Program-made: the position numbers and the translations under genes
Assembly: GCA_002328485.1 (NCBI GenBank)
Contig: DCUF01000082.1
Location: 14,533 to 78,532, forward strand
Length of the DNA: 64,000 bases
Origin: Deltaproteobacteria bacterium UBA2221
GTDB lineage: Bacteria > Desulfobacterota > Syntrophorhabdia > Syntrophorhabdales > WCHB1-27
Reading direction: 5' to 3'
Notes under the pieces: generated by a model
Told to the model about the DNA's origin: nothing
The model's input: the letters and a program-made list of their open reading frames with translations, nothing else
Databases searched by the model: none
Shown: piece by piece, positions 1 through 64,000 of the stretch
Numbering within the stretch: position 1 is the first letter of the stretch
How the letters are laid out: every line of letters begins with the position of its first letter

Positions 1-729
1 CGTATAGATCTCATCTTCGGCATTCTCGCGCCCCAAGGCCTTATCGACAGATCCGAGGATCTCGGCAACGTTCTCGGCGAAGACGGGGGCTTCAACGGTA
101 AGAGGGGTAACCTCAGCTACCCCTGGAATCGTCTTGATCTCCTTTTCTATGAGGGCGGCAACCTTCTCGGATGTTTCGCTTTGGACGAGGACGATGAGAT
201 CACAGTCTCCCCTCACGGCATCGCAGTAGACGGTACTTTCGGAGAAGTAGAGCCTCCGGTAGACCTCCATAAGGTTTGCATCTGGTGTAAGGGTTATCAT
301 GGCATAGGCGCTGAAGGCCTGAGCGGGTGTCGGCTCTGCCGCCTCAGATTCCACTGCCTTTGCCTCGGGGATCTCTTGGAGCAATTTTGCAAGATCGTCC
401 ATGTCGAAGGGTTTTTCGAGATAACCATCGGCTGCCTTTGCCTCCTGAGCAATCTGGTCGTTGCCATGTCCTGTGATGATGACGACGGGTAGGCCGGGGT
501 AGTTGAACCTGATGACCTTCAGAAGTTTGAGCCCGTCTATGTCCGGAAGACGGATATCGACAATAGCGCAGTCAAGAGGAACGTTCTGTTTCTTGTAGGT
601 CTCCAGGGCCTGCAAACCCCTCATACCATTCTCACAGAGTTCCGCATCGTATCCACGCTGCATGAGTCCATAACCGACCGTCCGTCTAAGGGAGGCCTCG
701 TCGTCAATCAATAAAACCTTCTTTTCCAT
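1..729 (-). CDS. Response regulator: CheY-like receiver fused to an Lrp/AsnC-type (RAM) ligand-binding domain, no HTH seen; 3' end runs off the window
   Basis: The ORF is missing from the track because it is open at the window edge. ATG is at 729-727 with GGAG a few nt upstream. The translation MEKKVLLIDDEASLRRTV...CAIVDIRLPDIDGLKLLKVIR...VVIITGHG shows the receiver pattern. It is followed by VRGDCDLIVLVQSETSEKVAALIEKEIKTIPGVAEVTPLTV, an AsnC C-terminal pattern. The frame stays open to base 1. Confidence 0.7.
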   Translation of the reverse strand, partial: MEKKVLLIDDEASLRRTVGYGLMQRGYDAELCENGMRGLQALETYKKQNVPLDCAIVDIRLPDIDGLKLLKVIRFNYPGLPVVIITGHGNDQIAQEAKAADGYLEKPFDMDDLAKLLQEIPEAKAVESEAAEPTPAQAFSAYAMITLTPDANLMEVYRRLYFSESTVYCDAVRGDCDLIVLVQSETSEKVAALIEKEIKTIPGVAEVTPLTVEAPVFAENVAEILGSVDKALGRENAEDEIYT

Positions 730-1203
730 GTCTCATCTCCTTCTGGGATGTTTGTCGTTCTCTCTCATGCCTTCCCCTTGAGCAATGGCCATGCCATAGA
801 AAAAGATATAGTAGTAACGGTATGTTACGAACGAGATATGGGTTCCTTCAGGCCGCCAAAAGTGATAAGCACCCATGAGAAACCGTGCCAATGCTAATGA
901 TATTAATTGGTTACCGAGATGATAGAATATTTTACCCTTTTCACTTTGTCGACAAACAGGCTAACATGGTGGAATAACACCATTATCATGGTGTATAAGA
1001 AATTGATGGATAGTTTCTTTGCGTGAGGGTGGTTGGTGGCGTAGGACTCCATCAGCTCTTCTGAAAAAGGTTCGTCAGACCCTAGACGGGTAAGGCGTGT
1101 CGAGCCGTCGCTTTGCAGTCGGCGGGTGATCCGGCAAGCCCCAGAATTGGTGGAATGAGCGGTAATTGGCGGAGGACGATCTATACCGAAGGATTCGGCG
1201 GCC

Positions 1204-1668
1204 CTAACCTACCTGGATGATCTCGTACGTTCTTTCGCCCCCAGGCGCCGAAAAGGTCACTTCATCACCGATGTTTTTGCCTAAAAGCGCTTTGCCTAAT
1301 GGGGATGTGATGGAGATCGTCTTTTTTTGAATATCCGATTCGTAGGGACCGACGACCGTGTAACTTACTTCCTCGTCGGTATCGAGATTGCGTAGGAATA
1401 CGGTACCGCCGAACTCAACGGTGCCGTTGCCGCTCTTTTTCACGTCCACAATCTCGCTATTGGCGATCATCTCCTCAATTTCCCCCATCTTTTTCTGGAG
1501 AAACTGGTATTCTTCCTTTGCCGCATCGTACTCGGCGTTCTCCGATATATCTCCGTGGGCTCTAGCCTCTTCAATGGCTGTCAGGATCTTGGGCCTCTTA
1601 GTGTTTCGGAGATACTCTAACTCTTTCTTGAGGTTATCATGCCCGTCACGGGTTATGGGGTACTTCAT
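1204..1668 (-). CDS. greA: Transcription elongation factor GreA
   Basis: 154 aa. MKYPITRDGHDNLKKELEYLR...HGDISENAEYDAAKEE shows the typical GreA coiled-coil and C-terminal domain. Confidence 0.95.
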   Translation of the reverse strand: MKYPITRDGHDNLKKELEYLRNTKRPKILTAIEEARAHGDISENAEYDAAKEEYQFLQKKMGEIEEMIANSEIVDVKKSGNGTVEFGGTVFLRNLDTDEEVSYTVVGPYESDIQKKTISITSPLGKALLGKNIGDEVTFSAPGGERTYEIIQVG

Positions 1669-1985
1669 CGCTGCTCCAAAAGATCGATAAGACGCTGTTG
1701 AAAGTACATTTTTTAATATATTTCTCGGAATTTTTCAAGTTGTTTCAATTATTGGGGCCTGCGTCGCCCCCTCCCGTAGCAAAAGCTGCCGGAGCCTCCC
1801 CTTCATAAAAAGGAAGAGACGGTGGCGAAAAGAGACCGTGGAACCCGCGTTCCCTGAACGATAGAGGTGCGAATAGGGATATAGGAAAATTGGAAAATGG
1901 GATAGCGAACAGGGGGGAAGAATTTTGTGTGCAAATGTTTCCTGCCCCTTTCACTGTGTTGCGATTTTGCAGATCGGGATGATTC

Positions 1986-3326
1986 TCAGGATTGTCTGGC
2001 CTTGTAATCTTCGTAGCTGAAGGTTTTTACGGTCTCCAATCCCCCCGTTTCCTTCATGACTGCGATGTCCGGCAGGCCCATGCCGTTGAAGGTGGTGTTC
2101 TTGACGATGCTATAGAGGCCCATGTCAGTGAAAACAACCTTGTCTCCCCTCTGGAGGGGCCTATCGAAGGAATAGTCTCCCATGACGTCCCCTGCGAGGC
2201 AACTCGGGCCGGCAAGCCGGTAGCTGTATTTCTTCTCATCCGGTTGGCCTGAGCCCATGACGTACGGCCGGTAGGGCATGAGCAATACGTCGGGCATATG
2301 GGCTTCTGCGGATGCATCGAGTATGGCTATCAGCGTCTCGTTTTCAACGATGTCGAGAACCGAGGCGATGAGGAACCCGGCATTGTAGACGCTCGCCTCA
2401 CCCGGCTCCAGATACACCTGCAGACCATACTTGTTCTTGAAATTATTGATGACTTTCACGAGGCGCTCCACATCGTAATCGTCTCGCGTTATGTGATGAC
2501 CGCCACCAAAATTGACCCACTTAAGTCCTTCAAGGTAGGGGCCATAGAGACCCTCGAATGAACCCAGCACCCGTTCCAGCACGTCGGCATTCTGTTCGCA
2601 CAGGGCATGAAAATGAAGGCCGTCAACGAGAGCACCGTATCTCTTGAACCCCTTAGAAAACGCAGAGACGGTGATGCCCAGTCTGGAGCAGGGCGCACAG
2701 GGATCATATGCCTTTGTCGCAACCTCGGAATGGCCGGGGTTGACCCTCAGGCCTACCTGCACCCGGGCATCCCTTACCATCTGCCCGTATTCCTCAAGCT
2801 GATGGAAAGAGTTGAATATGATCACATCGGAATACCCCAGAATGTGTCCAACCTCGTCTTCCTTATATGCGGCCGCGAAGGCGTGCACCTCCTTTTTGAA
2901 CTCCTCTCGGCCAAGCCTGGCCTCGTGAAGGCCGCTTGCGCACGTTCCATCCAGGTATCCGCTCATAAGCGGGAAGAGGGCAAAGGAAGCGAACGCCTTG
3001 AGGGCATGGAGAATCTTGCAGCCCGTTCGGTCCTTTACGTACCGCATCATCCCCATGTTTTCCCTGATCAGCCTTTCATTGAGGAGGTAGACGGGCGTCC
3101 TTATGTGGTGGGCCGACATGGCCTCAACTCTGCAAAATTCTGAGTGAAAGATCTTGTGCTTCGACGCCTGGAGGAGACGGGTCAGAGAAAGTAATGCCTT
3201 GCTGTCAAGCCCATCGAGCACGTCTTTTCTCTGTTCATCCGTCAAGGATTGGTACGCAGTGGCCGTATTCGAACCCCCCTTCGAAATCACTCGGATCGTA
3301 TTCTTGACCTTTCCATCAGTAACCAT
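1986..3326 (-). CDS. nspC: Carboxynorspermidine/carboxyspermidine decarboxylase (PLP, NspC family) with an N-terminal extension of about 70 aa
   Basis: TPVYLLNERLIRENM...ILHALKAFASFALFPLM...LDGTCASGLHEARLGREEF is NspC-like. The start at 3326 lies 9 nt after the upstream stop. A canonical-length start would be ATG 3119 (MSAHHIRTPVY), but it has a poor RBS. Confidence 0.85.
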   Translation of the reverse strand: MVTDGKVKNTIRVISKGGSNTATAYQSLTDEQRKDVLDGLDSKALLSLTRLLQASKHKIFHSEFCRVEAMSAHHIRTPVYLLNERLIRENMGMMRYVKDRTGCKILHALKAFASFALFPLMSGYLDGTCASGLHEARLGREEFKKEVHAFAAAYKEDEVGHILGYSDVIIFNSFHQLEEYGQMVRDARVQVGLRVNPGHSEVATKAYDPCAPCSRLGITVSAFSKGFKRYGALVDGLHFHALCEQNADVLERVLGSFEGLYGPYLEGLKWVNFGGGHHITRDDYDVERLVKVINNFKNKYGLQVYLEPGEASVYNAGFLIASVLDIVENETLIAILDASAEAHMPDVLLMPYRPYVMGSGQPDEKKYSYRLAGPSCLAGDVMGDYSFDRPLQRGDKVVFTDMGLYSIVKNTTFNGMGLPDIAVMKETGGLETVKTFSYEDYKARQS

Positions 3327-3335
3327 GCCCTGATT

Positions 3336-4574
3336 TCACACGGTTGCCGGGAGGGGTTCGTGGTCGACGATGTGCCACGGGAGGCCGTACTGGTTGAGAG
3401 CCTCCATAAAAAGATCCGGATCGAGCTGCTCAAGATTGTAAACGCCCTCGCCCTGCCAGGCGCCCTTGAGCATCATCATTGCCCCTATCATGGCCGGGAC
3501 GCCTGTCGTGTATGCGATTGCCTGGGTCCCGGTCTCGCGGAAAGCCTCTTCATGGTCGCATACATTATAGATATACTTGGTGGTGCTCTTGCCTTCTTTG
3601 ATCCCCGTCATGATGTTGCCGATGACCGTCTTGCCCGTATACCCTGTTCCCAGCGAGGTCGGTTCCGGCAAGAGTGCCTTAAGGAACTTTATGGGCACTA
3701 CCTTACACCCCTCGTAATCTACCTCATCTATCCTTGTCATGCCCACGTTATTGAGCACTTTTAGGTGGGTGAGATAGTTTTCGGAAAAGGTCATCCAGAA
3801 TCTTGCCCTCTTCAGCCCTCTTGTGTTGAGGGCGAGGGACTCCAATTCTTCGTGATAGAGCAGATAGCTTTCTTTCGGGCCCGCTACGGGATAGTCGAAG
3901 GTGAAGTGGATGCTGCCTTCCTCTATGATGGCAGGGGTTTCGATCCACTTCCCTTCTTGCCAATGCCGGACCACCTGTGTCACCTCGCGGATGTTGATCT
4001 CGGGGTTAAAATTGGTGGCAAAGGCATGACCGTGTGAGCCTGCATTGCAGTCCAGAACGTCAAGATAATGGATCTCATCGAATAGATGTTTTTGAGCGTA
4101 GGCGGTGAACACGTTGGTAACCCCCGGGTCGAAACCCGAACCGAGAACTGCCATGATGCCCCTCTGCTTGAACTTTTCCTGGTACGCCCATTGCCAGCTA
4201 TACTCAAAATGGGCCTCGTCCAACGGCTCATAGTTTGCCGTGTCGATGTAGTCGACCCCCGTTTCAAGACAGGCGTCCATGATGTGGAGATCCTGATAGG
4301 GAAGGGCCAGATTGAGAATAAGGTCAGGCCTGAAGGTATTTATGAGATTGACGAGCTCGGGGGTGTTGTCGGCATCCACCTGGCCCGTCTGGATGTCTCT
4401 GCCGTATCGCAGACCAATGTCCCTCTTTATGGCCTCACATTTGGACAAGGTCCTGCTGGCTACCATTATTTCCTTGAAGGTCTCAGGTGCTTGGGCGCAC
4501 TTGTGGGCTGCCACGGTGGCCACCCCGCCTGCGCCAATGATCAATATTCTTCCGTTATTCTTTGCTTTCTCCAT
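3336..4574 (-). CDS. Carboxynorspermidine/carboxyspermidine dehydrogenase (saccharopine dehydrogenase family)
   Basis: 412 aa with an N-terminal Rossmann motif RILIIGAGGVATVAAHK. The length and downstream nspC partner are typical. GAGGAA RBS is present. Confidence 0.85.
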   Translation of the reverse strand: MEKAKNNGRILIIGAGGVATVAAHKCAQAPETFKEIMVASRTLSKCEAIKRDIGLRYGRDIQTGQVDADNTPELVNLINTFRPDLILNLALPYQDLHIMDACLETGVDYIDTANYEPLDEAHFEYSWQWAYQEKFKQRGIMAVLGSGFDPGVTNVFTAYAQKHLFDEIHYLDVLDCNAGSHGHAFATNFNPEINIREVTQVVRHWQEGKWIETPAIIEEGSIHFTFDYPVAGPKESYLLYHEELESLALNTRGLKRARFWMTFSENYLTHLKVLNNVGMTRIDEVDYEGCKVVPIKFLKALLPEPTSLGTGYTGKTVIGNIMTGIKEGKSTTKYIYNVCDHEEAFRETGTQAIAYTTGVPAMIGAMMMLKGAWQGEGVYNLEQLDPDLFMEALNQYGLPWHIVDHEPLPATV

Positions 4575-4705
4575 GGAGGTTCCTCTTTAAGAAATATGAC
4601 ACTTTTGTCGTTCCCTATCTGCTCAGACCATAAGACTATTATGGAGCACGACAGGATCTTTGGCTGCTAGCACGACCGAGAGATCCTGCCGACGTCGTTT
4701 TGTGC

Positions 4706-5533
4706 TCACGAATCAAGGAGCATCAGGACCTCTCTTGCCACCTTCGCAGCGCAGATGGAGGAAACGAAAGTGGCGTCGTAGTCGGGGGCCAGCTCCACAA
4801 TGTCCGCACCCACAATGTTTGCGCCTACCAAGACGGAAAAGAATTCCATTACGTCTTGAAACATCAACCCTCCAGGTTCAGGGGTGGTAACGCCGGCAGC
4901 CAGAGACGGGTCAAAGACGTCTAGATCAAAGGTGAGATAGACGGGCATATCAGGGATAAGGCGATCCCGAAGCGAGGCCGGAGAGTACACGGCACGGAGT
5001 TCGTCGAATTCCTGTCTCGTGCCGGATCTTATCCCTATTTGATGGATTTCCGCCATCCCCAAATCCTTAACTCGCCTTATGGCGGTCGCGTGGGAGAGCT
5101 TTTGTCCCTCATATTCGTCCCTTAAATCACAGTGGGCATCGAAATGGATCAACTGGAGAACCGGAAAGGTTTTTTTCATACCTTTCAAGATGGGATACGT
5201 TATGAGGTGCTCTCCTCCCAATATCAGGGTCTTCTTCCCTTGTTCTGTCGCCTCCGATACGGCATCCTCGATGAGATTCAGTGCAAGGGATAGATCACCG
5301 GCAGGAATCTCGAGGTTGCCCGAATCATAGAAGGCGATGTCTTCCAGATCCTTCTTGAGATAGGGGCTGTAGGTTTCAAGCGTCCAGGAGGCCCTTCTGA
5401 TGCTGTCGGGAGCAAATTTTGTCCCCCCTCTAAATGAAGAGGTGGCGTCCAGGGGACAACCGAGGATTGTTACCGCCGTGTTCCTCTCATCGGCCGTGGA
5501 ACCTATAAATGTTGTATTGAATGACCCTTTCAT
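4706..5533 (-). CDS. speB: Agmatinase (ureohydrolase family)
   Basis: ILGCPLDATSSFRGGTKFAPDSIR...HFDAHCDLR...GGEH...DLDVFDP are arginase-fold Mn-site motifs. The ORF-track start is 5563. ATG 5533 (MKGSFNTT) is preferred because it has an AAGG 7 nt upstream and gives a canonical N-terminus. Confidence 0.85.
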   Translation of the reverse strand: MKGSFNTTFIGSTADERNTAVTILGCPLDATSSFRGGTKFAPDSIRRASWTLETYSPYLKKDLEDIAFYDSGNLEIPAGDLSLALNLIEDAVSEATEQGKKTLILGGEHLITYPILKGMKKTFPVLQLIHFDAHCDLRDEYEGQKLSHATAIRRVKDLGMAEIHQIGIRSGTRQEFDELRAVYSPASLRDRLIPDMPVYLTFDLDVFDPSLAAGVTTPEPGGLMFQDVMEFFSVLVGANIVGADIVELAPDYDATFVSSICAAKVAREVLMLLDS

Positions 5534-5590
5534 ATTACAGCCTTTCATATGACAGAAGCGCATCAGGATAGGATCCGCTTAAATGGAGGC

Positions 5591-6064
5591 CTATTCCCAA
5601 AGGACTACCCCGGCGAAAACCGCACCTATAGTACCCACCTTATGTGAGGTTGAAATAGACAGTATCTCTTTTATTGCCCGGTTTCTGATCTCCATGCCTT
5701 TTTCCACCATCTTCTTGACCTGCCCCACCACAATGCCCTCTTCGGTTCGGGCAGCGTATTCCATAATCAGCCCTGCACGGTTTTCATCTTTGGGTATTCC
5801 TATGGCCACTGCTGCGGATAGCACCTCGCCAGAGACATCGCTCCACAGGGACGCGTAAGCGACGGGTACGAGAGCGCCCTGGGGCATGGGAACTGGTGGC
5901 GCAACAATCTCCTTGCAGCCCGGCGGAAGAATGCTGCTCATCTTAACCAGATTGGTATCGCCGACGCCTGACGCCAAGAGGGCGCCGTCAAAAGCGTTCA
6001 ACAGCGAAAATCCTTCGGCCGAACCGCTCGCAAGAAAGAACCTTGTCGGTGTTTTGATAACCAT
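5591..6064 (-). CDS. pdaD: Pyruvoyl-dependent arginine decarboxylase
   Basis: PTRFFLASGSAEGFSLLNAFDGALLASGVGDTNLVKMSSILPPG matches the PvlArgDC family, including the SS self-cleavage region. ATG 6064 follows GGAGG with a spacer of about 8 nt. The track start 6121 lacks an RBS. Confidence 0.85.
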   Translation of the reverse strand: MVIKTPTRFFLASGSAEGFSLLNAFDGALLASGVGDTNLVKMSSILPPGCKEIVAPPVPMPQGALVPVAYASLWSDVSGEVLSAAVAIGIPKDENRAGLIMEYAARTEEGIVVGQVKKMVEKGMEIRNRAIKEILSISTSHKVGTIGAVFAGVVLWE

Positions 6065-6194
6065 TTGGACCACCTCCCAAACTGGAAAATCCGCCTTCCT
6101 GTCTGTTTCTCGGTTCCCCAAAAAGATTGACCTTGGTCTACGCTCGTGGTTACACCCTTGTTTTGAGTCTGTCTCCCCACAACCACCACGGGGA

Positions 6195-6746
6195 CTAAAA
6201 ATTCGGAGGAGAGGACACCCACAAAATCAATGCCCTCGTCTTTCCCTTGTTAGCGATGTAATGGCCCTTGGAAGCCCTAAAATAGAAGCAGTCGCCTTTT
6301 CTGAGCTTATAACTCTTTCCTCCAAGGGAAAGCTCTATGCCCCCGGCCACCACAAACCCAAACTCTTCCCCCTCGTGAGGTGACTCTTCCTCTGTGTTCT
6401 GCCCCCCGTCAAGGACCAGGAGGGCGGGATCCATCATACGATTCTGTGCCGCAGGCACGAGTATCTGAAAGCCCGCAACATGCTCACGCTCCAGCTCGAC
6501 CCTGTCGTTTGGCCTAAAGACGATCTTCTCGTCAAAAGCCTCATCGAAAAAAGTGGAGGCCTTCTGGTCGAGGGCGTCCAGTATACCAATCAGGCTTTCA
6601 ACGGAAAGGGAGGTGAGATTCCGCTCAACTTGCGAGATGAAACCCTTTGTAAGGCTGGCCCTGGACGCAAGTTCTTCCTGAGTCAGAGACTTTGCTTGTC
6701 TCAGCATCCTGATGCGGTCCCCTATGCTCGATCCATTGATTTTCAT
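6195..6746 (-). CDS. XRE-family HTH plus cupin-domain transcriptional regulator (PuuR-like architecture)
   Basis: The N-terminal HTH is IGDRIRMLRQAKSLTQEELASRASLTKGFISQVERN. The C-terminal cupin is GEEFGFVVAGGIELSLGGKSYKLRKGDCFYF. Confidence 0.8.
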   Translation of the reverse strand: MKINGSSIGDRIRMLRQAKSLTQEELASRASLTKGFISQVERNLTSLSVESLIGILDALDQKASTFFDEAFDEKIVFRPNDRVELEREHVAGFQILVPAAQNRMMDPALLVLDGGQNTEEESPHEGEEFGFVVAGGIELSLGGKSYKLRKGDCFYFRASKGHYIANKGKTRALILWVSSPPNF

Positions 6747-6771
6747 TCACTAACAGTAAACAACTACAAAA

Positions 6772-6833
6772 AGTTTATTTAATTAAACTAATCTATCCGG
6801 CTTGTCGTGTCAAGTAAAGTTTTATTTAACTTT
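6772..6833. promoter_or_regulatory. Two related AT-rich palindromes (candidate operators) in the divergent regulator/TPP-enzyme intergenic region
   Basis: AGTTTAtttaatTAAACT lies at 6772-6789 and AAAGTTttatttAACTTT at 6816-6833. Both contain AAGTTT(T)ATTTAA. Confidence 0.35.
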
Positions 6834-6843
6834 TAGATGCACT

Positions 6844-8460
6844 ATGTTAAAGTCAACTCGAAGCGGCAAAATGCTTGGAAAAGAAGCAATTATAGAGTTT
6901 TTTAGGCAGAAGAAGATAGCCCATATCTTTCATCTACCGGGGATACACACGCTTCCATTGAACCAAGGCCTAGAAAGAAGCGGTATCACTGTTTTTCTCG
7001 GCAGGCATGAGTCAAATTGCGCCTTCATGGCTGATGGATACGCGCGGGTTTCAGGAAGGATCGGGGTCGTTGTGGTGACACCCGGTCCGGGTTTGGGCAA
7101 TGTGGTTGCCCCCTGTATGGAGGCGTACGGAGATGGTGTGCCCCTTCTCATCCTGCACATCGATTCAGATCCGAGAAGGTGGGGGAGGGGTGTACTCCAT
7201 GAGATTGTGGATTCGGAATCGATTTTCACACCTTTCACGAAGGCTACGCTCTCGGTGAGAAGAGCCGGTGATTTGCCGCCTCTTCTGGAGAAGGCCTACA
7301 CCACAGCAACCACGGAAAGGTGTGGGCCTGTCGTGATCTCTGTCCCTCATACCCTTCTTGAAAAGCAGATACCCGTGAATTTGCCTGAAATTGTCGCCGG
7401 AGAAACGCTGCCTGAAGTTCCGATTCATGACTCCTCAGGGTTGAAAAAGGCGTTGCAGGGGAAGAGCCGACCGGTTATTATCGGCGGGCGGGCATTGCTG
7501 AGATCGGGATTGTCGCGACAGATTGAGAGTCTTTGTGGAGAAGCGTCTATTCCCCTCCTCACGACGACGTCGGGGAAGGGCCTGGTCTCTGAAGACCTGC
7601 CGTTTGTATTTGGCAATGTCATGGCCCCTGGAATCTCCAGGTCGATTCTGTCCCGAGCGGACGTGGTGATCGCCATGGGAACGAGGCTCAGAGAAACGGA
7701 TATCAAAACGCGAGGGGTGAAGATCGAGAGCCTCATACACATTGATGTCGATGATGGATGGATGGGCAGAAACCATCCCACTGATCTGAAGATAGCATGC
7801 CCTGATTTGTCTTCGGTAATCGAGGATTTGGCCCAGATTTTCAAGAACAGAAAGTCCGAGTGGTCCCTGGAGGCGCTCAAGGTCGAGCAGGCAAAGGAGC
7901 ACGAGGATTTTCGAACGTCTCCCGGATACATCATCACGACCCTTCTCCGTTCCGTCATACCTGCAGGCGCTACCACGGTATGGGATCTGACCCTCATCTC
8001 ATACTGGGCGGAGTATTATTTCCCGGTGTGCAGAGGGGAATCCTTTGTCACGCCACGGGGCTCATCCCCCACCTTTTACGCTGTACCGGCCGCGATCGGG
8101 GCAACGATAGCGAGACCCGACCAGCCATGTCTGTGCGTCACGGGGGACGGTTCATGCCTCCCCGGTCTTTCGGAGTTGGCCACGGTGAAAAAATGCAATA
8201 TCCCCGTCGTCTTCCTTGTGTACAACAATAACAGCTACGGGGTGCTGGACGAGTACATGGCCAAACGCTGCGGTTTGGAAGGCGTCATGAACCTCTCCAA
8301 CCCCGATTTTGTGAAACTGGCTCAAGCCTTCAATATAAAGGCCCTGCGGACACAAACGATTGATGAACTCAGAAGAGTGCTTCGGGAAGAGATAACCTGG
8401 CAGGAGCCATTTGTCATCGAATTCGATTTTCCCATTCTTCCTCCGCCCTGGCGGATATGA
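6844..8460 (+). CDS. Thiamine-pyrophosphate-binding enzyme (acetolactate synthase large-subunit-like); substrate unknown
   Basis: HLPGIHTLPL...GYARVSGRIGVVVVTPGPGLGN is the TPP N-domain. GDGSCLPGLSELATVKKCNIPVVFLVYNNNSYG is the TPP-binding GDG..NN motif. The track start TTG 6802 overlaps the palindrome. ATG 6844 or 6871 is more likely. Confidence 0.8.
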   Translation: MLKSTRSGKMLGKEAIIEFFRQKKIAHIFHLPGIHTLPLNQGLERSGITVFLGRHESNCAFMADGYARVSGRIGVVVVTPGPGLGNVVAPCMEAYGDGVPLLILHIDSDPRRWGRGVLHEIVDSESIFTPFTKATLSVRRAGDLPPLLEKAYTTATTERCGPVVISVPHTLLEKQIPVNLPEIVAGETLPEVPIHDSSGLKKALQGKSRPVIIGGRALLRSGLSRQIESLCGEASIPLLTTTSGKGLVSEDLPFVFGNVMAPGISRSILSRADVVIAMGTRLRETDIKTRGVKIESLIHIDVDDGWMGRNHPTDLKIACPDLSSVIEDLAQIFKNRKSEWSLEALKVEQAKEHEDFRTSPGYIITTLLRSVIPAGATTVWDLTLISYWAEYYFPVCRGESFVTPRGSSPTFYAVPAAIGATIARPDQPCLCVTGDGSCLPGLSELATVKKCNIPVVFLVYNNNSYGVLDEYMAKRCGLEGVMNLSNPDFVKLAQAFNIKALRTQTIDELRRVLREEITWQEPFVIEFDFPILPPPWRI

Positions 8461-8696
8461 TTAGGGCCAAAGGCGCAAAATAGAGCAATAGAGAAATGGG
8501 AATAATGACTGCGATAAGTAAGGAGCGAGGAGATGGCCGCAAAGGTGTGAGATAGCGAAGCAGTTAAATGGCGAAATGGGATAAGCAAGACCCCGAGTAG
8601 TTTTTGGACAATCTACCATTTTTTCAATTTTCCCATTTGTGTCTCCGTCGTTCTGGAGGGGGCGACCGGGTAGCCGCCTTGCCGGTGCCCGAATAA

Positions 8697-8726
8697 TTGC
8701 AAAGAACCACGCGAATCGGATAAAAT
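8697..8726 (+). promoter_or_regulatory. Sigma70-like promoter for the IMPase gene, positioned for a leaderless transcript
   Basis: -35 is TTGCAA (8697-8702), followed by an 18-nt spacer and -10 TAAAAT (8721-8726). ATG 8734 begins 7 nt after the -10 and has no SD. Confidence 0.4.
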
Positions 8727-8733
8727 AACCGCA

Positions 8734-9510
8734 ATGTATGACGTTTTAGAATTCGCTGTCCAACTTGCCCTTGAGTCGGGAAAGATCCAAAAAAGATATT
8801 TTCGCGGCAATTTCACGGTGCGGTACAAGGGCGAGATCAACCTCGTTACCGATGTGGACCTCGCCTGTCAGGATCGCATCATCAGCCTGATCAAGGAGAA
8901 CTTTCCTGAGGACGAGATCATAGCCGAGGAAAAGCAGAACACGTTCCACCCTGTCAAGAGCCGGTGGATAATCGACCCTATAGACGGAACGACAAACTAT
9001 GCCCACGGCTACCCCTTCTTTTGCACCTCCATTGCATACGAGGCCAATGGCGAGATCGTTGCAGGCGTTGTTTACAACCCCATTTTTGATGAGCTCTTCT
9101 TTGCAAAAAAGGGCGGAGGGTCCTATCTGAACGGCGAGGCCTTGCGGGTATCGGAGACAGCAGTCCTGAAACAGGCCTTGCTCAGCACCGGTTTCCCCTA
9201 TGACCTGGATTCGAGCCCGGACAACAACCTGAGCAATTGGAGTCGCTTTTTATTTGGTGCGCAAGCACTCAGAAGGGATGGCTCGGCCGCTCTGAACCTC
9301 GCGTACGTGGCGGCAGGCCGCTTCGATGGCTTCTGGGAGATCAAGCTTCATCCCTGGGATATAGCGGCCGGTTGTCTCATGGTGGCGGAAGCCGGTGGAT
9401 TGGTGACCGCCTTGAATGGGGGGGATTTCGACCTCTACAGAGGCGATCTGTGTGCATCCAACGGCATCATTCATGGGGAGATGATAAGGATCTTGAAGGG
9501 GGAGTCGTGA
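8734..9510 (+). CDS. suhB: Inositol monophosphatase family protein (SuhB-like)
   Basis: DLVTDVDLACQ...EE...WIIDPIDGTTNYAHGYPFF...WDIAAG are IMPase signature motifs. Confidence 0.85.
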   Translation: MYDVLEFAVQLALESGKIQKRYFRGNFTVRYKGEINLVTDVDLACQDRIISLIKENFPEDEIIAEEKQNTFHPVKSRWIIDPIDGTTNYAHGYPFFCTSIAYEANGEIVAGVVYNPIFDELFFAKKGGGSYLNGEALRVSETAVLKQALLSTGFPYDLDSSPDNNLSNWSRFLFGAQALRRDGSAALNLAYVAAGRFDGFWEIKLHPWDIAAGCLMVAEAGGLVTALNGGDFDLYRGDLCASNGIIHGEMIRILKGES

Positions 9511-9956
9511 AGGAATATTCCTACGATGACATAAGGTCTTCCATCCGGCCAACCCTTGGTGATAGCGTTCCCCTGTCCCTGTTTCGCATCCTCAGAATCA
9601 TCGGAATGAGGGATCTCCTGGGTGAAAGCGCAGGCCCGACCCTCTACATGATGGGAAAATCCGTCGGGAACATGCTTGCCCCCAAGACCATGGATGAATT
9701 CCAGACCACCATAAAGGAACTGAGAATAGGTATCCCTGAGATCGAGGCTGCCACGGAGGATCGACTCCTTGTCAATCTTCGTGAATGCATAACCTGTGCA
9801 GGGTTTTCCAATACGGGGGAGATGTTCTGCGATATGGAGAGTGGAATTATCGCAGGCCTCCTCGAAAAGGTCTTCAACAAAAAGGCCAGGTCGACGCAAA
9901 CAAAAAGCTGGTCTGTGGGCTATAATTACTGTCAGTTCGACGTTGTGCTCTATTGA
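9507..9956 (+). CDS. V4R (4-vinyl-reductase-type) domain protein
   Basis: GTG 9507 overlaps the suhB stop (GTGA). The C-terminal CITCAGFSNTGEMFCDMESGIIAGLLEKVF is V4R-like. The track ORF 9237.. extends spuriously into suhB. Confidence 0.6.
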   Translation: MKEYSYDDIRSSIRPTLGDSVPLSLFRILRIIGMRDLLGESAGPTLYMMGKSVGNMLAPKTMDEFQTTIKELRIGIPEIEAATEDRLLVNLRECITCAGFSNTGEMFCDMESGIIAGLLEKVFNKKARSTQTKSWSVGYNYCQFDVVLY

Positions 9957-9978
9957 TTCCCTGTTTGGTCCCGTTACC

Positions 9979-10881
9979 ATGAGCAGCCCTGACGATAAGG
10001 ATACGAATCCCCTCAAGCAATGTGAGGTTGAGCTTGAAGATGCGAAGAATCTCTCAAGTGCCAGAGAGAAGCTCCTTCTGGCCAATCTCCGCGAGCTTGG
10101 CGAGGTCCACCACGCCCTGAGCGAGAAGATCGAGCAAATCAAGGAGCGTGACGAACGGATCAGGAGCTTCGATGAGATTCTGACCAGGGCAAACAGGCTT
10201 TCCTCCCTGGGAGAACTGGCTGCATCGATAGCTCACGAAATAAAAAATCCGCTCGTATCGATCGAAGGGTTTGCAAGACGTATTTCGCAAGCCAAGGACC
10301 CCGCCAAGGTTCAGCAGTATGCTCAGTTCATTGAACGGGAGGCGGAAAGATTATCAAAAGTCCTGACCAGGCTCCTCGACTTCTCCAGAATGTCAGAGCC
10401 AGCCAAGGAACCTCTGGACCTGAACGAGACCGTGGATGATACCGTCCTTTTTTTGGAACATCATCTGACCCGGTTCAGAAATGTCAGCCTTACGGTGAAA
10501 AAAGCCAAGGAGCTTCCGGAAGTGCGGGCAGATAAGATCCACGTGCAGCAAGCGCTGATAAACATCGTCATGAATGCTGCCCAAGCCATGTTGGAAGGCG
10601 GACCTCTGGTCATAGAGACGGGCTCAGATGGAAAAGAGTATGCGTGGATTGCCATAACGGATAGAGGGCCGGGCATTGAGCCCGATGCCTTGAACCACAT
10701 CTTTGAGCCTTTCTTTACGACAAAGCCGAAAGGACAAGGAACCGGACTGGGCCTTCCCCTTTCCAAAAGGCTTATTGAGGCAAACGATGGGAAAATCGAG
10801 GTCGAGACTTCACCGGGAGAGGGGACGACATTCCGGCTCCTTCTGCCCTTCGCCCATAAGGGCGAGACGATAAGAAGCTGA
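9979..10881 (+). CDS. Soluble sensor histidine kinase (coiled-coil, HisKA, HATPase_c)
   Basis: The H-box is LGELAASIAHEIKNPL. The N/G boxes are NIVMNAAQA...DRGPGI...FTTKPKGQGTGLGL. ATG 9979 (MSSPDD) lies after the V4R gene stop. Confidence 0.85.
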   Translation: MSSPDDKDTNPLKQCEVELEDAKNLSSAREKLLLANLRELGEVHHALSEKIEQIKERDERIRSFDEILTRANRLSSLGELAASIAHEIKNPLVSIEGFARRISQAKDPAKVQQYAQFIEREAERLSKVLTRLLDFSRMSEPAKEPLDLNETVDDTVLFLEHHLTRFRNVSLTVKKAKELPEVRADKIHVQQALINIVMNAAQAMLEGGPLVIETGSDGKEYAWIAITDRGPGIEPDALNHIFEPFFTTKPKGQGTGLGLPLSKRLIEANDGKIEVETSPGEGTTFRLLLPFAHKGETIRS

Positions 10882-10957
10882 GACACTCAGAACCCACTGC
10901 CGAATTATCTTTTGTCTTTTCCTCTATCCGCTTCCTCGCTTCCACCCGTCGACTTCG

Positions 10958-11725
10958 TCAGAATTCAAGGGTCATCCCGTCATAGGCTGCTACGACGTCT
11001 ATCCCCGTTTCACCCGTGATCTTATGGGCCAGGAGCGGTGGCTTCTCCTGGATAAAGTTTAGGCCGAAATGGGTCATGACGGCCATTTGCGGCCGAACGG
11101 CCGCGATAATCCTCCTAAAGTCGTCCACAGACAGGTGATCGATCTTTTCATCGGAGGCAATGGGCTTCACGCGAAGCACGTTGACGATAAGGATATCCAC
11201 CTGATCGTAGAAACCCGGTAGGGCGTCCCAAAAACGGGTGTCCGCGATAATCCCGATTCTCTTGTTAAGATGAAATATCAGACCATATGATTCTACAGGG
11301 TGGATATGACGAACCGGTACCGTAAACGCTATGTCCCCCAGTCGATATTGTCCGTCCGGCCGTAGCAGATTCAGCCCCTCCAGATAGGAGCGGACGTACC
11401 GAAGGACGACGGGATCCTCTTCGATTGCGTCTCGGGGACAGAAAAGATGGCCCTTCCGCCTGAACCCGCCGTCGGCCATCGCCTCGATCATCACATTGAC
11501 ATCATTTGCATGGTCAAGGTGTTTGTGGGTCAGGATGATGCCGTCCAATTGCGAAGGGTCATACCCGTTTCTCAGACCGTGGAGCCTGACAAGGGCCCCG
11601 GGACCGGGGTCGATGTACAGGTTGGTGTTCCGATAACTGAACCACAAACCGCCCGTGGACCGCGCCTGCTTCGCTGTGACAACCCGGGCTCCGCCGGTCC
11701 CGACAAATCTGATAAAGCCTTCCAT
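10958..11725 (-). CDS. MBL-fold metallo-hydrolase
   Basis: HKHLDHAND is the HxHxDH motif. GAGGA RBS is present. Confidence 0.8.
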   Translation of the reverse strand: MEGFIRFVGTGGARVVTAKQARSTGGLWFSYRNTNLYIDPGPGALVRLHGLRNGYDPSQLDGIILTHKHLDHANDVNVMIEAMADGGFRRKGHLFCPRDAIEEDPVVLRYVRSYLEGLNLLRPDGQYRLGDIAFTVPVRHIHPVESYGLIFHLNKRIGIIADTRFWDALPGFYDQVDILIVNVLRVKPIASDEKIDHLSVDDFRRIIAAVRPQMAVMTHFGLNFIQEKPPLLAHKITGETGIDVVAAYDGMTLEF

Positions 11726-11782
11726 CGTGGTCCTCGTTTATGTTATCTTCTAAGTCTAAAAGTTGAGGTAGCGGAAGTCAAT

Positions 11783-12316
11783 TTGGATAGAATAGAGTTC
11801 GCCATAGACAGGTCTGATTTCGGTAATCTCACCCTGGTGACCCGGAACGGAAGGCTGGTCAGCCTTGATATCGATTCGGATGACCGGCTCCGGTTGAGAA
11901 AGTCCGTTTTATCCCGATATCCGGATGCTAAGGAACGGCCCGAGTCCTTCCGGCCCCTCCTGCGAGCCCTGGACCGTTATTTTAAAGGCAGGCGGGTCGA
12001 TTTTGAGACAGCTTTGGACATGGATGATTTGGGGGATTTCACACGGGCGGTTTTGACCGAGGTGTCAAAGGTGCCCTATGGAAAGACGACGACCTATGGG
12101 AGTCTGGGCGCGGCGATAGGGTTCCCCAGGGCGCCGAGGGCGGTGGGGCAGGCGCTAGGACGAAATCCCATCCCCATCGTTGTACCCTGCCACAGGGTCG
12201 TAAAAGCCGATGGATCTTTGGGCGGGTTTACTATAGGCATAGAGATGAAAGCGCGCCTTCTGACTATCGAAGGCATCCGCCTTAGGAGACTTGGTAACTC
12301 TATCGTCCTCTCATAA
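11783..12316 (+). CDS. ogt: Methylated-DNA--protein-cysteine methyltransferase
   Basis: VPYGKTTTYGSLG...NPIPIVVPCHRVV contains the PCHR active site. The proposed start is TTG 11783. The track ORF start 11447 overlaps the MBL gene on the opposite strand. Confidence 0.8.
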   Translation: MDRIEFAIDRSDFGNLTLVTRNGRLVSLDIDSDDRLRLRKSVLSRYPDAKERPESFRPLLRALDRYFKGRRVDFETALDMDDLGDFTRAVLTEVSKVPYGKTTTYGSLGAAIGFPRAPRAVGQALGRNPIPIVVPCHRVVKADGSLGGFTIGIEMKARLLTIEGIRLRRLGNSIVLS

Positions 12317-12344
12317 AAAGACTTCCAGAGGTTTGTGACAGCCC

Positions 12345-12839
12345 ATGAAGCAGTGGTTTGTGGTCAATACAAAGCCAAAGAACGAAAACCGGGCCGCCCA
12401 CAATCTCGAATCCGGCGGATTTGAAGTGCTGAGCCCCAGGCTGAAGGTCCGTAAATATAGGGAAACAAAATTCCTTGATGTCGTAGAGCCCATGTTCCCC
12501 AACTACATTTTTGTAAAGTTCCATCCCGTTGACGACTATCATATGGTCAAATACGCCAGGGGTGTCAAAAAAATAATCACCTTCGGCGGAAAGATGGTCC
12601 CTCTGCAGGACCAATTCATCGAGTTTATCCGGGGGCGACTTGTCGATGGCGTCGCCAAGATAGAGAAGAAGAGATTCAAGAAAGGCGAACGCATCTTCAT
12701 CAAAGACGGCCCTTTCAAAGGTCTGCCAGGTGTCTTCGAGAGAGAGTTGGAGGGTGAAGAGCGGGTCATGATACTCCTCGAAGGCATCAATTATTACGCC
12801 CAGATGGTGATCGACAGCGACCTGATCGCGGAGCCGTAG
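12345..12839 (+). CDS. rfaH: NusG-paralog transcription antiterminator, RfaH-like
   Basis: WFVVNTKPKNENRAAHNLE...EPMFPNYIFVKFHP...ARGVKKIITFGGKMVPL parallels E. coli RfaH (WYLLYCK...EPLFPNYLFVEFDP...RGVSHFVRFG). A C-terminal KOW-like segment ERIFIKDGPFKGLPGVF is present. Confidence 0.8.
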   Translation: MKQWFVVNTKPKNENRAAHNLESGGFEVLSPRLKVRKYRETKFLDVVEPMFPNYIFVKFHPVDDYHMVKYARGVKKIITFGGKMVPLQDQFIEFIRGRLVDGVAKIEKKRFKKGERIFIKDGPFKGLPGVFERELEGEERVMILLEGINYYAQMVIDSDLIAEP

Positions 12840-13042
12840 TCGATGCTTCGACGCCCCTTCCAATGCCTGGCCAAAAGCAGCGGTTCGTGCCTAAACTTTG
12901 ATAAGAATCTGAGACAAACGTTTTTCACAAAGCGTTTCCGTCGATACTGGTCAGTCACGGATGGAGGTCGCCAATTCACTGCCGATCCATCTTCTGGCAG
13001 AGGCTTTACGCACGTACTTGGTACGACAATTGCAACCAGCCT

Positions 13043-13091
13043 TTGACAACCGACAAAAGCCTTGACAAAAAGCGTATGATTCGAAATAAAA
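13043..13091 (+). promoter_or_regulatory. Candidate promoter region for the polysaccharide locus (two TTGACA boxes)
   Basis: TTGACA occurs at 13043-13048 and 13062-13067. The second is followed 17-18 nt later by AATAAA/ATAAAA (13085-13091). The assignment is ambiguous. Confidence 0.3.
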
Positions 13092-13151
13092 GGTGTTGTC
13101 GTGAGGAATCTAATCACGGTTTTAGCCTGCGTCATGAAACGATGCTCGAAA

Positions 13152-13163
13152 GGCGGTAGCATA
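13152..13163 (+). promoter_or_regulatory. ops-like element (RfaH recruitment/pause site) in the leader
   Basis: GGCGGTAGCATA compared with the E. coli ops GGCGGTAGCGTG. The first 9 nt are identical. The site is on the non-template (+) strand and 215 nt upstream of the first locus gene. Confidence 0.5.
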
Positions 13164-13377
13164 TCGCAAATCTCCATGTAATAGTTGAGAAGCAAAGAAC
13201 AATGGTCACACAGTTTCCATCACGCTTGTTGCTGAACCAGTCGCTCGCCATCTCCTTTTTGATCGAAAAGACGAGGAGATACAGCCAAGACTTAGTCAGA
13301 TGGCCTTCGAGAGCATCGCTTGAGACGAATTATGTTATTGCCGAATCTGGCTGTGCCCTTAATTGTCAAGGTGAGGA

Positions 13378-14367
13378 ATGGGCAGAAAAAGGATAGAAGC
13401 GAAGGAAACGGAGAGGAATTTTGTGCTAATCGGGGCGGCGGGTTATGTAGCACCGAGACACATGAAGGCCATAAAAGACACGGGGAACCGTCTCATTGCC
13501 GCCTTGGACAAACATGATGCGGTCGGTGTTATCGATAACTATTTTCCGGATGCCGATTTCTTCGTTGAATTCGAACGCCTTGATCGACATGTTGAGAAGC
13601 TGAGGCGATTGGGGCATGAAAGAAAAGTTGACTACGTCAGCATAGCCTCTCCGAACTATCTGCACGACGCACATATTCGATTTGCGCTACGAGTCGGCGC
13701 TCATGCCATATGCGAAAAACCTCTTGTCCTGAATCCCTGGAACGTGGATGCCCTGGCCGACATCGAGCGGGAATCGGGGAGAAAAGTCAATGCAGTGCTG
13801 CAGCTAAGGCATCATCCGGCCATTGTTGCCCTAAAGCAACGAGTGAACAAGACGACTTCTGTTAGCAAGGCAGATGTTGATCTCACTTATGTCACGTCGC
13901 GGGGTAAATGGTATATGGTGTCCTGGAAGGGCGATGTGCCGAAATCAGGGGGTATTGCAACGAACATAGGCATCCATTTCTTCGATATGCTCCAGTGGGT
14001 TTTTGGCCCCGTTCAGTCAAACCGGGTTCATCTGCTTGAACCAAAAAAGGCGTCAGGATTCCTTGAGCTCCGCGATGCGCGGGTCAGGTGGTTTCTCTCT
14101 CTTGATCGAGAGGATCTCCCGGAGCCTGTGAGGACCGCCGCCGGTAACACCTATAGATCCGTGAGCGTGAATGGTGAGGAGATAGAATTCTCTGATGGTT
14201 TTGGGGACCTCCATACAGTGAGCTACCGGGAAATACTTCGGGGCAACGGATTCGGGCTCTCTGACGTGAAACCGGCCATAGAAATCGTCTACGATATCAG
14301 AAATGCAACAAATGTGGTTCTCAAGGGGGACTACCACCCTTTGCTAAAATCAGTGACCAGAGAGTAG
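13378..14367 (+). CDS. Gfo/Idh/MocA oxidoreductase, WbpB-like (UDP-GlcNAcA 3-dehydrogenase type)
   Basis: NFVLIGAAGYVAPRHMKAIKDTGNRLIAALD is typical of WbpB-type enzymes. An alternative start is GTG 13423, which has a GGAGAGGA RBS. Confidence 0.8.
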   Translation: MGRKRIEAKETERNFVLIGAAGYVAPRHMKAIKDTGNRLIAALDKHDAVGVIDNYFPDADFFVEFERLDRHVEKLRRLGHERKVDYVSIASPNYLHDAHIRFALRVGAHAICEKPLVLNPWNVDALADIERESGRKVNAVLQLRHHPAIVALKQRVNKTTSVSKADVDLTYVTSRGKWYMVSWKGDVPKSGGIATNIGIHFFDMLQWVFGPVQSNRVHLLEPKKASGFLELRDARVRWFLSLDREDLPEPVRTAAGNTYRSVSVNGEEIEFSDGFGDLHTVSYREILRGNGFGLSDVKPAIEIVYDIRNATNVVLKGDYHPLLKSVTRE

Positions 14368-14373
14368 AAGACA

Positions 14374-15036
14374 ATGGGCGAAAAGAATTGGTTTGTTCAC
14401 GAAAGTAGTTACATTGACCAAGGGGTAGAGATCGGTGAAGGCACCAAAATTTGGTACTTCTGCCATGTCTTAAAAAACGCCAAGATAGGGAGAAACTGCG
14501 TAGTCGGTCAGAATGTGTCCATCGAAACGAACGTCGTTGTCGGCGACCGATGCAAGATACAGAACAATGTGTCTATATATAAAGGCGTAACCCTTGAAGA
14601 TGATGTCTTCTGTGGTCCGTCGTGCGTTTTCACCAATGTCTACAATCCAAGAGCGTTTATCGAGAGAAAGCAGGAGTTCAGGCCTACTCTGGTTAGACGA
14701 GGTGCGACGATTGGCGCAAATGCCACGGTAGTGTGCGGTGTGACTATCGGCCGGTACGCACTCGTAGGCGCGGGTGCGGTCGTGAAGCAAGACGTACCAG
14801 ATTACGCCATCGTTGCGGGAGTGCCGGCTCGACAGATAGGGTGGACCTGCAAATGCGGAACCAGACTAAGCATACCGGGCTTAAAGAATAAAGGCGTTAC
14901 AGAAGACATAGGGGTGGCCAAATGCTTATACTGTGGTAACGAGTATCAGCTTCAAGTTGACAAACTGATGGTGATCAGTGAAATCGAGAACTACCTTGGC
15001 CTCACTTTGACCAACGGTCCGAGCGAGATCGGTTAG
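14374..15036 (+). CDS. Left-handed beta-helix N-acetyltransferase, WbpD-like, with a C-terminal 4-Cys extension
   Basis: Hexapeptide repeats are present ([26 protein letters not shown], ...). The tail is [10 protein letters not shown]...[10 protein letters not shown] (CxC...CxxC). Confidence 0.8.
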
Positions 15037-15049
15037 CGGAAAGAGTCCC

Positions 15050-16216
15050 ATGAAAATTCCCATGTTGGATCTCAAGCGTGAATATGAGTATATGAAGGAG
15101 GACATCGACGCCGCTATTGCCCGTTGCCTTCAGCATCAGCAGTGGATCCTTGGACCCGACGTAGAGGAATTTGAGGGTAAGGTGGCAGAGTATATAGACG
15201 TCCGTCACTGTATCGGTGCCTCTTCGGGTACGGATGCACTCGTGCTTGCCCTTCGCGCTCTCGCCTTGAAAACAAAAGGTCAGGAGTATTTCGATCGTTC
15301 CGACCTGGTTATCACCACCCCTTTTACCTTCACCGCCACGGGAGATGCGATCCTTCGAGCTGGAGCAACCCCCGCATTCGTTGATATCGATTCCAAAACG
15401 TTCAATATTGACCCCGATCTGATTCGTAAATTCCTTTCGAGCCTTTCGTCCCGTGACCTGGTCCGCGTCAAGGGCCTTCTTCCCGTCCATCTCTATGGCC
15501 GATCATGTGAGATGGATGACATTATGGCAATCGCCAACGAGTACGGCCTCTTTGTCGTAGAGGATGTGGCTCAGGCCTTTGGTGGAGGTTGGAGGGGAAG
15601 AAAACTGGGATCGATCGGAACGGCTGGGGCTTTCAGCTTCTTCCCGTCGAAAAACCTTGGGGGGTTTGGTGACGCCGGTATGGTGTCCACCAACGATGAC
15701 CAGATTGCCGAACTGGTCCGGCTGCTTCTCAAGCACGGGGGAAAAGACAAATACAATGTGGATCATATCGGATACAATGCGAGGCTTGATACCCTTCAGG
15801 CGGCGGTGCTTTTGGCAAAGTTGAAGTATGTTGATGAATTCAACGAACGGAGAAGGAGGATCGCTTCAGCCTACAACGAGCTTTTTGGGGGGTCCGAGGG
15901 TATTAGTGTGCCAATGCAGGGGTCTGAATGCGATCTGGTTCGCCATGTCTATCATCAATATACAATCAGACACCCTGAGCGCGACAAGTTTCGAGAATAT
16001 TTGGAAACCAACGGGATAGATTCCATGATCTATTATCCCACCCCCCTCCATAAAATGAAGCTTTTTGACGAGGGACGGAGCATGGTGCTCGAAAGACCCG
16101 TTGTCGCGGAAGAGGCGGCCCGTTCCGTCCTCAGTCTGCCCGTTGAGCCCTTGCAGACACAAGAAGAAGCGGCCGCCATTGCCTGCAAGATTCAGGAATT
16201 CATCAACCGTCGCTGA
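15050..16216 (+). CDS. DegT/DnrJ/EryC1/StrS PLP aminotransferase, WbpE-like
   Basis: GASSGTDALVLAL...FSFFPSKNLGGFGDAGMV contains the PLP-Lys region. Confidence 0.85.
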   Translation: MKIPMLDLKREYEYMKEDIDAAIARCLQHQQWILGPDVEEFEGKVAEYIDVRHCIGASSGTDALVLALRALALKTKGQEYFDRSDLVITTPFTFTATGDAILRAGATPAFVDIDSKTFNIDPDLIRKFLSSLSSRDLVRVKGLLPVHLYGRSCEMDDIMAIANEYGLFVVEDVAQAFGGGWRGRKLGSIGTAGAFSFFPSKNLGGFGDAGMVSTNDDQIAELVRLLLKHGGKDKYNVDHIGYNARLDTLQAAVLLAKLKYVDEFNERRRRIASAYNELFGGSEGISVPMQGSECDLVRHVYHQYTIRHPERDKFREYLETNGIDSMIYYPTPLHKMKLFDEGRSMVLERPVVAEEAARSVLSLPVEPLQTQEEAAAIACKIQEFINRR

Positions 16217-16266
16217 ATGCGGACAGGGCTCGGGCTCCGAAAGCCTAAGAACTCCGTTACGACTCC

Positions 16267-17550
16267 ATGGCAAAAAACAGAGTATTGATGTTTGGAAACT
16301 TCCACGAACTTCATGTTCAACCATTAGCCCGTGCACTGAAGACCCGTGCAGACTATCATATTTCCCTTCTCGAGTCCGTCCCCCCCGGGGATGAGCTTTT
16401 GCGCAGCCGACCGACCGCATTCGATCACGTCTACTCAATACCGGTGGCGTCAGAGGGACTGGGCCGGGTGAACTGCCTGCGGCAAGTAGGCAAATTGCTT
16501 CTCCGGAGAAAATGCGTAAGCCGCTTCATGACCCTCTACCGCCTGCTGGCTCCCATGGCTCGGACCTCGTCCTCAAGACAATATTGGAAACAGTTTTGCC
16601 GGACAGCAGACGAATTGCAGCGCAGAGCGCTCCTGAGCCGGATCGTTGAAGAGTTCGATCTTTTTCACCTTCATTATATGGATCCTTCACTATCAGAGAC
16701 GATAAGGCTTCTGCCCAGAGGATCCAAACTGATCGTTTCAATCTGGGGCTCGGATCTTATGCGTTCGAGCGGAGCAAGAAACTACATCGGCCAGCTCGAA
16801 CTTTGCGAGAGGGCCTCTTTCATTACCGTACGATCTCTCGAATTACGGGAGATGTTCTTAACAAAGTTCGGTCGTCATTTTGCGCCGAAACTGAGAATAG
16901 CAAAATTCGGCAGTACAACGCTCAGCCGGATCGATGTCCAGGACATCCGTTCGCTTAGGACTGCGTTTCGGGAAGAATTCACAATCCCTGAGAACAAGGT
17001 GATTGTGTGCGTGGGTCATAACGGCAATGTAGATAACCGGCACATAGAGGTTCTAGAAGCACTATCAGGTCTGGATTCGTCAGTAAAGAACGGGCTAACG
17101 CTTGTGATACCCATGACCTACGGAGCACCAACAGGCTACGCCAATGATGTTCGAGCTGCCGTGGAAAGGGCTGGAGGGGATTTTCGGATCATTGACAAAT
17201 TCATGGACAGCGAAGCTGTCCTGCAATTGAGAGCCGCAACCGACATCATGCTACACTTTCCTGTTTCCGATGCTCTTAGCGCGGCGATGTGCGAAACGAT
17301 ATACGCAGGTAACCTTGTCGTTACCGGAGCCTGGCTTCCTTATGGAGAGCTGCGGAGAAGGAAAGTGCACTTTTTGGAGATCACAAGATTCCCGGATCTC
17401 TGCGCGACGCTTGCCGCTTCGATTGGGGATTTGACGCGGCACAGGGCGATGGTAAACTCGACGAAGGAGAAACTCCGTGAGGTATTGGACTGGGAGGAAT
17501 TGTCAGAGGGATGGGAGAAAGTCTACGCGTCCGCCCTGGGCAACTGGTAA
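16267..17550 (+). CDS. Hypothetical protein, probable GT-B-fold glycosyltransferase (family unclear)
   Basis: 427 aa with no TM segments. HLHYMD...VSIWGSDL and a C-terminal LHFPVSDALSAAMCETIYAGNLVV resemble GT-B halves. The locus context supports the call. Confidence 0.45.
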   Translation: MAKNRVLMFGNFHELHVQPLARALKTRADYHISLLESVPPGDELLRSRPTAFDHVYSIPVASEGLGRVNCLRQVGKLLLRRKCVSRFMTLYRLLAPMARTSSSRQYWKQFCRTADELQRRALLSRIVEEFDLFHLHYMDPSLSETIRLLPRGSKLIVSIWGSDLMRSSGARNYIGQLELCERASFITVRSLELREMFLTKFGRHFAPKLRIAKFGSTTLSRIDVQDIRSLRTAFREEFTIPENKVIVCVGHNGNVDNRHIEVLEALSGLDSSVKNGLTLVIPMTYGAPTGYANDVRAAVERAGGDFRIIDKFMDSEAVLQLRAATDIMLHFPVSDALSAAMCETIYAGNLVVTGAWLPYGELRRRKVHFLEITRFPDLCATLAASIGDLTRHRAMVNSTKEKLREVLDWEELSEGWEKVYASALGNW

Positions 17551-17592
17551 ACTTTTGGTATCTTTGATACTGTTCTTAAGAAGAGGGAAATC

Positions 17593-18285
17593 GTGAAAGC
17601 AGTCATTCTGGCTGGGGGCCTGGGAAGTCGGCTGCGTCCTTTCACTGAAGTAATACCAAAACCGCTGTTGCCTTTGGGCGAGAAGAGTCTGATGGAAGTG
17701 CAGATTGCGGGCCTTCGTGATAGTGGCTTCAATGAAATCTACATCGCAACGAACTATATGGCTGACTACGTGCAAGCCTTTCTCGGTGATGGCTCCAGGC
17801 TTGGAGTCAGTCTTACCTATAGCCGCGAACCGAAACCGCTTGGGACATGTGGCCCCCTTACGCTGCTCAAGGATCTATTGACTGAACCATTTCTTCTTGT
17901 GAATGGTGATATCCTGACGAAGCTGAGTTTCAAAGAATTCTTCGACTGGTCAGTTCGGCGTGAGAGTATGATGACAGTGGCTACCAAGATTATTTCCACA
18001 CCCTTTCGTTTTGGCAACGTAAGGGCGGATGAGAGAAATGAGATTATCGAGATCGAGGAGAAGCCTGACCTAAAAATGGAAATCCTTGCCGGCATCTACT
18101 TTATGAAGCCGGATATCCTGGCTCTCATCCCAGAAAACCAGTACTTCGGCATTGATACCCTGCTCAAGAATATGCTTGCGCGGCGAATGCTCGTTTCTCG
18201 ATTCCTAATCAGTGAGTACTGGATTGACATCGGCCAGGTCGAGGATTATAGCAAAGCGCGAGAAGCGTTCGATGCGAATTTCTAG
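17593..18285 (+). CDS. Sugar-phosphate nucleotidyltransferase
   Basis: MKAVILAGGLGSRLRPFTEVIPKPLLP is the G-x-G-x-R-L signature. GTG start with a GAGGGA RBS. Confidence 0.8.
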   Translation: MKAVILAGGLGSRLRPFTEVIPKPLLPLGEKSLMEVQIAGLRDSGFNEIYIATNYMADYVQAFLGDGSRLGVSLTYSREPKPLGTCGPLTLLKDLLTEPFLLVNGDILTKLSFKEFFDWSVRRESMMTVATKIISTPFRFGNVRADERNEIIEIEEKPDLKMEILAGIYFMKPDILALIPENQYFGIDTLLKNMLARRMLVSRFLISEYWIDIGQVEDYSKAREAFDANF

Positions 18286-18988
18286 CGCTACCGGGAACGG
18301 AGCAGGATTTGATGCCCTACCACGAGATTCTGTGGTTATCCTGGGTGCAGGTGGCCACGCGGCAGTTCTTATCGATATTATTAGGGAATCTAACATTTTA
18401 CAGATTGCGGGAATACTTGACCGTCCTCAATCTGCCCGCATCGGAGAAGCACATTGTAATGTGCCCATTATGGGCGGTGACGAACTGCTCTGTGTTCTTG
18501 AAGAGAGGGGGGTCAAGTCTTTTGTCGTGGGCGTTGGCTCCAAGGGAGACAATCGGCTACGGGAAGAACTCTATCATCTTGCGGTCAACGCGGGCCTATC
18601 GCCGTTTATGGTGATTCACCCATCATCAATGATTGCCTCGACGGCTCATCTCGGTCCTGGAGCCCAGATCCTGGCAGGATCCATTGTAAATTCATACGCG
18701 ACTGTCGGGGCTAACGCTATCATTAATACTGGGGCAGTGGTGGAGCATCATTGTGTTGTTGGAGAACATAGTCATGTTGCACCGGGAGCCGTGATAGGGG
18801 GCGAAGTCAGCATAGGGTATCGAGCTCACATCGGATTGGGGGCCAAGATCCGGGAAGGCCTTCGAATCGGCAACCATTCATTGGTCGGCGTTGGCGCTGT
18901 GGTAATTGATGATGTGGCTGATAATACCGTAGTGGTTGGAAATCCTGCCAAACATTTGAGGATGAATCTTATTGATATAGACACATAA
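18272..18988 (+). CDS. NeuD/PglD/VioB-family sugar N-acetyltransferase
   Basis: VVILGAGGHAAVLIDII is the N-terminal Rossmann-like motif, followed by hexapeptide repeats. ATG 18272 overlaps the upstream gene by 14 nt. The track start is 18212. Confidence 0.75.
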   Translation: MRISSATGNGAGFDALPRDSVVILGAGGHAAVLIDIIRESNILQIAGILDRPQSARIGEAHCNVPIMGGDELLCVLEERGVKSFVVGVGSKGDNRLREELYHLAVNAGLSPFMVIHPSSMIASTAHLGPGAQILAGSIVNSYATVGANAIINTGAVVEHHCVVGEHSHVAPGAVIGGEVSIGYRAHIGLGAKIREGLRIGNHSLVGVGAVVIDDVADNTVVVGNPAKHLRMNLIDIDT

Positions 18989-19101
18989 CCAACTGCCGGA
19001 AGAAAACAACTATGGCATTGGGTAAGAGAAGGCTTGGATCAGCGATTGCATCCAACTTTTCATGGTGGAGATAAATATGGGAATCCTTTGGGGACCATAG
19101 T

Positions 19102-20079
19102 ATGTCTGGCAAAAAGGTTCTGATAACTGGGGCTGGAGGTTTCATCGGGAGTCACCTGGCTGAGCGTCTCGTGATTGAGGGTGCTACGGTTAGGGCCTTT
19201 GTTCACTACAACGCCTCTGGCAAGAACGGCTGGCTGGACGAATCCGATTACCGGGGTGAGATGGAGATAGTCGCAGGCGACGTATGTGACCGTGATACCA
19301 TTCGCTCAGCAGCGAAGGGTGTGGAAGTGATATTTCACCTCGCAGCGCTCATAGCCATACCGTATTCTTATCAGGCGCCTTTTTCCTACATGAGAACCAA
19401 TATCGAAGGCACCCTCAACGTCTTGCAGAGCGCGATCGACCGAGGGGTCAAGAAGGTGATTCACACTTCTACGAGCGAGGTCTACGGCACGGCACGGCAC
19501 GTTCCCATAGATGAAAGTCACCCCCTGCAGGCTCAGTCACCTTATTCGGCAAGTAAGATCGGAGCCGACAAAGCGGCCGAAGCTTTTTACCATTCCTTCG
19601 GGCTGCCCATCGTTACCATCAGACCATTCAATACCTTTGGCCCCCGACAGTCCGGACGGGCGGTGGTGCCAACCATCATCGCTCAATGCCTGTCAGGAGA
19701 GGCAATACGGTTGGGGAGTGTACACCCCAGGCGCGACCTCAACTATGTTTCAAACACCGTGGACGGATATATTCTGGCATCGGAGTCCGATCAAGCTGTG
19801 GGGAAAACGATGAATCTCGGTTCTGGACGCGAAATCAGCATAGGGGATCTCGTGAAGGTCATAGCCGGTTTGACCAAGAGAGACGTGCATATTGAAGAAG
19901 ATCACAGGCGAGTGCGCCCAGAGAAGAGCGAGGTCGATAGACTGTTGGCGGATAGTAGTCAGGCAGACAAGATTCTTGGCTGGAAACCCAGAGTAGGCCT
20001 GGAGGAGGGTCTGTCGATCACGATTGAGTGGATGCGTCAAAACCTGACGAGATACCACTCGGACAAATACGCTATTTGA
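19102..20079 (+). CDS. Extended-SDR NAD-dependent sugar dehydratase/epimerase (4,6-dehydratase-like)
   Basis: VLITGAGGFIGSHL and STSEVYG...SPYSASKIGADK (YxxxK) are present. Confidence 0.8.
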   Translation: MSGKKVLITGAGGFIGSHLAERLVIEGATVRAFVHYNASGKNGWLDESDYRGEMEIVAGDVCDRDTIRSAAKGVEVIFHLAALIAIPYSYQAPFSYMRTNIEGTLNVLQSAIDRGVKKVIHTSTSEVYGTARHVPIDESHPLQAQSPYSASKIGADKAAEAFYHSFGLPIVTIRPFNTFGPRQSGRAVVPTIIAQCLSGEAIRLGSVHPRRDLNYVSNTVDGYILASESDQAVGKTMNLGSGREISIGDLVKVIAGLTKRDVHIEEDHRRVRPEKSEVDRLLADSSQADKILGWKPRVGLEEGLSITIEWMRQNLTRYHSDKYAI

Positions 20080-20087
20080 GGAGTATT

Positions 20088-21269
20088 GTGGGCGGGTGCA
20101 AAGAAGAGATTCCCCTGAGTGTGCCCTGTTTGAAAGGCAATGAGTGGAATTATGTCAAAGAATGCCTAGACACCAACTGGGTATCTTACGTAGGACCATT
20201 TGTGAAGCGATTCGAAAAGGAACTCGCAGTAGTGACGGACGCGCGACATGCCGTCGCCATGTCGAGCGGAACCGCCGCGTTGCATGTTGCCCTCATATTG
20301 GCAGGGGTGAAACCCGACGAAGAAGTAGTGATGCCTGCACTCACCTTTGTAGCCCCGGCAAATGCCGTTCGGTATTGTGGCGCATGGCCTGTTTTGATCG
20401 ATATCCAGGGCTGTGACTGGCAAATGGACATAGACCAGCTGTCCCATTTCCTTTCTGATAGCTGCGTCCGAAGGCGCGGCCTACTTTTCAACAAGATTAC
20501 CGGCAGGCGTGTGGCAGCTCTGTTGCCCGTGCATTTGCTTGGCGCAATGTGCGATGTGGACGCAGTGGCAGAACTGGCAACCATGTATGAGCTTCCGCTC
20601 ATCGAAGATGCTGCGGAATGTTTGGGCGCTACATACAAGAATAGGCCAATTGGTGCCTCTACGCCAGCCTACAATGGTCCGCTTCGTATCGTTGTTACCA
20701 GCTTCAATGGTAACAAGGTTATGACTACAGGTGGTGGAGGAGCTCTCCTTGCCAACGAAAATAGCGTGGCTGACAGGGCCATGCACTTGAGCACGACGGC
20801 GAAAGTGGATGATTTTGAATTTCTTCATGATGAAGTGGGCTACAACTATCGATTGACCAACATTGCTGCTGCACTAGGAGTTGCCCAACTTGAGCAACTG
20901 AATGACCATGTGGAATTCAAAAGGATGGTGGCTCACAGGTATGAAGGGATCTTCCTTGGCCATTCTCATATCACAGCCCATCCTGAGGCGCGGCAGTGCA
21001 GGAGCACTTTCTGGCTATACACGGTGCTTCTCGACATTCAATCCAAGCCGATAGTAGAGTACCTCAATAGCAAGGGCATTATGGCTCGCCGTGTCTGGCT
21101 GCCCATTACAGACGTGCCGCCCTTCAAAGACAAAGTATTCAGCACCGGGTGCCAAATGGCCAATCACCTTCATGAGTACGCTTTAAACATCCCCTGTAGC
21201 GTAGGGATCACGCCAGGCCAGATTGAGACCGTAGCGGAACAACTCACGTTTGCCATTTCTCGCCACTAA
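20088..21269 (+). CDS. DegT/DnrJ/EryC1 PLP aminotransferase
   Basis: GTG 20088 follows GAGGAG. AVAMSSGTAALHVAL...SFNGNKVMTTGGGG is present. The track start 20028 overlaps the SDR gene. Confidence 0.8.
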   Translation: MGGCKEEIPLSVPCLKGNEWNYVKECLDTNWVSYVGPFVKRFEKELAVVTDARHAVAMSSGTAALHVALILAGVKPDEEVVMPALTFVAPANAVRYCGAWPVLIDIQGCDWQMDIDQLSHFLSDSCVRRRGLLFNKITGRRVAALLPVHLLGAMCDVDAVAELATMYELPLIEDAAECLGATYKNRPIGASTPAYNGPLRIVVTSFNGNKVMTTGGGGALLANENSVADRAMHLSTTAKVDDFEFLHDEVGYNYRLTNIAAALGVAQLEQLNDHVEFKRMVAHRYEGIFLGHSHITAHPEARQCRSTFWLYTVLLDIQSKPIVEYLNSKGIMARRVWLPITDVPPFKDKVFSTGCQMANHLHEYALNIPCSVGITPGQIETVAEQLTFAISRH

Positions 21270-22804
21270 TGACGATGGGTGCTCAAATTCAGCCCTCAGA
21301 AGAAGCAGGAACCGGCCTGCGAGACAGCATCATCAGCGGTATTGTTTGGAAATCCGTGAACCAGATGCTTCTTCTCGCCGTTCAACTAGGTGTCATGGTT
21401 GTTTTGGCGCGGCTGCTTACGCCTCGAGACTATGGACTGGTAGGAATGGTTACGGCCATTACGGGATTTGCTGCTATCTTTGTGGATCTCGGTCTCACAA
21501 CAGCGATTATCCAAAAGCAAGACACGACACAGGTGGAGATGTCGACAGCATTTTGGACAAACAACGGGATGGGCATTCTTGTTTTTGTCGTTGTCTGGTT
21601 TTTGGCTTCCCCTATCGCTCGATTTTATGAAGAACCGTCACTGATCTGGATCACACGATGCATCGGATGCGTTTTTATCCTTACGCCGCTATCTTCCGTG
21701 CATAACGCACTACTAATGAAATCCCTTCGATTTAGAAGCGTGGTGCTTATCAACAGCACAGCGCTCCTGGTATCATCGGTTGCGGCCATTACCTCAGCCT
21801 TCATTGGGCTTGGATACTGGAGCCTGCTGATCCAACCGATAGTCATGGGTTTCGTCAATGCGGTCCTTCTGTGGTTGATTGTTGGATGGGTACCATCCTT
21901 AGCCTTTAGCGGAAGGGTATTGAAAGGTTTCATGGGGTTCAGCGGTTACCTGTCCCTGAACCAGGCAGTTGGGTACTGGAGCCGAAACATCGATAAGCTC
22001 ATGATTGGTAGACTCGCAGGAACAATATCATTGGGTCTCTATTCCCGTGCTTACATCTTGATGCTCATGCCACTGCAACAGGTTTCTAACGTAGTTGATT
22101 CCGTTCTCTTTCCAGCTTATGCCAAGATTCAGAATAACCGGCGGGAAATTGCCCAGATCTACCTCAAGGCGATGAGGCTAACCGCACTGGTAACCTTTCC
22201 AATTTCTTTCGGTTTGTGGGCCATTTCGGAACCAGCCGTACTTGTCGTATTTGGTTCGAAATGGTATGACGCGGTACCAATACTGCAGGTGCTTTGCCCT
22301 CTCGGTGCAGTACAATCCATCCTATCACTAAATGGGTCTATCTATCTGTCGCAAGGAAATACGAGACGAGCGTTGGTTGTAACTTCTTGTGTGACCCTTG
22401 GAACATCGATCGCTTTCTATCTTGGATACTGGGCGGCGGGGATGACAGGTATGGTCTGGGCATACTTTATCTTTTGTTTAATGGCTGCCCCATTTATCTA
22501 TCTTTCAGCCGCGTCGCTCATCCAGTTGACGCTGCTTGATCTGTTACGAAACCTTCGGGGATTAGCTGAAGCCACGGTCTCAATGCTACTTGTTGTCTTA
22601 TGTCTGCGATTTCTTGTTGATTCTTCGGGCTGCCTCATGCAATTGAGTGTGCTAGTCACTGGTGGTTTTGTTGCCTACCTCATTGCTCTCCATCTCCTGA
22701 GGGTTAAAGCATACCGGGAAGCCGTTAGGTTGGTACGTTTGAAGCTGCTTGGCGCACTTCGTGAGCCTCAGACCCGAGAGGGCGGGACATTAGGAAGCGT
22801 GTAG
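21269..22804 (+). CDS. wzx: Wzx-type flippase (MOP/polysaccharide biosynthesis protein family)
   Basis: 511 aa, highly hydrophobic and multi-spanning. The start overlaps the upstream stop (TAATG). Confidence 0.8.
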   Translation: MTMGAQIQPSEEAGTGLRDSIISGIVWKSVNQMLLLAVQLGVMVVLARLLTPRDYGLVGMVTAITGFAAIFVDLGLTTAIIQKQDTTQVEMSTAFWTNNGMGILVFVVVWFLASPIARFYEEPSLIWITRCIGCVFILTPLSSVHNALLMKSLRFRSVVLINSTALLVSSVAAITSAFIGLGYWSLLIQPIVMGFVNAVLLWLIVGWVPSLAFSGRVLKGFMGFSGYLSLNQAVGYWSRNIDKLMIGRLAGTISLGLYSRAYILMLMPLQQVSNVVDSVLFPAYAKIQNNRREIAQIYLKAMRLTALVTFPISFGLWAISEPAVLVVFGSKWYDAVPILQVLCPLGAVQSILSLNGSIYLSQGNTRRALVVTSCVTLGTSIAFYLGYWAAGMTGMVWAYFIFCLMAAPFIYLSAASLIQLTLLDLLRNLRGLAEATVSMLLVVLCLRFLVDSSGCLMQLSVLVTGGFVAYLIALHLLRVKAYREAVRLVRLKLLGALREPQTREGGTLGSV

Positions 22805-23080
22805 CGGAGCCAAGAGAGTCATTCCTGGACGGCTCAGATCGGCTTAGGCCTTCACAAACGGACGACCCAATAGACACCTGCCCGGCGGGCCATGTTTTTG
22901 TGGAACATGAACCGGCCCACAGATGTCGATCGGTGCGGTAGAACTCAATCGCTTTGATTACGCCTATGCCGATATGTTTTGGAGCAGGACCACACATGAT
23001 ATCCCAGGGCTCTGCTCTGAAAGGAAGACCACTTTAGCACTCGCAAAACTGTACTGCAATCCGGGCGATAGGTAATAAGA

Positions 23081-25057
23081 ATGTGTGGAATTTTGGGACT
23101 CTTTAGCTCAGGGGTAATCCAGAGCCATGGTCATGCGCTTCAGGCCGCAAACGATCTCGTGAGCTACCGGGGACCAGATGGAGCGGGGTTTGCCCTGCTG
23201 TCTTCGCAGCCCTCGCAGCAGCCCTGGGGCACCTTTAGTACGTACATGCCTACCGACAGCGGACCGCGACACGTAGACCTGGTCCTCGCGCATCGGCGAC
23301 TGGCCATAATCGATCTTTCTCCAACGGCAAGCCAACCCATGAGCAGCACGGATGGCAGTCTGTGGATTACCTATAACGGTGAGATCTACAACTACATCGA
23401 GCTTCGGACTGAGCTTGAAAAACTCGGCCATCAATTTGCCAGTCATTCCGACACAGAGGTGATTCTCCACGCCTACCAGGAATGGGGCGAGGCATGTGTG
23501 AATCGGTTCAACGGTATGTGGGCCTTTGCCATTGCCGACATGCCGCAGAGAAGGCTCTTCTGCTCCCGCGATCGTTTCGGGGTTAAGCCTTTTCACTATT
23601 TCTTCGACGGGAAACACTTCCTCTTCGGCTCCGAGATAAAGCAGCTTTTGTGTTTTTCCTTTGTCCCCCGCCGGATAAACAAGGCAGCCATCTACGAGTA
23701 CCTGGCGCATTTTTCGGTAGAGCATTCTGACCAGACATTCTTCTCAGGTATCGCCAATCTCCTTCCAGGGCATAATTTAACATTCGACTTCAGTAATCTG
23801 TCCGTCAAAACAGAAAGATTCTACGCCCCCCGCTTTTCTGTCAATCAAGATATCACTGCGGCTCAAGCCTCTGAGCAGTTCCTGAGCCTTCTTGAGGACA
23901 GCGTAAGACTTCGACTGCGTAGTGATGTAGAAGTCGGTAGCTGTTTGTCCGGCGGTCTTGACAGCTCCTCAATTGTTTGCCTCATGCGTCTTCTGCTGTC
24001 CGACCAGAATCACGGAAAGGTGCAGCACGCCTTCAGTTCCCATTTTGAGGACAAGGAAGCCAATGAACTGGAGTACACCAAGGAGGCTGTTGAAAAAAGC
24101 GGAGTCACCGCCCACTACATCTATCCGACGCCTGAAGGTTTTTTGCGTGATCTTGATCGGATAATATGGCACCAGGAGGAGCCTTTTGGCTCGACAAGCA
24201 TTTTTGCTCAATGGTCCGTGTTCAAGTCCGTTCATGCCCATGGCATTAAAGTGATGCTCGATGGCCAAGGAGCAGACGAGATTCTGGCTGGCTACCCGTC
24301 AACGGGATACCACCTCTTCAGCGAGTTTCTTGCAAAAGGACAGCTGCTGCAATACCTTATGGAGGGTCGGGATCAAAGGCGTGTCGTGGGACGACCTCTC
24401 ATCAACCTTGCATTTCAGCCGATGGCTTTGTTGACAGGTCCGCCCTGGCGGGATCTTGCGGCACGGGCGCAAAGGATGCTGCCCGGAAGTCTTCCTCCAA
24501 ACACCATGTGGCTTGACCCTGGATTTATCAGACAGTACAAGGACAGCAGCGCCTACAAGGCAAATCGACATAGGCTTGCCTTTCAGCCTTCGGAGGTTCT
24601 CAATAACGAGCTGTACCGGCTTACCTTCCACAGTCACCTTCAGGCTCTGCTTAAGTACGAGGACCGAAACTCGATGGCTTTTTCCGTTGAGGGAAGGCTT
24701 CCATTCCTTGATTACCGGGTTGTGGAATTTGCTTTCAGTCTACCGTCATCCTTTAAGATCCGCGGAGGATATACGAAGCGAGTGTTGCGGGAGAGCATGA
24801 GAGGAATACTGCCCGAGAAAGTGCGACAAAGGGTAAGCAAGCTCGGTTTTGCTACCCCCGAGCGCGCCTGGCAACGTACTGTCCTCCGTCCAAAAATAGA
24901 AGACGCCTTGTGCGACCCGCGATTATCCGCCTTCATTGTTCCTGACCGCGCCCGCGATTATCTAAGAATTATAGACAAGTCCGGTCAAACGGACTTCATG
25001 CCCTGGCTTTGGACGAACCTATCTCTGTGGATGAAGGTGCACGATCTGGAGCCGTAA
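23081..25057 (+). CDS. asnB: Asparagine synthase (glutamine-hydrolysing) family amidotransferase
   Basis: MCGILGLF is the Ntn Cys2 N-terminus. SCLSGGLDSS is the PP-loop. Confidence 0.9.
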   Translation: MCGILGLFSSGVIQSHGHALQAANDLVSYRGPDGAGFALLSSQPSQQPWGTFSTYMPTDSGPRHVDLVLAHRRLAIIDLSPTASQPMSSTDGSLWITYNGEIYNYIELRTELEKLGHQFASHSDTEVILHAYQEWGEACVNRFNGMWAFAIADMPQRRLFCSRDRFGVKPFHYFFDGKHFLFGSEIKQLLCFSFVPRRINKAAIYEYLAHFSVEHSDQTFFSGIANLLPGHNLTFDFSNLSVKTERFYAPRFSVNQDITAAQASEQFLSLLEDSVRLRLRSDVEVGSCLSGGLDSSSIVCLMRLLLSDQNHGKVQHAFSSHFEDKEANELEYTKEAVEKSGVTAHYIYPTPEGFLRDLDRIIWHQEEPFGSTSIFAQWSVFKSVHAHGIKVMLDGQGADEILAGYPSTGYHLFSEFLAKGQLLQYLMEGRDQRRVVGRPLINLAFQPMALLTGPPWRDLAARAQRMLPGSLPPNTMWLDPGFIRQYKDSSAYKANRHRLAFQPSEVLNNELYRLTFHSHLQALLKYEDRNSMAFSVEGRLPFLDYRVVEFAFSLPSSFKIRGGYTKRVLRESMRGILPEKVRQRVSKLGFATPERAWQRTVLRPKIEDALCDPRLSAFIVPDRARDYLRIIDKSGQTDFMPWLWTNLSLWMKVHDLEP

Positions 25058-25152
25058 AAGTCTCACAGACCGTGGAAAACCCGGTTGAGGCTCGACAAGA
25101 AAAGCAATAAGGACAAGGAAATGTTAGCTTTAAGCAGACGAGGGTACATAGA

Positions 25153-26301
25153 ATGAAGATCGCCAACATCATCGGGGCTCGTCCCCAGTTCGTCAAATAT
25201 TTTCCCGTCGCCAAGGCCGTTGAATTGCACAACACCTCCTCTGGCGCAAGGAGGATTACGGATGTCCTCATCCATACAGGCCAGCACTATGACTACGAGA
25301 TGTCGAAAGTGTTTTTCGACGAATTGGGAATCCGTACCCCGAATTATCATCTTGAAGTGGGGTCGGGAACCCATGGCGAACAGACAGGCGAAGCAATGAA
25401 GAGGGTCGAGAAAGTCCTGCTCGACGAGGCGCCTGATCTGGTAGTCGTTTACGGGGATACCAATTCTACCCTCGCAGGGGCGTTGGCCGCCGTCAAGCTT
25501 CATATTCCTGTGGCTCATATCGAAGCAGGGCTTCGTAGCTTTAACAGAAAGATGCCTGAGGAGATCAACCGCGTCTTGACCGATCACGTCTCTTCTCTTC
25601 TCTTCTGTCCAAACCCAAGGGCAACGGAAAATCTGAGAATGGAGGGCATTTGTGCAGATCTCAACAATGGGATCCTGATGAATTCCGAAACCCTTCAAAA
25701 CCTCGACTTTCTGCCCGAGCGGAGTGTTCTTAACGTGGGTGACGTAATGTATGATGTGCTCCTTCTTGCCGCCGAGGTTACTGAGGACAAATCAGCCGTT
25801 GCCAACAGGCTTGAACTTTCTCATAAAGACTACCTGCTTCTGACACTCCATAGGGCTGAAAACACGGATGATCCCACAAGGTTTTCAGAAATCGTGCGCT
25901 TTGTGAACGATATTTCTTCAGGGAAAACGGTGGTCTTCCCAATGCACCCAAGAACAAGAAAGGTTTATGCAGCCTCTTCGGACAAATTTCACTCGGCAGT
26001 GCAAATCATTAGCCCTGTCGGATACTTCGATTCTCTTGCTCTCATGAAACACAGTGGTCTTGTGATGACAGATTCAGGCGGAATGCAGAAGGAAGCCTTC
26101 TGGCTGAAGGTTCCTTGCATCACCTTAAGAAACGAGACGGAATGGGTGGAAACCGTAGAAAGCGGATGGAATGTGCTCTATAGTGAGTACAAGGGTCGAC
26201 ATTCTCCAACTGATTCTATCAATACGGTTTACGGAGACGGACTTGCGGCCCAAAGAATCGTGGGTGCCATTGAGCGTTACCTGTGGGGTAAGACCTCTTA
26301 A
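25153..26301 (+). CDS. wecB: UDP-N-acetylglucosamine 2-epimerase (non-hydrolysing; WecB/WbpI type)
   Basis: IIGARPQFVK...HTGQHYD...VYGDTNSTLAGALAA...HIEAGLRSFN...MPEEINR is present. Confidence 0.9.
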   Translation: MKIANIIGARPQFVKYFPVAKAVELHNTSSGARRITDVLIHTGQHYDYEMSKVFFDELGIRTPNYHLEVGSGTHGEQTGEAMKRVEKVLLDEAPDLVVVYGDTNSTLAGALAAVKLHIPVAHIEAGLRSFNRKMPEEINRVLTDHVSSLLFCPNPRATENLRMEGICADLNNGILMNSETLQNLDFLPERSVLNVGDVMYDVLLLAAEVTEDKSAVANRLELSHKDYLLLTLHRAENTDDPTRFSEIVRFVNDISSGKTVVFPMHPRTRKVYAASSDKFHSAVQIISPVGYFDSLALMKHSGLVMTDSGGMQKEAFWLKVPCITLRNETEWVETVESGWNVLYSEYKGRHSPTDSINTVYGDGLAAQRIVGAIERYLWGKTS

Positions 26302-26341
26302 AAATGAACATGTGCTCAGAGCGAACCGAGAGGAGCGGAAT

Positions 26342-27646
26342 TTGGTCGAAAGGAACAGAAAGGACGCCACAAGAGACGTGAGAAGAAGAATCTGCATTCT
26401 CTCCTTTTCCCACATAGCCCGTGATGCAAGAGTACTGAGGCAAGTAAAGTACCTCGCTCCGTATTATGACCTGACGGTAATCGGTTTCGGACCACCTCAC
26501 AAAGACTGGCAGAATGCCCCGAACGTGAAGTGGATAGATCTGAATCAACCAGGCGGTGGTTCGTTTTCTGTGCATTCAGCTTCAAGCCCGGCCATTTCTT
26601 TGGGGCGTTTCCACGGAGCCAGAATGGCAAAAAAGGTCTTTCCGAAGGTGAAGAATTTTGTGCGTACAAATGCAGCAAGAGCGATAAAGGTCGCAGCAAT
26701 ACTTGCACCCGAACTCTACTACCAGGTCTGGATACGACAGTGGGGGCACGCCGGAGCTCTCGAATCCATTCTTTCGGAGCCGTGTGACATCTATCACGCT
26801 AACGACTGGGATGCGTTACCCGCTGCAGCGGAAGCTGCTCGGCAGAGTAGAGGCAAATTAGTCGTGGACCTGCATGAGTATGGGCCACTCGAGTGGGAGG
26901 AGAAGCGTGATTGGTGGCTTACCCGTCGGATGGTCATGCACTTTCTGCGGGAATATGGGCTCGGGGCCCAAGCTTGGATCACCGTTGCGCCTTTGATCGC
27001 AGACAGATACCGAAACGAATTTCACATGAATCCTCTCGTCATCAGGAATGTTTCCGAAAGAATCGATCTTCCGTCCAGAAGGGTAAATCCCGAAAAGATT
27101 ACATTGGTCCATCATGGCGGAGCATCCGGCGTCAGGAGGCCGGAAGACATGATACGGGCTGTGGGGTTGTCAGATTCGCGATACAGTCTGAATTTGATAT
27201 TTCTTCAGAACGATTATGTAAAGAAACTCAAAGAATTGGCCGATGCGGCAGCCCCGGGGCGAGTACAGTTTCACGAACCGGTGCCTCCGGAAGATATCGT
27301 GAGACGGATCTCTCAGTTCGACGTAGGTCTCCATTTTATACCGCCCACGAGTTATAATAATCTGGTCTCCCTGCCGAACAAGTTTTTCGACTTCATCAAC
27401 GCCGGTCTGGCGGTCTGCATCGGCCCCTCGCCTTCCATGGAAGAGATCGTCAAGCAATATGGCCTTGGATGCATATCCCCTTCCTTTGAACCCAATCAGA
27501 TTGCAGCACTGCTTAATCGGACGAGTGCCCATCAGTGGGATGCGATGCGGGAAGGTTCGCGAAAGGCTTCTGAGGAACTAAATGCACAACGGGAGATGGA
27601 GAAACTCGTGACACTGTACGAAGGACTGTTTCAGAGAGATAACTAA
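26342..27646 (+). CDS. Glycosyltransferase (GT-B, GT4-like)
   Basis: RICILSFSH...HANDWDALPAA... is present in a GT-locus context. The proposed start is TTG 26342, 6 nt after AGGAG. The track start 26171 lies inside wecB. Confidence 0.6.
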   Translation: MVERNRKDATRDVRRRICILSFSHIARDARVLRQVKYLAPYYDLTVIGFGPPHKDWQNAPNVKWIDLNQPGGGSFSVHSASSPAISLGRFHGARMAKKVFPKVKNFVRTNAARAIKVAAILAPELYYQVWIRQWGHAGALESILSEPCDIYHANDWDALPAAAEAARQSRGKLVVDLHEYGPLEWEEKRDWWLTRRMVMHFLREYGLGAQAWITVAPLIADRYRNEFHMNPLVIRNVSERIDLPSRRVNPEKITLVHHGGASGVRRPEDMIRAVGLSDSRYSLNLIFLQNDYVKKLKELADAAAPGRVQFHEPVPPEDIVRRISQFDVGLHFIPPTSYNNLVSLPNKFFDFINAGLAVCIGPSPSMEEIVKQYGLGCISPSFEPNQIAALLNRTSAHQWDAMREGSRKASEELNAQREMEKLVTLYEGLFQRDN

Positions 27647-27737
27647 AAAACTTCGTTCCCTATGATTGTTGCAGTAGCCGACTGATCACTGATCCTCGAT
27701 TTGCAATGATGGCAATATAAAGGGCTGACAACTCACC

Positions 27738-29087
27738 GTGCGTATCCTGATTGTTTCATATTTCTTCCCTCCTCTTCATGCCGTTGCATCGTTGCGACCT
27801 GCATCTTGGGCTCGTACTTGGTCGGAGATGGGCCATGACGTGACGGTCTTGACCGTGCCGAAGGACAGGCTCCCCTTCACCGCCGGACGTCCCATGCCGA
27901 CGACGGTGAAGGTCGTAGAACTGGGACTCCCGGAACTTTTCTATCGTATACGGCGGCTACACAAAGAGCATATTCAGCTCCGCGGCAGCAGCGCATCTTG
28001 CGATAGACCCACACCAATCAGAAGAATCGTGCGATGGCTTGATGACTATCGGCTAAGAGTGGGCATTTTTGCCACCTGCAGAATGCCTGACCTCAGTGAT
28101 CTCTGGATCCGGCCGGCAACTCAATGGTGCCGTAAGGCTGGACAATGGGATCTCGCAGTGAGTTCTGCCGGCCCTTACTCAACACATCTTATAGCGGCCG
28201 ATCTAAGAAGACAGGGGCTGACGCGCTTTTGGATTGCCGATTACCGGGACCTTTGGGTGAACAGCCCAACGTGTACGGGGCTCTTCCCGTTCACGTTGGC
28301 GGAGAAAAGGCTTGAAAGGCGTGCGATGAAGCATGCAGATTTGATCACTACGGTGAGTGCTCCCCTGGCCCATATTCTTTCAGAAAACTACGGCCACAAA
28401 AAAGTGAGAATTGTTGAAAATGGCTATGACCAACAGGATCTTGCTGACATCCCCGAGGATCCGATCTTCCCTCAAGACGGCAAAGTCAGAATAGTCTACA
28501 CAGGTGCCATCTACAAGGGAAGGCGAGATCCTGCTCCACTTTTTAGCGCAATCTCAAAGCTGGCCGTGGATGGCAGTACGAGGCACCTCCTTGATCGGCT
28601 CGAAGTCATCTTTTACGGCTCGATGACACATGTCCTCGCGAAGTCGGTCAAAGAACATAAAATTGATCCTTGGGTTCGTCTTCTTGGAACTGTCCCACGT
28701 TCGGATGCCCTAAGAATACAGAGGGATGCCCACGCCCTCCTTTTTCTGGAATGGGATGAAGGAGATGTGGATGGGATCGTCTCTGGTAAACTCTTCGAAT
28801 ATATGTCGTCAGGTACTCCCATTTGGGGAGTGGGTGTGACTGAAAAGACAAGCACAGGCAAACTTATTCGAGACACCGGGACAGGGATCCTTTTTGGCGT
28901 AGATGTTGCAGGCATCGCCAGCGAATTGGTCGGTCTTCTGACCTCGTGTAAGAAGGAACCGGCCCACCCCGAACCCGATGTTCTTGCACGGTTCGAGAGG
29001 AGAACTCTGGCCGAACGGCTTCTCGTATTAGCGAGCGAACAAATCTCGTCGGCCCCCCTTATTTCAGAATGGGCGCCTGAGAATTGA
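27738..29087 (+). CDS. Glycosyltransferase (GT-B, GT4-like)
   Basis: MRILIVSYFFPPLHAVASLRPASWARTWSEMGHDVTVLT is the N-terminal GT4 pattern. The C-terminal half carries an E-x7-E-like segment. Confidence 0.65.
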   Translation: MRILIVSYFFPPLHAVASLRPASWARTWSEMGHDVTVLTVPKDRLPFTAGRPMPTTVKVVELGLPELFYRIRRLHKEHIQLRGSSASCDRPTPIRRIVRWLDDYRLRVGIFATCRMPDLSDLWIRPATQWCRKAGQWDLAVSSAGPYSTHLIAADLRRQGLTRFWIADYRDLWVNSPTCTGLFPFTLAEKRLERRAMKHADLITTVSAPLAHILSENYGHKKVRIVENGYDQQDLADIPEDPIFPQDGKVRIVYTGAIYKGRRDPAPLFSAISKLAVDGSTRHLLDRLEVIFYGSMTHVLAKSVKEHKIDPWVRLLGTVPRSDALRIQRDAHALLFLEWDEGDVDGIVSGKLFEYMSSGTPIWGVGVTEKTSTGKLIRDTGTGILFGVDVAGIASELVGLLTSCKKEPAHPEPDVLARFERRTLAERLLVLASEQISSAPLISEWAPEN

Positions 29088-30175
29088 GAAAGATAAAGAT
29101 ACTGGAAATCATTCCGTCATGCCAGAGAGGCGGTGTTCCGACAGTAGTCCACAACCTGATCAGCCGGCTCGACAAGGCGAAATTCGAGATCCATTTGGCC
29201 GCGCCCAATGACGGGCTTTATTACGATAGATTTTCCAGCACGTGTGCCGTCCATGACGTTTCGATAAGAGGCTATTATCCCTCAAGTATTTACATGATTC
29301 GCAAATTAGTAAAAACCTACGACATTGACATTGTGCACGGCCATGGCAAGGGTGCCGGGCTATACGGACGGTTGGCCACACTCGGGATGGGCGTAAAGAG
29401 AGCATACACACTCCACGGTTTTAACTGCGACCATTACATCCCCCTATTTAGGTGCCTGTATCTGACCGTCGAAAAGCTACTTTCCCGAGTGACGCACATG
29501 ACCGTCGCCGTGTCGGATGGCGAGAAGAAACAGGCTGAGAAGGCAGGTATCCTGCCAAAGGGAAGGGCCACGGTTATTCCCAACGGTATCGTACTAAACA
29601 AGGCACGGTCGGGGGAGAAGGGTTTTGCCCTGGGCACATTGTCGCGAATTTGTCGAGCAAAAGGTCTTGAGTACCTGATAGAAGCGGTGGTTCTGTTGCG
29701 GGACAGGTATCCCGAGTTGATGTGCTACGTGGCCGGCGGAATGCCAAAAGGGGAAGAAGACTATGAAGCAGAGCTGAAGGCCATGATTCGCGACCGCGCC
29801 TTAGATGATAAGATCATCTTTCTTGGCGAGATCGGCGATATCGATTCGTTTTTCCACAAGATTGACGTGTATGTGTCTACCTCGCGCTGGGAGGGGCTAC
29901 CTACCGCTGTGCTCGAGTCCTTTGCCGCGCGAGTTCCGGTGGTTGCAACAGATGTGGTGGGCAATCGTGATCTCGTTAAGAACCTGAAGACGGGGATTTT
30001 GGTAAAGGCAGAAGATGGCGAGACGATAGCCGCAGGCATAGAGTATGCTTTCGAGCATCCCGATGAACTGTCTGCATTCACGGCAAATGCCTTTCGGGAT
30101 GTTTGCGAGAATTACTCGGTCAACAATATGGTCAGCAGACACGAACTGCTTTATGAGAGTCTCCTTACGTCGTGA
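29084..30175 (+). CDS. Glycosyltransferase family 4
   Basis: GGVPTVVHNL...HGHGKGAG...STSRWEGLPTAVLESFAARVPVVATDVVGNRD is present. The TTG start overlaps the upstream stop. Confidence 0.8.
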   Translation: MRKIKILEIIPSCQRGGVPTVVHNLISRLDKAKFEIHLAAPNDGLYYDRFSSTCAVHDVSIRGYYPSSIYMIRKLVKTYDIDIVHGHGKGAGLYGRLATLGMGVKRAYTLHGFNCDHYIPLFRCLYLTVEKLLSRVTHMTVAVSDGEKKQAEKAGILPKGRATVIPNGIVLNKARSGEKGFALGTLSRICRAKGLEYLIEAVVLLRDRYPELMCYVAGGMPKGEEDYEAELKAMIRDRALDDKIIFLGEIGDIDSFFHKIDVYVSTSRWEGLPTAVLESFAARVPVVATDVVGNRDLVKNLKTGILVKAEDGETIAAGIEYAFEHPDELSAFTANAFRDVCENYSVNNMVSRHELLYESLLTS

Positions 30176-30184
30176 TGAGGGTAA

Positions 30185-31348
30185 ATGGCTACACGAGATA
30201 GACCAAAGGTCCTTCAGATCTTCAAATACTACTATCCCAACGTCGGCGGAGTGGAGAAGGTGGCCCAGGATATTGCCGAGGGGTTGAGAGGGCGGATAGG
30301 CACACAAATTCTAACTTGTCACGAGGCTGTGACGACGCTCCAGGAGAATGTGAATGGGATTGAAGTGACCCGGGCTGGTCGATTATTCACACGCTTCTCT
30401 GTACCAGTCGCGCCGCGATTTCCCTTTCTAATGCGGCAAATGGCCCGCAAAGCCGATATCCTTCATTTTCATTTCCCCTATCCCCTCGCGGATGTTTCCC
30501 ATCTGCTCGCTCGTCCCGCAGGAAAGGTGGTGGTCTGGTGGCACAGCGATATCGTAAGACCGAGATTCCTCACGAAGCTTTACCGCCCCCTTCAGGTCCA
30601 ATTCCTGAAAAAGGCCCATGCAATTATAGTTGCGGCACCCCAGCTTATCGATTCATCGCCGACGCTTGAGCGATTTAGAGACAAGTGCCACGTCATTCCC
30701 ATAGGAATAGACGTAGGGCGTTTCATCCTCGATGAGGATAAACATGCTCAGGTACAGAAAATCAGGTCTCAGTATGGTCCGCGAATCGTCTTATTTGTGG
30801 GCCGGCTTGCTTACTATAAAGGCGTTGACTATCTTGTGCGTTCCATGAAAGATATCGACGGCACGCTGCTTATCGTTGGGGAGGGTCCGTTAGAGGCCGA
30901 GATGAAGGGGCTGGCTACCTCGATGGGCATCGAGGACAGATGCGTGTTTCTCGGAAAAGCGAGCGATGAACACCTTTCTCTCTACTATCACGCCTGTGAT
31001 GTCTTCGTTTTGCCGTCCGTCGCTTCAACTGAGGCATACGGTATTGTGCAGCTCGAGGCCATGGCCTGTGGAAAGCCGGTGGTGAGCACCAGCTTGCCAA
31101 CGGGGGTTACCTTCGTCAACATGCATGAACAGACCGGTCTTGTAGTCCCTCCTGCCGATGAACAGACCTTGGCGGCGGCGATCAACAAGCTTCTCGATGA
31201 CCCGAGCACCCGGATGAAATATGGATCTTTTGCGAAAGAACGCGTGGAACGAGAGTTTACCAATGCCGCCATGGTCGAGAAGGTCTATGGACTCTACAAG
31301 GGTGTCGCAGAAGCCCCATCAGAGCCGACCAAACGGAGGGCCCAGTGA
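30185..31348 (+). CDS. Glycosyltransferase family 4
   Basis: YYYPNVGGVEKV...PSVASTEAYGIVQLEAMACGKPVVSTSLPTG is present. Confidence 0.8.
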   Translation: MATRDRPKVLQIFKYYYPNVGGVEKVAQDIAEGLRGRIGTQILTCHEAVTTLQENVNGIEVTRAGRLFTRFSVPVAPRFPFLMRQMARKADILHFHFPYPLADVSHLLARPAGKVVVWWHSDIVRPRFLTKLYRPLQVQFLKKAHAIIVAAPQLIDSSPTLERFRDKCHVIPIGIDVGRFILDEDKHAQVQKIRSQYGPRIVLFVGRLAYYKGVDYLVRSMKDIDGTLLIVGEGPLEAEMKGLATSMGIEDRCVFLGKASDEHLSLYYHACDVFVLPSVASTEAYGIVQLEAMACGKPVVSTSLPTGVTFVNMHEQTGLVVPPADEQTLAAAINKLLDDPSTRMKYGSFAKERVEREFTNAAMVEKVYGLYKGVAEAPSEPTKRRAQ

Positions 31349-31962
31349 AACGTGTCTTCGATCTACTGCTGTCCGGCTTGGGACTGTTTGTCTCCCTACC
31401 TTTGTGGGTGTTCTTTGGGATTCTGATCAAAGTTCAGGACGGTGGACCGATTTTTTACGGGCAGGAGAGGGTAGGCGAGAAGGGCAGGACCTTTAGCGTG
31501 CTGAAGTTCAGGTCGATGATCGTGGACGCCGAGGGGCAAACCGGTGTGGTCTGGGCTGTCGAAAATGACCCACGGGTCACGAAAATTGGCCGGCTGCTTC
31601 GTGCAACCGCCATGGACGAATTGCCGCAGCTCTGGAACATATTCAAAGGCGACATGAGCTTTGTGGGCCCACGGGCGGAAAGACCTGAGTTGGTGGAGCA
31701 GTTTGCGAGATCGATACAAGGCTATCGTGCTCGGCTGTCGGTGAAGCCCGGGCTTACTGGTTTGGCGCAGGTCTACGGCCGTTACGACACCCTTCCGCAA
31801 CACAAGCTCAAATTCGACCGCCTCTACATAAAGAGACAATCCTTGGGCCTTGATCTCAGACTGATCATGCTCTCTTTTCTCATCTCTTTTACGGGAAAAT
31901 GGGAGCACAGGGGGAAGAGAGTGGGCAAGAGGTTGCCTGCCCAGGGGTCTCAGGTCTCTTGA
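31345..31962 (+). CDS. Small monotopic phosphoglycosyl transferase (bacterial sugar transferase; PglC/WbaP C-terminal type)
   Basis: KRVFDLLLSGLGLFVSLPLW...GPIFYGQERVG..GRTFSVLKFRSM...DELPQLWNIFKGDMSFVGPRAERP is present. The GTG start overlaps the upstream stop (GTGA). Confidence 0.85.
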   Translation: MKRVFDLLLSGLGLFVSLPLWVFFGILIKVQDGGPIFYGQERVGEKGRTFSVLKFRSMIVDAEGQTGVVWAVENDPRVTKIGRLLRATAMDELPQLWNIFKGDMSFVGPRAERPELVEQFARSIQGYRARLSVKPGLTGLAQVYGRYDTLPQHKLKFDRLYIKRQSLGLDLRLIMLSFLISFTGKWEHRGKRVGKRLPAQGSQVS

Positions 31963-31995
31963 TTTATTTGACCGGGGCGGTTAAAGTGAAGCGAT

Positions 31996-33192
31996 TTGAG
32001 GAAGGATTTTGTTTTGCGAGGTGGCGCGGCATTGCATGAACATGACGTGGTCGTGATCGGCGCAGGCCCGGTCGGGTCCTACTGTGCCTTTGAGTTGGCC
32101 CGAAATGGGTTGGACGTCCTTGTTTTAGAAAAGAACCTTCCAGGGGAATGCCAGCCTGTATGCAGCGGCGTTATAGGGACAGAGGCCTTCACGGAGTTCC
32201 CTCTTCCCGTCGACTCCATTATGAGCGAGGTCCGCGAGATAGTTCTCGTGTCGCCAGGGGGCCAGAAAGTTTTCTATCGTCCTGACGCGGTGCAGGCCTA
32301 TGTGGTCAATCGAACGATGCTGGATGAGGGGCTGCGCATGCTGGCCCGATCCAACGGCGCAGAGATCAAAGAAGGATCGACGTGTATCGGTCTGGAGGTG
32401 ACCGACCGTAATGTCCACCTGCGGGTGTCGCCAGGCCCTGAGGACGTAAGGGCCAAAGTGGTGGTGATAGCCTCAGGCTACAACCCCGCCCTCACGAAAA
32501 TGGTGGGTTTGGGTACGGTTCCGGGATTTGTTGAAGGGGTGCAGGCAGAGGCCGAGGTCGATGAGCTTGAGCAAACCGAAGTCTACCTTGGAAATACAGT
32601 TGCCCCCTCGTCGTTTGCGTGGTTGGTCGGTCTGCAAAGCGGCAGGGCACGGATAGGTCTTACAAGCCGGGGACAAAGCCGCACTTTCTTAAGCTCCTTC
32701 CTCAGCAACCCCTTCGTCGAGGAACGGGTCCGTTTGACGGGCAAAGTGTACAAGAAGATCATACCCTATGGGTTGCTCAAGAGAAGCTTCGGTGACCGGC
32801 TGATGGTGGTAGGAGAGGCAGCGGGTCAAGTAAAGACGACGACGCACGGAGGGGTTTACTATGGCCTGATCGGTGCGCGTATCGCAGGCGAGACCCTGCT
32901 TGGAGCCTGGAAGCGGCAGGATTTCAGCACGGCCATATTTGCTGAATATGAACGGAAATGGCGCCAACTACTGGAGCCTGAAATAGCGAAAGGTATTCGC
33001 TTCCGCCGGTTCTTCTCGCATCTTACGGATGGTCAGATAGAATGGTTCTTTAAGATGAGCCAGAAGGACGGGATCATGGATCTATTGCACAAAAAGGCGA
33101 GATTCGACTGGCATGGAGAATTCATCTCCTCTCTGATCGAGCACGCTTTCTTCAAACGATACTTTGGGAGGGGGGATGAACCGACAGCGTAG
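31996..33192 (+). CDS. Geranylgeranyl-reductase-family FAD-dependent oxidoreductase
   Basis: HDVVVIGAGPVGSYCAFELARNGLDVLVLEK is the FAD dinucleotide fold. The length and a later GEAAGQVKTTTHGGVYYG fit the GGR family. The start (TTG 31996) is uncertain. Confidence 0.7.
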   Translation: MRKDFVLRGGAALHEHDVVVIGAGPVGSYCAFELARNGLDVLVLEKNLPGECQPVCSGVIGTEAFTEFPLPVDSIMSEVREIVLVSPGGQKVFYRPDAVQAYVVNRTMLDEGLRMLARSNGAEIKEGSTCIGLEVTDRNVHLRVSPGPEDVRAKVVVIASGYNPALTKMVGLGTVPGFVEGVQAEAEVDELEQTEVYLGNTVAPSSFAWLVGLQSGRARIGLTSRGQSRTFLSSFLSNPFVEERVRLTGKVYKKIIPYGLLKRSFGDRLMVVGEAAGQVKTTTHGGVYYGLIGARIAGETLLGAWKRQDFSTAIFAEYERKWRQLLEPEIAKGIRFRRFFSHLTDGQIEWFFKMSQKDGIMDLLHKKARFDWHGEFISSLIEHAFFKRYFGRGDEPTA

Positions 33193-34033
33193 AATCACCG
33201 TACTTGTGGCAGTAATCTCTCTGGTAAGCTTTTTTCTTTGCTGGTCTGATGCCGCACGGGGCGCAAACAGCCAGAGACAGGGTCGTGCTCAGTGCGAGCC
33301 CTTGAGCGAAAAAGAGGCCCGTGCCATTCTTGACAGCCTCCGCCTGAACGAGGCCAAGATACTGAAAATCCAGAGCAGCCCCATCCAGCAGTTGTGGGAG
33401 ATCGCCTTAGAGAATCGCGGCCAGCGATTTGTGGTCTATGTGGACTGCTCCAAGACATACGTCATGCCCGGACCAATCATCGAGTATCGCACGGGAATGG
33501 ACAGGACCCGTCAAAGAGTCGAAGACCTGAACCGGGATAAGAGGGTCAATCTGGCTGGTCTGAAGCTGGACGAATCGCTGGTTATGGGCAACCGGGATGC
33601 GCCCATCAAGGTTATCGTGTTTCTCGACCCGGACTGACCATACTGCAAAAAACTTCATCTGGAGATGAAGGAGCTCTTGGAAAAACGGACCGATGTTGCC
33701 TTCTTTCTTAAGCTGACCCTTATTCGCAAGAACCCTGAGCTCGAGAAGAAATCCAGGGCAATCGTGTGCGGCAAATCCCTGAAGGCTTTAGACGACGCTT
33801 TTGAGGGGATAGCCCCACCTCCAAAAGAGTGCCCATCCAGGGAACTTGAGGAGAATACCAAGTTCATGGAGACAAATGGGTTTAACGGTGTGCCGCTTAC
33901 CCTTTTCCCGGATGGCTCTATTCAGGCGGGATTTGTGGAGTCCAGCGTGCTCGAGAAGAGGATTGACGAGGCCGCTCGCTCTGCTGAGAAGAATGATGCC
34001 GCAAAGAGGGCACAGAACGGAAAAGGAAGGTAG
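33176..34033 (+). CDS. Periplasmic thiol:disulfide interchange protein, DsbC/DsbG-like, with in-frame TGA (33635-33637) at the first redox position (candidate selenocysteine: U-P-Y-C)
   Basis: Track ORFs 33164..33637 and 33665..34033 are in the same frame and separated only by the TGA. The junction reads VIVFLDPD-TGA-PYCKKLH, compared with the DsbG FADPFCPYCK and DsbC CGYCHKLH contexts. A signal peptide and a DsbC_N-like domain lie upstream. ATG 33176 follows GGGAGG. Confidence 0.7.
33653..33670 (+). other. Candidate bacterial SECIS hairpin
   Basis: CTTCATC-tgga-GATGAAG is a perfect 7-bp stem that starts 15 nt after the TGA. Confidence 0.45.
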
Positions 34034-34061
34034 GACCCACCCTAACCATTTGATTTTATCG

Positions 34062-34090
34062 TTGACTTTGCGTGGTCGTCGTGAGAAAAT
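34062..34090 (+). promoter_or_regulatory. Candidate sigma70 promoter of rpsT
   Basis: TTGACT (34062-34067), a 17-nt spacer, then GAAAAT (34085-34090). Confidence 0.4.
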
Positions 34091-34124
34091 ACTCCTCTAC
34101 CATTCAAGGCAACAGGAGGAGTAG

Positions 34125-34409
34125 TTGAAAAAGAACAAGTCAGCAATAAAACGGGCGGTCCAAAGCGAAAAAAGACGGCTTCGGAACTCCCATGTTAAAT
34201 CGACCATGAAAACCAACATCAAGAAAGTACTGCTCGCCTTAAAAGAGAAGGACAAGGAAAGCCTTGAGAATACCTTCAAAGCGGCGATAGCATATATAGA
34301 TCGGGCAGCCTCCAAGAAGGTGATACATAGGAATAATGCTGCACGGAGGGTGTCTCGACTGGCCAAAAAGGTCGACAGCGTCCTGAAAGAAGGCCAGGCA
34401 CAGCAGTAG
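34125..34409 (+). CDS. rpsT: 30S ribosomal protein S20
   Basis: KKNKSAIKRAVQSEKRRLRNSHVKSTMKT...AAIAYIDRAASKKVIHRNNAARRVSRL is present. The start is TTG, 5 nt after AGGAGG. Confidence 0.9.
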   Translation: MKKNKSAIKRAVQSEKRRLRNSHVKSTMKTNIKKVLLALKEKDKESLENTFKAAIAYIDRAASKKVIHRNNAARRVSRLAKKVDSVLKEGQAQQ

Positions 34410-34429
34410 GCTCACAGAAGATGGTTACC

Positions 34430-34462
34430 GGGCCGGATGTATGCAACATCCGGCCCTTTTTT
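34430..34462 (+). terminator. Rho-independent terminator after rpsT
   Basis: GGGCCGGATGT-atgca-ACATCCGGCCC is an 11-bp stem followed by TTTTTT. Confidence 0.8.
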
Positions 34463-34538
34463 GTGGGCATGCCTCTATCGTGTTGAAACAGGTTTTTTGC
34501 ACCCGTAAAGATCACCTCCAACGTAAGATCTCCGTGAG

Positions 34539-35021
34539 TTGTCCGGAGGGCTATCCCATGGGACATGTGGGGCGGATCCTGTTGACTTTTGGGGTGCAAA
34601 ATTCGAAAATGCAGCCAAGGGAGGGACTTCCATAGACGAGAGTAGCCACAGGGAACGGCTTCCAGGGAAACCGTTCCGAGAAATCGTAAGATACTACAGC
34701 CGCACCTTTTCGGTGGGACAGATTGCCAATCAACTGGCGGACATCCTTGACCGAATGGAAGACACCCCGAGAAAGATAGCCGAATGGGCTGCGTTAGGAT
34801 TTGCTACCCTCATAAAGGAGAAGCGTTTTTGGAAAAGAGATTGGATTGAGGTTGCCGAGGAGATACGCTCCACGTCGTCAACATATTTCCGCAGACTGGG
34901 TGTTATCCCAAGCGAAGAAGCCCTCCTCGATATCGTCCAGGTCGTTGTGCTGAGCCTTGCTTACAGTGAAAAGAGCAACAAAGTCCTGGATAAGAAATCG
35001 ATCATACGGAAAATCCCTTAG
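34539..35021 (+). CDS. Hypothetical protein (start uncertain)
   Basis: 160-aa ORF with a TTG start and no recognisable motif. It has protein-like composition and lies between the rpsT terminator and a convergent gene. Confidence 0.35.
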   Translation: MSGGLSHGTCGADPVDFWGAKFENAAKGGTSIDESSHRERLPGKPFREIVRYYSRTFSVGQIANQLADILDRMEDTPRKIAEWAALGFATLIKEKRFWKRDWIEVAEEIRSTSSTYFRRLGVIPSEEALLDIVQVVVLSLAYSEKSNKVLDKKSIIRKIP

Positions 35022-35187
35022 AAAATAGAATAATCACGCCCGGATTGCGAAGCCTGTTCGGAGAGACAGGGTGGGGAATGAGGTGGAGAAGAGACCGGAT
35101 GCTAGTGCTGTGGTCGGGCGGGACCCTTCTCGAGATGAGCCACGCTGTGGTCGAACGAAGAATGGGGAGCGAATCGTCTCGACCATC

Positions 35188-35703
35188 CTAGTATTCCGCA
35201 AGGACCAGGGCGCTGAAGCGACGGGCCATCCGGTTGGCAATTCGTCTAAACGCCTCCCTTTTGTTGAAGTCCTGAAGATTCACATCATCAGCACGGAAAG
35301 CCTCGGACTCGGTAAAATGCCAGCGCCTCAGAACCTGTCCGGTGCTCTTCGTGAGGATCAGATTGACGTCCACCGTCACCGTCTTCTCCACAACAAAGCC
35401 GGTCGTGGCCAGCGATGACGGCGAGGTCTGAACGCGGGAGATTACACCCTGCAACGTGCTGTCGGGGTTCGGTTGGTTTATCTGAAAGAAACCGCTGGCA
35501 ACCAGCTCGCGGGTAAGCGCCTCAGTAAAAATGGCAGGGGTGTGAGGCTCGAAGCTTTGATTCTTGAACAGGGGGATGTCAACCACCTTGACATCCCCGC
35601 CGCGAATCCCCTCTTCGCGGACCAGGTGGTACCCGCACCCCGTTAGAGAAAGCGCGAGGACCACCAGCCACAACGGCGCGGAAAGGCGTCTTTTATTCAA
35701 CAC
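35188..35703 (-). CDS. lptE: LptE-like LPS-assembly lipoprotein
   Basis: The GTG/TTG start at 35703/35700 follows GAGGTG. The lipobox is LALSLTGCGYHL and the size is about 170 aa. The track start 35886 overlaps argG. Confidence 0.55.
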   Translation of the reverse strand: MLNKRRLSAPLWLVVLALSLTGCGYHLVREEGIRGGDVKVVDIPLFKNQSFEPHTPAIFTEALTRELVASGFFQINQPNPDSTLQGVISRVQTSPSSLATTGFVVEKTVTVDVNLILTKSTGQVLRRWHFTESEAFRADDVNLQDFNKREAFRRIANRMARRFSALVLAEY

Positions 35704-35729
35704 AGAACAATCACCTCGATCACTCGCCG

Positions 35730-36932
35730 TTACTTTCCTTTCAACATCGCCCTGACCCGCAGCCGCAACGCGTTGAGTCTGATGAAACCCGTGGCATCGG
35801 ACTGATTGTACACCGTGTCCTGGTCGAAGGTGGCAAAATCCTCTCTGTAGAGGGAGTTCTCCGATTTTCTGCCGACCACTATACAATTTCCTTTGTACAA
35901 CTTGACCCTTACGGTTCCCGAGACGGCCTTTTGGGACTCGTCCACCAGTGCCCGAATGACTTCCATTTCTGGCGAGTACCAGAACCCATAGTAGATGAGC
36001 TCTGAGATTTTCGGGATAAGGCTGTCCCGAAGGTGCATGACCTCTCTATCCATGGTGATCGATTCCATTGCCCTGTGGGCCGTGTGGAGAACCGTGCACC
36101 CCGGTGTTTCATAAACGCCCCTCGACTTCATGCCTACGAACCGGTTTTCGACGATGTCGACTCGGCCTACCCCGTTTTCTCCCGCTATCCTGTTCAGAAA
36201 CATGATGATCTGATCGGCCTTCATCTCTTGACCGTCGATCCGAACCGGAACGCCTTCCTTGAACTCGATCTCCACATAGCGAGGCTGATTGGGCGCTTTT
36301 TCGGGAGAGACCGTAGTCCTGAACATGGCCTCGTCGGGTTCGTTCCAGGGATCCTCAAGCACACCCCCTTCGTAGCTGATGTGCATCAGATTCCGATCCA
36401 TGCTGTAGGGCTTTTCCTTGCTTACCGGAACCGGTATGTCATGCGTCCTTGCGTAATCGATAAGCTGTTCTCTCGCCGTAAAATCCCATTCGCGCCAGGG
36501 CGCGATGACTTTAATGTGAGGCTCGAGGGCATAAAAGGTCAGTTCGAAACGGACCTGATCGTTTCCTTTGCCGGTCGAGCCGTGGCATACGGCGTCAGCC
36601 CCCTCTTTGCGAGCGATCTCAACGTGTTTCTTGGCTATGAGCGGTCGAGCCAGGGAGGTGCCGAGCATGTAGGTTCCCTCGTAGATAGCATTCGCCTTGA
36701 TGGCGAAAAAGACGAAATCACGGGCAAACTCTTCTTTCAGGTCTTCGATATAGATCTTGGACGCACCGGTCCGGATCGCCTTTTCCTCCAACCCCTCCAA
36801 CTCATCCTGTTGGCCGACGTCCGCACAATAGGCCACCACCTCGCAGCCGTATTTTTCGATCAACCATTTCACCAAGATGGACGTATCCAGCCCGCCTGAG
36901 TAGGCGAGCACCACTTTTTTTACGCTTTCCAT
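35730..36932 (-). CDS. argG: Argininosuccinate synthase
   Basis: [14 protein letters not shown]... is present. ATG 36932 follows GGAGGA. The track start is 36953. Confidence 0.95.
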
Positions 36933-37843
36933 AATTCCTCCGTCATAATCCATTCCAGCAGGGCCTTCTGGCCATGCAGGCGGTTTTCAGCCTGGCTAAA
37001 AATAACGTCCTGAAACCGCTCGAATACCACGTCGGTAATCTCCTGATTCCTGTAAGCGGGAAGACAGTGCAAAACGATCGCATCCTTTTCTGCAAGGCCA
37101 AGCAGCGCATCGTCGATGCAGTAGGACGCGAAGGCCTTTTGCCGGTCTTCCTTTTCCTGCTCCATCCCCATGCTCACCCAGACGTCCGTGTTGATGACAT
37201 CAACCCCCTCCACTGCTTCCCGGGGGTCGTTTGTCAAAGCAAACTTCGGGTTAGATTTTGCTCGCTCCAGTAACGCTCTATCCGGCCGGTAGCCGTCGGG
37301 TGTCGCCACGGAGAGAGAGAAGCCGAGCAGTATCGAGGCCTCAATCCATGAGTTGGCCATATTATTCCCATCGCCGACATAGGCAATCTTCAGGCCGTCG
37401 ATTGGACCTTTGATCTCTTCGATAGTAAAGAGATCACACAGAACCTGACAAGGGTGGTACAGATCCGTGAGGCCATTGATGACGGGAACGGTGCTCCAAC
37501 GGGCAAGTTCATCTACGGTCTCCTGGGCAAAGGTTCGAATCATAATGGCATGCACATAACGGGAAAGAACCCGTGCGGTGTCGCACAGGGGTTCGCCCCT
37601 GCCCATCTGGCTCTCAGCCGCGTTAGTGACCAGTGCGTGTCCGCCCAATTCCGTTATGCCGATCTCGAACGAAGCCCTTGTCCTGGTTGAAGCCTTTTCG
37701 AATATCATGGCCAGTGTTTTTTCCGCGAGCGGCTTGTGAGGCGTGCCAATTTTTCTCGCCTGTTTTATAAAGGCAGCACGCTTCAGAAGATACCGGCATT
37801 CTTCCGCGGAAATATCGAGGAGTTTTGTAAAATCGCGCTTCAT
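36920..37843 (-). CDS. argF: Ornithine carbamoyltransferase
   Basis: [13 protein letters not shown] and HPCQVL are carbamoyltransferase motifs. Confidence 0.95.
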
Positions 37844-39033
37844 GCCTTTTGCCTCTCGAAGATTCTCTCAGCGATCTCCAGAAATATATCAACTTCTTCT
37901 TTGCCGATGATAAGGGGAGGCAGGAGCCGGAAGACATTCCCCTTGGATGCTGCCACAATGACGCCTTCGCTCAAGAATTCTCTGACGATGCCGTCGGTGG
38001 GAATCGTCGTCTCAATGCCCAAGAGAAGACCTTTCCCCCGAACATCCGTTATGAACGGAAATCTCTTCCTCTTTTTTGTCAGCTCGTTGAGGAGATAAGT
38101 TCCGATTGTCTCACAATTCTTTAGTACACCTTCACTCAAAAGGGTATCAACGGTTGCGATTATCGCGGAGGCCGCAAGGGGGTTGCCGCCGAAGGTGGAG
38201 GCGTGGGTCCCAGGCTCGAAGGCTGCCATGACCTGGTCCTTTGCGATGATAGCACCCACGGGGAAGCCGTTTCCTAACGCCTTTGCCAGACTTATCACAT
38301 CCGGCTCAATGCCGTACTGCTCATAACCGAAGAATTTTCCCGTTCTCCCCATGCCGGTCTGTACCTCGTCGAGGATGAGAAGAATATCCTTTTCCCTGGT
38401 GATCTTTCTAAGCTTCTGAACGTATTGGGGATCGGCGACATAAACGCCGCCCTCCGATTGTATCAGCTCCAACATGATGGCACAGGTCTTTGGAGTGATG
38501 GCCCGCTCGATGGCTTCCAGATCGTTGAACGGTACGAAGGAAAATCCTTCAAGGAGCGGGGGGAAGCCGACCTTAAACTTCTCCTGTCCGGTAGCGGACA
38601 TAGTGGCCATGGTCCTTCCGTGGAAGGAGTTCTCCATAGCGATGATCTCGAATCTACCCTCTCCGTGGTTCTTCCAAGAATAGCGTCGCGCCAGCTTGAT
38701 GGCCGCTTCATTGGCCTCGGCCCCACTGTTACAGAAGAAGACCTTGTCTCCGAAGGAATTTTCCACAAGAAGCTCGGCCGCCCTGATCTGCGGCTCCATG
38801 TAGAAGAGGTTGGATATGTGGCCCAGACGCGCAGCCTGATAAGCAAGGGCTTCAACGACATTCTTGTTGGCGTGCCCGAGGTTGCACACGGCTATGCCCG
38901 AAAGAAAATCGAGGTAACGTCTTCCATGCATATCCCAGACCCAGCACCCTTCACCCCTTGTTACAACAATGGGGAAACGGACGTAGGTGTCCGCAATATA
39001 CTTCTTTGCCTTATTGATCCACTCTTCCTGCAT
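37840..39033 (-). CDS. argD: Acetylornithine aminotransferase
   Basis: This is a class-III PLP aminotransferase: FFCNSGAEANEAAIKLAR...LILDEVQTGMGRTGK. Confidence 0.9.
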   Translation of the reverse strand: MQEEWINKAKKYIADTYVRFPIVVTRGEGCWVWDMHGRRYLDFLSGIAVCNLGHANKNVVEALAYQAARLGHISNLFYMEPQIRAAELLVENSFGDKVFFCNSGAEANEAAIKLARRYSWKNHGEGRFEIIAMENSFHGRTMATMSATGQEKFKVGFPPLLEGFSFVPFNDLEAIERAITPKTCAIMLELIQSEGGVYVADPQYVQKLRKITREKDILLILDEVQTGMGRTGKFFGYEQYGIEPDVISLAKALGNGFPVGAIIAKDQVMAAFEPGTHASTFGGNPLAASAIIATVDTLLSEGVLKNCETIGTYLLNELTKKRKRFPFITDVRGKGLLLGIETTIPTDGIVREFLSEGVIVAASKGNVFRLLPPLIIGKEEVDIFLEIAERIFERQKA

Positions 39034-39884
39034 TATTCTTCTCCCGCTATCTGGGTGCCTATGCCAGTCCGCGTAAATACCTCAAGCAGCAGGGCATGGG
39101 GAACACGGCCATCGATGATATGGGTCTTCTTCACCCCCCCATGGAGGGCATCCATGCAGCATTTCACCTTTGGTATCATCCCTCCCCGGATGGTTTGATC
39201 ATTGAGAAGGTGCCTGACCTCATCCGTCTTCAAAACAGATATGGGTTTAGACGCCTCATCGAGTACCCCCGGCACGTCGGTCAAGAGAATCAGTTTCTCC
39301 GCCAGAAGGGCCTTTGCCACGGCCCCTGCCACCGTATCTGCGTTAATATTGTAGGTATTTCCGTCTATGCCGCAGCCCAAGGGCGCAATGACCGGCACAT
39401 ACCCTGTCTTCGATATCTCCTTCAGGATAAGAGCATTGACCCCAACCACCTGACCGACGAGGCCGATATCTTTCCCCTCGACCTGTTTCGCCATCACAAG
39501 CCTGCCGTCTTTACCGGATAGACCGATGGCCTGGCCGCCGTTGTCCTGTATATCTTTCACGATCCGTTTATTGATGAGGCCTGATAGCACCATCTCTACC
39601 ACCTCGAGGGTGGCTTCGTCCGTGACTCGCAAACCGTCTACGAATCGTGTGGGTATCTGAAGCTTGGTCAGGAGCCTTTCAATCTGGGGTCCTCCGCCGT
39701 GCACCACGACGGGGTTGATGCCCACATATTTCAGTAGGACGATGTCCTTGGCGAATTCGTGCTTGAGGGCCTCTTCTTCCATCGCCGCCCCGCCGTACTT
39801 GATTACGAATGTCGAGCCGGAAAACCTCTTGATGTACGGTAATGCCTCAAGGAGTATGTCAATCTTTTCCATCATGTTCGTCAT
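39033..39884 (-). CDS. argB: Acetylglutamate kinase
   Basis: [10 protein letters not shown]...[10 protein letters not shown] is present. Confidence 0.95.
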
Positions 39885-41215
39885 AGAATAAACCTGCTTA
39901 GATCCTCTTTTTCCAGGAATTCCCCGAGCCTTTCGCGGACGTAAGTCTGGGTGATCGTGACCTGTTTTTCCAGCATCTCAGGGGCCGAAAAGGAGATGTC
40001 GTCCAGGAGCTTCTCCATCACCGTGTACAATCTCCTCGCCCCGATATTTTCCGTCATCTCGTTGATCCGCTGGGCGATACTCGCCAGTTCCAGGATCGCG
40101 TCATGGTCGAATTCGAGGTCGATCCCCTCTGTCCGGAGCAAGGCTTTGTACTGCTTCACCAAGGCATTTTCGGGTTCTGTAAGAATTCTAAAAAAATCAC
40201 CTTTGGTCAATGCCTCCAGCTCGACCCGGATCGGGAATCTCCCTTGCAGCTCCGGGATGAGATCGGAAGGCTTGGACATATGAAACGCCCCGGCCGCTAT
40301 AAAAAGGATATGATCGGTTCGTATCATACCATACTTGGTTGTTATGGTCGTGCCTTCAACAATGGGCAAGATATCCCTTTGGACACCTTCACGCGACACG
40401 TCTGGACCGTGGGTCTGATCCCGGCTCGCTATCTTGTCGATCTCGTCAAGGAAGATGATCCCGGCCTGTTCGACCCGATTAACGGCGTCGGAGACCACTT
40501 TGTCCATATCGATCAGTTTTTTCGACTCCTCTTGCACAAGATGATCATAGGCCTCTTTTACCTTGACGCGCCGCTTCTTTGTCTTTTTGGGCATCATATT
40601 GCCGAACATATCTCGAAGCTGCATGTCCATCTCCTCCATGCCCTGGGAAGAGAAGATCTCAATGATGGGAAGGCTTCGCTCGGGCACCTCTATCTCCACA
40701 ACCTTATCATCCAGTTTGCCGTCCTTGAAGAGCCCCCGAAGCTTTTCTCTTGTCCCGTCCATGGCGTCATTCGGTCCGGATTCGCCTGAAGAAACCCTTT
40801 TCTGAGGAAGGAGAATATCCAATATCCTTTCTTCGGCCTGGTCTTTGGCCTTCTGCTCTACCCGTTCCTGCTCTTCTTTTTTTACCATATTGATGGAAAG
40901 CTCGGTCAGGTCTCGGATCATGGATTCAACGTCGCGGCCCACGTATCCCACTTCGGTGAACCGAGTGGCTTCTATCTTGAGGAAGGGGGCGCTGGCCAGC
41001 TTCGCAAGCCTCCGCGCAATCTCGGTCTTCCCGACGCCGGTTGGCCCGATCATGATGATGTTTTTCGGAGCGATCTCATCTCGGAGATCCTCGGGCACCA
41101 TCTGTCTTCTCCAGCGATTACGGAGCGCTATGGCCACGGCCCTTTTGGCCTTACTTTGCCCGACGATGTAACGGTCGAGCTCTTCCATAATCGCCTTGGG
41201 GATCATCGTTTTCAT
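39881..41215 (-). CDS. hslU: ATP-dependent protease ATPase subunit HslU
   Basis: [21 protein letters not shown]...[17 protein letters not shown] is present. Confidence 0.95.
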
Positions 41216-41739
41216 GATAACTCCTCAACGACGATCTGATCATTGGTGTAGATACAGATCTGCGATGCGATGGCCATGGCCTCTCTAACGATCTCCGCTG
41301 CCGAAAGGTCACTATGTTTGACGAGAGCCTTTGCGGCCGCCTGGGCGTATGGTCCTCCTGACCCGATGGCTGCTATCCCATCATCGGGTTCTATGACATC
41401 CCCTGTGCCGGAAAGAATGAAGGTATGATCTTCGTCGGCAACAATGAGGAGGGCCTCCAGCCTTCGAAGCAGGCGGTCTGTGCGCCAGTCTTTCGCCAAC
41501 TCTACGGACGCCCTGGTGATATTTCCATTGTACTGCTCAAGCTTCTTCTCGAATCGCTCGATAAGTGTGAATGCGTCCGCCGTAGCACCGGCGAAACCGG
41601 CCAGACACCTGTCCTGGTACAGTCTTCGGACCTTTTTCGCCCCATGTTTCATCACGGTATTTTGTAGGGTCACCTGTCCGTCGCCGGCGACAGCAACCTT
41701 GCCTTTATGTCTTACACATACAATCGTTGTACTTTTCAT
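41212..41739 (-). CDS. hslV: ATP-dependent protease subunit HslV
   Basis: [24 protein letters not shown] contains the Thr2 nucleophile context. Confidence 0.95.
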
Positions 41740-41741
41740 GT

Positions 41742-42626
41742 TTATCTTCTCGGATGAGCTTTGTCGTATATTTCCATAATCTTATCAATGGAAATATGAG
41801 TGTAGCGCTGGGTCGTGGAAAGCTTGGAATGGCCGAGCAACTCTTGAATGCTTCTCAAATCGGCGCCACCGTTCAACATATGCGTTGCGAAGGAATGCCG
41901 TATACCGTGGAGGGCGAGATTTTTCAGAAGGCCCGCCTGTATCTGATGTTTCTTCATGATCTTCAGCAGTCCTCGATAGGACAGGCGATCCCCCTGGGCG
42001 TTGATGAAAAGTGCCCGTCTCCCGCCTTGCCCCGCCTCTCCTGCGAGTGACAGGTATTTGAGTATCGCGTCCCTTGCCTTGGCCCCAAAGGGCAGCACCC
42101 GCTCCTTCCCTCCCTTTCCTCTTACAAGAACCCACAACCCTTCCAGATGGATATCCTCCAGGTTTAACCCGAGCGCTTCGCTGGCCCTCATCCCTGTGGA
42201 GTAGATGAGCTCAAAGATTGCGAGATTCCTCAGATCGAGCCAATTTGCTGCAGGCAGCGAATCCAGAAAATGAAACATCTCGTCAACACTATAGAATTTT
42301 GGGAGATGCTTTTCTATCTTGGGGTTTTTAATGATCAGCGCTGGGTTCTCCGATAGATAACCCTTCCTTTTGAGGAAGCGGAAGAACGCCTTGATGGATG
42401 AGACCTTTCTTGAGAGGGAGGACTTTTTGACCTGCCTGTATATGCTCTGTATGTACGCTCGAATGGTCTTGTGGTCTACCTTATCCTCCGGGCGGGTCAT
42501 GACAAACTTCAGAAAATGGTCAAGGTCGCCTTCGTAGGCCCTCTGCGTATTTGTGGCAACCCCCTTCTCGTTTTTGAGGTAGCGATAAAACTCCTTTGAG
42601 AGTTCGCGCAGTCTGTCCTTTTGCAT
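41742..42626 (-). CDS. xerC: Tyrosine recombinase XerC/XerD
   Basis: The phage-integrase-fold catalytic residues appear in ...MRASEAL...[12 protein letters not shown]...[14 protein letters not shown]. The xerC-hslVU synteny is conserved. Confidence 0.8.
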
Positions 42627-42776
42627 AAGACTACTATTTTAGTATTTTTTTCCGATAAATCAAGAGATTACCTCAATAAGCAGCGCAGGGCCAGGGCCGC
42701 GTCATGTATGCAGACGTACGGTTGGCCAATGCCTGCATAGGGCCGGAATCCCTCTGCCCACTTTGTCCCGCTGGTT

Positions 42777-42805
42777 TTGACTTTCCGCCGAGACTGTGCT
42801 AAAAA
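42777..42805 (+). promoter_or_regulatory. Candidate promoter of tRNA-His (extended -10)
   Basis: TTGACT (42777-42782), a 17-nt spacer ending in TGc, then TAAAAA (42800-42805). The tRNA starts at 42818. Confidence 0.45.
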
Positions 42806-42817
42806 AGGGAGATCAAC

Positions 42818-42894
42818 GGTGGGTGTAGCTCAACGGTTAGAGCACCGGGCTGTGGACCCGGGGGTTGAGGGTTCGAATCCCTTCACTCACCCCA
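42818..42894 (+). tRNA. tRNA-His (GUG) with G-1 and encoded CCA
   Basis: The cloverleaf was folded by hand. The acceptor is GTGGGTG/CACTCAC with an extra 5' G opposite C73. The D stem is GCTC/GAGC. The anticodon stem is CCGGG/CCCGG with loop CTGTGGA. The T arm is GAGGG-TTCGAAT-CCCTT. Confidence 0.9.
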
Positions 42895-43010
42895 TTTCGT
42901 GTACGCCCCGCCAACAACGAAGATCTCCAAGGCAGCAGAAAACAACCGAGCGAGTATGGGAGGATCGTGTGCCGCCAGGCAGTCAAACAGTCGTAACCCC
43001 TCGCCCTTTG

Positions 43011-43886
43011 TCAGTTGTTGACGATTACGAGGGAGCCGACCGGGACGTGGTGGAGGGCCGAGTACGGATAACACTTTGCCTGAAAAAGATATGATGTCTT
43101 TCCGACGATAGTCGGCTCCTCGGTCATGGTGTCATAGTTGCCGCCCCCTTTGAGGATAAGGATGTCGGCCTGCTCAATGAGCGATAAAATACGTGGCGAT
43201 ACGGCACGAAGCATCGTTCCCGCGAGGGGCTTCTCGATGCCGTTTGGGATCACCTCTGCCGCCGAATCGAGGCCGACGAACCGGGCGTCTTCGAGGCTCG
43301 CATCATTCATGGCCGGGTGCGTTCGCACAATGGCCGTCACCGAGGAGCCCAAAACCTCTTTCATGACCTCTATGAGGATTCTGTCAAAGACAATCTCGCC
43401 GCAATTATCGGTAAAATAAAGGATTCGGTCGGCTCCCTTTACTCGGGAGCGGAGGATTCCGACCTGTTCGGCATCCACGGACTGTCCTGAAAACTCAGCG
43501 AGCATGCCAGCAGCGCCTTTTTCGAGCCCATCCACGAGGGCGTCTATGGCGTTACCTATGATGGCGAATCTGACGGCTTCCGAGAAGGGATCGGATGAGG
43601 CGAGAACGGATTCCTTGATCTGAGGGTAGAGTTGAAGAATAGCCTGATTCTGGTCAGTCTTGGCCGCCCGCAGGGGGTTCCTGTCGCCGGCCGCATCAGT
43701 GATGAGCGACCAGATATCAAGTATGATCTCCGGAGAGGTCAGATTCGTAGCGGGCATGGTGAGGCTTTCAAGCCGCAAGACATCCTTCATGAGACGCATA
43801 ACCATGTCGTCGTCCTTTAAGGCTTCACGGGCTACTTGTAGACCCATCTTGACGGTGCACGCAATGCAGTCGGGCCAAATAAGCAT
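43011..43886 (-). CDS. DUF89 (ARMT1-like damage-control phosphatase) family protein
   Basis: MLIWPDCIACTVKM...GDRNP...YFTDNCGEIVFD...LKGGGNYD is present. Confidence 0.7.
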   Translation of the reverse strand: MLIWPDCIACTVKMGLQVAREALKDDDMVMRLMKDVLRLESLTMPATNLTSPEIILDIWSLITDAAGDRNPLRAAKTDQNQAILQLYPQIKESVLASSDPFSEAVRFAIIGNAIDALVDGLEKGAAGMLAEFSGQSVDAEQVGILRSRVKGADRILYFTDNCGEIVFDRILIEVMKEVLGSSVTAIVRTHPAMNDASLEDARFVGLDSAAEVIPNGIEKPLAGTMLRAVSPRILSLIEQADILILKGGGNYDTMTEEPTIVGKTSYLFQAKCYPYSALHHVPVGSLVIVNN

Positions 43887-44040
43887 ATACTTACCCCCTG
43901 ATTGCGGAACAGTTTACCAGCTTGGGTGGTCCCTTGGAAGCGGTTTAAGAAACCACGGCAAGAATCTTCATTTGGCGTCTGCGATGTTCTTTTTTGCTGT
44001 ATTTGTTGATTGGTTGGATGGTGCGAGGAAGTTCAAGGGA

Positions 44041-44073
44041 GGCAAGGGGACATAGCGGGGCTGTCCCCTTGCC
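44041..44073 (-). terminator. Strong stem-loop downstream of the thiolase/DUF35 operon (no U-tract)
   Basis: GGCAAGGGGACA-tagcggggc-TGTCCCCTTGCC is a perfect 12-bp stem lying 12 nt past the DUF35 stop. Confidence 0.45.
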
Positions 44074-44084
44074 TTGCGATCATC

Positions 44085-44492
44085 TTATGCCTTTGCCATC
44101 TCGAAGGACACCTGGCCATCCTCGTAGGTGATGGTTCTAACGGTAACGTCCATGCCTACCTGAACCTCCTCAGGTTTGGCTGCGATCCGTGCGAATAACT
44201 TGGTGCCGTCGCCAAAATCGACAACGCCCATGGTGTAGGGGCAGTCTTTCTCGAAACCGAACGGCGCATAATAGGCCGTGGTAAAGGTCTCGACCTTACC
44301 CTTCTTGGGCACCTCAAACCAGTCCATTTCCTTGGAAAGACAGGCGGCACAGTCGGCGCGAGGCGGAAAATACTTGGCCCCGCACTGTTTACACACAGTG
44401 CCCTCGACCTTACCCTCCTGAAGGAGGTCAACGAACTTCGCGGTCTTTGTCATGCCGGTAAAGCTTTTTCTTCCGAATTTTTCGAAACCCAT
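44085..44492 (-). CDS. DUF35 OB-fold/Zn-ribbon protein (thiolase partner)
   Basis: CKQCGAKYFPPRADCAACLS is a rubredoxin-like Zn ribbon, followed by an OB fold. Confidence 0.8.
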   Translation of the reverse strand: MGFEKFGRKSFTGMTKTAKFVDLLQEGKVEGTVCKQCGAKYFPPRADCAACLSKEMDWFEVPKKGKVETFTTAYYAPFGFEKDCPYTMGVVDFGDGTKLFARIAAKPEEVQVGMDVTVRTITYEDGQVSFEMAKA

Positions 44493-44495
44493 TTG

Positions 44496-45677
44496 TCACC
44501 TCCCGAATATTGTAACGTTTCCGTAGAGTCCTACGCCGCCAACGTTGTGTACAAGGCCGATGTCAGGGTCGCCTGGAACCTGCATAGGACCCGCCTCACC
44601 GCGAAGCTGAAGGACGATGGTGCGAATCTGTGATCCTCCCGTGGCTCCAATGGGATGGCCTTTTGAGAGGAGGCCGCCGTCAACGTTGACCGGTATCCTG
44701 CCTTCTTTATAGGTGGCTTTTTCCCTAATGAGCTGTTTACCCTCGCCCATCGGTGCGAAACCGAGTCCTTCGTAAGCCATGAGCTCGGCGATGGTGAAGC
44801 AGTCGTGAACCTCGGCCACTTTCACATCCTTCGCCGTGATTCCAGCCATCTTGTAGGCCTGATCCGCTGCCTTGTAACCGACGCTCAACCCCTTGGAGAA
44901 ATCGGGTCGTGCTGCCATATTGACCGCTTCAGAAGCAGCGCCGATTCCCATGATCCAGATAGGTTTCTTGGAGAAGGCCTTGGCCTTTTCTTTGTTGGCG
45001 AGAATGATACAAGAGGCGCCATCTGCGTTTGCGCAGGCATCGCCCACTCGTATCGGCCATGCAACGGCCCCGGCCATCTTCGCATCCGGGTTCTTCGGAT
45101 CGAAATCTTCTGCCTTAACGCCCTTGCGATAGACTGCCCTCTCGTTGACGGTTCCGTAGCTGGCAGATTTTAGCCTGACGTCTCTCATGTCGTCATGGGT
45201 TAGGCCGTTCTTGGCCATATAGGCCTGGGCATACATGGCATAGTAGGCCGGCATCATGGTGCCGAAGGGGGCTTCCCACTGAATGTCTGCGCCGCGGCCC
45301 ATTCTCTCCTGGGATTCCGCAGAGGTGATCTCAGACATCTTCTGGAAACCGAGAACGACCACCATGTCGTGCAGACCAGCCTTGATCATGCTGTAAGCCA
45401 CCTTCACACCCGAGCTGCTTGAAGAACAGACGGTCTCAATATAGAAGGTCGGCTGAGGAATAAGGCCCAAATACTCGGCAAGAACACCCGCGGGTGACCG
45501 CTGCTTGTCATACTCTGGGGCCGAACAGAAGACGGAGGCGTCGATATCCTTCGACGTGATACCTGCATCCTGAACGGCTTCCCTGAAGGCCTCGAAAGCC
45601 AACTCACGGATGGACCCTTCGTAGCCTCGGACAAAATAGGTCTGGCCAACGCCAATTACCGCTACATCTTTTTCCAT
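44496..45677 (-). CDS. Thiolase-family protein (SCP-x/non-specific lipid-transfer-type)
   Basis: VCSSSSSG (Cys nucleophile region)...HDCFTIAE...GHPIGATGGSQ...NVGG is present. Confidence 0.85.
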   Translation of the reverse strand: MEKDVAVIGVGQTYFVRGYEGSIRELAFEAFREAVQDAGITSKDIDASVFCSAPEYDKQRSPAGVLAEYLGLIPQPTFYIETVCSSSSSGVKVAYSMIKAGLHDMVVVLGFQKMSEITSAESQERMGRGADIQWEAPFGTMMPAYYAMYAQAYMAKNGLTHDDMRDVRLKSASYGTVNERAVYRKGVKAEDFDPKNPDAKMAGAVAWPIRVGDACANADGASCIILANKEKAKAFSKKPIWIMGIGAASEAVNMAARPDFSKGLSVGYKAADQAYKMAGITAKDVKVAEVHDCFTIAELMAYEGLGFAPMGEGKQLIREKATYKEGRIPVNVDGGLLSKGHPIGATGGSQIRTIVLQLRGEAGPMQVPGDPDIGLVHNVGGVGLYGNVTIFGR

Positions 45678-45693
45678 AGAGTTCCTCCTTGGT

Positions 45694-46704
45694 TCATTGT
45701 GGTTTCCTGCTTTTGTTTTTTTGATATATCGTCACATAATGGTTATGTTCGTTAATTGTTCTGGAAAACACGTGGCTTCCGTCGTTGCGTGACACAAAAT
45801 AGACTGCGTCGCTTTTCGCGGGATACAGGGCTGCGAGCAGAGAACTTTTCCCGGGACTGCAAATCGGGCCTTTTGGCAGGCCTTTGAACACATAAGTGTT
45901 GTACGGGGTAAGGGTAGTCAGATCGACTCTGGTGAGCCTTCTCCCAAAGGCCCTCCTGCCGTAGATGACGGTGGGGTCAGCGTCCAGACTCATATCGATC
46001 CGAAGCCTGTTGTGAAATACGGCTGAAATCAATGGCTTTTCCTCTTCCAGCTTAGCCTCTTTTTCGATAATAGAGGCAAGGCAGATAATCTGATCCCGGG
46101 TGAGACCCAGCTCCTTCATCCGTTCCTTGATCTCTTCTTTTTCGAAAAACCTCGCGGTGCGCTGCACGATGGGCTCTATAAAACCTTCGATATCCGTCTC
46201 CTTGCTGTAGAAGTAGGTATCGGGAGCCAGGTAACCCTCCAGCGAGTCGCCAGCAATGCCCATCTTTCGGAGGCGATCCTGATTCTGCGAGAGGGAGAGA
46301 AAGGCGGAACGACCCATAAACCCATTCTTCTCCATGCTTTCTGCCACGTCGAACAGATTCTGACCTTCGACGATCTTTAACGTATAAATATTCCTTTGCC
46401 CAAGGGCCATTTTCCTCGCCATCTGGATGATGGACATGTCGCTGCTTAGTTCATACTCGCCCGCGATGATTCTCCCTCTGTAAAACAAGAGCGAAGAGAG
46501 CCGGAAAAGGGCGGCGGAGGTGATAAGTCCGTCTTTTTCCAGGCCTTTGGATACACTCCAGGCTGGTGTACCTTTTTTCACAACGAACGGCCCTTTGCCT
46601 GAACCTCCTCCCTTAGGAATGCTGGAAAAGATGGCGACCTGCAAGAGAATGATCAGAATACCGGCGCAACAGGCGATGGCCCATTTACGTCCCTGCCTGA
46701 GCAT
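45694..46704 (-). CDS. mltG: Endolytic murein transglycosylase MltG (YceG family)
   Basis: An N-terminal TM is followed by LASIIEKEA...VIYG...PYNTYVFKGLPKGPICSPG. Confidence 0.85.
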   Translation of the reverse strand: MLRQGRKWAIACCAGILIILLQVAIFSSIPKGGGSGKGPFVVKKGTPAWSVSKGLEKDGLITSAALFRLSSLLFYRGRIIAGEYELSSDMSIIQMARKMALGQRNIYTLKIVEGQNLFDVAESMEKNGFMGRSAFLSLSQNQDRLRKMGIAGDSLEGYLAPDTYFYSKETDIEGFIEPIVQRTARFFEKEEIKERMKELGLTRDQIICLASIIEKEAKLEEEKPLISAVFHNRLRIDMSLDADPTVIYGRRAFGRRLTRVDLTTLTPYNTYVFKGLPKGPICSPGKSSLLAALYPAKSDAVYFVSRNDGSHVFSRTINEHNHYVTIYQKNKSRKPQ

Positions 46705-47101
46705 CCAGATACCCTTGAAGAATGAGCTGGGCAGCCATCATGTCTATAAAAGGCTTACGTTTCTTTCGCTTTACTGCGGCCATATCAAAAATCCGATGGG
46801 CTTCATTGCTCGAGAATCTCTCATCCCATAGATCCACTGGCAGACCGGTAGACGTCCCAATTTTCTCTGCAAAACGCTCTACATCCTGGCCTCTGGTCCC
46901 AAGAGAACCATCCAGGTTTTTGGGCAAGCCTAAGACTATTGTTGATACCCCGTGTTCCTTGACAAGGGCCTTGATCTTTTCTATATCAGCCTTTGGCGAC
47001 TGTCTCTCATAGAGCGTTAGAGCCTGAGCTATCTTCCGGTTTGGATCAGAGATGGCAAATCCTATCCTCTTGTCGCCGACGTCAAGGCAAAGAACACGCA
47101 C
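46685..47101 (-). CDS. ruvX: Putative pre-16S rRNA nuclease / Holliday-junction-resolvase-like YqgF
   Basis: RVLCLDVGDKRIGFAISD...DERFSSNEA is present. GTG start. Confidence 0.85.
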   Translation of the reverse strand: MRVLCLDVGDKRIGFAISDPNRKIAQALTLYERQSPKADIEKIKALVKEHGVSTIVLGLPKNLDGSLGTRGQDVERFAEKIGTSTGLPVDLWDERFSSNEAHRIFDMAAVKRKKRKPFIDMMAAQLILQGYLDAQAGT

Positions 47102-47661
47102 GCATCAGATTAACATAGGGGGAGGAGGCGTTCAACAACAATGTTTTCAGGCTAGTATATGACTAGCAAACGGGGGAGCATGAGTGGCGGATCGTGTTCT
47201 GATACGGACTCAGATTAGGACAGCGAGTGTCGATTGTGAAAAAATTCCTGATCTTTTGAGGTGCTCACGGCCGGAAGCCAACCTTATATTTGTACGGAGC
47301 CCCCGCCCCTAATATTATTATAGATGGACCCCATCTTTTTTCGGGCATCCCGAGATCGGAGGAGAGTATCTTCACTCGCTCAGGGGCAGGTCGGCTATGT
47401 CTGTGGAAATATGGATGACAAAGAAGGACCCCCTCGCAGCGCTGCTCAGGCGCCATGGATACGTGACGGGGACCGACCCCGTTTTAATCAATGGTCAATG
47501 AGGCCAGTTCCCATGATAACAGAGGGGCCTGGGATACCCTTACGGGTTGCCTAAGGGTGCTGGATATTTCCGGTTTGGCCATCTTGATTTCGCCTGTCGA
47601 CGGTCGATAAATTTAGGCGGCCCGTGGCCCGTTAACCCCAACAAATACGGCTATTTTTGTC

Positions 47662-47690
47662 TTGACATATTTTATGCCCATGGCTACAAT
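47662..47690 (+). promoter_or_regulatory. Near-consensus sigma70 promoter for the SDR-had-bamA operon
   Basis: TTGACA (47662-47667), a 17-nt spacer, then TACAAT (47685-47690). It lies 56 nt upstream of ATG 47746. Confidence 0.55.
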
Positions 47691-47745
47691 ACCCTATCCC
47701 TATGTATCTGTGTAACAATTTTCACAATTAAAGGAGAGGCGTCCC

Positions 47746-48498
47746 ATGAAATTAGAAGGCAAAAACGCTGTTGTAACTGGTGGCGGAAGGGGTGTGGGTA
47801 GGGCGATCAGTCTGGCCCTGGCAGCCGAGGGCGCAAATGTTGTGGTGAACTACGCCGGTCGCTTACAGCCGGCTGAAGAAGTCGTAAAATTAATCGAGGG
47901 TATGGGTAGAAAGGCCATCGCGGTGCAGGCCGATGTGGCCAAGTGGGAGGACGCCCAGCGCATGATCGATACCTGCGTGCAGACATTCGGTTCTGTGGAT
48001 ATTCTGATCAATAACGCCGGTATATCAAAGCCTGCCATGCTTCACAAGCTGACCGACGAAGTGTGGGACGAGGTGGTCGATATTCAGATGAAGGGGCCGT
48101 GGCATTGCATCAAGGCAGCATCGAAATATTGGATGGAGAAGAAATACGGTCGAATCGTTAACGTTACCTCCGTTGCCGGACTGGTGGGAACGACCGGACA
48201 GATCCATTACGCGGCTGCAAAGGGCGGCATCGTGACCCTCACCAAGTCTGCTGCCCGTGAATTGGCCCGTTTCAACGTGACCTGTAACTGTATCTCTCTT
48301 GGCATTGTTACGACGGAAATGACAACTACCCTTCAGCAGGATGAGAAGATGAAGGAGATATACATGAGGCGAATCCTGCTTGGAAGGTACGCGGAGCCTG
48401 AGGATGTGGCCCCCGCATTCGTATTCTTCTCATCAGATGATTCAAGGTATATAACCGGGCAGATACTCCCGGTGGACGGTGGCTACGGTATGACCTAA
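47746..48498 (+). CDS. Short-chain dehydrogenase/reductase (FabG-like 3-oxoacyl/3-hydroxyacyl reductase)
   Basis: VTGGGRGVGRAI...NNAG...YAAAKGG (YxxxK) is present. Confidence 0.85.
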   Translation: MKLEGKNAVVTGGGRGVGRAISLALAAEGANVVVNYAGRLQPAEEVVKLIEGMGRKAIAVQADVAKWEDAQRMIDTCVQTFGSVDILINNAGISKPAMLHKLTDEVWDEVVDIQMKGPWHCIKAASKYWMEKKYGRIVNVTSVAGLVGTTGQIHYAAAKGGIVTLTKSAARELARFNVTCNCISLGIVTTEMTTTLQQDEKMKEIYMRRILLGRYAEPEDVAPAFVFFSSDDSRYITGQILPVDGGYGMT

Positions 48499-48561
48499 TG
48501 GCTGGGATGCGGTTCGCCTGGCACGAGAAGTTACTTCACACATATTACATGGAGGTGTTGA

Positions 48562-49671
48562 ATGGCTGATGTCCCAAAGGTAATAAAGCAGTGGCAGATG
48601 GTCCAACCGACGGTTTTCAACAGAGAGACCAAGGAGACGACCCCTGGAAAACTCGAGATGGTAGAAATTCCCGTTCCCGAGTTGAAGGAAGGCGAGGTTC
48701 TGGTTGAGGTAGCCGGCTGCGGTGTGTGCCACACAGACCTTGGCTACTTCTACGATGGCGTACCGACAGTGAGCAAGCCGCCCATGGCCCTTGGTCATGA
48801 GATCAGCGGAACCGTTGTTGCCGGCGACCCGGCCTGGATCGGCAAAGAGGTCATTATCCCGGCGGTTATGCCTTGCAGAAAATGCATTATGTGCAAGACC
48901 GGTAGAGGCAACAGGTGCCTGGCCCAGAAGATGCCCGGCAACTCGATAGGTGTATACGGCGGCTTCGCCAGCCATATCCCTGTCCAGTCGATTGACCTTT
49001 GTCTGGTTCAGGACAAGAAGGGCTATGCTCTGGAACAGCTAGCCGTCGTAGCGGACGCCGTCACAACCCCGTATCAGGCGTGCAAAAGGGCGGACCTGCA
49101 ACCCGGTGATAATGTCATCGTCATCGGCGCAACGGGTGGCGTAGGCGTCTATATGGCTCAGACTGCCAAGGCCCTCGGCGCAAAGACGGTTATCGGTATC
49201 GCGCGGAACCCTGAGAAACTGAAAAGGGCGCTTGAGTATGGTTGCGACCACGTAATCAGTACCGTTGACAAGACCAATAAGGACGTGGTTGGCGAATGGA
49301 GAGGCTACTGCAAATCAAAGGGTCTGGATACTGCCGGCTGGAAGATCTTTGAGGTTACAGGCGCAAAGGCCGGCCAGGAACTCGGTCTTGACCTTCTGTC
49401 CTTTATCGGCAAACTGATTCTGGTTGGTTACGGCATGGCAAAGGTCGAATACATGTTCTCCAAGCTGATGGCTTTCGACGCCGAGGTTATTGGAACATGG
49501 GGCTGCCTGCCCGAGTACTATCCGATCGTCCTCGACATGGTCCTGAACAAGAAGATCGTTATCGATCCTTTTGTTGAAGTGAGACCGATGAGCACGATTG
49601 CTGCGACATTTGACGAAATCCACAAAGCTGGATCCCCTGCAAAGAGGGTTTCCTTAAAGCCAGACTTTTAA
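48562..49671 (+). CDS. had: Zn-dependent MDR alcohol dehydrogenase, probable 6-hydroxycyclohex-1-ene-1-carbonyl-CoA dehydrogenase (Had/BamQ)
   Basis: GCGVCHTDL...GHEISG...CRKCIMCKTGRGNRC are the catalytic and structural Zn sites. The gene lies immediately upstream of bamA. Confidence 0.65.
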   Translation: MADVPKVIKQWQMVQPTVFNRETKETTPGKLEMVEIPVPELKEGEVLVEVAGCGVCHTDLGYFYDGVPTVSKPPMALGHEISGTVVAGDPAWIGKEVIIPAVMPCRKCIMCKTGRGNRCLAQKMPGNSIGVYGGFASHIPVQSIDLCLVQDKKGYALEQLAVVADAVTTPYQACKRADLQPGDNVIVIGATGGVGVYMAQTAKALGAKTVIGIARNPEKLKRALEYGCDHVISTVDKTNKDVVGEWRGYCKSKGLDTAGWKIFEVTGAKAGQELGLDLLSFIGKLILVGYGMAKVEYMFSKLMAFDAEVIGTWGCLPEYYPIVLDMVLNKKIVIDPFVEVRPMSTIAATFDEIHKAGSPAKRVSLKPDF

Positions 49672-49702
49672 ACAACACCAAAATACTTTTAGGAGGAAAT
49701 TT

Positions 49703-50851
49703 ATGGGAATGGAATGGATGCCAAGAGAAGGCGGTTTGAAGGATCATAGCAGACATGGTACGCAGTGGTGGGGCACGGAAGCTCCTTGTACCGTATATGA
49801 GAAGAAACCCCTGAAAGATAACAAAGGAAACGTGGTTCCGGGGCTATATGTTGCATGGATTCGTCTGAACAACCCGGCCCAGTACAACTCCTACACCACG
49901 GAGATGGTGAAAGGCGTGATCGCCGGCTTTGAGAATTCCTCAACGGACCGCGAAGTCGTATCAGTTGTTTTCACCGGCACCGGCGCAAATGCATTCTGCA
50001 CGGGCGGCAACACGAAAGAATATTCAGAATATTACAGCATGAGACCGGAAGAGTACGGATCATACATGGAACTCTTCAACAACATGGTCGACGCCATCCT
50101 TATGTGCAAGAAGCCGGTTATCTGCCGCGTAAACGGCATGAGAGTCGCCGGCGGCCAGGAGATCGGTCTTGCTTGTGACATCGCTGTTTCTTCCGACCTC
50201 GCCATTTTTGGTCAGGCAGGTCCCCGCCACGGTTCAGCACCGGTGGGCGGTTCCTCTGACTTCCTCCCGTGGTTCCTCTCCGCTGAGGATGCCATGTGGA
50301 ACTGCGTAAGCTGCGAGATGTGGTCTGCCTACAAGATGAGGGCGAAGAATCTCATCTCCAAGGCCCTCCCAGTCCTCAAGGACGACAAAGGTGCCTGGGT
50401 TAGAAACCCGCAGGTCATCACCGACAAGTACGTTGAGAACGGCGAGATCGTGTATGGCGAGAACAAGACGGGCCAGGAAGCAAAAGACGCCAGGGCATGG
50501 GTCAACGAGAAGCTGAAGAACAACGACTACGACTTCTCGCTCATCGATGCAGAAGTCGACAGAATCAGCTGGGTCTTCGCGAACCTGTTCCCGGGCTGCT
50601 TGATGAAGTCCATCGACGGCATCAGACAGAAGAAGAAGTCTTTCTGGGATACCATGAAGAACGACCACAGATACTGGCTGGCAGTCAACATGATGGGCGA
50701 GGCCTACGCAGGCTTTGGCGCATTCAACACCAAGAAGATCACCGGCGCCGACACCATCGATTTCATAAAGAACCGCCAGTTGATCGCCCAGGGCGTCCTG
50801 AACAACGAAGACTATTTCACACAGATTTTTGCGAAGCCTCAGGCGAAGTAG
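49703..50851 (+). CDS. bamA: 6-oxocyclohex-1-ene-1-carbonyl-CoA hydrolase (ring-cleaving; BamA/Oah)
   Basis: 382-aa crotonase-superfamily protein with the long BamA-type N- and C-terminal extensions: WIRLNNPAQYNSYT...FTGTGANAFCTGGN...VNGMRVAGGQEIGLACD. Strong AGGAGG RBS. Confidence 0.8.
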   Translation: MGMEWMPREGGLKDHSRHGTQWWGTEAPCTVYEKKPLKDNKGNVVPGLYVAWIRLNNPAQYNSYTTEMVKGVIAGFENSSTDREVVSVVFTGTGANAFCTGGNTKEYSEYYSMRPEEYGSYMELFNNMVDAILMCKKPVICRVNGMRVAGGQEIGLACDIAVSSDLAIFGQAGPRHGSAPVGGSSDFLPWFLSAEDAMWNCVSCEMWSAYKMRAKNLISKALPVLKDDKGAWVRNPQVITDKYVENGEIVYGENKTGQEAKDARAWVNEKLKNNDYDFSLIDAEVDRISWVFANLFPGCLMKSIDGIRQKKKSFWDTMKNDHRYWLAVNMMGEAYAGFGAFNTKKITGADTIDFIKNRQLIAQGVLNNEDYFTQIFAKPQAK

Positions 50852-50869
50852 TAGCATTGCTTAACACAA

Positions 50870-50895
50870 GGGGGGATTCAATCCCCCCTTTTTTT
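50870..50895 (+). terminator. Rho-independent terminator after bamA
   Basis: GGGGGGA-ttcaa-TCCCCCC followed by TTTTTTT. Confidence 0.8.
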
Positions 50896-51052
50896 GTTTC
50901 AGGCCATCGGTTGCGAGCCCATAGCGGCGAGCCAGAGTACGCAAGCATTAAACCATAATCGGTGCGCCAAGAATGCCGCAAGAAGAGGCAGTTGTTGCGT
51001 GATTTATGGAACCGGTGCGGGCACCAAATTTCTGGCAAAAGGTGCGGAAAAT

Positions 51053-51079
51053 GTGCTAAAAATTAGAACCGTCCGGTTC
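51053..51079 (+). promoter_or_regulatory. Candidate extended -10 promoter plus palindromic operator upstream of dch
   Basis: TGTGCTAAAAA (51052-51062) is the same 11-mer as in the tRNA-His promoter. It is followed by the perfect palindrome GAACCGtcCGGTTC (51066-51079). Confidence 0.3.
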
Positions 51080-51146
51080 ATTCTAGGTCGGACTGAACGC
51101 TGCCCGCTCATGCCGACAGCTATTCTTTTTGTAAGGAGGATTAGAT

Positions 51147-51917
51147 ATGGCATACCAATGTATAAACTACGAGAAGAAGGATAAGGTCGCCAAGATAACC
51201 CTAAACGCTCCCCCGCTCAACTGGCTCACTATCTCTATGATGAAAGAGATTAACGAAGCCCTGCTCGATGTCAAGAAAGACGCCACCCTGAAGCTTCTGG
51301 TTTTCGACCACGCAGGAGAGAAGGCATTTTCCAGTGGCGTGGATGTGGCCGACCATACGGACGACAAAGTGGAGGAGATGATTGAGGTCTTCCATCGCAT
51401 GTTCCGACTCATGCTGGAGCTCGATGTGGTCACTGTTGCCCTGGTGAACGGTGTTTCCCTCGGCGGCGGCTGTGAGCTGATGAGCTTCTGCGACATCGTC
51501 GTGGCCTCTGAGAAGTCAAGAATCGGCCAGCCTGAGATTGCAGTTGGCGTGTTCCCGCCTATCGCAGCCGCTTGGTTTACCCACATCATTGGGCTGAAGA
51601 AGACCATGGAACTTCTACTCACAGGAAAGATGATCTCGGCTGCTGAGGCGGAAAAGATCGGTTTGGTGAACGCAGTATTCCCCGTTGCCACCTTCAAAGA
51701 GGATGTGGACAAGTTCCTGGGTGAATTCCTCAACAAGAGCCGGCCGGTGCTGGTGTGGACCAAACGGACCATTTTAGCTGCCAAGGGCCAGCCTTTTGCG
51801 GAAGGTCTCCGCGCAGCAGAGATCATGTATCTCGACGGCGTCATGAAGACCGAGGACGCAAAAGAAGGCATAGGCGCCTTCATGGAGAAGAGGAAGGCAG
51901 TCTGGAAGGACAAGTAG
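51147..51917 (+). CDS. dch: Enoyl-CoA hydratase/isomerase family, probable cyclohexa-1,5-diene-1-carbonyl-CoA hydratase (Dch/BamR)
   Basis: The crotonase fold appears in KITLNAPPLNWL...FSSGVDV...ALVNGVSLGGGCELMSFCD. It sits next to had and bamA. Confidence 0.6.
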   Translation: MAYQCINYEKKDKVAKITLNAPPLNWLTISMMKEINEALLDVKKDATLKLLVFDHAGEKAFSSGVDVADHTDDKVEEMIEVFHRMFRLMLELDVVTVALVNGVSLGGGCELMSFCDIVVASEKSRIGQPEIAVGVFPPIAAAWFTHIIGLKKTMELLLTGKMISAAEAEKIGLVNAVFPVATFKEDVDKFLGEFLNKSRPVLVWTKRTILAAKGQPFAEGLRAAEIMYLDGVMKTEDAKEGIGAFMEKRKAVWKDK

Positions 51918-51923
51918 CGATAG

Positions 51924-53096
51924 ATGCTCTTTGCGCCGAAAGAAGAGATAGATTACAGGATTAAGGGTTTCAAATCATTGTTGGAGAAGGCCTCGCTTGA
52001 CGGGGCCTTCATCCATTACAAGATAGATTTCTATTATCTGTCGGGCACCATGCAGGATGCATTCCTCTTTGTGCCTCTTGATGGAGACCCTATCCTGTTC
52101 GTGAAGAGGGAACTCCAGATAGCCCGACGGGATTCCCCCTTGGAGCATATCGTCCCCTACAAGACCATGGAGGAGGTGAAACCGTACCTCGGGAAGATCA
52201 AGAGAGTGGGTTTTCAGCTCGATGTGGTTCCCTACAACCAGGTTCTGAAGTTCAAGGAAGCGGTTGGCGACTTGGACCTTGTTGATGTTTCTCCCCTGAT
52301 CAAGTCGCTTCGGAGATACAAATCACCCTTTGAGATCAAGCTCATGGAGAGGGCTGCCACCATTTCCAAGAGGGTATACGAGGCTATCCCCCACCTCCTC
52401 AAAGAAGGTATGCGGGAGATAGAGCTTGGAGGGCTTCTGGAAGGTCTGGCTAAATCCCTGGGGCATGAAGGCCTGCTGCGGGTCCGTTCCCTCAACTATG
52501 AAGCCTATACGTGGCACATCTTGAGCGGTCGCACGGGAACGATCGTCAGCCAGTCCGATTCCCCCATGGGCGGATTGGGTCTGTCCCCTGCTTTTCCTGT
52601 CGGTGCAAGCATGAAGAAGATGAAGAAGGGCGAGCCCATTCTGGTGGACTTCGGCATCTGCTATCACGGCTATCAGATCGACCAGACCCGCATGTTTGCC
52701 ATGGGCCATATGCCCGAAGAGTTTGTCAAAGGATATGACGTGTGCAGGGATATCCACTACCGGGTCCTGGACAGGGCTGTGGAGGGCGCCAAATGCTCGG
52801 AGCTCTTCGAATATGCCAAGCAGTTGGCTCACGACGCCGGATTCGGCGACTACTATCTTGGCTATGCCCATCACAAGGTCAGGTTCCTGGCCCACGGGAT
52901 CGGCATTGAGCTTTCAGAACTCCCTTTTATCGCCCCGCGACACGATTATCCCCTGGAGGAGGGCATGGTCTTTGCCATCGAGCCGAAGATGGTGTTCCCC
53001 AAGAAAGGCGCCACCGGTATAGAGAATACGGTTGTCATGGAAAACAAGGGGTACAGGGTACTTACGGATACCGATGAGAAGATCATCATTGTGTAA
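51924..53096 (+). CDS. M24-family metallopeptidase (Xaa-Pro aminopeptidase/creatinase fold)
   Basis: VDFGICYHGYQIDQTR...HGIGIELSELP...FAIEP are metal ligand motifs. Confidence 0.8.
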   Translation: MLFAPKEEIDYRIKGFKSLLEKASLDGAFIHYKIDFYYLSGTMQDAFLFVPLDGDPILFVKRELQIARRDSPLEHIVPYKTMEEVKPYLGKIKRVGFQLDVVPYNQVLKFKEAVGDLDLVDVSPLIKSLRRYKSPFEIKLMERAATISKRVYEAIPHLLKEGMREIELGGLLEGLAKSLGHEGLLRVRSLNYEAYTWHILSGRTGTIVSQSDSPMGGLGLSPAFPVGASMKKMKKGEPILVDFGICYHGYQIDQTRMFAMGHMPEEFVKGYDVCRDIHYRVLDRAVEGAKCSELFEYAKQLAHDAGFGDYYLGYAHHKVRFLAHGIGIELSELPFIAPRHDYPLEEGMVFAIEPKMVFPKKGATGIENTVVMENKGYRVLTDTDEKIIIV

Positions 53097-53185
53097 CCCT
53101 TTTTGTTTCCGCGGCAAGGTGCAGAATCATTCCTTGTCCTATCTGATCGATATTTTTTTTGTCCCATTCGTTAGTGAGGAAGCAT

Positions 53186-54508
53186 ATGGCTAAAAGCCAG
53201 CAGGTATTCCTTTGCGAGGCCTGCGGCTACGAAACGTACAAGTGGCTGGGGAAATGTCCTCGATGCGCTGCCTGGGATACCTTCCGAGAGGTGAAGATCG
53301 AGGCCGCAGCCAAGCCGCAGGAAGAGATGGCAACCCCTGTGCTCCTGGCCAATGAGGACGTGGAAGATGAGAGAGACGTCCTCGGCATGGGTGAGATGGA
53401 TCGTGTTCTTGGTGGGGGGCTTACCAGGGGCTCTTCGATCCTCCTTGGCGGCGACCCCGGAATCGGGAAGACCACCCTTTGCTTCGAGATCGCTGCCCGT
53501 ATGGCGGAGCTGGGCTTTTCTGTGCTCTATGTCTCGGGAGAAGAGTCACTTCGCCAACTTTCGGGGAGAAAGAGACGGTTGTCCATCGATTTCCCCTTCG
53601 CCTTTCTTGCCACGAACCGTGTGGAGGATATCCTTCATGCGGTCCATCAAAAGAAGTACCACCTCGTAATCATTGATTCAATTCAAGCGGTCTACAGCAC
53701 CCGACTGCCCTTTCTGCCCGGCAGTACCAGTCAGATTCGCGAGGTTTCCTCGAAGGTCATCAGGGAACTCAAGAAGCTTGACCTGACACACATCTTTATC
53801 GGCCACGTCACCAAAGAAGGGGCCATTGCAGGTCCCAAGATTCTGGAACATATGGTGGATACCGTCCTCTATTTCGAAGGGGACAAGACCCTCCCTTACC
53901 GTATGATCAGGGTGATCAAGAATCGATACGGACCGGTCGATGAGATAGGTCTCTTTCAAATGAGAAGGGAGGGCTTGGTGAGTGTAGAGCCATCGCTCTT
54001 TTTTCTCTCCGAGCGGGATAAAGACAGCTCAGGGAGTTCCCTTTATCCTGCCATTACAGGATCTCGGCCGCTCCTACTCGAAGTACAGGCCTTGACGCCC
54101 AAGACGGGCTTCTCCATGCCAAAAAAGCTGGGGGTAGGCTATGACATGAATCGACTGTTCATCATGACCGCCGTTATGGAGAAGGTGCTGGGTCTACCCT
54201 TTTTCGACCGGGACGTCTACGTGAATGTGACGGGGGGAATCAAGATCAGCGAGCCCGGGATAGATCTGTCGGTGGTGGCAGCACTGCTTTCCAGTTTTCG
54301 TAACATCGCCTGGAGGGACTCGGCCTTCTTCGGAGAGGTGGGGTTGACCGGGGAGGTGAGGCGGGTAGTCAACATGGAGGGACGGCTTAAGGAATGTGCA
54401 AGGCTGGGCATCAAAAGGGTGTTTGTGCCCCGGGGCATTGAAGACTCAAATGATTGCGAGGTGCAGCAGATCAGAACTATCAAGGATCTTTACGATCACC
54501 TGAAATAG
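53186..54508 (+). CDS. radA: DNA repair protein RadA
   Basis: FLCEACGYETYKWLGKCPRCAAW is the Zn finger. GGDPGIGKTTL is Walker A. KNRYG and a Lon-like C-terminal domain are present. ATG 53186 follows GAGGA. The track start is 53159. Confidence 0.9.
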   Translation: MAKSQQVFLCEACGYETYKWLGKCPRCAAWDTFREVKIEAAAKPQEEMATPVLLANEDVEDERDVLGMGEMDRVLGGGLTRGSSILLGGDPGIGKTTLCFEIAARMAELGFSVLYVSGEESLRQLSGRKRRLSIDFPFAFLATNRVEDILHAVHQKKYHLVIIDSIQAVYSTRLPFLPGSTSQIREVSSKVIRELKKLDLTHIFIGHVTKEGAIAGPKILEHMVDTVLYFEGDKTLPYRMIRVIKNRYGPVDEIGLFQMRREGLVSVEPSLFFLSERDKDSSGSSLYPAITGSRPLLLEVQALTPKTGFSMPKKLGVGYDMNRLFIMTAVMEKVLGLPFFDRDVYVNVTGGIKISEPGIDLSVVAALLSSFRNIAWRDSAFFGEVGLTGEVRRVVNMEGRLKECARLGIKRVFVPRGIEDSNDCEVQQIRTIKDLYDHLK

Positions 54509-54551
54509 GAGCCCCATGGAAATCATTGGGGCTGAAGTGCCGGACATATAC

Positions 54552-54580
54552 TTGACAAAAAAGCTGCAGCAATTTAGAGT
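54552..54580 (+). promoter_or_regulatory. Sigma70-like promoter positioned for a leaderless Rrf2 transcript
   Basis: TTGACA (54552-54557), a 17-nt spacer, then TAGAGT (54575-54580). ATG 54589 begins 8 nt after the -10 and has no SD. Confidence 0.4.
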
Positions 54581-54588
54581 AGGTTGTC

Positions 54589-55053
54589 ATGAAGATCTCG
54601 ACACAAAGCAGATACGGCCTCAGAGCGCTTTTCGACATCGCCTACCATTCGGCCTGCCGGTCGACGCAGGTGAAAGATATTGCCTCCAGACAGGCCATCT
54701 CCCCAAGATATATTGAACAGATATTCCAAAAGCTGAAGAAGGGTGGCCTCGTGAAGAGCATTCGGGGGCCGGCCGGTGGTTACTGCCTGACAAGAAAACC
54801 GGAAGAAATAACCATCGGAGATGTGGTCCGGGCCGCCGAAGGGCCTGTGCAGCTTGTCTCCTGTGGCGTTACCAGGACCGGCACAAAGGGCTGCGAGCGG
54901 GCAGCAGAATGCGTAACTACGGATATATGGAGAGAGGCATCGTCCCGCCTTATGTCCTATTTTGACTCTGTTACCTTAGATGATCTTTGCAAAGAGGCGC
55001 AAGCCAAGGGCGTAGAGAGGGCGGTCGACGAGCATCTCATGTACTACATCTGA
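54589..55053 (+). CDS. Rrf2-family transcriptional regulator
   Basis: MKISTQSRYGLRALFDIAYH...ISPRYIEQIFQKLKKGGLVKSIRGPAGGY is present. Three to four Cys occur in the C-terminal half (VSCGV...GCERAAECV). Confidence 0.85.
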   Translation: MKISTQSRYGLRALFDIAYHSACRSTQVKDIASRQAISPRYIEQIFQKLKKGGLVKSIRGPAGGYCLTRKPEEITIGDVVRAAEGPVQLVSCGVTRTGTKGCERAAECVTTDIWREASSRLMSYFDSVTLDDLCKEAQAKGVERAVDEHLMYYI

Positions 55054-55075
55054 AGCGTATCACCAGACATCACGA

Positions 55076-56995
55076 ATGGAGACAAGGCACCTAGTATCTA
55101 TCGGCAGAAGGCTTTATCCTTTTCTCAAGGATCCCGAGGAAACCTTTCTCATCCAGTCTATCGAGACCCAAACGCTTTTTGTCTGCAACAAAGCCGGTGT
55201 TGTTGAGCGGTATACGGCGTCTACTTCACGCTTCGGTAATGGCAATCGAGAAGACTCTTACAAGACCCCCTTGGGGCTCCACAGGATCAAGGAGAAGATC
55301 GGGTCAGATGCGCCGTTGGGGCGGATCTTCAGGGATCGTATCGACACGGGCATAGACTGGGATCGGGCTTCGGTTGAGGATAATCTGATACTTACCCGCA
55401 TCTTGAGGCTTGAAGGTCTTGAAGAAGGCATCAACAAGGGTGAGGGCATCGATTCCTACGACCGATTCATCTACATCCACGGCACGGGCCGCGAGGATCT
55501 TGTCGGCATACCACTAACCCATGGATGCATAGCGCTGAGGAACGCCGACGTCGTGAGACTTTTCGAGACCGTAGAGGAGGGAATGCTCATCTATATCGAC
55601 GGACCTCCCCTGTCCATTGGCGAGATACCTTGCCGGAATATACATTTTGTGGGCATATTTGGCACCGGCATGAGTGCCCTGGCTCAGTATCTTCGATTTC
55701 AAGGGATTGTCGTCTCAGGATCTGATCGGCTTCTGGGTAGCGAAGACACGGCGGCCATGAGGCAGTCTCTCGAAGGGCTCGGTTGCACCATCCTCGACCA
55801 AAACGGTTCGGGTGTCACGGAGGATACTGATGCGGTCTGCGTATCAACAGCCATAGAAGAATCGAACCCCGATATTGTCTCGGCCCGCGGTGCCAGTATC
55901 CCGATCATTCATCGCTCTGACCTTCTGGCGGCTATCGTTGACACGAGGCGGGCAATCGCAGTCGCCGGGACAAGCGGTAAGTCAACGGTGACGGCGATGA
56001 TATTTGAGTTCCTGACAGCGTGTGGAAAATCCCCATCCCTCGTCAGCGGTGCCCCTTTGCGAAGGCTGGAAAGGCAAGGTCTGATCGGTAATGCGTGGAG
56101 CGGAGCCTCGGATCTATTGGTAATAGAGGCTGACGAGAGCGACGGAAGTCTTGTCAAATATTCCCCTGAGGCGTCGGTGGTTCTTAATATATCCAAGGAT
56201 CACAAGACAATCGACGAAATAAAGACGCTCTTTGAAAAACTCATTTCTCAGAGTTCATGGACTGCCCTCAATGGCGACGATGCCATCCTCGTCTCGCTTC
56301 CAGGGGCGGTCTCGTTTGGCCGAACCAGTTCGGCGTCGTGGCGATCGGATGACGAAAGGCTATTCCCTACCGCCGTTACCCTTCGCCGCAGGGGGGTTGA
56401 ATATTGTTTGTCCCTACCGGGAGCGCACAACCTCGAGAATCTCCGCGCGGCCCTTTGTGTCTGCGAGCATTTTGGCTGCGACGAAAAGGCCCTTTCAGAG
56501 GCTGTCAGGGGGTTCGAGGGCGTCGCCAGGCGCTTTGCCGTCACCGAGACTGGAGAAGGGGTGCACGTGATAGACGATTATGCCCATAATCCTGCAAAGA
56601 TAGCCGCTGCCGTGAATGCCGCAAGAGGGCTGTCGCAGCGAATCGTTGCAGTATACCAACCCCACGGCTTCGGCCCGACCCGATTCTTGAAAGATGAATA
56701 TATCAAAGGGTTTCAGGCCATTTTTCAGCCCGACGACTCGCTCTATCTTCTGCCTATCTATTATGCGGGGGGCACGGCTCAGAAGGACATTTCCTCGCAG
56801 GATATTATAGCCGGCCTGGGACCCGTCTCGTTTACAGCGGATGCGGTGACCGATCGCCATATCTTGCTGAGCAGGCTAAGCACCCATGTTAGACAGGGTG
56901 ACGCCGTCCTCGTCATGGGGGCCAGAGATCCATCACTGCCTGGCCTGGTGAACCAAATTGTGGAGCTCTTTGGCGGGAAAGCACCTGAACCTTAG
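55076..56995 (+). CDS. Fusion protein: N-terminal YkuD (L,D-transpeptidase-fold) domain plus C-terminal MurC/Mpl-type Mur ligase
   Basis: The YkuD motif is IYIHGTGRE...THGCIALRN (aa ~130-165), with no signal peptide or TM. It is followed by IHFVGIFGTGMSALAQYL (Mur ligase N-domain), AVAGTSGKSTVTAMI (P-loop), DESDGS and DDYAHNP. Confidence 0.8.
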   Translation: METRHLVSIGRRLYPFLKDPEETFLIQSIETQTLFVCNKAGVVERYTASTSRFGNGNREDSYKTPLGLHRIKEKIGSDAPLGRIFRDRIDTGIDWDRASVEDNLILTRILRLEGLEEGINKGEGIDSYDRFIYIHGTGREDLVGIPLTHGCIALRNADVVRLFETVEEGMLIYIDGPPLSIGEIPCRNIHFVGIFGTGMSALAQYLRFQGIVVSGSDRLLGSEDTAAMRQSLEGLGCTILDQNGSGVTEDTDAVCVSTAIEESNPDIVSARGASIPIIHRSDLLAAIVDTRRAIAVAGTSGKSTVTAMIFEFLTACGKSPSLVSGAPLRRLERQGLIGNAWSGASDLLVIEADESDGSLVKYSPEASVVLNISKDHKTIDEIKTLFEKLISQSSWTALNGDDAILVSLPGAVSFGRTSSASWRSDDERLFPTAVTLRRRGVEYCLSLPGAHNLENLRAALCVCEHFGCDEKALSEAVRGFEGVARRFAVTETGEGVHVIDDYAHNPAKIAAAVNAARGLSQRIVAVYQPHGFGPTRFLKDEYIKGFQAIFQPDDSLYLLPIYYAGGTAQKDISSQDIIAGLGPVSFTADAVTDRHILLSRLSTHVRQGDAVLVMGARDPSLPGLVNQIVELFGGKAPEP

Positions 56996-57144
56996 CTGCC
57001 CCCGTCGGTTCTATCGGCTTGCAACGATCCTCCTCTCGTCGGTTCAACCCCCTCCCAATCTTTAACTGCCTGCCCCTTGCATTACCTCATCGTTGGTTAT
57101 ACCATAGGCCATAGATACCAGATAAAAACAGGGGGTAGGGCTTC

Positions 57145-58176
57145 ATGAAGGTAGGTGTGATCAGGGATCCGATCTATCTGGAACATGTCGCCGATGAGTT
57201 CCATCCCGAAAATCCCGAAAGATTGCAAAGCATTTACGAAATGCTGGAGCGGCTTCCCCAGGAAGGGCTCGTCTATCTGACCCCCCGGTCTGCAACCCCT
57301 GAGGAGATCTGCCTGATCCACGACACCCGGTACCACGACGAGGTCGCTCAGACAGCCGGAAGAGCGTACACCCGGCTCGATCCTGATACGTCGACCTCAC
57401 CGAAATCCTATGAAGCTGCCTGCAAAGCAGTCGGCGGCACACTTGATCTGGCCGATGCCGTAATGAAGAGGGAGATTGACAATGGCATCGCCCTTATCCG
57501 CCCCCCAGGCCATCATGCCGAGAAGGACAGGGCAATGGGGTTCTGTCTCTTTAACAATATTGCCGTAGGGGCGCGTTACCTGGCCCAAAAGTATGAGCTG
57601 GAGCGTACGCTCCTCGTAGATTTCGATCTCCATCACGGAAACGGGACGCAGCACGCCTTTTACGAGGACCCAAGGGTGCTCTATTTCTCAACCCACCAAT
57701 ATCCTTACTATCCTGGCTCAGGATGGTACAGTGAGATCGGACGGGGAGAGGGGGAAGGCTATACAATCAATGTGCCGCTGACCTATGGCATGGGGGACGC
57801 TGACTACGGGTATATCTTCAACCAACTGCTGGTCCCGGTAGCGGACGCCTTCCACCCCCAGATCGTGCTCGTGTCCGCAGGTTTCGATATACACCGGGAT
57901 GATCCCCTGGGCGGGATGGCCGTGACCGAGGCCGGTTTTGCCAACATGACCAGAATCCTTCTCGATATCGCGTCACATCACTGCGGCGGGAAAATGCTTG
58001 TTGCTCTTGAAGGAGGATACGACGTGGTCGGTCTGACACGATCCGTCCAAGCCATGATCATGGAGATGAAAGGAACGTCCGTAAGCGAGCCCATACAGGA
58101 TGAACCCTGCAGGGGTGTGATGCAAACGGTTGCCAGCGTGAAGGATGTCTTGAGGTCGTTCTGGAAGACGCTTTAA
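57145..58176 (+). CDS. Histone deacetylase-family (AcuC/APAH-like) deacetylase
   Basis: RPPGHHA...DFDLHHGNGTQ...GFD is present. Confidence 0.85.
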   Translation: MKVGVIRDPIYLEHVADEFHPENPERLQSIYEMLERLPQEGLVYLTPRSATPEEICLIHDTRYHDEVAQTAGRAYTRLDPDTSTSPKSYEAACKAVGGTLDLADAVMKREIDNGIALIRPPGHHAEKDRAMGFCLFNNIAVGARYLAQKYELERTLLVDFDLHHGNGTQHAFYEDPRVLYFSTHQYPYYPGSGWYSEIGRGEGEGYTINVPLTYGMGDADYGYIFNQLLVPVADAFHPQIVLVSAGFDIHRDDPLGGMAVTEAGFANMTRILLDIASHHCGGKMLVALEGGYDVVGLTRSVQAMIMEMKGTSVSEPIQDEPCRGVMQTVASVKDVLRSFWKTL

Positions 58177-58454
58177 CCTTCCTTCCAGATAGCTTCTTTT
58201 AGTTCTTTGCCGACCTTAAAATAAGGCAGGCGCTTGGGTGGCACGTTCACCACCTCTCCGTTCTTGGGGTTTCTGCCTTTGTAGGGTTTGTAGCTTCTCA
58301 AAGAAAAGCTGCCGAATCCCCTGATCTCAACCCTGTCGCCCGTAACAATAGCCTGCTTTATGCTATCAATGATAGTATCTACCACGATTTTGGCTACCTT
58401 CTGATTGATGTTCGCCGTCTCAGAAAGTTTATTCACGATGTCTATTTTATTCAT
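58173..58454 (-). CDS. HU/IHF-family DNA-binding protein (IHF-beta-like)
   Basis: MNKIDIVNKL...VEIRGFGSFSLRSYKPYKGRNPKNGEVVNVPPKRLPYFKVGKEL is present. ATG 58454; the track start is 58496. Confidence 0.85.
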   Translation of the reverse strand: MNKIDIVNKLSETANINQKVAKIVVDTIIDSIKQAIVTGDRVEIRGFGSFSLRSYKPYKGRNPKNGEVVNVPPKRLPYFKVGKELKEAIWKEG

Positions 58455-58548
58455 TAGAGTGTCTCTCCTCTCATCCGTAGATTCAATCTGGGGCAAATTT
58501 TATCTGCTTTGCCAGCTAAGATGCAAGAGGAAAATTGAATTATTTTCA

Positions 58549-59346
58549 TCATGATGCGTAGCTATGGAGACCCGAGAGAACAAAATTGACCCCGAAGTAT
58601 GTGAAAATAACGCTCGCGAAACCAATGATCGACAAAAAAGCCACACGCCTCCCGGTCCAGCCCCTTGCATACCGTGCATGGAGGAAGATCGCATAGACAA
58701 TCCAGGTAATAAGAGACCAGGATTCCTTGGGGTCCCAGCTCCAATAGGAGCCCCATGCATAGCTGGCCCATACCGCTCCCGTCAGGATGCCCGCACTGAG
58801 CATGGGAAAGCCTACCATGACGCTCCGGTAGTTGATTTCCTCAAGGGCATCCTTGGAGGGCATGAAGGGGAGGTGAAGAAAATAGAAGATGCCGCAGAAA
58901 AAGGAAATGGCGAAAGCGGCGTAGGCGAGAAAACAGGTGAGGACATGGATGTGAAGCCAGTTGCTCTGGAGGGCAGGTATGAGAGGTTGAATGGTAGACG
59001 GCCACAGGGACGAAAAGCCCATGAAAAAAAGAGCAGCGGCGCAGAGGCACAGCAAAAGAAGGGGTGGAAGCACCTTTCTCATGACGATCTGGATGAGAAG
59101 CAAGCACCAGGCATAAAAGATGAGCGATTCGTAGAGATTAGAGAGGGGGGCGTGGGGGGTGCCGAGGAGGTAAGACTCCCTCCACCGGACCAGAATTCCT
59201 GCCGTGTGAATGGCGAAGGTCGCATATAAAAGGAGCCATGCCGCTTTAAGGACAGCTTCCTTTTTTGTCACGAGAAAAATCAAAAATAGCAAAACAAGGA
59301 GGACGTCCAATAGAGTCGTCAGTCCCAGAATCTTATCGTTAAGCAT
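58549..59346 (-). CDS. ccsA: Cytochrome c biogenesis protein CcsA/ResC (System II)
   Basis: WGSYWSWDPKESWSLITW is the W-rich haem-handling motif. The protein is multi-TM. Confidence 0.85.
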   Translation of the reverse strand: MLNDKILGLTTLLDVLLVLLFLIFLVTKKEAVLKAAWLLLYATFAIHTAGILVRWRESYLLGTPHAPLSNLYESLIFYAWCLLLIQIVMRKVLPPLLLLCLCAAALFFMGFSSLWPSTIQPLIPALQSNWLHIHVLTCFLAYAAFAISFFCGIFYFLHLPFMPSKDALEEINYRSVMVGFPMLSAGILTGAVWASYAWGSYWSWDPKESWSLITWIVYAIFLHARYARGWTGRRVAFLSIIGFASVIFTYFGVNFVLSGLHSYAS

Positions 59347-60643
59347 CGATTCTCTCCTTCAGCCGCTCAAACTCCCGTTTAAAACCTTCCCTGTTTTTTC
59401 GTGAAGTTCCGGCAACCATCACGCCATTATCCCTTGGGATAAGATAGACGCGCCGGTGGTAGAAGCCGAAGTTGATGTAGAGACCGGCCATGAGAAGAAA
59501 AAAACCACACCACACGAACCACAAGCCGGGGTCGCTCGTCACCTCAAGACCGGTGTATTGCTGCTGGGTTAGTCTCTCCAGTTTGACGGGAATGCCGGCG
59601 ATCGTCTGTTCTCTCAACCGAGGCACGTCCCTCAGGAACCAGATGGCCTTCGGTTCGCCGTTATCAAGGTAGGCCACCTGGACGCCCGGCCCAAAGTCGT
59701 GCACCGAAGGTGCGTACCGAACAACCATGAGGGCAAGCGATCCCTGCCGAAACGTACCTCCTTCGTTCAGAAGAACACTCTTGCCGCCAATAACGAACTC
59801 GAAGGCAGCATCGGTTCCATAGGTTGCCTGATAGAAACTGATGCCTCTATGGGTCAACGGATCATTGACCCGGACATCCTTTTTCAGAACAACCCGTTTG
59901 TTTTCAACTACTTCTAAACTGCTGAGGAACTCCTTTGGTTGGCCGTTTTCGTAGAAGCTGACCCTAAAATCGACACATCTGATGGAAAAGTCGAGGGACC
60001 TACGAGCCGCCTCGCCGCCTCCCCTCAGTGTGATGGTATCGGCAGACTCGCCCACAGGGAGGTTGAGCGAGCCCTTAAAGCCAAGCATGAGCCCCAGAAG
60101 CCCCCCAAGAAGAATCAGCAATATGCTGGTGTGGATAATAAACACCCCATATTGGGCGAATCTCCCTTTTTCCAGGATCACTCCCTGCTGTGAGGTGAGT
60201 ACGGCCCGGTATCCCCTACAAAGGCGCTGCACTTCTTCGAGCCTTGTTCCTTGGCAAAAAAAGGTGAGGGCCAGGGTGCTCAGGTATGACTCCTTGGGCA
60301 ATGCCTCTGAGGAGCGGTTTTTCAGAAAAAGGGTGAACCTGTTGACCGTACAGAGGATCAGATTAAGAGAAAAAAGGACTAGCGCGAGAAGAAACCACCA
60401 ACTATGGAAGACGTCATCAAGCCCGAAAATGTGAATAACGGCGTACCCTTGCTCTGAAAAGAGAGAGACGTACTCTTCAGACGAGGCCTGTTGCTTTATC
60501 AGGGTTCCAAGTATGGAGGTTGCGGCAATGAAAGAGAGAAGAAATATGGCAAATCGGACAGAACCGAGAAACGTGAGCAGCCGCTCCGTGCGCGAACGTC
60601 CGTTTGGGGAGGCGCTCCCTGGCCTACCGTTTGTGACAGCCAT
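59339..60643 (-). CDS. resB: Cytochrome c biogenesis protein ResB/Ccs1 (System II)
   Basis: The N-terminus FLGSVRFAIFLLSFIAATSILGTLI is followed by a large soluble loop and a C-terminal TM. It overlaps ccsA by 8 nt. Confidence 0.8.
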   Translation of the reverse strand: MAVTNGRPGSASPNGRSRTERLLTFLGSVRFAIFLLSFIAATSILGTLIKQQASSEEYVSLFSEQGYAVIHIFGLDDVFHSWWFLLALVLFSLNLILCTVNRFTLFLKNRSSEALPKESYLSTLALTFFCQGTRLEEVQRLCRGYRAVLTSQQGVILEKGRFAQYGVFIIHTSILLILLGGLLGLMLGFKGSLNLPVGESADTITLRGGGEAARRSLDFSIRCVDFRVSFYENGQPKEFLSSLEVVENKRVVLKKDVRVNDPLTHRGISFYQATYGTDAAFEFVIGGKSVLLNEGGTFRQGSLALMVVRYAPSVHDFGPGVQVAYLDNGEPKAIWFLRDVPRLREQTIAGIPVKLERLTQQQYTGLEVTSDPGLWFVWCGFFLLMAGLYINFGFYHRRVYLIPRDNGVMVAGTSRKNREGFKREFERLKERIDA

Positions 60644-60974
60644 TACATTTCGTCGGTATTTTATCTGGTTTTTTTGCTTTCCCTGCCTGTTCCTTATGAC
60701 AGGTCACGCATTGCTGGTGAAACGACTCCTTTGCAGATGGTGTCTTGCCCTCGGCCTCAGGTTTATGGCAGGTGGTGCAGGCCTTGGGTTGGGCGGGATC
60801 CAAGTGATGGCATAGAGCGCACTGGAGCTTCTGCCCGTCAACATGCGAAGAGTGGGAAAAACCAACCGGCGGAAGCTTTGCGCCGGGGAGCTTGATTGTC
60901 ACATCCTGTGTCGGGCCCTGGGAAAGCGCCACGGTGGATGCCTGCAAAAAGAGGAACAGTCCGCACGCGGCCAT
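60624..60974 (-). CDS. Small tetraheme c-type cytochrome (c3-like)
   Basis: There are four CxxCH motifs in 116 aa: CALCH, CTTCH, CVTCH and CNGCH. An N-terminal signal-like segment is present. Confidence 0.8.
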   Translation of the reverse strand: MAACGLFLFLQASTVALSQGPTQDVTIKLPGAKLPPVGFSHSSHVDGQKLQCALCHHLDPAQPKACTTCHKPEAEGKTPSAKESFHQQCVTCHKEQAGKAKKPDKIPTKCNGCHKR

Positions 60975-61092
60975 CGTCGGAAAGGTTCGTATGCCTTTGG
61001 GTTTCGTGGCGACCTCCCAATTTTTCTGTTATTATGTACCAATGAGCAGAACCCGTCAAGGCTGAAAGCAGGGGAGTTTCAGGAGGTACTTA

Positions 61093-62100
61093 ATGATTAC
61101 GGGGATAGGCAGCCTTCCCTTTGTTGATGTGGATCAGGCCATCGATCTTATTTTCTCGACCTGTTGCGAGGTGCCCTTTTGGCCGCAGCTCCCCAAGCGG
61201 GCGTTCATGGAGGGTATGTACGCCCAATTCCTCGAAGGGGTGCCCGGGGTCGTCTTTGATCCCCAGGGAGAATCGGTTTACATAGATACCGAGGATACCA
61301 CTGGTGTGGAGCGCTTTTACGAGGATTTCTATGAAGGGCATATGGACGCGTTCAGGATCACTGAAGGGACGGCACCCGGTCTCTACAGACTGGTGGAGAG
61401 ACTCCCTGAGATAGGGGACCAGGTGAAGCTCATCAAGGGCCACGTAACGGGCCCTTTTACCATGGGTCTTGGCATCAAAGACCGCCAGGGGAAGGCGATT
61501 ATCTACGATGCATCCTACTTTGACATGGTCAAGAAGGCCCTGCACATGAAGGCCCGCTGGACCATTTCCCTATTCAAAAGCCGCTTCCCGGAAAAGGATG
61601 TAATCATCTTTTTCGATGAACCCTACATGGTCTCCTTCGGCTCGGCCTACGTCTCCGTATCAAAAGAGGACGTCGTAGGTCTGATGAATGAGGTGCTGGA
61701 TGGACTGGATGCAAAGAAGGGCATCCACTGCTGCGGTAATACGGACTGGTCGGTCCTGTTCGATGTTCACACCGATATCATCAACTACGACGCAGTTGAG
61801 TACATGGATACTATCTTCTACTATAGAACGGAGCTTGAGGGGTTCTTTAAGAGGGGAGGAATGATTGCACCGGGTATAATCCCCTCGTCGGAACAGGCCC
61901 TCGCGGTTTCAAGTGAGCAGATACGGGGTTGGTGGGGGAGGTTTCTGGAGTTGGCCTCGGCTGTCGAAGGTTCTACGGGCAGTGAATATCTTTTTACGCC
62001 GAGTTGCGGTCTGGGTACCGTGAGCCCTGAGGCAGCGGAGAGGGTCTTTCACCTGCTGGCTGAGTTTGCGTCCAGCCTTGTCTCACCGGCACCAAGGTGA
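61093..62100 (+). CDS. Cobalamin-independent methionine synthase (MetE C-terminal)/UROD-like family protein
   Basis: 335 aa. ITGIGSLPF...FDEPYM...IHCCGNTDW...PSCGLG resembles the MetE-C/URO-D barrel. The function was not verified. Confidence 0.45.
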   Translation: MITGIGSLPFVDVDQAIDLIFSTCCEVPFWPQLPKRAFMEGMYAQFLEGVPGVVFDPQGESVYIDTEDTTGVERFYEDFYEGHMDAFRITEGTAPGLYRLVERLPEIGDQVKLIKGHVTGPFTMGLGIKDRQGKAIIYDASYFDMVKKALHMKARWTISLFKSRFPEKDVIIFFDEPYMVSFGSAYVSVSKEDVVGLMNEVLDGLDAKKGIHCCGNTDWSVLFDVHTDIINYDAVEYMDTIFYYRTELEGFFKRGGMIAPGIIPSSEQALAVSSEQIRGWWGRFLELASAVEGSTGSEYLFTPSCGLGTVSPEAAERVFHLLAEFASSLVSPAPR

Positions 62101-62640
62101 GCCCCATCCCCAAAAAGGGTAGCGTCCGTAGGGATACCGCCAGTAAGGGTAAGGGGTCCAGGGATCGTTCCAGGGGGTAGGGGCGTAAATCTGTTCCTCC
62201 CATAGACGCAAATCCTCTATGTGAAAAAAAGGGTATGTGTAAGGCATCTCGTCGATCTTGCCGTTTCGCAGCCCTTCAAATGTTCCTGCCAGAGTGACCG
62301 CTCGATTCGCCTTGTAGATGGCAGGATCGAGAAAGCCCTTTGATTTGGGATAAAGGGCCATGAACCTTGAGGTATCCTTCGGTATCTCCTTCAAGTAACC
62401 GCCTGAATTCACCGGTGCATAGACCGCCTCAATGATCGACCCTTCCTGGGAAGCCCTGGTGTTGACTATGATACCTCCCAGCACGAAAAGGCTACCCTGG
62501 TAGCTTCCCGGGTTTTGTTCAAGCTTGGACACGGGGAGGTCGCGGATTCCCCGTTGGATAAGGTCCTTTCGAATGGCTGTCGTGCAGGCGGCCAAGAGAA
62601 GAGAAAGGAAGATGGCTGAGAACATTCGCAGGCCCTTCAT
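62083..62640 (-). CDS. slp: Slp-family outer-membrane lipoprotein
   Basis: The lipobox is LLLAAC. YQGSLFVLGGIIVN is Slp-like. The C-terminal tail is Trp/Tyr/Pro-rich. Confidence 0.65.
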   Translation of the reverse strand: MKGLRMFSAIFLSLLLAACTTAIRKDLIQRGIRDLPVSKLEQNPGSYQGSLFVLGGIIVNTRASQEGSIIEAVYAPVNSGGYLKEIPKDTSRFMALYPKSKGFLDPAIYKANRAVTLAGTFEGLRNGKIDEMPYTYPFFHIEDLRLWEEQIYAPTPWNDPWTPYPYWRYPYGRYPFWGWGSPWCR

Positions 62641-62708
62641 GTTTCAATAGTAACCACGAGTTCGGACCGTGGCAAGTCCGACAGGCACATGAAGACGGCC
62701 GTCAATGG

Positions 62709-63015
62709 ATGTGTCGCTCGTTTTCCGAAAACCGTTTCAATCAAATGATTCCTGGGAGCTCTGCTTCGGGAAAAGATAGCCGTGTGAATGAAGATGTCCT
62801 TAAAAGACAAAACAAAAGGCTGCTTCTTTATCATATCGTTTGCCCGGCAAAATACAGAAGGAAGGTGTTTAGCCAAGAGGTGGAGATGACCCTTAACAAG
62901 CATGTCTGGGCATAGAGGAAAGGTTCGAGATCAAATCTATTGGTGGCCCTTGATAAGACAGGAAACAAGCCCCGTGTTGACTTGCCGGCCTCAACGGGAT
63001 GGCATGCCATTCCGT
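62709..63015 (+). mobile_element. IS200/IS605-family Y1 transposase remnant (truncated/frameshifted) with a nearby subterminal-like palindrome
   Basis: LLLYHIVCPAKYRRKVF matches the conserved N-terminal YHIV..KYRR block. The ORF stops at 62915. A possible continuation (ERFEIKSIG) lies in another frame and then stops, and no HUH segment is present. The palindrome is ACGGGATGGCA/TGCCATTCCGT at 62994-63015. Confidence 0.5.
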
Positions 63016-63036
63016 TTGACGGAGCTACCGCTGTAG

Positions 63037-63299
63037 GAAAGGCCTGGTCTGCTGGTGGTCTATCTTAACCTTCCCATCTTCGATGGTTTCAGGGCGGAAG
63101 GGAAGGTAACCCAGGCCGAAAGGCTCCTTCACATGGCTGAAAAGGGCTTTGAATAGGGGGTAAAAACAAGGCTTGACGTCGACGATGCTCAGCTGAATCT
63201 GACCCAGGCCCGCGCCAATCTGGCGAAGGCGAGCAGAGACTATCTCATCGCCATGGTGACCATGGAATGGACCATCGGAACCCTGGCCCGAAGACAATG
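63037..63299 (+). pseudogene. 3' fragment of a TolC-family outer-membrane efflux protein with an in-frame TAG
   Basis: The frame reads ERPGLLVVYLNLPIFDGFRAEGKVTQAERLLHMAEKGFE*GVKTRLDVDDAQLNLTQARANLAKASRDYLIAMVTMEWTIGTLARRQ*. This is the typical C-terminal OEP repeat. There is no upstream remainder, and the internal stop is at 63154-63156. Confidence 0.55.
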
Positions 63300-63372
63300 A
63301 GGGCTAACCTTGACAGCCCAGCGGGTTTGATGCAAGCTGTTAAGGGAAGGAATTAATCCGTAAGGGGGGGTT

Positions 63373-63579
63373 ATGGCACACTATACGAAGGATATCCCGA
63401 GACCTGACTTCAAAGGAGAAACGAATACGGACTTCAAGGTGGACGTACAGGTCCAGTGCGTAAATGCAGCAACGTGCGAGGTGAAGGACTGCCCGCACGC
63501 GGCAGTCCATGTGGCGGAGGCGAGTTGCTCCGAACCATGTGCAAAGAAGATAGCCGAGAAGTGCAAGGTCGTTGTCTAA
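63373..63579 (+). CDS. Small Cys-rich hypothetical protein (68 aa, 6 Cys)
   Basis: ATG follows a GGGGGGG purine tract. No family was recognised. Confidence 0.3.
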   Translation: MAHYTKDIPRPDFKGETNTDFKVDVQVQCVNAATCEVKDCPHAAVHVAEASCSEPCAKKIAEKCKVVV

Positions 63580-63614
63580 GGGGCCGAGCAAGGAAGGGGC
63601 GTACGGAACCGTCT

Positions 63615-64000
63615 TTATAACCTCATCCCGGGCCTTTTTCTGAGCCGATCTTCCGGAACCGGGGCTTCACTTGGATAGATCGGGTTTGCCTCGGTCCACC
63701 AGCCTGGTCGCTCTCTGTCCGAAAACTCTATCTTTCTGAGGAATTTCGTCCCCTTGTAGCCCAAATCGTAAGGAGATATCAGGCGGAGCGGAGCGCCATG
63801 CTGATCCGTCAAAGCCTTGCCTTCGAGGGACAAGGCAAGCAGGCACTCTCGTTCGGGGTCGAGCAGGCGAGCGAGGGGGAGCGATTCAACATAGTGATCT
63901 AACCCACCTGGTCTGGATCGGGTCGTGCCGAGGGCGTGAAAGATCGCGTAGCGTGCCTCCGGTTTTGGTTTAGTCTTCTTCACAATTTCTGAAAATCGAA
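63615..64000 (-). CDS. Molybdopterin-binding oxidoreductase domain protein (sulfite-oxidase fold, MsrP/YedY-like); 5' end beyond the window
   Basis: LSLEGKALTDQHGAPLRLISPYDLGYKGTKFLRKIEFSDRERPGWW matches the family C-terminal pattern (GxPLRLvvP..g.k..Kwl..I.f). The frame stays open upstream of the track start 63983 to base 64000. Confidence 0.6.
   Translation of the reverse strand, partial: RFSEIVKKTKPKPEARYAIFHALGTTRSRPGGLDHYVESLPLARLLDPERECLLALSLEGKALTDQHGAPLRLISPYDLGYKGTKFLRKIEFSDRERPGWWTEANPIYPSEAPVPEDRLRKRPGMRL

What the first reader, a model, noticed from the sequence alone, without database searches (positions are those of the whole stretch)
12345..13377. RfaH-like NusG paralog followed by a 538-bp leader carrying an ops-like GGCGGTAGC in front of a ~19-kb glycan locus
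The 164-aa protein aligns by eye with E. coli RfaH (EPMFPNYIFVKFHP vs EPLFPNYLFVEFDP; RGV...FGG). The unusually long non-coding leader (12840-13377) lies between it and the first biosynthetic gene. In that leader the + (non-template) strand carries GGCGGTAGCATA at 13152-13163. This is identical to the E. coli ops element GGCGGTAGCGTG in its first 9 positions. A given 9-mer is expected about once per 262,000 positions, so a chance hit in a 538-nt leader in the right orientation is unlikely. The roughly 18 downstream genes are co-directional, with overlapping or very short junctions. That is the kind of long operon that needs processive antitermination. Regulator and target site adjacent in cis would be a self-contained RfaH/ops module outside the enterobacterial setting where it was defined.
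Basis: partly seen in the sequence, partly recalled or inferred. Interest (0 to 1): 0.7.

Follow-up and report, generated by a model that had tools for sequence, protein, structure and literature searches.

The report
RfaH-like antiterminator with conserved ops site
A bog-dwelling Syntrophorhabdales bacterium carries a relative of the E. coli elongation factor RfaH next to a 20-kb sugar-polymer gene cluster, and the cluster's leader holds the same DNA loading signal (ops) that RfaH uses in E. coli, so this known control system also operates far outside the enteric bacteria.

Summary
ORF 12345-12839 is a NusG-family protein that scores best as RfaH, although below NCBI's equivalog cut-off. GGCGGTAGCATA sits at 13152-13163 on the coding strand, ahead of a co-directional glycan locus (13378-31962).

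The motif is not chance. In 920 kb of related Syntrophorhabdales DNA, GGCGGTAGC occurs at 13 distinct sites on the gene-sense strand. Twelve lie in leaders in front of, or in the position of, sugar or glycan operons; one (L149) lies in unresolved context. All 13 have T at position 11, as in E. coli ops. The motif is absent from 137 loci where the same gene is followed by hflX, dsbC or other genes.

These leaders are otherwise unalignable. They share one further element, a sigma-54 type -24/-12 promoter (window 13019-13034). It places the predicted start near 13045, upstream of ops.

The regulator is a conserved core gene. The leader plus glycan locus is a variable insert between it and a dsbC-like gene. 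One exact ops site lies on a different contig from the regulator in another MAG, and one 11-of-12 match has no regulator gene within the 421 nt of contig upstream, so action in trans is likely.

AlphaFold2 predicts a beta-barrel C-terminal domain, not the autoinhibited helical hairpin. His20, Arg23 and Gln24 are replaced.

Verdict: a real RfaH/ops system and a new member of a known kind, with some variant features.

The parts
11447..12316 (+). O6-methylguanine-DNA methyltransferase (Ada/Ogt-like) gene. It ends 28 nt before the rfaH-like gene and is probably co-transcribed with it. The pair is conserved in relatives.
   Evidence: Pfam DNA_binding_1 and Methyltransf_1N. The same gene order is seen in L082 and on the P0126 contig. 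blastn synteny.
12345..12839 (+). rfaH-like NusG paralog, 164 aa.
   Evidence: Pfam NusG NGN domain, E 7e-18. Best NCBIfam match is RfaH TIGR01955 at 124.3 bits, below the 144.5 cut-off. Aligned to E. coli RfaH. K10, R16, E48, Y54, F56, R72 (=R73), F131 (=F130) and R140 (=R138) are invariant or nearly so in 96 homologs, as is I92 (=I93). AF2 N-terminal domain superposes on RfaH at 1.6-1.9 A.
13019..13034 (+). Sigma-54 type -24/-12 promoter element TGGTACGACAATTGCA. The predicted transcription start is at about 13045.
   Evidence: It is one of only two conserved islands shared with the leaders of the 95% and 88% identical relatives. The motif [TC]GG[TC]RYR-N4-TTGCW is found in 14 of 15 ops-bearing leaders and in 0 of 137 other loci. 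The background rate is 0.004 per 600 nt.
13045..13377 (+). Predicted transcribed leader. It may extend to 13422 if the first gene starts at GTG 13423.
   Evidence: Inferred from the promoter position. No Rfam family matches. No sigma-70 type promoter and no + strand terminator match. RNA folding is not unusual, z = -0.9.
13152..13163 (+). ops-like element GGCGGTAGCATA on the non-template strand. G1 lies at about +108 from the predicted start.
   Evidence: There are 13 distinct GGCGGTAGC sites in related DNA and all have T11. It is the most widely shared k-mer among 12 non-redundant leaders.
13378..31962 (+). Glycan (O-antigen or capsule type) biosynthesis locus of 16 co-directional genes, from a WbpB-like dehydrogenase to the initiating sugar transferase.
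   Evidence: Pfam assignments. Homologs of the first gene are named UDP-N-acetyl-2-amino-2-deoxyglucuronate dehydrogenase.
31996..33192 (+). FAD-dependent oxidoreductase gene, the last gene of the segment that is absent from the closest relatives.
   Evidence: Pfam DAO and Pyr_redox_2. In L009 and L010 the rfaH-like gene is followed directly by the dsbC-like gene, which matches window 33355-33714.
33164..34033 (+). dsbC-like thiol:disulfide isomerase gene marking the far boundary of the insert. It has an in-frame TGA at 33635-33637.
   Evidence: Pfam DsbC_N and Thioredoxin_2 on the two halves. Alignment to L010 DsbC.
34430..34456 (+). Strongest intrinsic-terminator-like hairpin (11-bp stem followed by T6), the likely end of the transcription unit.

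Best explanation
The 164-aa protein is an RfaH-type specialised NusG paralog. GGCGGTAGCATA at 13152-13163 is its ops-type loading site.

Proposed mechanism (inferred):
- Transcription of the glycan operon starts at a sigma-54 dependent promoter (13019-13034), with the start near 13045.
- About 110 nt later, RNA polymerase exposes the ops sequence on the non-template strand. There C3:G8 can close a small DNA hairpin that presents G5 and T6, and T11 provides the pause.
- The paralog binds through its conserved basic patch (K10, R16, R72) and stays on the polymerase.
- It excludes housekeeping NusG and Rho, so the polymerase can complete the roughly 21-kb unit through to the terminator at 34456.

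The regulator gene is a conserved chromosomal gene and is not part of the glycan island. The promoter-ops cassette marks the 5' edge of a hypervariable glycan island that sits next to the regulator in about a quarter of close relatives. The same ops signal also precedes a glycan operon elsewhere in another MAG, so the factor probably works in trans as well.

Shown here: protein family, motif, conservation, association with glycan operons, and promoter motif. Inferred: transcription start, DNA-hairpin recognition, antitermination.
For: - Protein family. The NGN domain is present and RfaH is the best-scoring model. PDB phmmer hits RfaH at E 1.6e-13, against 1e-9 to 1e-7 for NusG. The AF2 N-terminal domain superposes on RfaH at 1.6-1.9 A.
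- Residues. K10, R16 and R73 are required for ops-dependent recruitment in E. coli (PMC5995543). E48, I93 and F130 are the autoinhibition residues (PMC7593976). K10, R16, R73, E48 and F130 are invariant, and I93 nearly so, in 96 homologs.
- Motif distribution. In 162 loci around homologs, exact GGCGGTAGC appears 200-400 nt after the stop codon only where sugar or glycan genes follow (L011, L012, L082/L116-118, L107, L109, L112, L167) or where the contig ends just after the motif (L081, L083, L105). The orthologous place in L111 has GACGGTAGTCTG.
- Negative set. There are no hits in 137 loci followed by hflX (82), dsbC (26) or other genes (29). Fisher's exact test gives p = 2e-12.
- Position 11. 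All 13 distinct sites have T11, a position that was not used in the search; position 12 is G in 7 and A in 5.
- Leaders. They are otherwise unalignable and precede at least six different first genes. CGGTAG is the most widely shared k-mer, present in 12 of 12 leaders.
- Promoter. The sigma-54 motif lies 117-221 nt upstream of ops in 14 of 15 leaders.
- Trans cases. L165 is from Syntrophorhabdus sp. PtaU1.Bin153, whose rfaH-like gene sits next to hflX on another contig (L033). It has GGCGGTAGCCTA in the intergenic region ahead of a WbpB-led operon. L168 has TGCGGTAGCCTG at the 5' end of a glycan cluster.
Against: - The protein is below the NCBIfam RfaH equivalog cut-offs (124.3 against 144.5 bits; 99.8 against 124).
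- Three ops-contacting residues of E. coli RfaH are replaced: H20 by an invariant N, R23 by S, Q24 by G. The HTT motif (residues 65-67) is absent. H20A strongly impairs E. coli RfaH (PMC5995543).
- AF2 with 31 and with 96 homologs predicts a beta-barrel C-terminal domain, not the autoinhibited alpha-hairpin. Predicted monomorphic RfaH homologs were ops-independent in an E. coli reporter (PMC13015549).
- The window's site has A12, whereas all validated E. coli targets have the TG dinucleotide at positions 11-12.
- No transcription start, pausing or polarity data exist.
- No enhancer-binding protein gene was found among the 39 window ORFs scanned against Pfam.
- More distant homologs (41-42% identity) next to sugar genes (L079, L080) have no ops.
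- The L149 site may lie inside an ORF and lacks the promoter motif.
Confidence: 0.77

Rival explanations
1. The paralog is a monomorphic (not autoinhibited) RfaH homolog. It loads onto RNA polymerase in cis because it is made next to its target. Under this view the conserved GGCGGTAGCNT acts only as a pause site or an inherited remnant, not as a specific docking site.
For: AF2 predicts a beta C-terminal domain twice. H20, R23 and Q24 are not conserved. The gene lies 539 nt from a long operon, which fits the criteria and findings of PMC13015549.
Against: Positions 3-8 are dispensable for pausing in E. coli but essential for RfaH binding (PMC5995543), and they are invariant in 13 sites and in the L111 variant. 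In most family members the gene is next to hflX or dsbC, not next to a target. An exact ops site exists on a different contig from the regulator. A sigma-54 promoter separates the gene from the operon, so coupling through read-through transcription is not built in. E48, I93, F130 and R138 are conserved.
Confidence: 0.12
2. The conserved motif serves another factor or process. Candidates are an operator for a DNA-binding regulator of glycan synthesis, an RNA-level element in the 5' UTR, a sigma-dependent pause (TAGCNT fits TANNNT), or a recombination junction of the glycan island. Under this view its co-occurrence with the NusG paralog is incidental.
For: No functional data link protein and motif. 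The motif sits at the boundary of a variable island. T-A-N-N-N-T is retained in every site.
Against: The motif matches the E. coli ops consensus at 10 of 12 positions, including every position that is essential for RfaH recruitment there, and the orientation is always non-template. It occurs only in genomes of a clade that encodes an RfaH-like protein keeping K10, R16 and R73. Its distance from the promoter varies from 117 to 221 nt, which is unlike an operator. No Rfam family matches and the RNA fold is not unusual.
Confidence: 0.08
3. The 9-mer in the window is a chance match.
For: Within the window alone GGCGGTAG is not significantly enriched: 3 observed against 1.0 expected, with 7 of 100 shuffles reaching that count.
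Against: There are 13 independent-context occurrences at the equivalent place in related leaders, all with T11, and none in 137 control loci.
Confidence: 0.01

Closest known systems
Escherichia coli RfaH with its ops / JUMPStart element (waa, rfb, kps, hly and tra operons)
   Same: Both are small NusG paralogs with K10, R16, R73, E48, Y54, F56, I93, F130 and R138. The signal GGCGGTAGC-N-T lies on the non-template strand in the 5' leader of long envelope-glycan operons. The signal sits at the 5' edge of a hypervariable glycan locus. The regulator gene is single and conserved, and sites appear to be used in trans.
   Different: The host belongs to the Desulfobacterota (Syntrophorhabdales). Identity to E. 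coli RfaH is only about 25-30%, and the protein scores below the equivalog cut-off. H20, R23, Q24 and the HTT motif are replaced. AF2 predicts a beta C-terminal domain. The promoter in front of ops is sigma-54 type. The regulator gene is often directly adjacent to a target. G12 is replaced by A in the window.
Predicted monomorphic RfaH homologs (Tabilo-Agurto et al. 2026 preprint, PMC13015549)
   Same: AF2 predicts a beta-barrel C-terminal domain, some ops-contact residues are missing, and the gene is encoded within 1 kb of a long LPS-type operon.
   Different: Those proteins were ops-independent in a reporter and are proposed to act in cis. Here a canonical ops is strictly conserved in the targets, the gene is a core gene that is usually not next to a target, and E48 is retained.
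Bacteroides UpxY (with UpxZ) capsule antiterminators
   Same: Both are NusG paralogs that control capsular or glycan operons and are encoded beside the target.
   Different: UpxY is the first gene inside each operon, present in many copies per genome, and acts on its own 5' UTR. Here there is one gene outside the operon, with a promoter in between. The UpxY model scores only 75.7 bits against a cut-off of 100.
LoaP (Firmicutes) and Myxococcus TaA
   Same: Both are specialised NusG paralogs for long biosynthetic operons.
   Different: They are encoded within antibiotic or polyketide clusters, and LoaP is thought to use an RNA hairpin signal (my own knowledge, not checked here). The LoaP model scores 44 bits against a cut-off of 125, and the targets here are glycan loci carrying a DNA ops motif.

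Membership tests
RfaH (NusG paralog; TIGR01955 / NF006534) | NusG N-terminal (NGN) domain followed by a short KOW-like C-terminal domain, about 160 aa in all | tested here: met
   Pfam PF02357 covers residues 2-95, E 7e-18. The protein is 164 aa. The AF2 model has an NGN domain plus a small beta domain.
RfaH (NusG paralog; TIGR01955 / NF006534) | Score at or above the curated equivalog cut-off | tested here: not met
   TIGR01955 124.3 bits against 144.5; NF006534 99.8 against 124. RfaH is nevertheless the top family, ahead of UpxY 75.7, NusG 50.5 and LoaP 44.3.
RfaH (NusG paralog; TIGR01955 / NF006534) | ops-contacting side chains whose loss cripples recruitment: K10, R16, H20, R73 (and R23) | tested here: inconclusive
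   K10, R16 and R72 (=R73) are invariant in 96 homologs. H20 is replaced by an invariant N20, R23 by S and Q24 by G. Residue roles are from PMC5995543.
RfaH (NusG paralog; TIGR01955 / NF006534) | Interdomain (autoinhibition) residues E48, I93, F130 and the E48-R138 pair | tested here: met
   E48, F131 and R140 are invariant and I92 is at least 90% conserved. Residue roles are from PMC7593976.
RfaH (NusG paralog; TIGR01955 / NF006534) | [quoted passage not shown] | tested here: inconclusive
   Two AF2 runs (31 and 96 sequences) give beta strands at 116-157, with pLDDT 55-80 and 76-87. The best full-length RfaH match is the active state, 8PHK. AF2 cannot settle a fold switch.
RfaH (NusG paralog; TIGR01955 / NF006534) | Suppresses polarity and activates distal genes of ops-bearing operons | not testable with these tools
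   This needs genetics or in vitro transcription.
ops element | GGCGGTAG core (C3:G8 pair, G4, G5, T6, A7) with the pause T at position 11 | tested here: met
   The window has GGCGGTAGCATA. All 13 distinct related sites have T11.
ops element | G at position 12 (the TG pause dinucleotide of all validated E. coli targets) | tested here: not met
   The window has A12. Among the 13 sites, position 12 is G in 7, A in 5 and T in 1. In E. coli, G12C removes the pause but not recruitment in vitro (PMC5995543).
ops element | Lies on the non-template strand of the transcribed leader of a long operon | tested here: inconclusive
   Strand and position ahead of the operon are shown. That it is transcribed rests on a predicted, conserved sigma-54 promoter 119 nt upstream. 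The transcription start has not been mapped.
Sigma-54 dependent promoter | GG at -24 and GC at -12 with fixed spacing (TGGCACG-N4-TTGCW; consensus recalled from my own knowledge, not checked against a paper here) | tested here: met
   TGGTACGACAATTGCA at 13019-13034. The same pattern is found in 14 of 15 ops leaders, with variable N4, and in 0 of 137 controls.
Sigma-54 dependent promoter | rpoN and an enhancer-binding AAA+ activator present, with an upstream activator site | not tested
   No Sigma54_activat domain was found in the 39 window ORFs scanned. The rest of the genome is not available.
UpxY-type antiterminator | Encoded as the first gene of its own target operon; matches NF033644 | tested here: not met
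   A promoter and a 538-nt gap separate the gene from the operon. The gene is conserved without the operon in most relatives. The score is 75.7 against a cut-off of 100.

The most novel reading that the evidence does not exclude
This family may be an RfaH relative that reads a canonical ops hairpin with a different pocket (Asn20 in place of His20, and no Arg23 or Gln24) and without the alpha-helical autoinhibited state. That would make it a living intermediate in which sequence-specific ops recruitment exists without the fold switch, outside the Proteobacteria. The sigma-54-promoter-plus-ops cassette would then act as a portable 5' adaptor that lets any incoming glycan island be expressed at the hotspot between rfaH and dsbC.
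Probability: 0.22. Interest if true: 0.65.

Novelty: new member of a known kind. Interest (0 to 1): 0.45.

Why it matters
RfaH recruitment has been worked out only for E. coli, and surveys report that about 95% of RfaH genes are in Proteobacteria (PMC7593976). This finding gives a comparative case from uncultured anaerobic Desulfobacterota in which the ops code (C3-G8 plus T11) is preserved base for base although half of the E. coli DNA-contact side chains are changed. That bears on three questions: how the signal is read, whether ops recognition and autoinhibition evolved together, and how variable surface-glycan islands are plugged into host transcription. It also supplies a simple predictor (GGCGGTAGCNT in a leader) for finding RfaH-type regulons in these MAGs. 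It does not reveal a new kind of system.

Tried and rejected
- Promoter and RNA scans of the leader. The sigma-70 promoter scan of 12000-13600 found nothing. By eye, TTGACA(13062)-17-AATAAA lacks the -7 T and is not conserved, so I dropped it in favour of the conserved sigma-54 motif. The Rfam gathering scan found only a tRNA at 42819. The leader RNA fold is not unusual, z = -0.9. Repeat search in the leader found nothing convincing as an activator site.
- Alignment of leaders. MAFFT on the window, L011 and L012 could not align the leaders and did not even register the motif. I therefore used motif and k-mer counting instead.
- One-mismatch hits. One-mismatch ops hits downstream of homologs occur at about the chance rate (roughly 10 expected in 80 loci, 12 seen). 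They were not counted. This includes GGCGATAGC in L053/L069 and TGCGGTAGC in the Pyrinomonadaceae loci L076/L077.
- Collection scan for ops alone. It was not possible, because only 10 bases are conserved and the tool needs 14. The flanking context (GCTCKAAW) proved not to be general (L081, L082).
- Trans-site search through homologs of the first glycan gene. L163, L166 and L171-173 did not reach the 5' end of their operons or were cut by contig ends, so they say nothing. The P0122 and P0126 contigs had no DNA available.
- dsbC-like gene. I first read its split as a frameshift. It is an in-frame TGA at the CxxC cysteine.
- Enhancer-binding protein. None was found among the window ORFs scanned.
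- Literature. Searches found no paper linking RfaH or ops with Syntrophorhabdus or Desulfobacterota. This is absence from the held library only.
Full report
**1. What is there**

ORF 12345-12839 (+) encodes 164 aa. Pfam finds a NusG N-terminal domain (E 7e-18). Among NCBIfam models the best is RfaH: TIGR01955 at 124.3 bits, below its 144.5 cut-off. UpxY (75.7), NusG (50.5) and LoaP (44.3) follow. Against solved structures the best hits are E. coli RfaH chains (E 1.6e-13), with NusG at 1e-9 or weaker.

GGCGGTAGCATA is at 13152-13163 on the + strand. From 13378 to 31962 lie 16 co-directional genes of a glycan pathway:
- WbpB/WbpD/WbpE-like enzymes
- a nucleotidyltransferase
- a PglD-like acetyltransferase
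- a 4,6-dehydratase and aminotransferases
- a Wzx-type flippase
- AsnB
- a UDP-GlcNAc 2-epimerase
- GT4 glycosyltransferases
- an initiating sugar transferase

An FAD oxidoreductase gene and a dsbC-like gene follow. The only strong terminator is at 34430-34456.

**2. Organism and gene context**

Homologs with 60-95% identity come from Syntrophorhabdales and Syntrophorhabdaceae MAGs and from Syntrophorhabdus aromaticivorans (Desulfobacterota). JGI labels them RfaH.

The gene is always preceded by the same neighbours: a histidine kinase, a metallo-beta-lactamase-fold gene on the opposite strand, and an MGMT gene that ends 28 nt before it.

What follows the gene differs:
- In most Syntrophorhabdaceae it is the GTPase gene hflX.
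- In the roughly 80% identical bog lineages it is a dsbC-like gene.
- In some loci it is an unrelated gene (RCC1-repeat, GntR, transglutaminase-like or PEBP).

In L009 and L010 the sequence runs from the rfaH-like stop straight into the counterpart of window 33355-33714. Window 12840 to about 33160 (leader, glycan genes and oxidoreductase) is therefore a roughly 20-kb insert between two conserved genes.

**3. Is the ops-like motif more than chance?**

Within the window alone it is not. Across relatives it is.

I collected 162 loci around homologs, plus loci around homologs of the first glycan gene. The total is 920 kb. Exact GGCGGTAGC occurs 16 times on the gene-sense strand, at 13 distinct sites, and at one distinct site on the other strand.

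Eleven of the 13 sites lie 200-350 nt after the rfaH-like stop:
- Where enough sequence is available, sugar-modifying or glycan genes follow, with at least six different first genes (cytidylyltransferase, Fe-ADH, DegT, a methyltransferase, an unknown 429-aa protein, WbpB). These are the window, L011, L012, L082 (with L116-118), L107, L109, L112 and L167.
- In L081 (protein 95% identical), L083 (88%) and L105, the contig ends soon after the motif.

L111 shares its first gene with L109 and has GACGGTAGTCTG at the orthologous place.

The remaining two sites are L165, a trans case (section 5), and L149, which is unresolved: the motif is at +400, possibly inside an ORF, and there is no promoter motif.

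None of the 137 loci followed by hflX, dsbC or other genes has the motif within 600 nt. For glycan-adjacent against other loci, Fisher's exact test gives p = 2e-12.

Position 11 was not part of the search, and it is T in 13 of 13 sites. Position 12 is G or A in 12 of 13. The leaders cannot otherwise be aligned. Plain k-mer counting over 12 non-redundant leaders puts CGGTAG (12 of 12) and GGCGGTAGC (11 of 12) first.

In E. coli, G4, G5, A7 and G8 are essential for RfaH recruitment but dispensable for pausing. T11 is needed for the pause (PMC5995543). Those are the positions held fixed here.

**4. A second conserved element: the promoter**

The leaders of the three closest relatives share only two islands: the ops region and TGGTACGACAATTGCA at window 13019-13034. 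The second island fits the sigma-54 -24/-12 consensus, TGGCACG-N4-TTGCW (consensus recalled from my own knowledge).

The pattern [TC]GG[TC]RYR-N4-TTGCW occurs 117-221 nt upstream of ops in 14 of 15 ops-bearing leaders. L167 has TGGCATTATAGTTGCA. The pattern occurs in 0 of 137 control loci, and the background rate is 0.004 per 600 nt.

With C13033 at -12, the start is predicted at about 13045. That puts ops G1 near +108.

Part of the 538-nt 'leader' is thus an intergenic promoter region. No enhancer-binding protein gene was found in the window.

**5. Cis or trans?**

Adjacency is real but not the rule. The gene is conserved in many genomes in which no glycan operon is next to it.

Two loci bear on action in trans:
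- In Syntrophorhabdus sp. PtaU1.Bin153 the rfaH-like gene lies next to hflX on contig MVRT01000101 (L033). On contig MVRT01000124 (L165) an exact GGCGGTAGCCTA lies in a 694-nt intergenic region. It is about 105 nt downstream of a sigma-70-like TTGCAA-17-TATAAA, ahead of a toxin-antitoxin pair and a WbpB-led glycan operon.
- L168 has TGCGGTAGCCTG at the 5' end of another glycan cluster. There is no rfaH-like sequence in the 421 nt of contig upstream of it.

Other attempts did not reach operon starts. I conclude that trans action is likely, but this rests on two loci.

**6. How like RfaH is the protein?**

Aligned to E. coli RfaH and checked in 96 homologs:
- Conserved: K10, R16, E48, Y54, F56, R73, I93, F130 and R138.
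- Replaced: H20 by an invariant Asn, R23 and Q24 by variable residues or Gly, and the HTT motif (65-67) by DYH.

K10, R16, H20 and R73 are the side chains whose loss cripples ops-dependent recruitment (PMC5995543). E48, I93 and F130 underlie autoinhibition (PMC7593976).

AlphaFold2 with 31 and with 96 family sequences predicts the C-terminal domain as a beta barrel, with pLDDT 55-80 and then 76-87. The N-terminal domain superposes on RfaH at 1.6-1.9 A, and the best full-length RfaH match is the active state.

A 2026 preprint reports that about 14% of RfaH homologs are predicted this way, lack some ops-binding residues, sit next to long operons and act without ops in an E. coli reporter (PMC13015549). 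This protein fits those descriptors, yet its targets keep a canonical ops. Either AF2 misses a fold switch here, or ops recognition operates without autoinhibition. The data cannot decide between these.

**7. Mechanism proposed**

- Sigma-54 dependent initiation occurs near 13045.
- About 110 nt later the ops sequence is exposed on the non-template strand, and polymerase pauses at U11.
- The paralog docks through its basic patch on the small DNA hairpin and stays bound.
- It excludes NusG and Rho and may aid translation, which allows transcription of the roughly 21-kb unit to the terminator at 34456.

Shown here: family assignment, motif, conservation, association with glycan operons, and promoter motif. 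Inferred: transcription start, pausing, DNA-hairpin recognition, antitermination.

**8. Comparison with known systems, and novelty**

The closest known system is E. coli RfaH with ops/JUMPStart. The signal is the same, the type of target is the same, and its position at the edge of a variable glycan locus is the same.

The differences are the phylum, low identity (about 25-30%), a score below the equivalog cut-off, altered contact residues, a predicted beta C-terminal domain, a sigma-54 promoter, and frequent adjacency to a target. It is neither a UpxY-type nor a LoaP-type system (gene placement).

RfaH homologs outside Proteobacteria have been counted before: 23 of 117 phyla (PMC7593976). Neighbours involved in envelope biogenesis were also noted there. 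The same paper states that the mode of recruitment is known only for E. coli. I found no paper on ops in this lineage.

I rate this a new member of a known kind, with variant features worth testing. Interest is moderate.

Noticed in passing
window 33164-34033 (+): The dsbC-like gene has an in-frame TGA at 33635-33637 that aligns exactly with the first Cys of the CxxC motif of relatives (window DPD*PYCKKLH against L010 DPACSYCAKLH). A 7-bp hairpin, CTTCATC-TGGA-GATGAAG, lies at 33653-33670, 15 nt after the TGA (fold z = -2.0). This looks like a selenocysteine (UxxC) DsbC-like protein with a SECIS element, not a pseudogene.
   Followed up: partly
window 781-796 (- strand): A near-perfect sigma-54 type -24/-12 motif, TGGCATGGCCATTGCT, is on the minus strand. 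It is one of only three matches to the motif in the 64-kb window and suggests that sigma-54 is used elsewhere in this genome. The gene it would drive was not examined.
   Followed up: no
window 22934-22945 (+): TGCGGTAGAACT lies in the 277-nt gap between the Wzx-like and AsnB-like genes. It is a degenerate ops-like sequence (positions 2-8 match, no T11) inside the operon. The window-wide count of GCGGTAG is at chance level (6 against 4.6 expected), so this may mean nothing.
   Followed up: partly
window 13378-13425: The first glycan gene probably starts at GTG 13423, preceded by GGAGAGG, and not at ATG 13378. Homologs cover only 95-96% of the longer ORF, and their N-termini begin near ...LIGAAGY.
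   Followed up: partly
L165 4494-5152: In Syntrophorhabdus sp. PtaU1.Bin153 a small antitoxin-like ORF and a PIN-domain toxin gene sit between the ops site (4138) and the first glycan gene (5709), as if a toxin-antitoxin cassette had been inserted into the operon leader.
   Followed up: no
L076 about 3655 and L077 about 3628: Pyrinomonadaceae (Acidobacteriota) homologs with 40% identity have TGCGGTAGC 145-184 nt after the gene, but it lacks T11 and precedes a carbamoyltransferase gene, not glycan genes. The two loci are close relatives, so this is a single observation. Its meaning is unclear.
   Followed up: no
L011 about 3700-3760, L012 about 3700-3760 and L107: In this subgroup a GC-rich hairpin (CCCGCTT-TCTT-AAGCGGG) followed by TTTTGATATAAT lies between the sigma-54 motif and ops. 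A 5-bp hairpin (CGAGC-N4-GCTCG) directly precedes ops. The window's leader has no counterpart to either.
   Followed up: no
window 41742-42891: A XerC/D-type tyrosine recombinase gene (41742-42626, minus strand) lies next to the only tRNA gene in the window (42819-42891). The neighbouring genes are housekeeping (hslU-like, arginine biosynthesis), so this is probably the chromosomal xerC and not an integrated element.
   Followed up: no

What the first reader, a model, noticed from the sequence alone, without database searches (positions are those of the whole stretch)
55076..56995. Signal-peptide-less YkuD (L,D-transpeptidase-fold) domain fused to a MurC/Mpl-type ligase, co-transcribed with an Rrf2 regulator
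The first ~180 aa carry the YkuD catalytic signature (HGT...THGCIALRN) but have no signal peptide or TM segment. They are fused to a complete ATP-dependent Mur ligase (GIFGTGMSALA, AGTSGKST, DESDGS, DDYAHNP), which must be cytoplasmic. Canonical YkuD enzymes act on peptidoglycan in the periplasm.

YkuD-fold proteins are also known to work as L,D-carboxypeptidases (Csd6/Pgp2 type). A cytoplasmic L,D-carboxypeptidase (LdcA in E. coli, a different fold) acts immediately before Mpl in murein tetrapeptide recycling. The fusion could therefore be a one-polypeptide recycling module: the first domain trims tetrapeptide to tripeptide, and the second ligates the tripeptide to UDP-MurNAc. The Rrf2 regulator 22 nt upstream suggests dedicated control.
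Basis: partly seen in the sequence, partly recalled or inferred. Interest (0 to 1): 0.65.

Follow-up and report, generated by a model that had tools for sequence, protein, structure and literature searches.

The report
Fused cell-wall peptide trimming-and-recycling enzyme
This gene encodes a real, conserved cytoplasmic fusion of an ElsL-like L,D-carboxypeptidase domain and a MurC-like ligase of a distinct, unnamed subfamily, and it most likely trims recycled cell-wall tetrapeptides and re-attaches them to UDP-MurNAc, a role so far known only for separate enzymes (LdcA or ElsL, then Mpl).

Summary
ORF 55076-56995 (+) encodes 639 aa: a YkuD domain with no hydrophobic segment, then a complete three-domain Mur ligase.

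It is not a frameshift artefact. All 120 best homologs and 80 species-level genome loci have the same architecture, including cultured Syntrophorhabdus aromaticivorans UI. A second clade (~43% identical) is fused in Holophaga and Geothrix.

It is not the cell's murC. Fourteen fusion-bearing assemblies also carry a canonical murC in dcw order.

The YkuD domain hits ElsL best, the known cytoplasmic recycling L,D-carboxypeptidase of Acinetobacter. His135 and Cys151 are conserved.

The ligase belongs to a distinct MurC-like subfamily. It scores below NCBI's murC and mpl cutoffs, has Pro in place of MurC's invariant Arg380, and lacks Mpl's AFFDKRSK insertion.

The strongest evidence is contextual. 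This subfamily is fused or adjacent to ElsL-type YkuD in several phyla. In another clade it is fused or adjacent to the unrelated LdcA (S66) carboxypeptidase, next to an Slt lytic transglycosylase.

Rrf2 linkage is genus-level only. In Elusimicrobiota the subfamily may act as MurC. Verdict: new variant of a known kind, moderately interesting.

The parts
55076..56995 (+). Fusion gene, 639 aa: ElsL-like YkuD domain plus MurC-like ligase
   Evidence: ORF. Four Pfam domains. The same architecture in 120/120 homologs, in 80 genome loci, and in 120/120 Holophagaceae homologs.
55151..55597 (+). YkuD-fold domain (aa 26-174), predicted cytoplasmic L,D-carboxypeptidase
   Evidence: PF03734, E 1.7e-16. 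Best NCBIfam hit is NF040925 ElsL: 125 bits, E 2e-36, covering profile positions 11-159 of 164, below the 270 cutoff. No hydrophobic segment.
55478..55528 (+). YkuD catalytic motif: His135 (HGT) through Thr-His-Gly-Cys151
   Evidence: His135, Gly150 and Cys151 are at least 97% conserved in 78 orthologs. They are invariant in the 49-sequence alignment spanning both fused clades. The H..[ST]HGC motif is present in 120/120 Holophagaceae proteins.
55598..55636 (+). Short linker (aa 175-187) between the two modules
   Evidence: This is the gap between the Pfam domain boundaries. It is modelled as short strands with pLDDT around 90 in the good AlphaFold model, whose pTM is 0.86.
55637..55945 (+). 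Mur ligase N-terminal (UDP-MurNAc-binding) domain, aa 188-290, with the Gly-rich loop GIFGTGMS
   Evidence: PF01225, E 1.8e-12. Loop composition by family: fusions GIFG[ST]GMSA, canonical MurC GIGGxGMSG, E. coli Mpl GICGTFMGG.
55961..56464 (+). Mur ligase middle (ATP-binding) domain, aa 296-463, with P-loop GTSGKST (55967-55987), EADESD and NISKDH
   Evidence: PF08245. K302, E351, D353, E354, D375 and H376 are invariant across both fused clades. The P-loop differs systematically from canonical MurC's GTHGKTTT.
56528..56926 (+). Mur ligase C-terminal (incoming-substrate) domain, aa 485-617
   Evidence: PF02875, E 9e-15. The whole ligase superposes best on ligand-bound H. influenzae MurC 1P3D/1P31 (TM 0.84, rmsd 3.0 A). 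Mpl 3HN7 gives TM 0.69.
56573..56593 (+). Pocket motif DDYAHNP. MurC has DDY[GA]HHP
   Evidence: The second His (E. coli H355, H. influenzae H349) is His in 81/81 canonical MurC, Asn in 79/79 fusions, and Asn in 142/144 subfamily representatives.
56657..56683 (+). Pocket motif QPHGFGPTR. It replaces MurC's QPH[RTL][YF]xRT[RK], so the L-Ala-binding Arg380 (H. influenzae numbering) is Pro
   Evidence: Residue mapping, with residue roles taken from PMC3060825. Arg at E. coli R386 in 81/81 canonical MurC, against Pro in 78/79 fusions and 141/144 representatives. Arg380 is also kept in Roseburia faecis and M. bovis MurC structures.
56918..56938 (+). Subfamily-specific loop GARDPSL. MurC has GAG[DN]; Mpl has SNGGFGG
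   Evidence: Alignments. G-A-R-D is invariant in alignments A1 and A3. The equivalent Mpl loop (Ser483-Asn484-Gly485) is listed as an Mpl specificity element in PMC3060825.
54589..55053 (+). Rrf2-family regulator gene 22 nt upstream. It is a neighbour in this genus only, not a conserved part of the system
   Evidence: PF02082, E 1e-42. TIGR00738 superfamily is met; IscR scores 133 bits, below the 207 cutoff. The neighbour is kept in the 87% relative and absent in 80 other fusion loci. Cys92, Cys102 and Cys108 are present.
54552..54580 (+). Sigma-70-like promoter match (TTGACA-17-TAGAGT) upstream of Rrf2
   Evidence: Consensus scan, 10 of 12 matches. No terminator-like site lies between Rrf2 and the fusion gene. 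This is a pattern match only.

Best explanation
The gene encodes a cytoplasmic, bifunctional peptidoglycan-recycling enzyme.

The N-terminal ElsL-like YkuD domain uses Cys151 and His135 to remove the terminal D-alanine from recycled murein tetrapeptide (L-Ala-D-Glu-mDAP-D-Ala). The C-terminal ATP-dependent ligase joins the resulting tripeptide to UDP-MurNAc, giving UDP-MurNAc-tripeptide that re-enters synthesis at MurF. This is the job done in E. coli by LdcA and then Mpl, and in Acinetobacter by ElsL and then Mpl.

The order could also be reversed: ligate the tetrapeptide first, then trim UDP-MurNAc-tetrapeptide. Either way, the fusion would keep the toxic dead-end precursor UDP-MurNAc-tetrapeptide from escaping.

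The ligase is not the biosynthetic MurC and not an orthologue of proteobacterial Mpl. It belongs to a third, MurC-derived subfamily found in many phyla.

Shown here: the architecture; its conservation; the absence of any hydrophobic segment; conservation of catalytic residues in both modules; a separate dcw murC in the same genomes; subfamily-specific pocket residues; and recurrent fusion or adjacency with two unrelated L,D-carboxypeptidase families and with Slt.

Inferred: both enzymatic activities, the substrates, and the reaction order.
For: 1. Architecture and conservation.

2. The YkuD domain's best family is the cytoplasmic recycling carboxypeptidase ElsL (125 bits, E 2e-36). Periplasmic L,D-transpeptidase models reach only E ~1e-4. 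The same holds for Holophaga foetida (126 bits) and for the standalone Chitinispirillum partner (141 bits). ElsL's function and its position upstream of Mpl are experimentally established (PMC8649774).

3. There is no TM or signal-like segment. His135 and Cys151 are conserved.

4. It is not the cell's MurC.
- L038 has murD-murG-murC-murB-ddl-ftsQAZ followed by the fusion. The dcw MurC scores 543.7 bits on TIGR01082, against 287.5 for the window's fusion.
- 13 further assemblies hold both genes, and every canonical copy is in dcw order.
- None of 238 subfamily loci lies inside a dcw cluster.

5. The substrate pocket differs. Arg380 becomes Pro, His349 becomes Asn, and GAGD becomes GARD, in essentially all subfamily members. 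Arg380 is invariant in MurC from Proteobacteria, Desulfobacterota, Firmicutes and Actinobacteria. Losing the arginine that binds the free carboxylate of L-Ala fits a substrate whose L-Ala carboxyl is in peptide linkage.

6. Gene-fusion and neighbourhood evidence.
- ElsL-like YkuD is fused to this ligase in 9 non-Syntrophorhabdales genome loci. It is an abutting upstream gene in 7 others, across Holophagae, Fibrobacterota, Eisenbacteria and Krumholzibacteriia.
- In another clade the same ligase subfamily is fused to LdcA/Peptidase_S66 (P0264, P0410, P0411), or is followed within 3-46 nt by a separate S66 gene in 12 of 14 informative loci. An Slt lytic transglycosylase lies divergently upstream in 12 of 14.
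Against: - No biochemical or genetic data exist for any member.
- By overall sequence and fold the ligase is closer to MurC than to Mpl (TIGR01082 287 vs TIGR01081 98 bits; Foldseek TM 0.84 vs 0.69). It lacks Mpl's AFFDKRSK insertion.
- Subfamily monophyly has only moderate support (26/50 NJ bootstraps).
- In about 115 subfamily loci from Bacteroidota, Elusimicrobiota and Planctomycetota, no carboxypeptidase gene abuts the ligase. The nearest is an S66 gene 4.5 kb away in one Bacteroidales locus.
- In one Elusimicrobiota locus the ligase sits in a dapA-asd-dapB operon beside genuine murD and murE. There it could be the working MurC, and if so the Gly/Pro pocket would be compatible with L-Ala.
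- I could not check whether fusion-bearing genomes lack canonical mpl or ldcA, or whether they possess ampG, nagZ and ampD.
- Arg377, the other L-Ala-binding arginine, is not universal in MurC, so only Arg380 is a firm discriminator.
Confidence: 0.6

Rival explanations
1. The ligase is a second, divergent MurC isozyme that still adds L-alanine (or glycine or L-serine) to UDP-MurNAc. The fused carboxypeptidase merely co-localises a recycling step with the first step of de novo peptide-stem synthesis.
For: The best HMM and the best structural matches are MurC. Some subfamily members just pass NCBI's murC cutoff (337-344 bits). The Elusimicrobiota context has dap genes and real murD/murE beside the ligase. 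Natural Mur chimeras that join non-consecutive steps are known (PMC10214165).
Against: Arg380, invariant in every canonical MurC examined, is Pro. A canonical dcw MurC coexists in the same genomes. This reading does not explain why two unrelated L,D-carboxypeptidase families, and Slt, are repeatedly fused or adjacent to this particular ligase subfamily.
Confidence: 0.13
2. The YkuD domain does not act as a hydrolytic carboxypeptidase. Instead it acts as an L,D-transpeptidase-type exchange enzyme in the cytoplasm, swapping the terminal D-Ala of a (UDP-MurNAc-)tetrapeptide for another amino acid. The fusion would then make modified precursors rather than simply recycling.
For: YkuD enzymes catalyse both exchange and hydrolysis through the same acyl-enzyme intermediate (general knowledge of the family). 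The catalytic His and Cys are intact. The ElsL match is below the family cutoff (125 vs 270 bits), so functional identity with ElsL is not established.
Against: ElsL is by far the best-matching family (E 2e-36, against ~1e-4 for the transpeptidase models). The equivalent partner in another clade is LdcA/S66, a serine hydrolase with carboxypeptidase activity only. This points to carboxypeptidase as the shared coupled activity.
Confidence: 0.08
3. The ligase attaches a peptide or amino acid to an acceptor other than UDP-MurNAc, or serves a non-peptidoglycan polymer or metabolite. The carboxypeptidase would then process a different D-amino-acid-containing peptide.
For: Mur-ligase-fold enzymes have been recruited to other pathways: FolC, cyanophycin synthetase, CfbE, MurT and pseudomurein ligases all appear as weak hits. 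One subfamily member is fused to a class II aminoacyl-tRNA-synthetase-like domain (P0269).
Against: The N-terminal UDP-binding Gly-rich loop and the GSD motif are conserved, as in MurC and Mpl. The fold superposes on UDP-MurNAc-bound MurC. Both partner families, and the Slt neighbour, are peptidoglycan-specific.
Confidence: 0.07
4. The fusion is an artefact: a sequencing frameshift or mis-assembly has joined two genes.
For: None found. In some other phyla the two genes are separate but abutting, which shows that a split form exists in nature.
Against: A single uninterrupted ORF. Full-length fusions in 120/120 best homologs, in 80 species genomes including a cultured isolate, and in 120/120 Holophagaceae proteins including complete Geothrix genomes. 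An independent run reproduces the local sequence.
Confidence: 0.01

Closest known systems
ElsL of Acinetobacter baumannii (NCBIfam NF040925; Dai et al. 2021, mBio, PMC8649774)
   Same: A YkuD-fold protein with no signal peptide. It is the best-scoring family for the N-terminal domain (E 2e-36, nearly full-length match). The catalytic Cys/His motif is retained. In A. baumannii, ElsL trims cytoplasmic tetrapeptides so that Mpl re-uses tripeptide, which is exactly the coupling implied by the fusion.
   Different: The score of 125 bits is well below the 270-bit family cutoff, so this is a distant relative and not an orthologue. ElsL is a free-standing protein of ~165 aa that works with a separate, canonical Mpl. 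Here the domain is covalently fused to a non-Mpl ligase. The motif reads THGCIALRN (SHGCLALRN in most orthologs) rather than the classical SHGC[IL]R[ML], which the Holophaga clade retains.
Mpl, murein peptide ligase (TIGR01081; E. coli b4233; P. arcticus structure 3HN7, PMC3060825)
   Same: The proposed reaction is the same: ATP-dependent ligation of recycled L-Ala-D-Glu-mDAP to UDP-MurNAc. It is a three-domain Mur ligase related to MurC. Like Mpl, it lacks the MurC arginine pair in the C-terminal domain. It is functionally downstream of an L,D-carboxypeptidase.
   Different: Only 98.5 bits on TIGR01081 (cutoff 388.7), and ~30% identity to E. coli Mpl. It lacks the Mpl-specific (S/T)AFFDKRSK insertion, the GI(C/G)GTFM Phe, EPRSNTM and SNGGFGG elements. 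It branches separately from Mpl and from MurC.
MurC, UDP-N-acetylmuramate:L-alanine ligase (TIGR01082; structures 1P3D, 2F00, 9IR5, 7BVA)
   Same: MurC is the best overall sequence and fold match (287.5 bits; TM 0.84 to 1P3D). The domain order and the ATP/Mg and UDP-binding motifs are the same.
   Different: It scores below the curated cutoff (335.1), and it is not in the dcw cluster. It coexists with a canonical MurC (544 bits). Arg380 is Pro, the HHP motif is HNP, GAGD is GARD, and the P-loop is GTSGKST rather than GTHGKTT. It also has small subfamily-specific insertions and deletions.
LdcA, muramoyltetrapeptide carboxypeptidase (Peptidase_S66; NF008424)
   Same: The proposed activity of the N-terminal domain is the same: cytoplasmic L,D-carboxypeptidase in recycling. 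In another clade, LdcA occupies the equivalent partner position, fused or adjacent to the same ligase subfamily.
   Different: LdcA has an unrelated fold and mechanism (a Ser-His-Glu hydrolase, against a Cys-His YkuD). In those fusions it sits C-terminal to the ligase, not N-terminal.
Natural Mur chimeras (MurE-MurF, MurC-Ddl, MurC-MurB, MurG-MurC, MurD-FtsW; PNAS 2023, PMC10214165)
   Same: A Mur ligase covalently fused to another cell-wall enzyme.
   Different: That survey lists no YkuD-ligase or ligase-LdcA chimera. The known chimeras join biosynthetic dcw enzymes. This one joins two predicted recycling steps and lies outside the dcw cluster.

Membership tests
YkuD / L,D-transpeptidase catalytic domain (Pfam PF03734) | HMM match above the gathering threshold | tested here: met
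   61.6 bits against a cutoff of 23.4; aa 26-174 cover profile positions 5-146 of 146.
YkuD / L,D-transpeptidase catalytic domain (Pfam PF03734) | Catalytic His ... [S/T]-H-G-C motif | tested here: met
   His135 and THGC148-151 are present. They are conserved in at least 97% of 78 orthologs and are invariant across both fused clades.
Canonical periplasmic L,D-transpeptidase (LdtA-E/YbiS type) | Export signal or membrane anchor placing the domain at the sacculus | tested here: not met
   No hydrophobic segment (maximum KD19 1.14). The domain is fused to an ATP-dependent ligase. The NCBIfam L,D-transpeptidase models reach only E 1e-4 to 7e-3.
ElsL cell-wall-recycling L,D-carboxypeptidase (NCBIfam NF040925) | HMM score at or above the curated cutoff (270 bits) | tested here: not met
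   125.1 bits, E 2.2e-36. ElsL is the best family for this domain and the match is nearly full-length (11-159 of 164), but it is below the cutoff.
ElsL cell-wall-recycling L,D-carboxypeptidase (NCBIfam NF040925) | Cytoplasmic location (no signal peptide) | tested here: met
   Hydropathy profile, and fusion to a cytoplasmic ATP-dependent ligase.
ElsL cell-wall-recycling L,D-carboxypeptidase (NCBIfam NF040925) | L,D-carboxypeptidase activity on murein tetrapeptide | not testable with these tools
   This needs an enzyme assay. Indirect support: the equivalent partner in another clade is LdcA.
Mur ligase superfamily | Three domains (N, M, C) with the P-loop, Mg-binding Glu and His, and the C-domain DDxxH motif | tested here: met
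   PF01225, PF08245 and PF02875 are all above cutoff. K302, E351, H376, R485, R486, D500, D501 and H504 are invariant. The fold matches MurC.
MurC (TIGR01082 equivalog) | HMM score at or above the curated cutoff (335.1 bits) | tested here: not met
   287.5 bits. The dcw MurC of a fusion-bearing genome scores 543.7.
MurC (TIGR01082 equivalog) | L-Ala-binding residues of the C-terminal domain (H. influenzae Tyr346, His348, His376, Arg377, Arg380) | tested here: not met
   The positions of Tyr346, His348 and His376 are kept. Arg377 is Gly and Arg380 is Pro. Arg380 is invariant in 81 canonical MurC and in all the solved MurC sequences I aligned (E. coli, H. influenzae, A. baumannii, Y. pestis, R. 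faecis, M. bovis). It is Pro in 78/79 fusions.
MurC (TIGR01082 equivalog) | Location in the dcw cluster, as the genome's UDP-MurNAc:L-Ala ligase | tested here: not met
   The window contains no dcw genes. 14 assemblies with the fusion have a separate murC in murG-murC-murB order.
Mpl (TIGR01081 equivalog) | HMM score at or above the curated cutoff (388.7 bits) | tested here: not met
   98.5 bits, and the match is fragmented. PDB Mpl 3HN7 scores 66.6 bits, against 187 for MurC.
Mpl (TIGR01081 equivalog) | Mpl-specific motifs: the (S/T)AFFDKRSK insertion, GI(C/G)GTFM, EPRSNT, S-N-G (PMC3060825) | tested here: not met
   The insertion is absent. The loop reads GIFGTGMS (Gly where Mpl has Phe). 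The other two elements read QPHGFGPTR and GARDPSL.
Mpl (TIGR01081 equivalog) | Ligates murein tri-, tetra- or pentapeptide to UDP-MurNAc | not testable with these tools
   This is inferred only, from the pocket changes and from linkage to two L,D-carboxypeptidase families and to Slt.
Rrf2 transcription factor (upstream neighbour) | PF02082 / TIGR00738 match above cutoff | tested here: met
   145.9 bits (Pfam) and 136.9 bits (TIGR00738, cutoff 73.3). It is below the cutoffs for IscR, CymR and NsrR.
Rrf2 transcription factor (upstream neighbour) | Conserved association with the fusion gene, as expected for a dedicated regulator | tested here: not met
   Present only in the 87%-identical relative. 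Absent within 10 kb in 80 other fusion loci and in Geothrix.

The most novel reading that the evidence does not exclude
The ligase half represents a third functional class of UDP-MurNAc ligase that has not been recognised. On this reading it is a murein-peptide ligase that arose from MurC independently of proteobacterial Mpl. It would be the 'missing Mpl' of many phyla: Desulfobacterota/Syntrophorhabdia, Acidobacteriota/Holophagae, Fibrobacterota, Bacteroidota, Elusimicrobiota, Planctomycetota, and gut 'Alphaproteobacteria' MAGs.

Evolution has repeatedly welded it to whichever cytoplasmic L,D-carboxypeptidase the lineage owns, ElsL-type or LdcA-type. That would let tetrapeptide be channelled straight to UDP-MurNAc-tripeptide, so the toxic tetrapeptide precursor never accumulates.
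Probability: 0.45. Interest if true: 0.7.

Novelty: new variant of a known kind. Interest (0 to 1): 0.6.

Why it matters
Recycling of peptidoglycan peptide (L,D-carboxypeptidase, then Mpl) is well understood only in a few Proteobacteria. Many other bacteria appear to lack LdcA, Mpl or both. Recent papers explicitly leave this gap open (ElsL paper, PMC8649774; Caulobacter, PMC13046382).

If this reading is right, three things follow.
1. A large set of proteins now annotated as 'UDP-N-acetylmuramate--alanine ligase', 'Mur ligase family protein' or 'L,D-transpeptidase family protein' are in fact recycling ligases. That would correct annotation across at least seven phyla.
2. The fusions give a natural one-protein system for studying how cells avoid making the toxic UDP-MurNAc-tetrapeptide.
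3. The Arg380-to-Pro, HNP and GARD signature gives a simple sequence rule for telling recycling ligases from biosynthetic MurC.

The hypothesis is directly testable, because cultured organisms carry the fusion: Syntrophorhabdus aromaticivorans UI, Holophaga foetida DSM 6591, and several Geothrix species.

Tried and rejected
- **Frameshift or assembly artefact.** Rejected.
- **Only MurC in the genome.** Rejected for this lineage. 14 assemblies have both genes, and the canonical copy is in dcw order.
- **Rrf2 as a dedicated regulator.** Rejected as a conserved feature. No Rfam element lies in the region.
- **Conserved operon partners of the fusion in Syntrophorhabdales.** None found. The largest neighbour cluster is in 8 of 80 loci.
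- **RNA evidence for expression or co-transcription.** Only three metatranscriptome runs came up, all from a related study, and they gave only chance matches of about 35 nt.
- **First AlphaFold model, from close homologs only.** It was poor (pLDDT 68) and I discarded it. The second model is good (pLDDT 85.9).
- **Arg377 as a MurC discriminator.** Dropped after finding Thr or Leu there in R. faecis and M. bovis MurC.
- **Frankia 'MurC2' as a possible relative.** It is a dcw-linked working MurC, and nothing ties it to this subfamily.
- **Literature searches for a described YkuD-Mur ligase or ligase-LdcA fusion.** Nothing found.
- **S66/LdcA or Slt beside the ligase in the Syntrophorhabdales, Bacteroidota, Elusimicrobiota or Planctomycetota loci.** Not found, apart from one Bacteroidales locus at 4.5 kb.
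- **Not possible with these tools.** I could not scan whole genomes for mpl, ldcA, ampG, nagZ or ampD. I could not locate the canonical murC of S. aromaticivorans UI specifically.

Full report
**1. What is in the sequence**

The window has one uninterrupted ORF at 55076..56995 on the + strand, 639 aa.

Pfam places a YkuD domain at aa 26-174, and the three Mur-ligase domains at 188-290, 296-463 and 485-617. All four are above their gathering thresholds.

The protein has no hydrophobic stretch. The highest 19-residue Kyte-Doolittle mean is 1.14. Together with the fusion to an ATP-dependent ligase, this makes a cytoplasmic location the only reasonable reading.

An Rrf2-family gene (54589..55053) ends 22 nt upstream. 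The window contains no other Mur ligase or YkuD gene and no dcw genes. GC content around the gene is unremarkable.

**2. The fusion is real and conserved**

- The 120 best database homologs (70-87% identical) all carry the four domains. Sources name them 'UDP-N-acetylmuramate--alanine ligase' or 'L,D-transpeptidase family protein'.
- Eighty species-representative genomes encode it over its full length, including the cultured Syntrophorhabdus aromaticivorans UI. The rest are Syntrophorhabdales-like MAGs under inconsistent NCBI labels.
- A second fused clade, about 43% identical, fills the Holophagaceae: Holophaga foetida DSM 6591 and several cultured Geothrix species. All 120 hits have four domains.
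- An independent metagenome run reproduces the local sequence.

A frameshift artefact is excluded.

**3. It is not the cell's MurC**

NCBI's murC model gives 287.5 bits, below its 335.1 cutoff. The mpl model gives only 98.5, against a cutoff of 388.7.

In locus L038 the fusion gene lies just downstream of a complete murD-(ftsW)murG-murC-murB-ddl-ftsQ-ftsA-ftsZ cluster. That cluster's MurC scores 543.7 bits and is only 31.6% identical to the window's ligase domain.

I used that MurC as a probe. Thirteen further assemblies that carry the fusion also carry a canonical murC, twice on the same contig. Every one of these copies sits in dcw order.

**4. The N-terminal domain**

Its best family by far is NF040925, ElsL (125 bits, E 2e-36, nearly full-length). 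Periplasmic L,D-transpeptidase models reach only E ~1e-4.

ElsL is the cytoplasmic YkuD-fold L,D-carboxypeptidase of Acinetobacter baumannii. It converts imported tetrapeptide to tripeptide for Mpl, and its loss leads to toxic tetrapeptide precursors (PMC8649774). A cytoplasmic YkuD that stands in for LdcA is therefore already established biology.

The score is below the 270-bit cutoff, so this is an ElsL-like relative and not an orthologue.

His135 and Cys151 are at least 97% conserved in 78 orthologs. They are invariant across both fused clades.

**5. The ligase is a distinct subfamily**

An exhaustive search with the ligase part alone returned 150 clusters at 50% identity, all scoring above 258 bits at 33-63% identity. 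Most are standalone proteins of ~450-470 aa. They are closer than canonical MurC, which is ~34% identical over aligned columns. Those I sampled score near or below the murC cutoff. Where sources name them, the names are 'Mur ligase family protein', 'hypothetical protein' or MurC.

The Mpl structure paper lists the MurC residues that bind the incoming L-alanine: H. influenzae Tyr346, His348, His376, Arg377 and Arg380. It also lists the Mpl-specific motifs (PMC3060825). I mapped these through a residue-level alignment to HiMurC, and then through an alignment of 79 fusions, 81 canonical MurC and 144 representatives.

- Arg380 is Arg in 81/81 canonical MurC. It is Pro in 78/79 fusions and in 141/144 representatives.
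- The HHP histidine is Asn in all fusions and in 142/144 representatives.
- Arg377 is Gly in the subfamily.

Solved MurC structures from Roseburia faecis (Firmicutes) and Mycobacterium bovis have Thr or Leu at position 377 but keep Arg380, HHP and GAG[DN]. The firm discriminators are therefore Arg380 to Pro, His349 to Asn, and GAGD to GARD.

The subfamily lacks Mpl's AFFDKRSK insertion and its EPRSNTM and SNGGFGG elements.

In a neighbour-joining tree the subfamily is monophyletic. Bootstrap support is moderate for the subfamily (26/50) and full for canonical MurC (50/50). The window's ligase is ~30% identical to E. coli Mpl.

A good AlphaFold model (pLDDT 85.9, pTM 0.86) superposes best on ligand-bound H. 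influenzae MurC (TM 0.84). Mpl 3HN7 gives TM 0.69.

ATP-, Mg- and UDP-binding residues are invariant, so the ligase is probably active.

Arg380 contacts the incoming L-Ala. Losing it fits a substrate whose L-Ala carboxyl is in peptide linkage. This is an inference.

**6. Genomic associations: the strongest evidence**

*a. Sample around a standalone member.* I sampled 79 genome loci. The subfamily occurs in Armatimonadota, Acidobacteriota, Eisenbacteria, Krumholzibacteriia, Fibrobacterota, Bacteroidota, Elusimicrobiota, Planctomycetota and MAGs labelled 'Alphaproteobacteria'. It is never inside a dcw cluster. An ElsL-like YkuD sequence is fused in 9 non-Syntrophorhabdales loci. It is a separate, abutting upstream gene on the same strand in 7 more. 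The standalone partner again hits ElsL best (141 bits).

*b. Other long members.* Among unusually long subfamily members, P0264 is fused at its C-terminus to Peptidase_S66, the LdcA-type L,D-carboxypeptidase. That is a different fold with the same activity. The fusion recurs in P0410 and in the 45%-identical P0411.

*c. The standalone relatives of those fusions.* These are followed within 4 nt by a separate S66 gene, whose best NCBIfam hit is muramoyltetrapeptide carboxypeptidase. An Slt-type lytic transglycosylase lies divergently upstream. In a genome sample of that clade, S66 lies 3-46 nt downstream in 12 of 14 informative loci, and Slt lies upstream in 12 of 14. These ligases carry the same HNP, QPHG..P and GARD signature.

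One ligase subfamily is thus joined, by fusion and by operon, to two unrelated enzymes that share L,D-carboxypeptidase activity. It also sits beside the enzyme that releases anhydromuropeptides. This is hard to explain unless the ligase acts on the product, or the substrate, of that carboxypeptidase, which means in murein-peptide recycling.

**7. Caveats**

- In Bacteroidota, Elusimicrobiota and Planctomycetota loci no carboxypeptidase gene is adjacent. The closest is one Bacteroidales S66 gene at 4.5 kb.
- In one Elusimicrobiota locus the ligase follows dapA-asd-dapB and converges on genuine murE and murD. In that phylum it might be the working MurC, which would weaken the pocket argument.
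- I could not survey whole genomes for canonical mpl, ldcA, or the importer and amidase genes.
- No activity has been measured for any member.

**8. The Rrf2 neighbour**

The block M24 peptidase-RadA-Rrf2-fusion-deacetylase-HU-CcsA-ResB is kept in the 87%-identical relative. None of these neighbours accompanies the fusion in 80 more distant loci. No neighbour of any kind is shared by more than 8 of those 80. Geothrix has PAP2, DAGK and MazG family genes instead.

In the window a promoter-like site precedes Rrf2, and no terminator-like site lies in the 22-nt gap. No Rfam element is present. No informative RNA data exist.

Co-transcription is plausible in this genus. 'Dedicated control' is not supported.

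**9. Comparison with what is known, and verdict**

The pathway logic (L,D-carboxypeptidase, then peptide ligase) is known from E. coli (LdcA, Mpl) and A. baumannii (ElsL, Mpl).

Three things appear to be undescribed:
- the covalent fusions: YkuD-ligase, and also ligase-LdcA;
- the recognition that the ligase is a separate MurC-derived subfamily with its own pocket signature;
- its wide distribution.

A 2023 survey of natural Mur chimeras lists neither fusion. Searches of the ElsL papers, a 2025 L,D-transpeptidase review, recent recycling papers, and 'MurC2/MurC-like' terms found nothing.

I file it as a new variant of a known kind. My confidence is 0.6 that it is a bifunctional recycling enzyme of the kind described. 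The main rival is a second L-Ala-adding MurC (0.13).

It is moderately interesting. It could supply the 'missing' Mpl/LdcA step in many phyla and correct widespread annotation. It can also be tested immediately in cultured organisms.

Noticed in passing
P0269 (representative protein; 754 aa): A member of the same ligase subfamily is fused at its C-terminus to a class II aminoacyl-tRNA-synthetase-like domain (PF00152 tRNA-synt_2, E 5e-36). No explanation is offered.
   Followed up: no
L185:3555-10416 (Elusimicrobiota-like MAG): There is an apparent dapA-asd-dapB-ligase operon with overlapping stops and starts. It converges on genuine murD (381 bits) and murE (511 bits). In this phylum the subfamily may be the working MurC. 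Other Elusimicrobiota loci in a second sample lack these neighbours.
   Followed up: partly
L022:11883-12650, L040:10432-11178 and one further locus: An ORF of ~248 aa lies directly downstream of the fusion gene on the same strand in three Syntrophorhabdales-like loci. By eye it resembles an S51 (PepE/cyanophycinase-type) peptidase. This was not checked against any HMM library.
   Followed up: no
L001-L080 record titles: Genomes whose fusion protein is 61-74% identical to the window's are labelled variously as Nitrospirota, Syntrophus, Deltaproteobacteria, Betaproteobacteria, Syntrophorhabdales, Chitinispirillaceae or Fibrobacteres. Many of these MAG labels are probably wrong or outdated.
   Followed up: no
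window 54589-55053: The Rrf2 protein has Cys92, Cys102 and Cys108 (C-X9-C-X5-C). This spacing is reminiscent of the Fe-S cluster ligands of IscR/NsrR-type Rrf2 regulators. It scores below the IscR, CymR and NsrR cutoffs.
   Followed up: partly
L243:8377-9875 (Geothrix sp. PMB-07) and L245:635-1420: Genes linked to lipid-carrier metabolism sit near the recycling ligase in two unrelated lineages. These are PAP2 phosphatase and DAGK_prokar next to the Geothrix fusion, and BacA near the ligase-LdcA pair. This may be chance.
   Followed up: no
L061:10001-11797 and L073:10001-11752: In two loci the tblastn match to the fusion protein stops about 35-50 aa before the C-terminus. These copies may be truncated or frameshifted.
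   Followed up: no
L224:625-1482 (Bacteroidales MAG): An S66/LdcA-like gene lies 4.5 kb upstream of a standalone subfamily ligase. This is the only such case among the Bacteroidota loci examined.
   Followed up: no
window 57145-58496: A histone-deacetylase-family gene (PF00850, E 3e-100) follows the fusion gene. Its stop overlaps by 4 nt the stop of a convergent HU/IHF-like gene (58173-58496, - strand). The arrangement is kept in the 87% relative.
   Followed up: no
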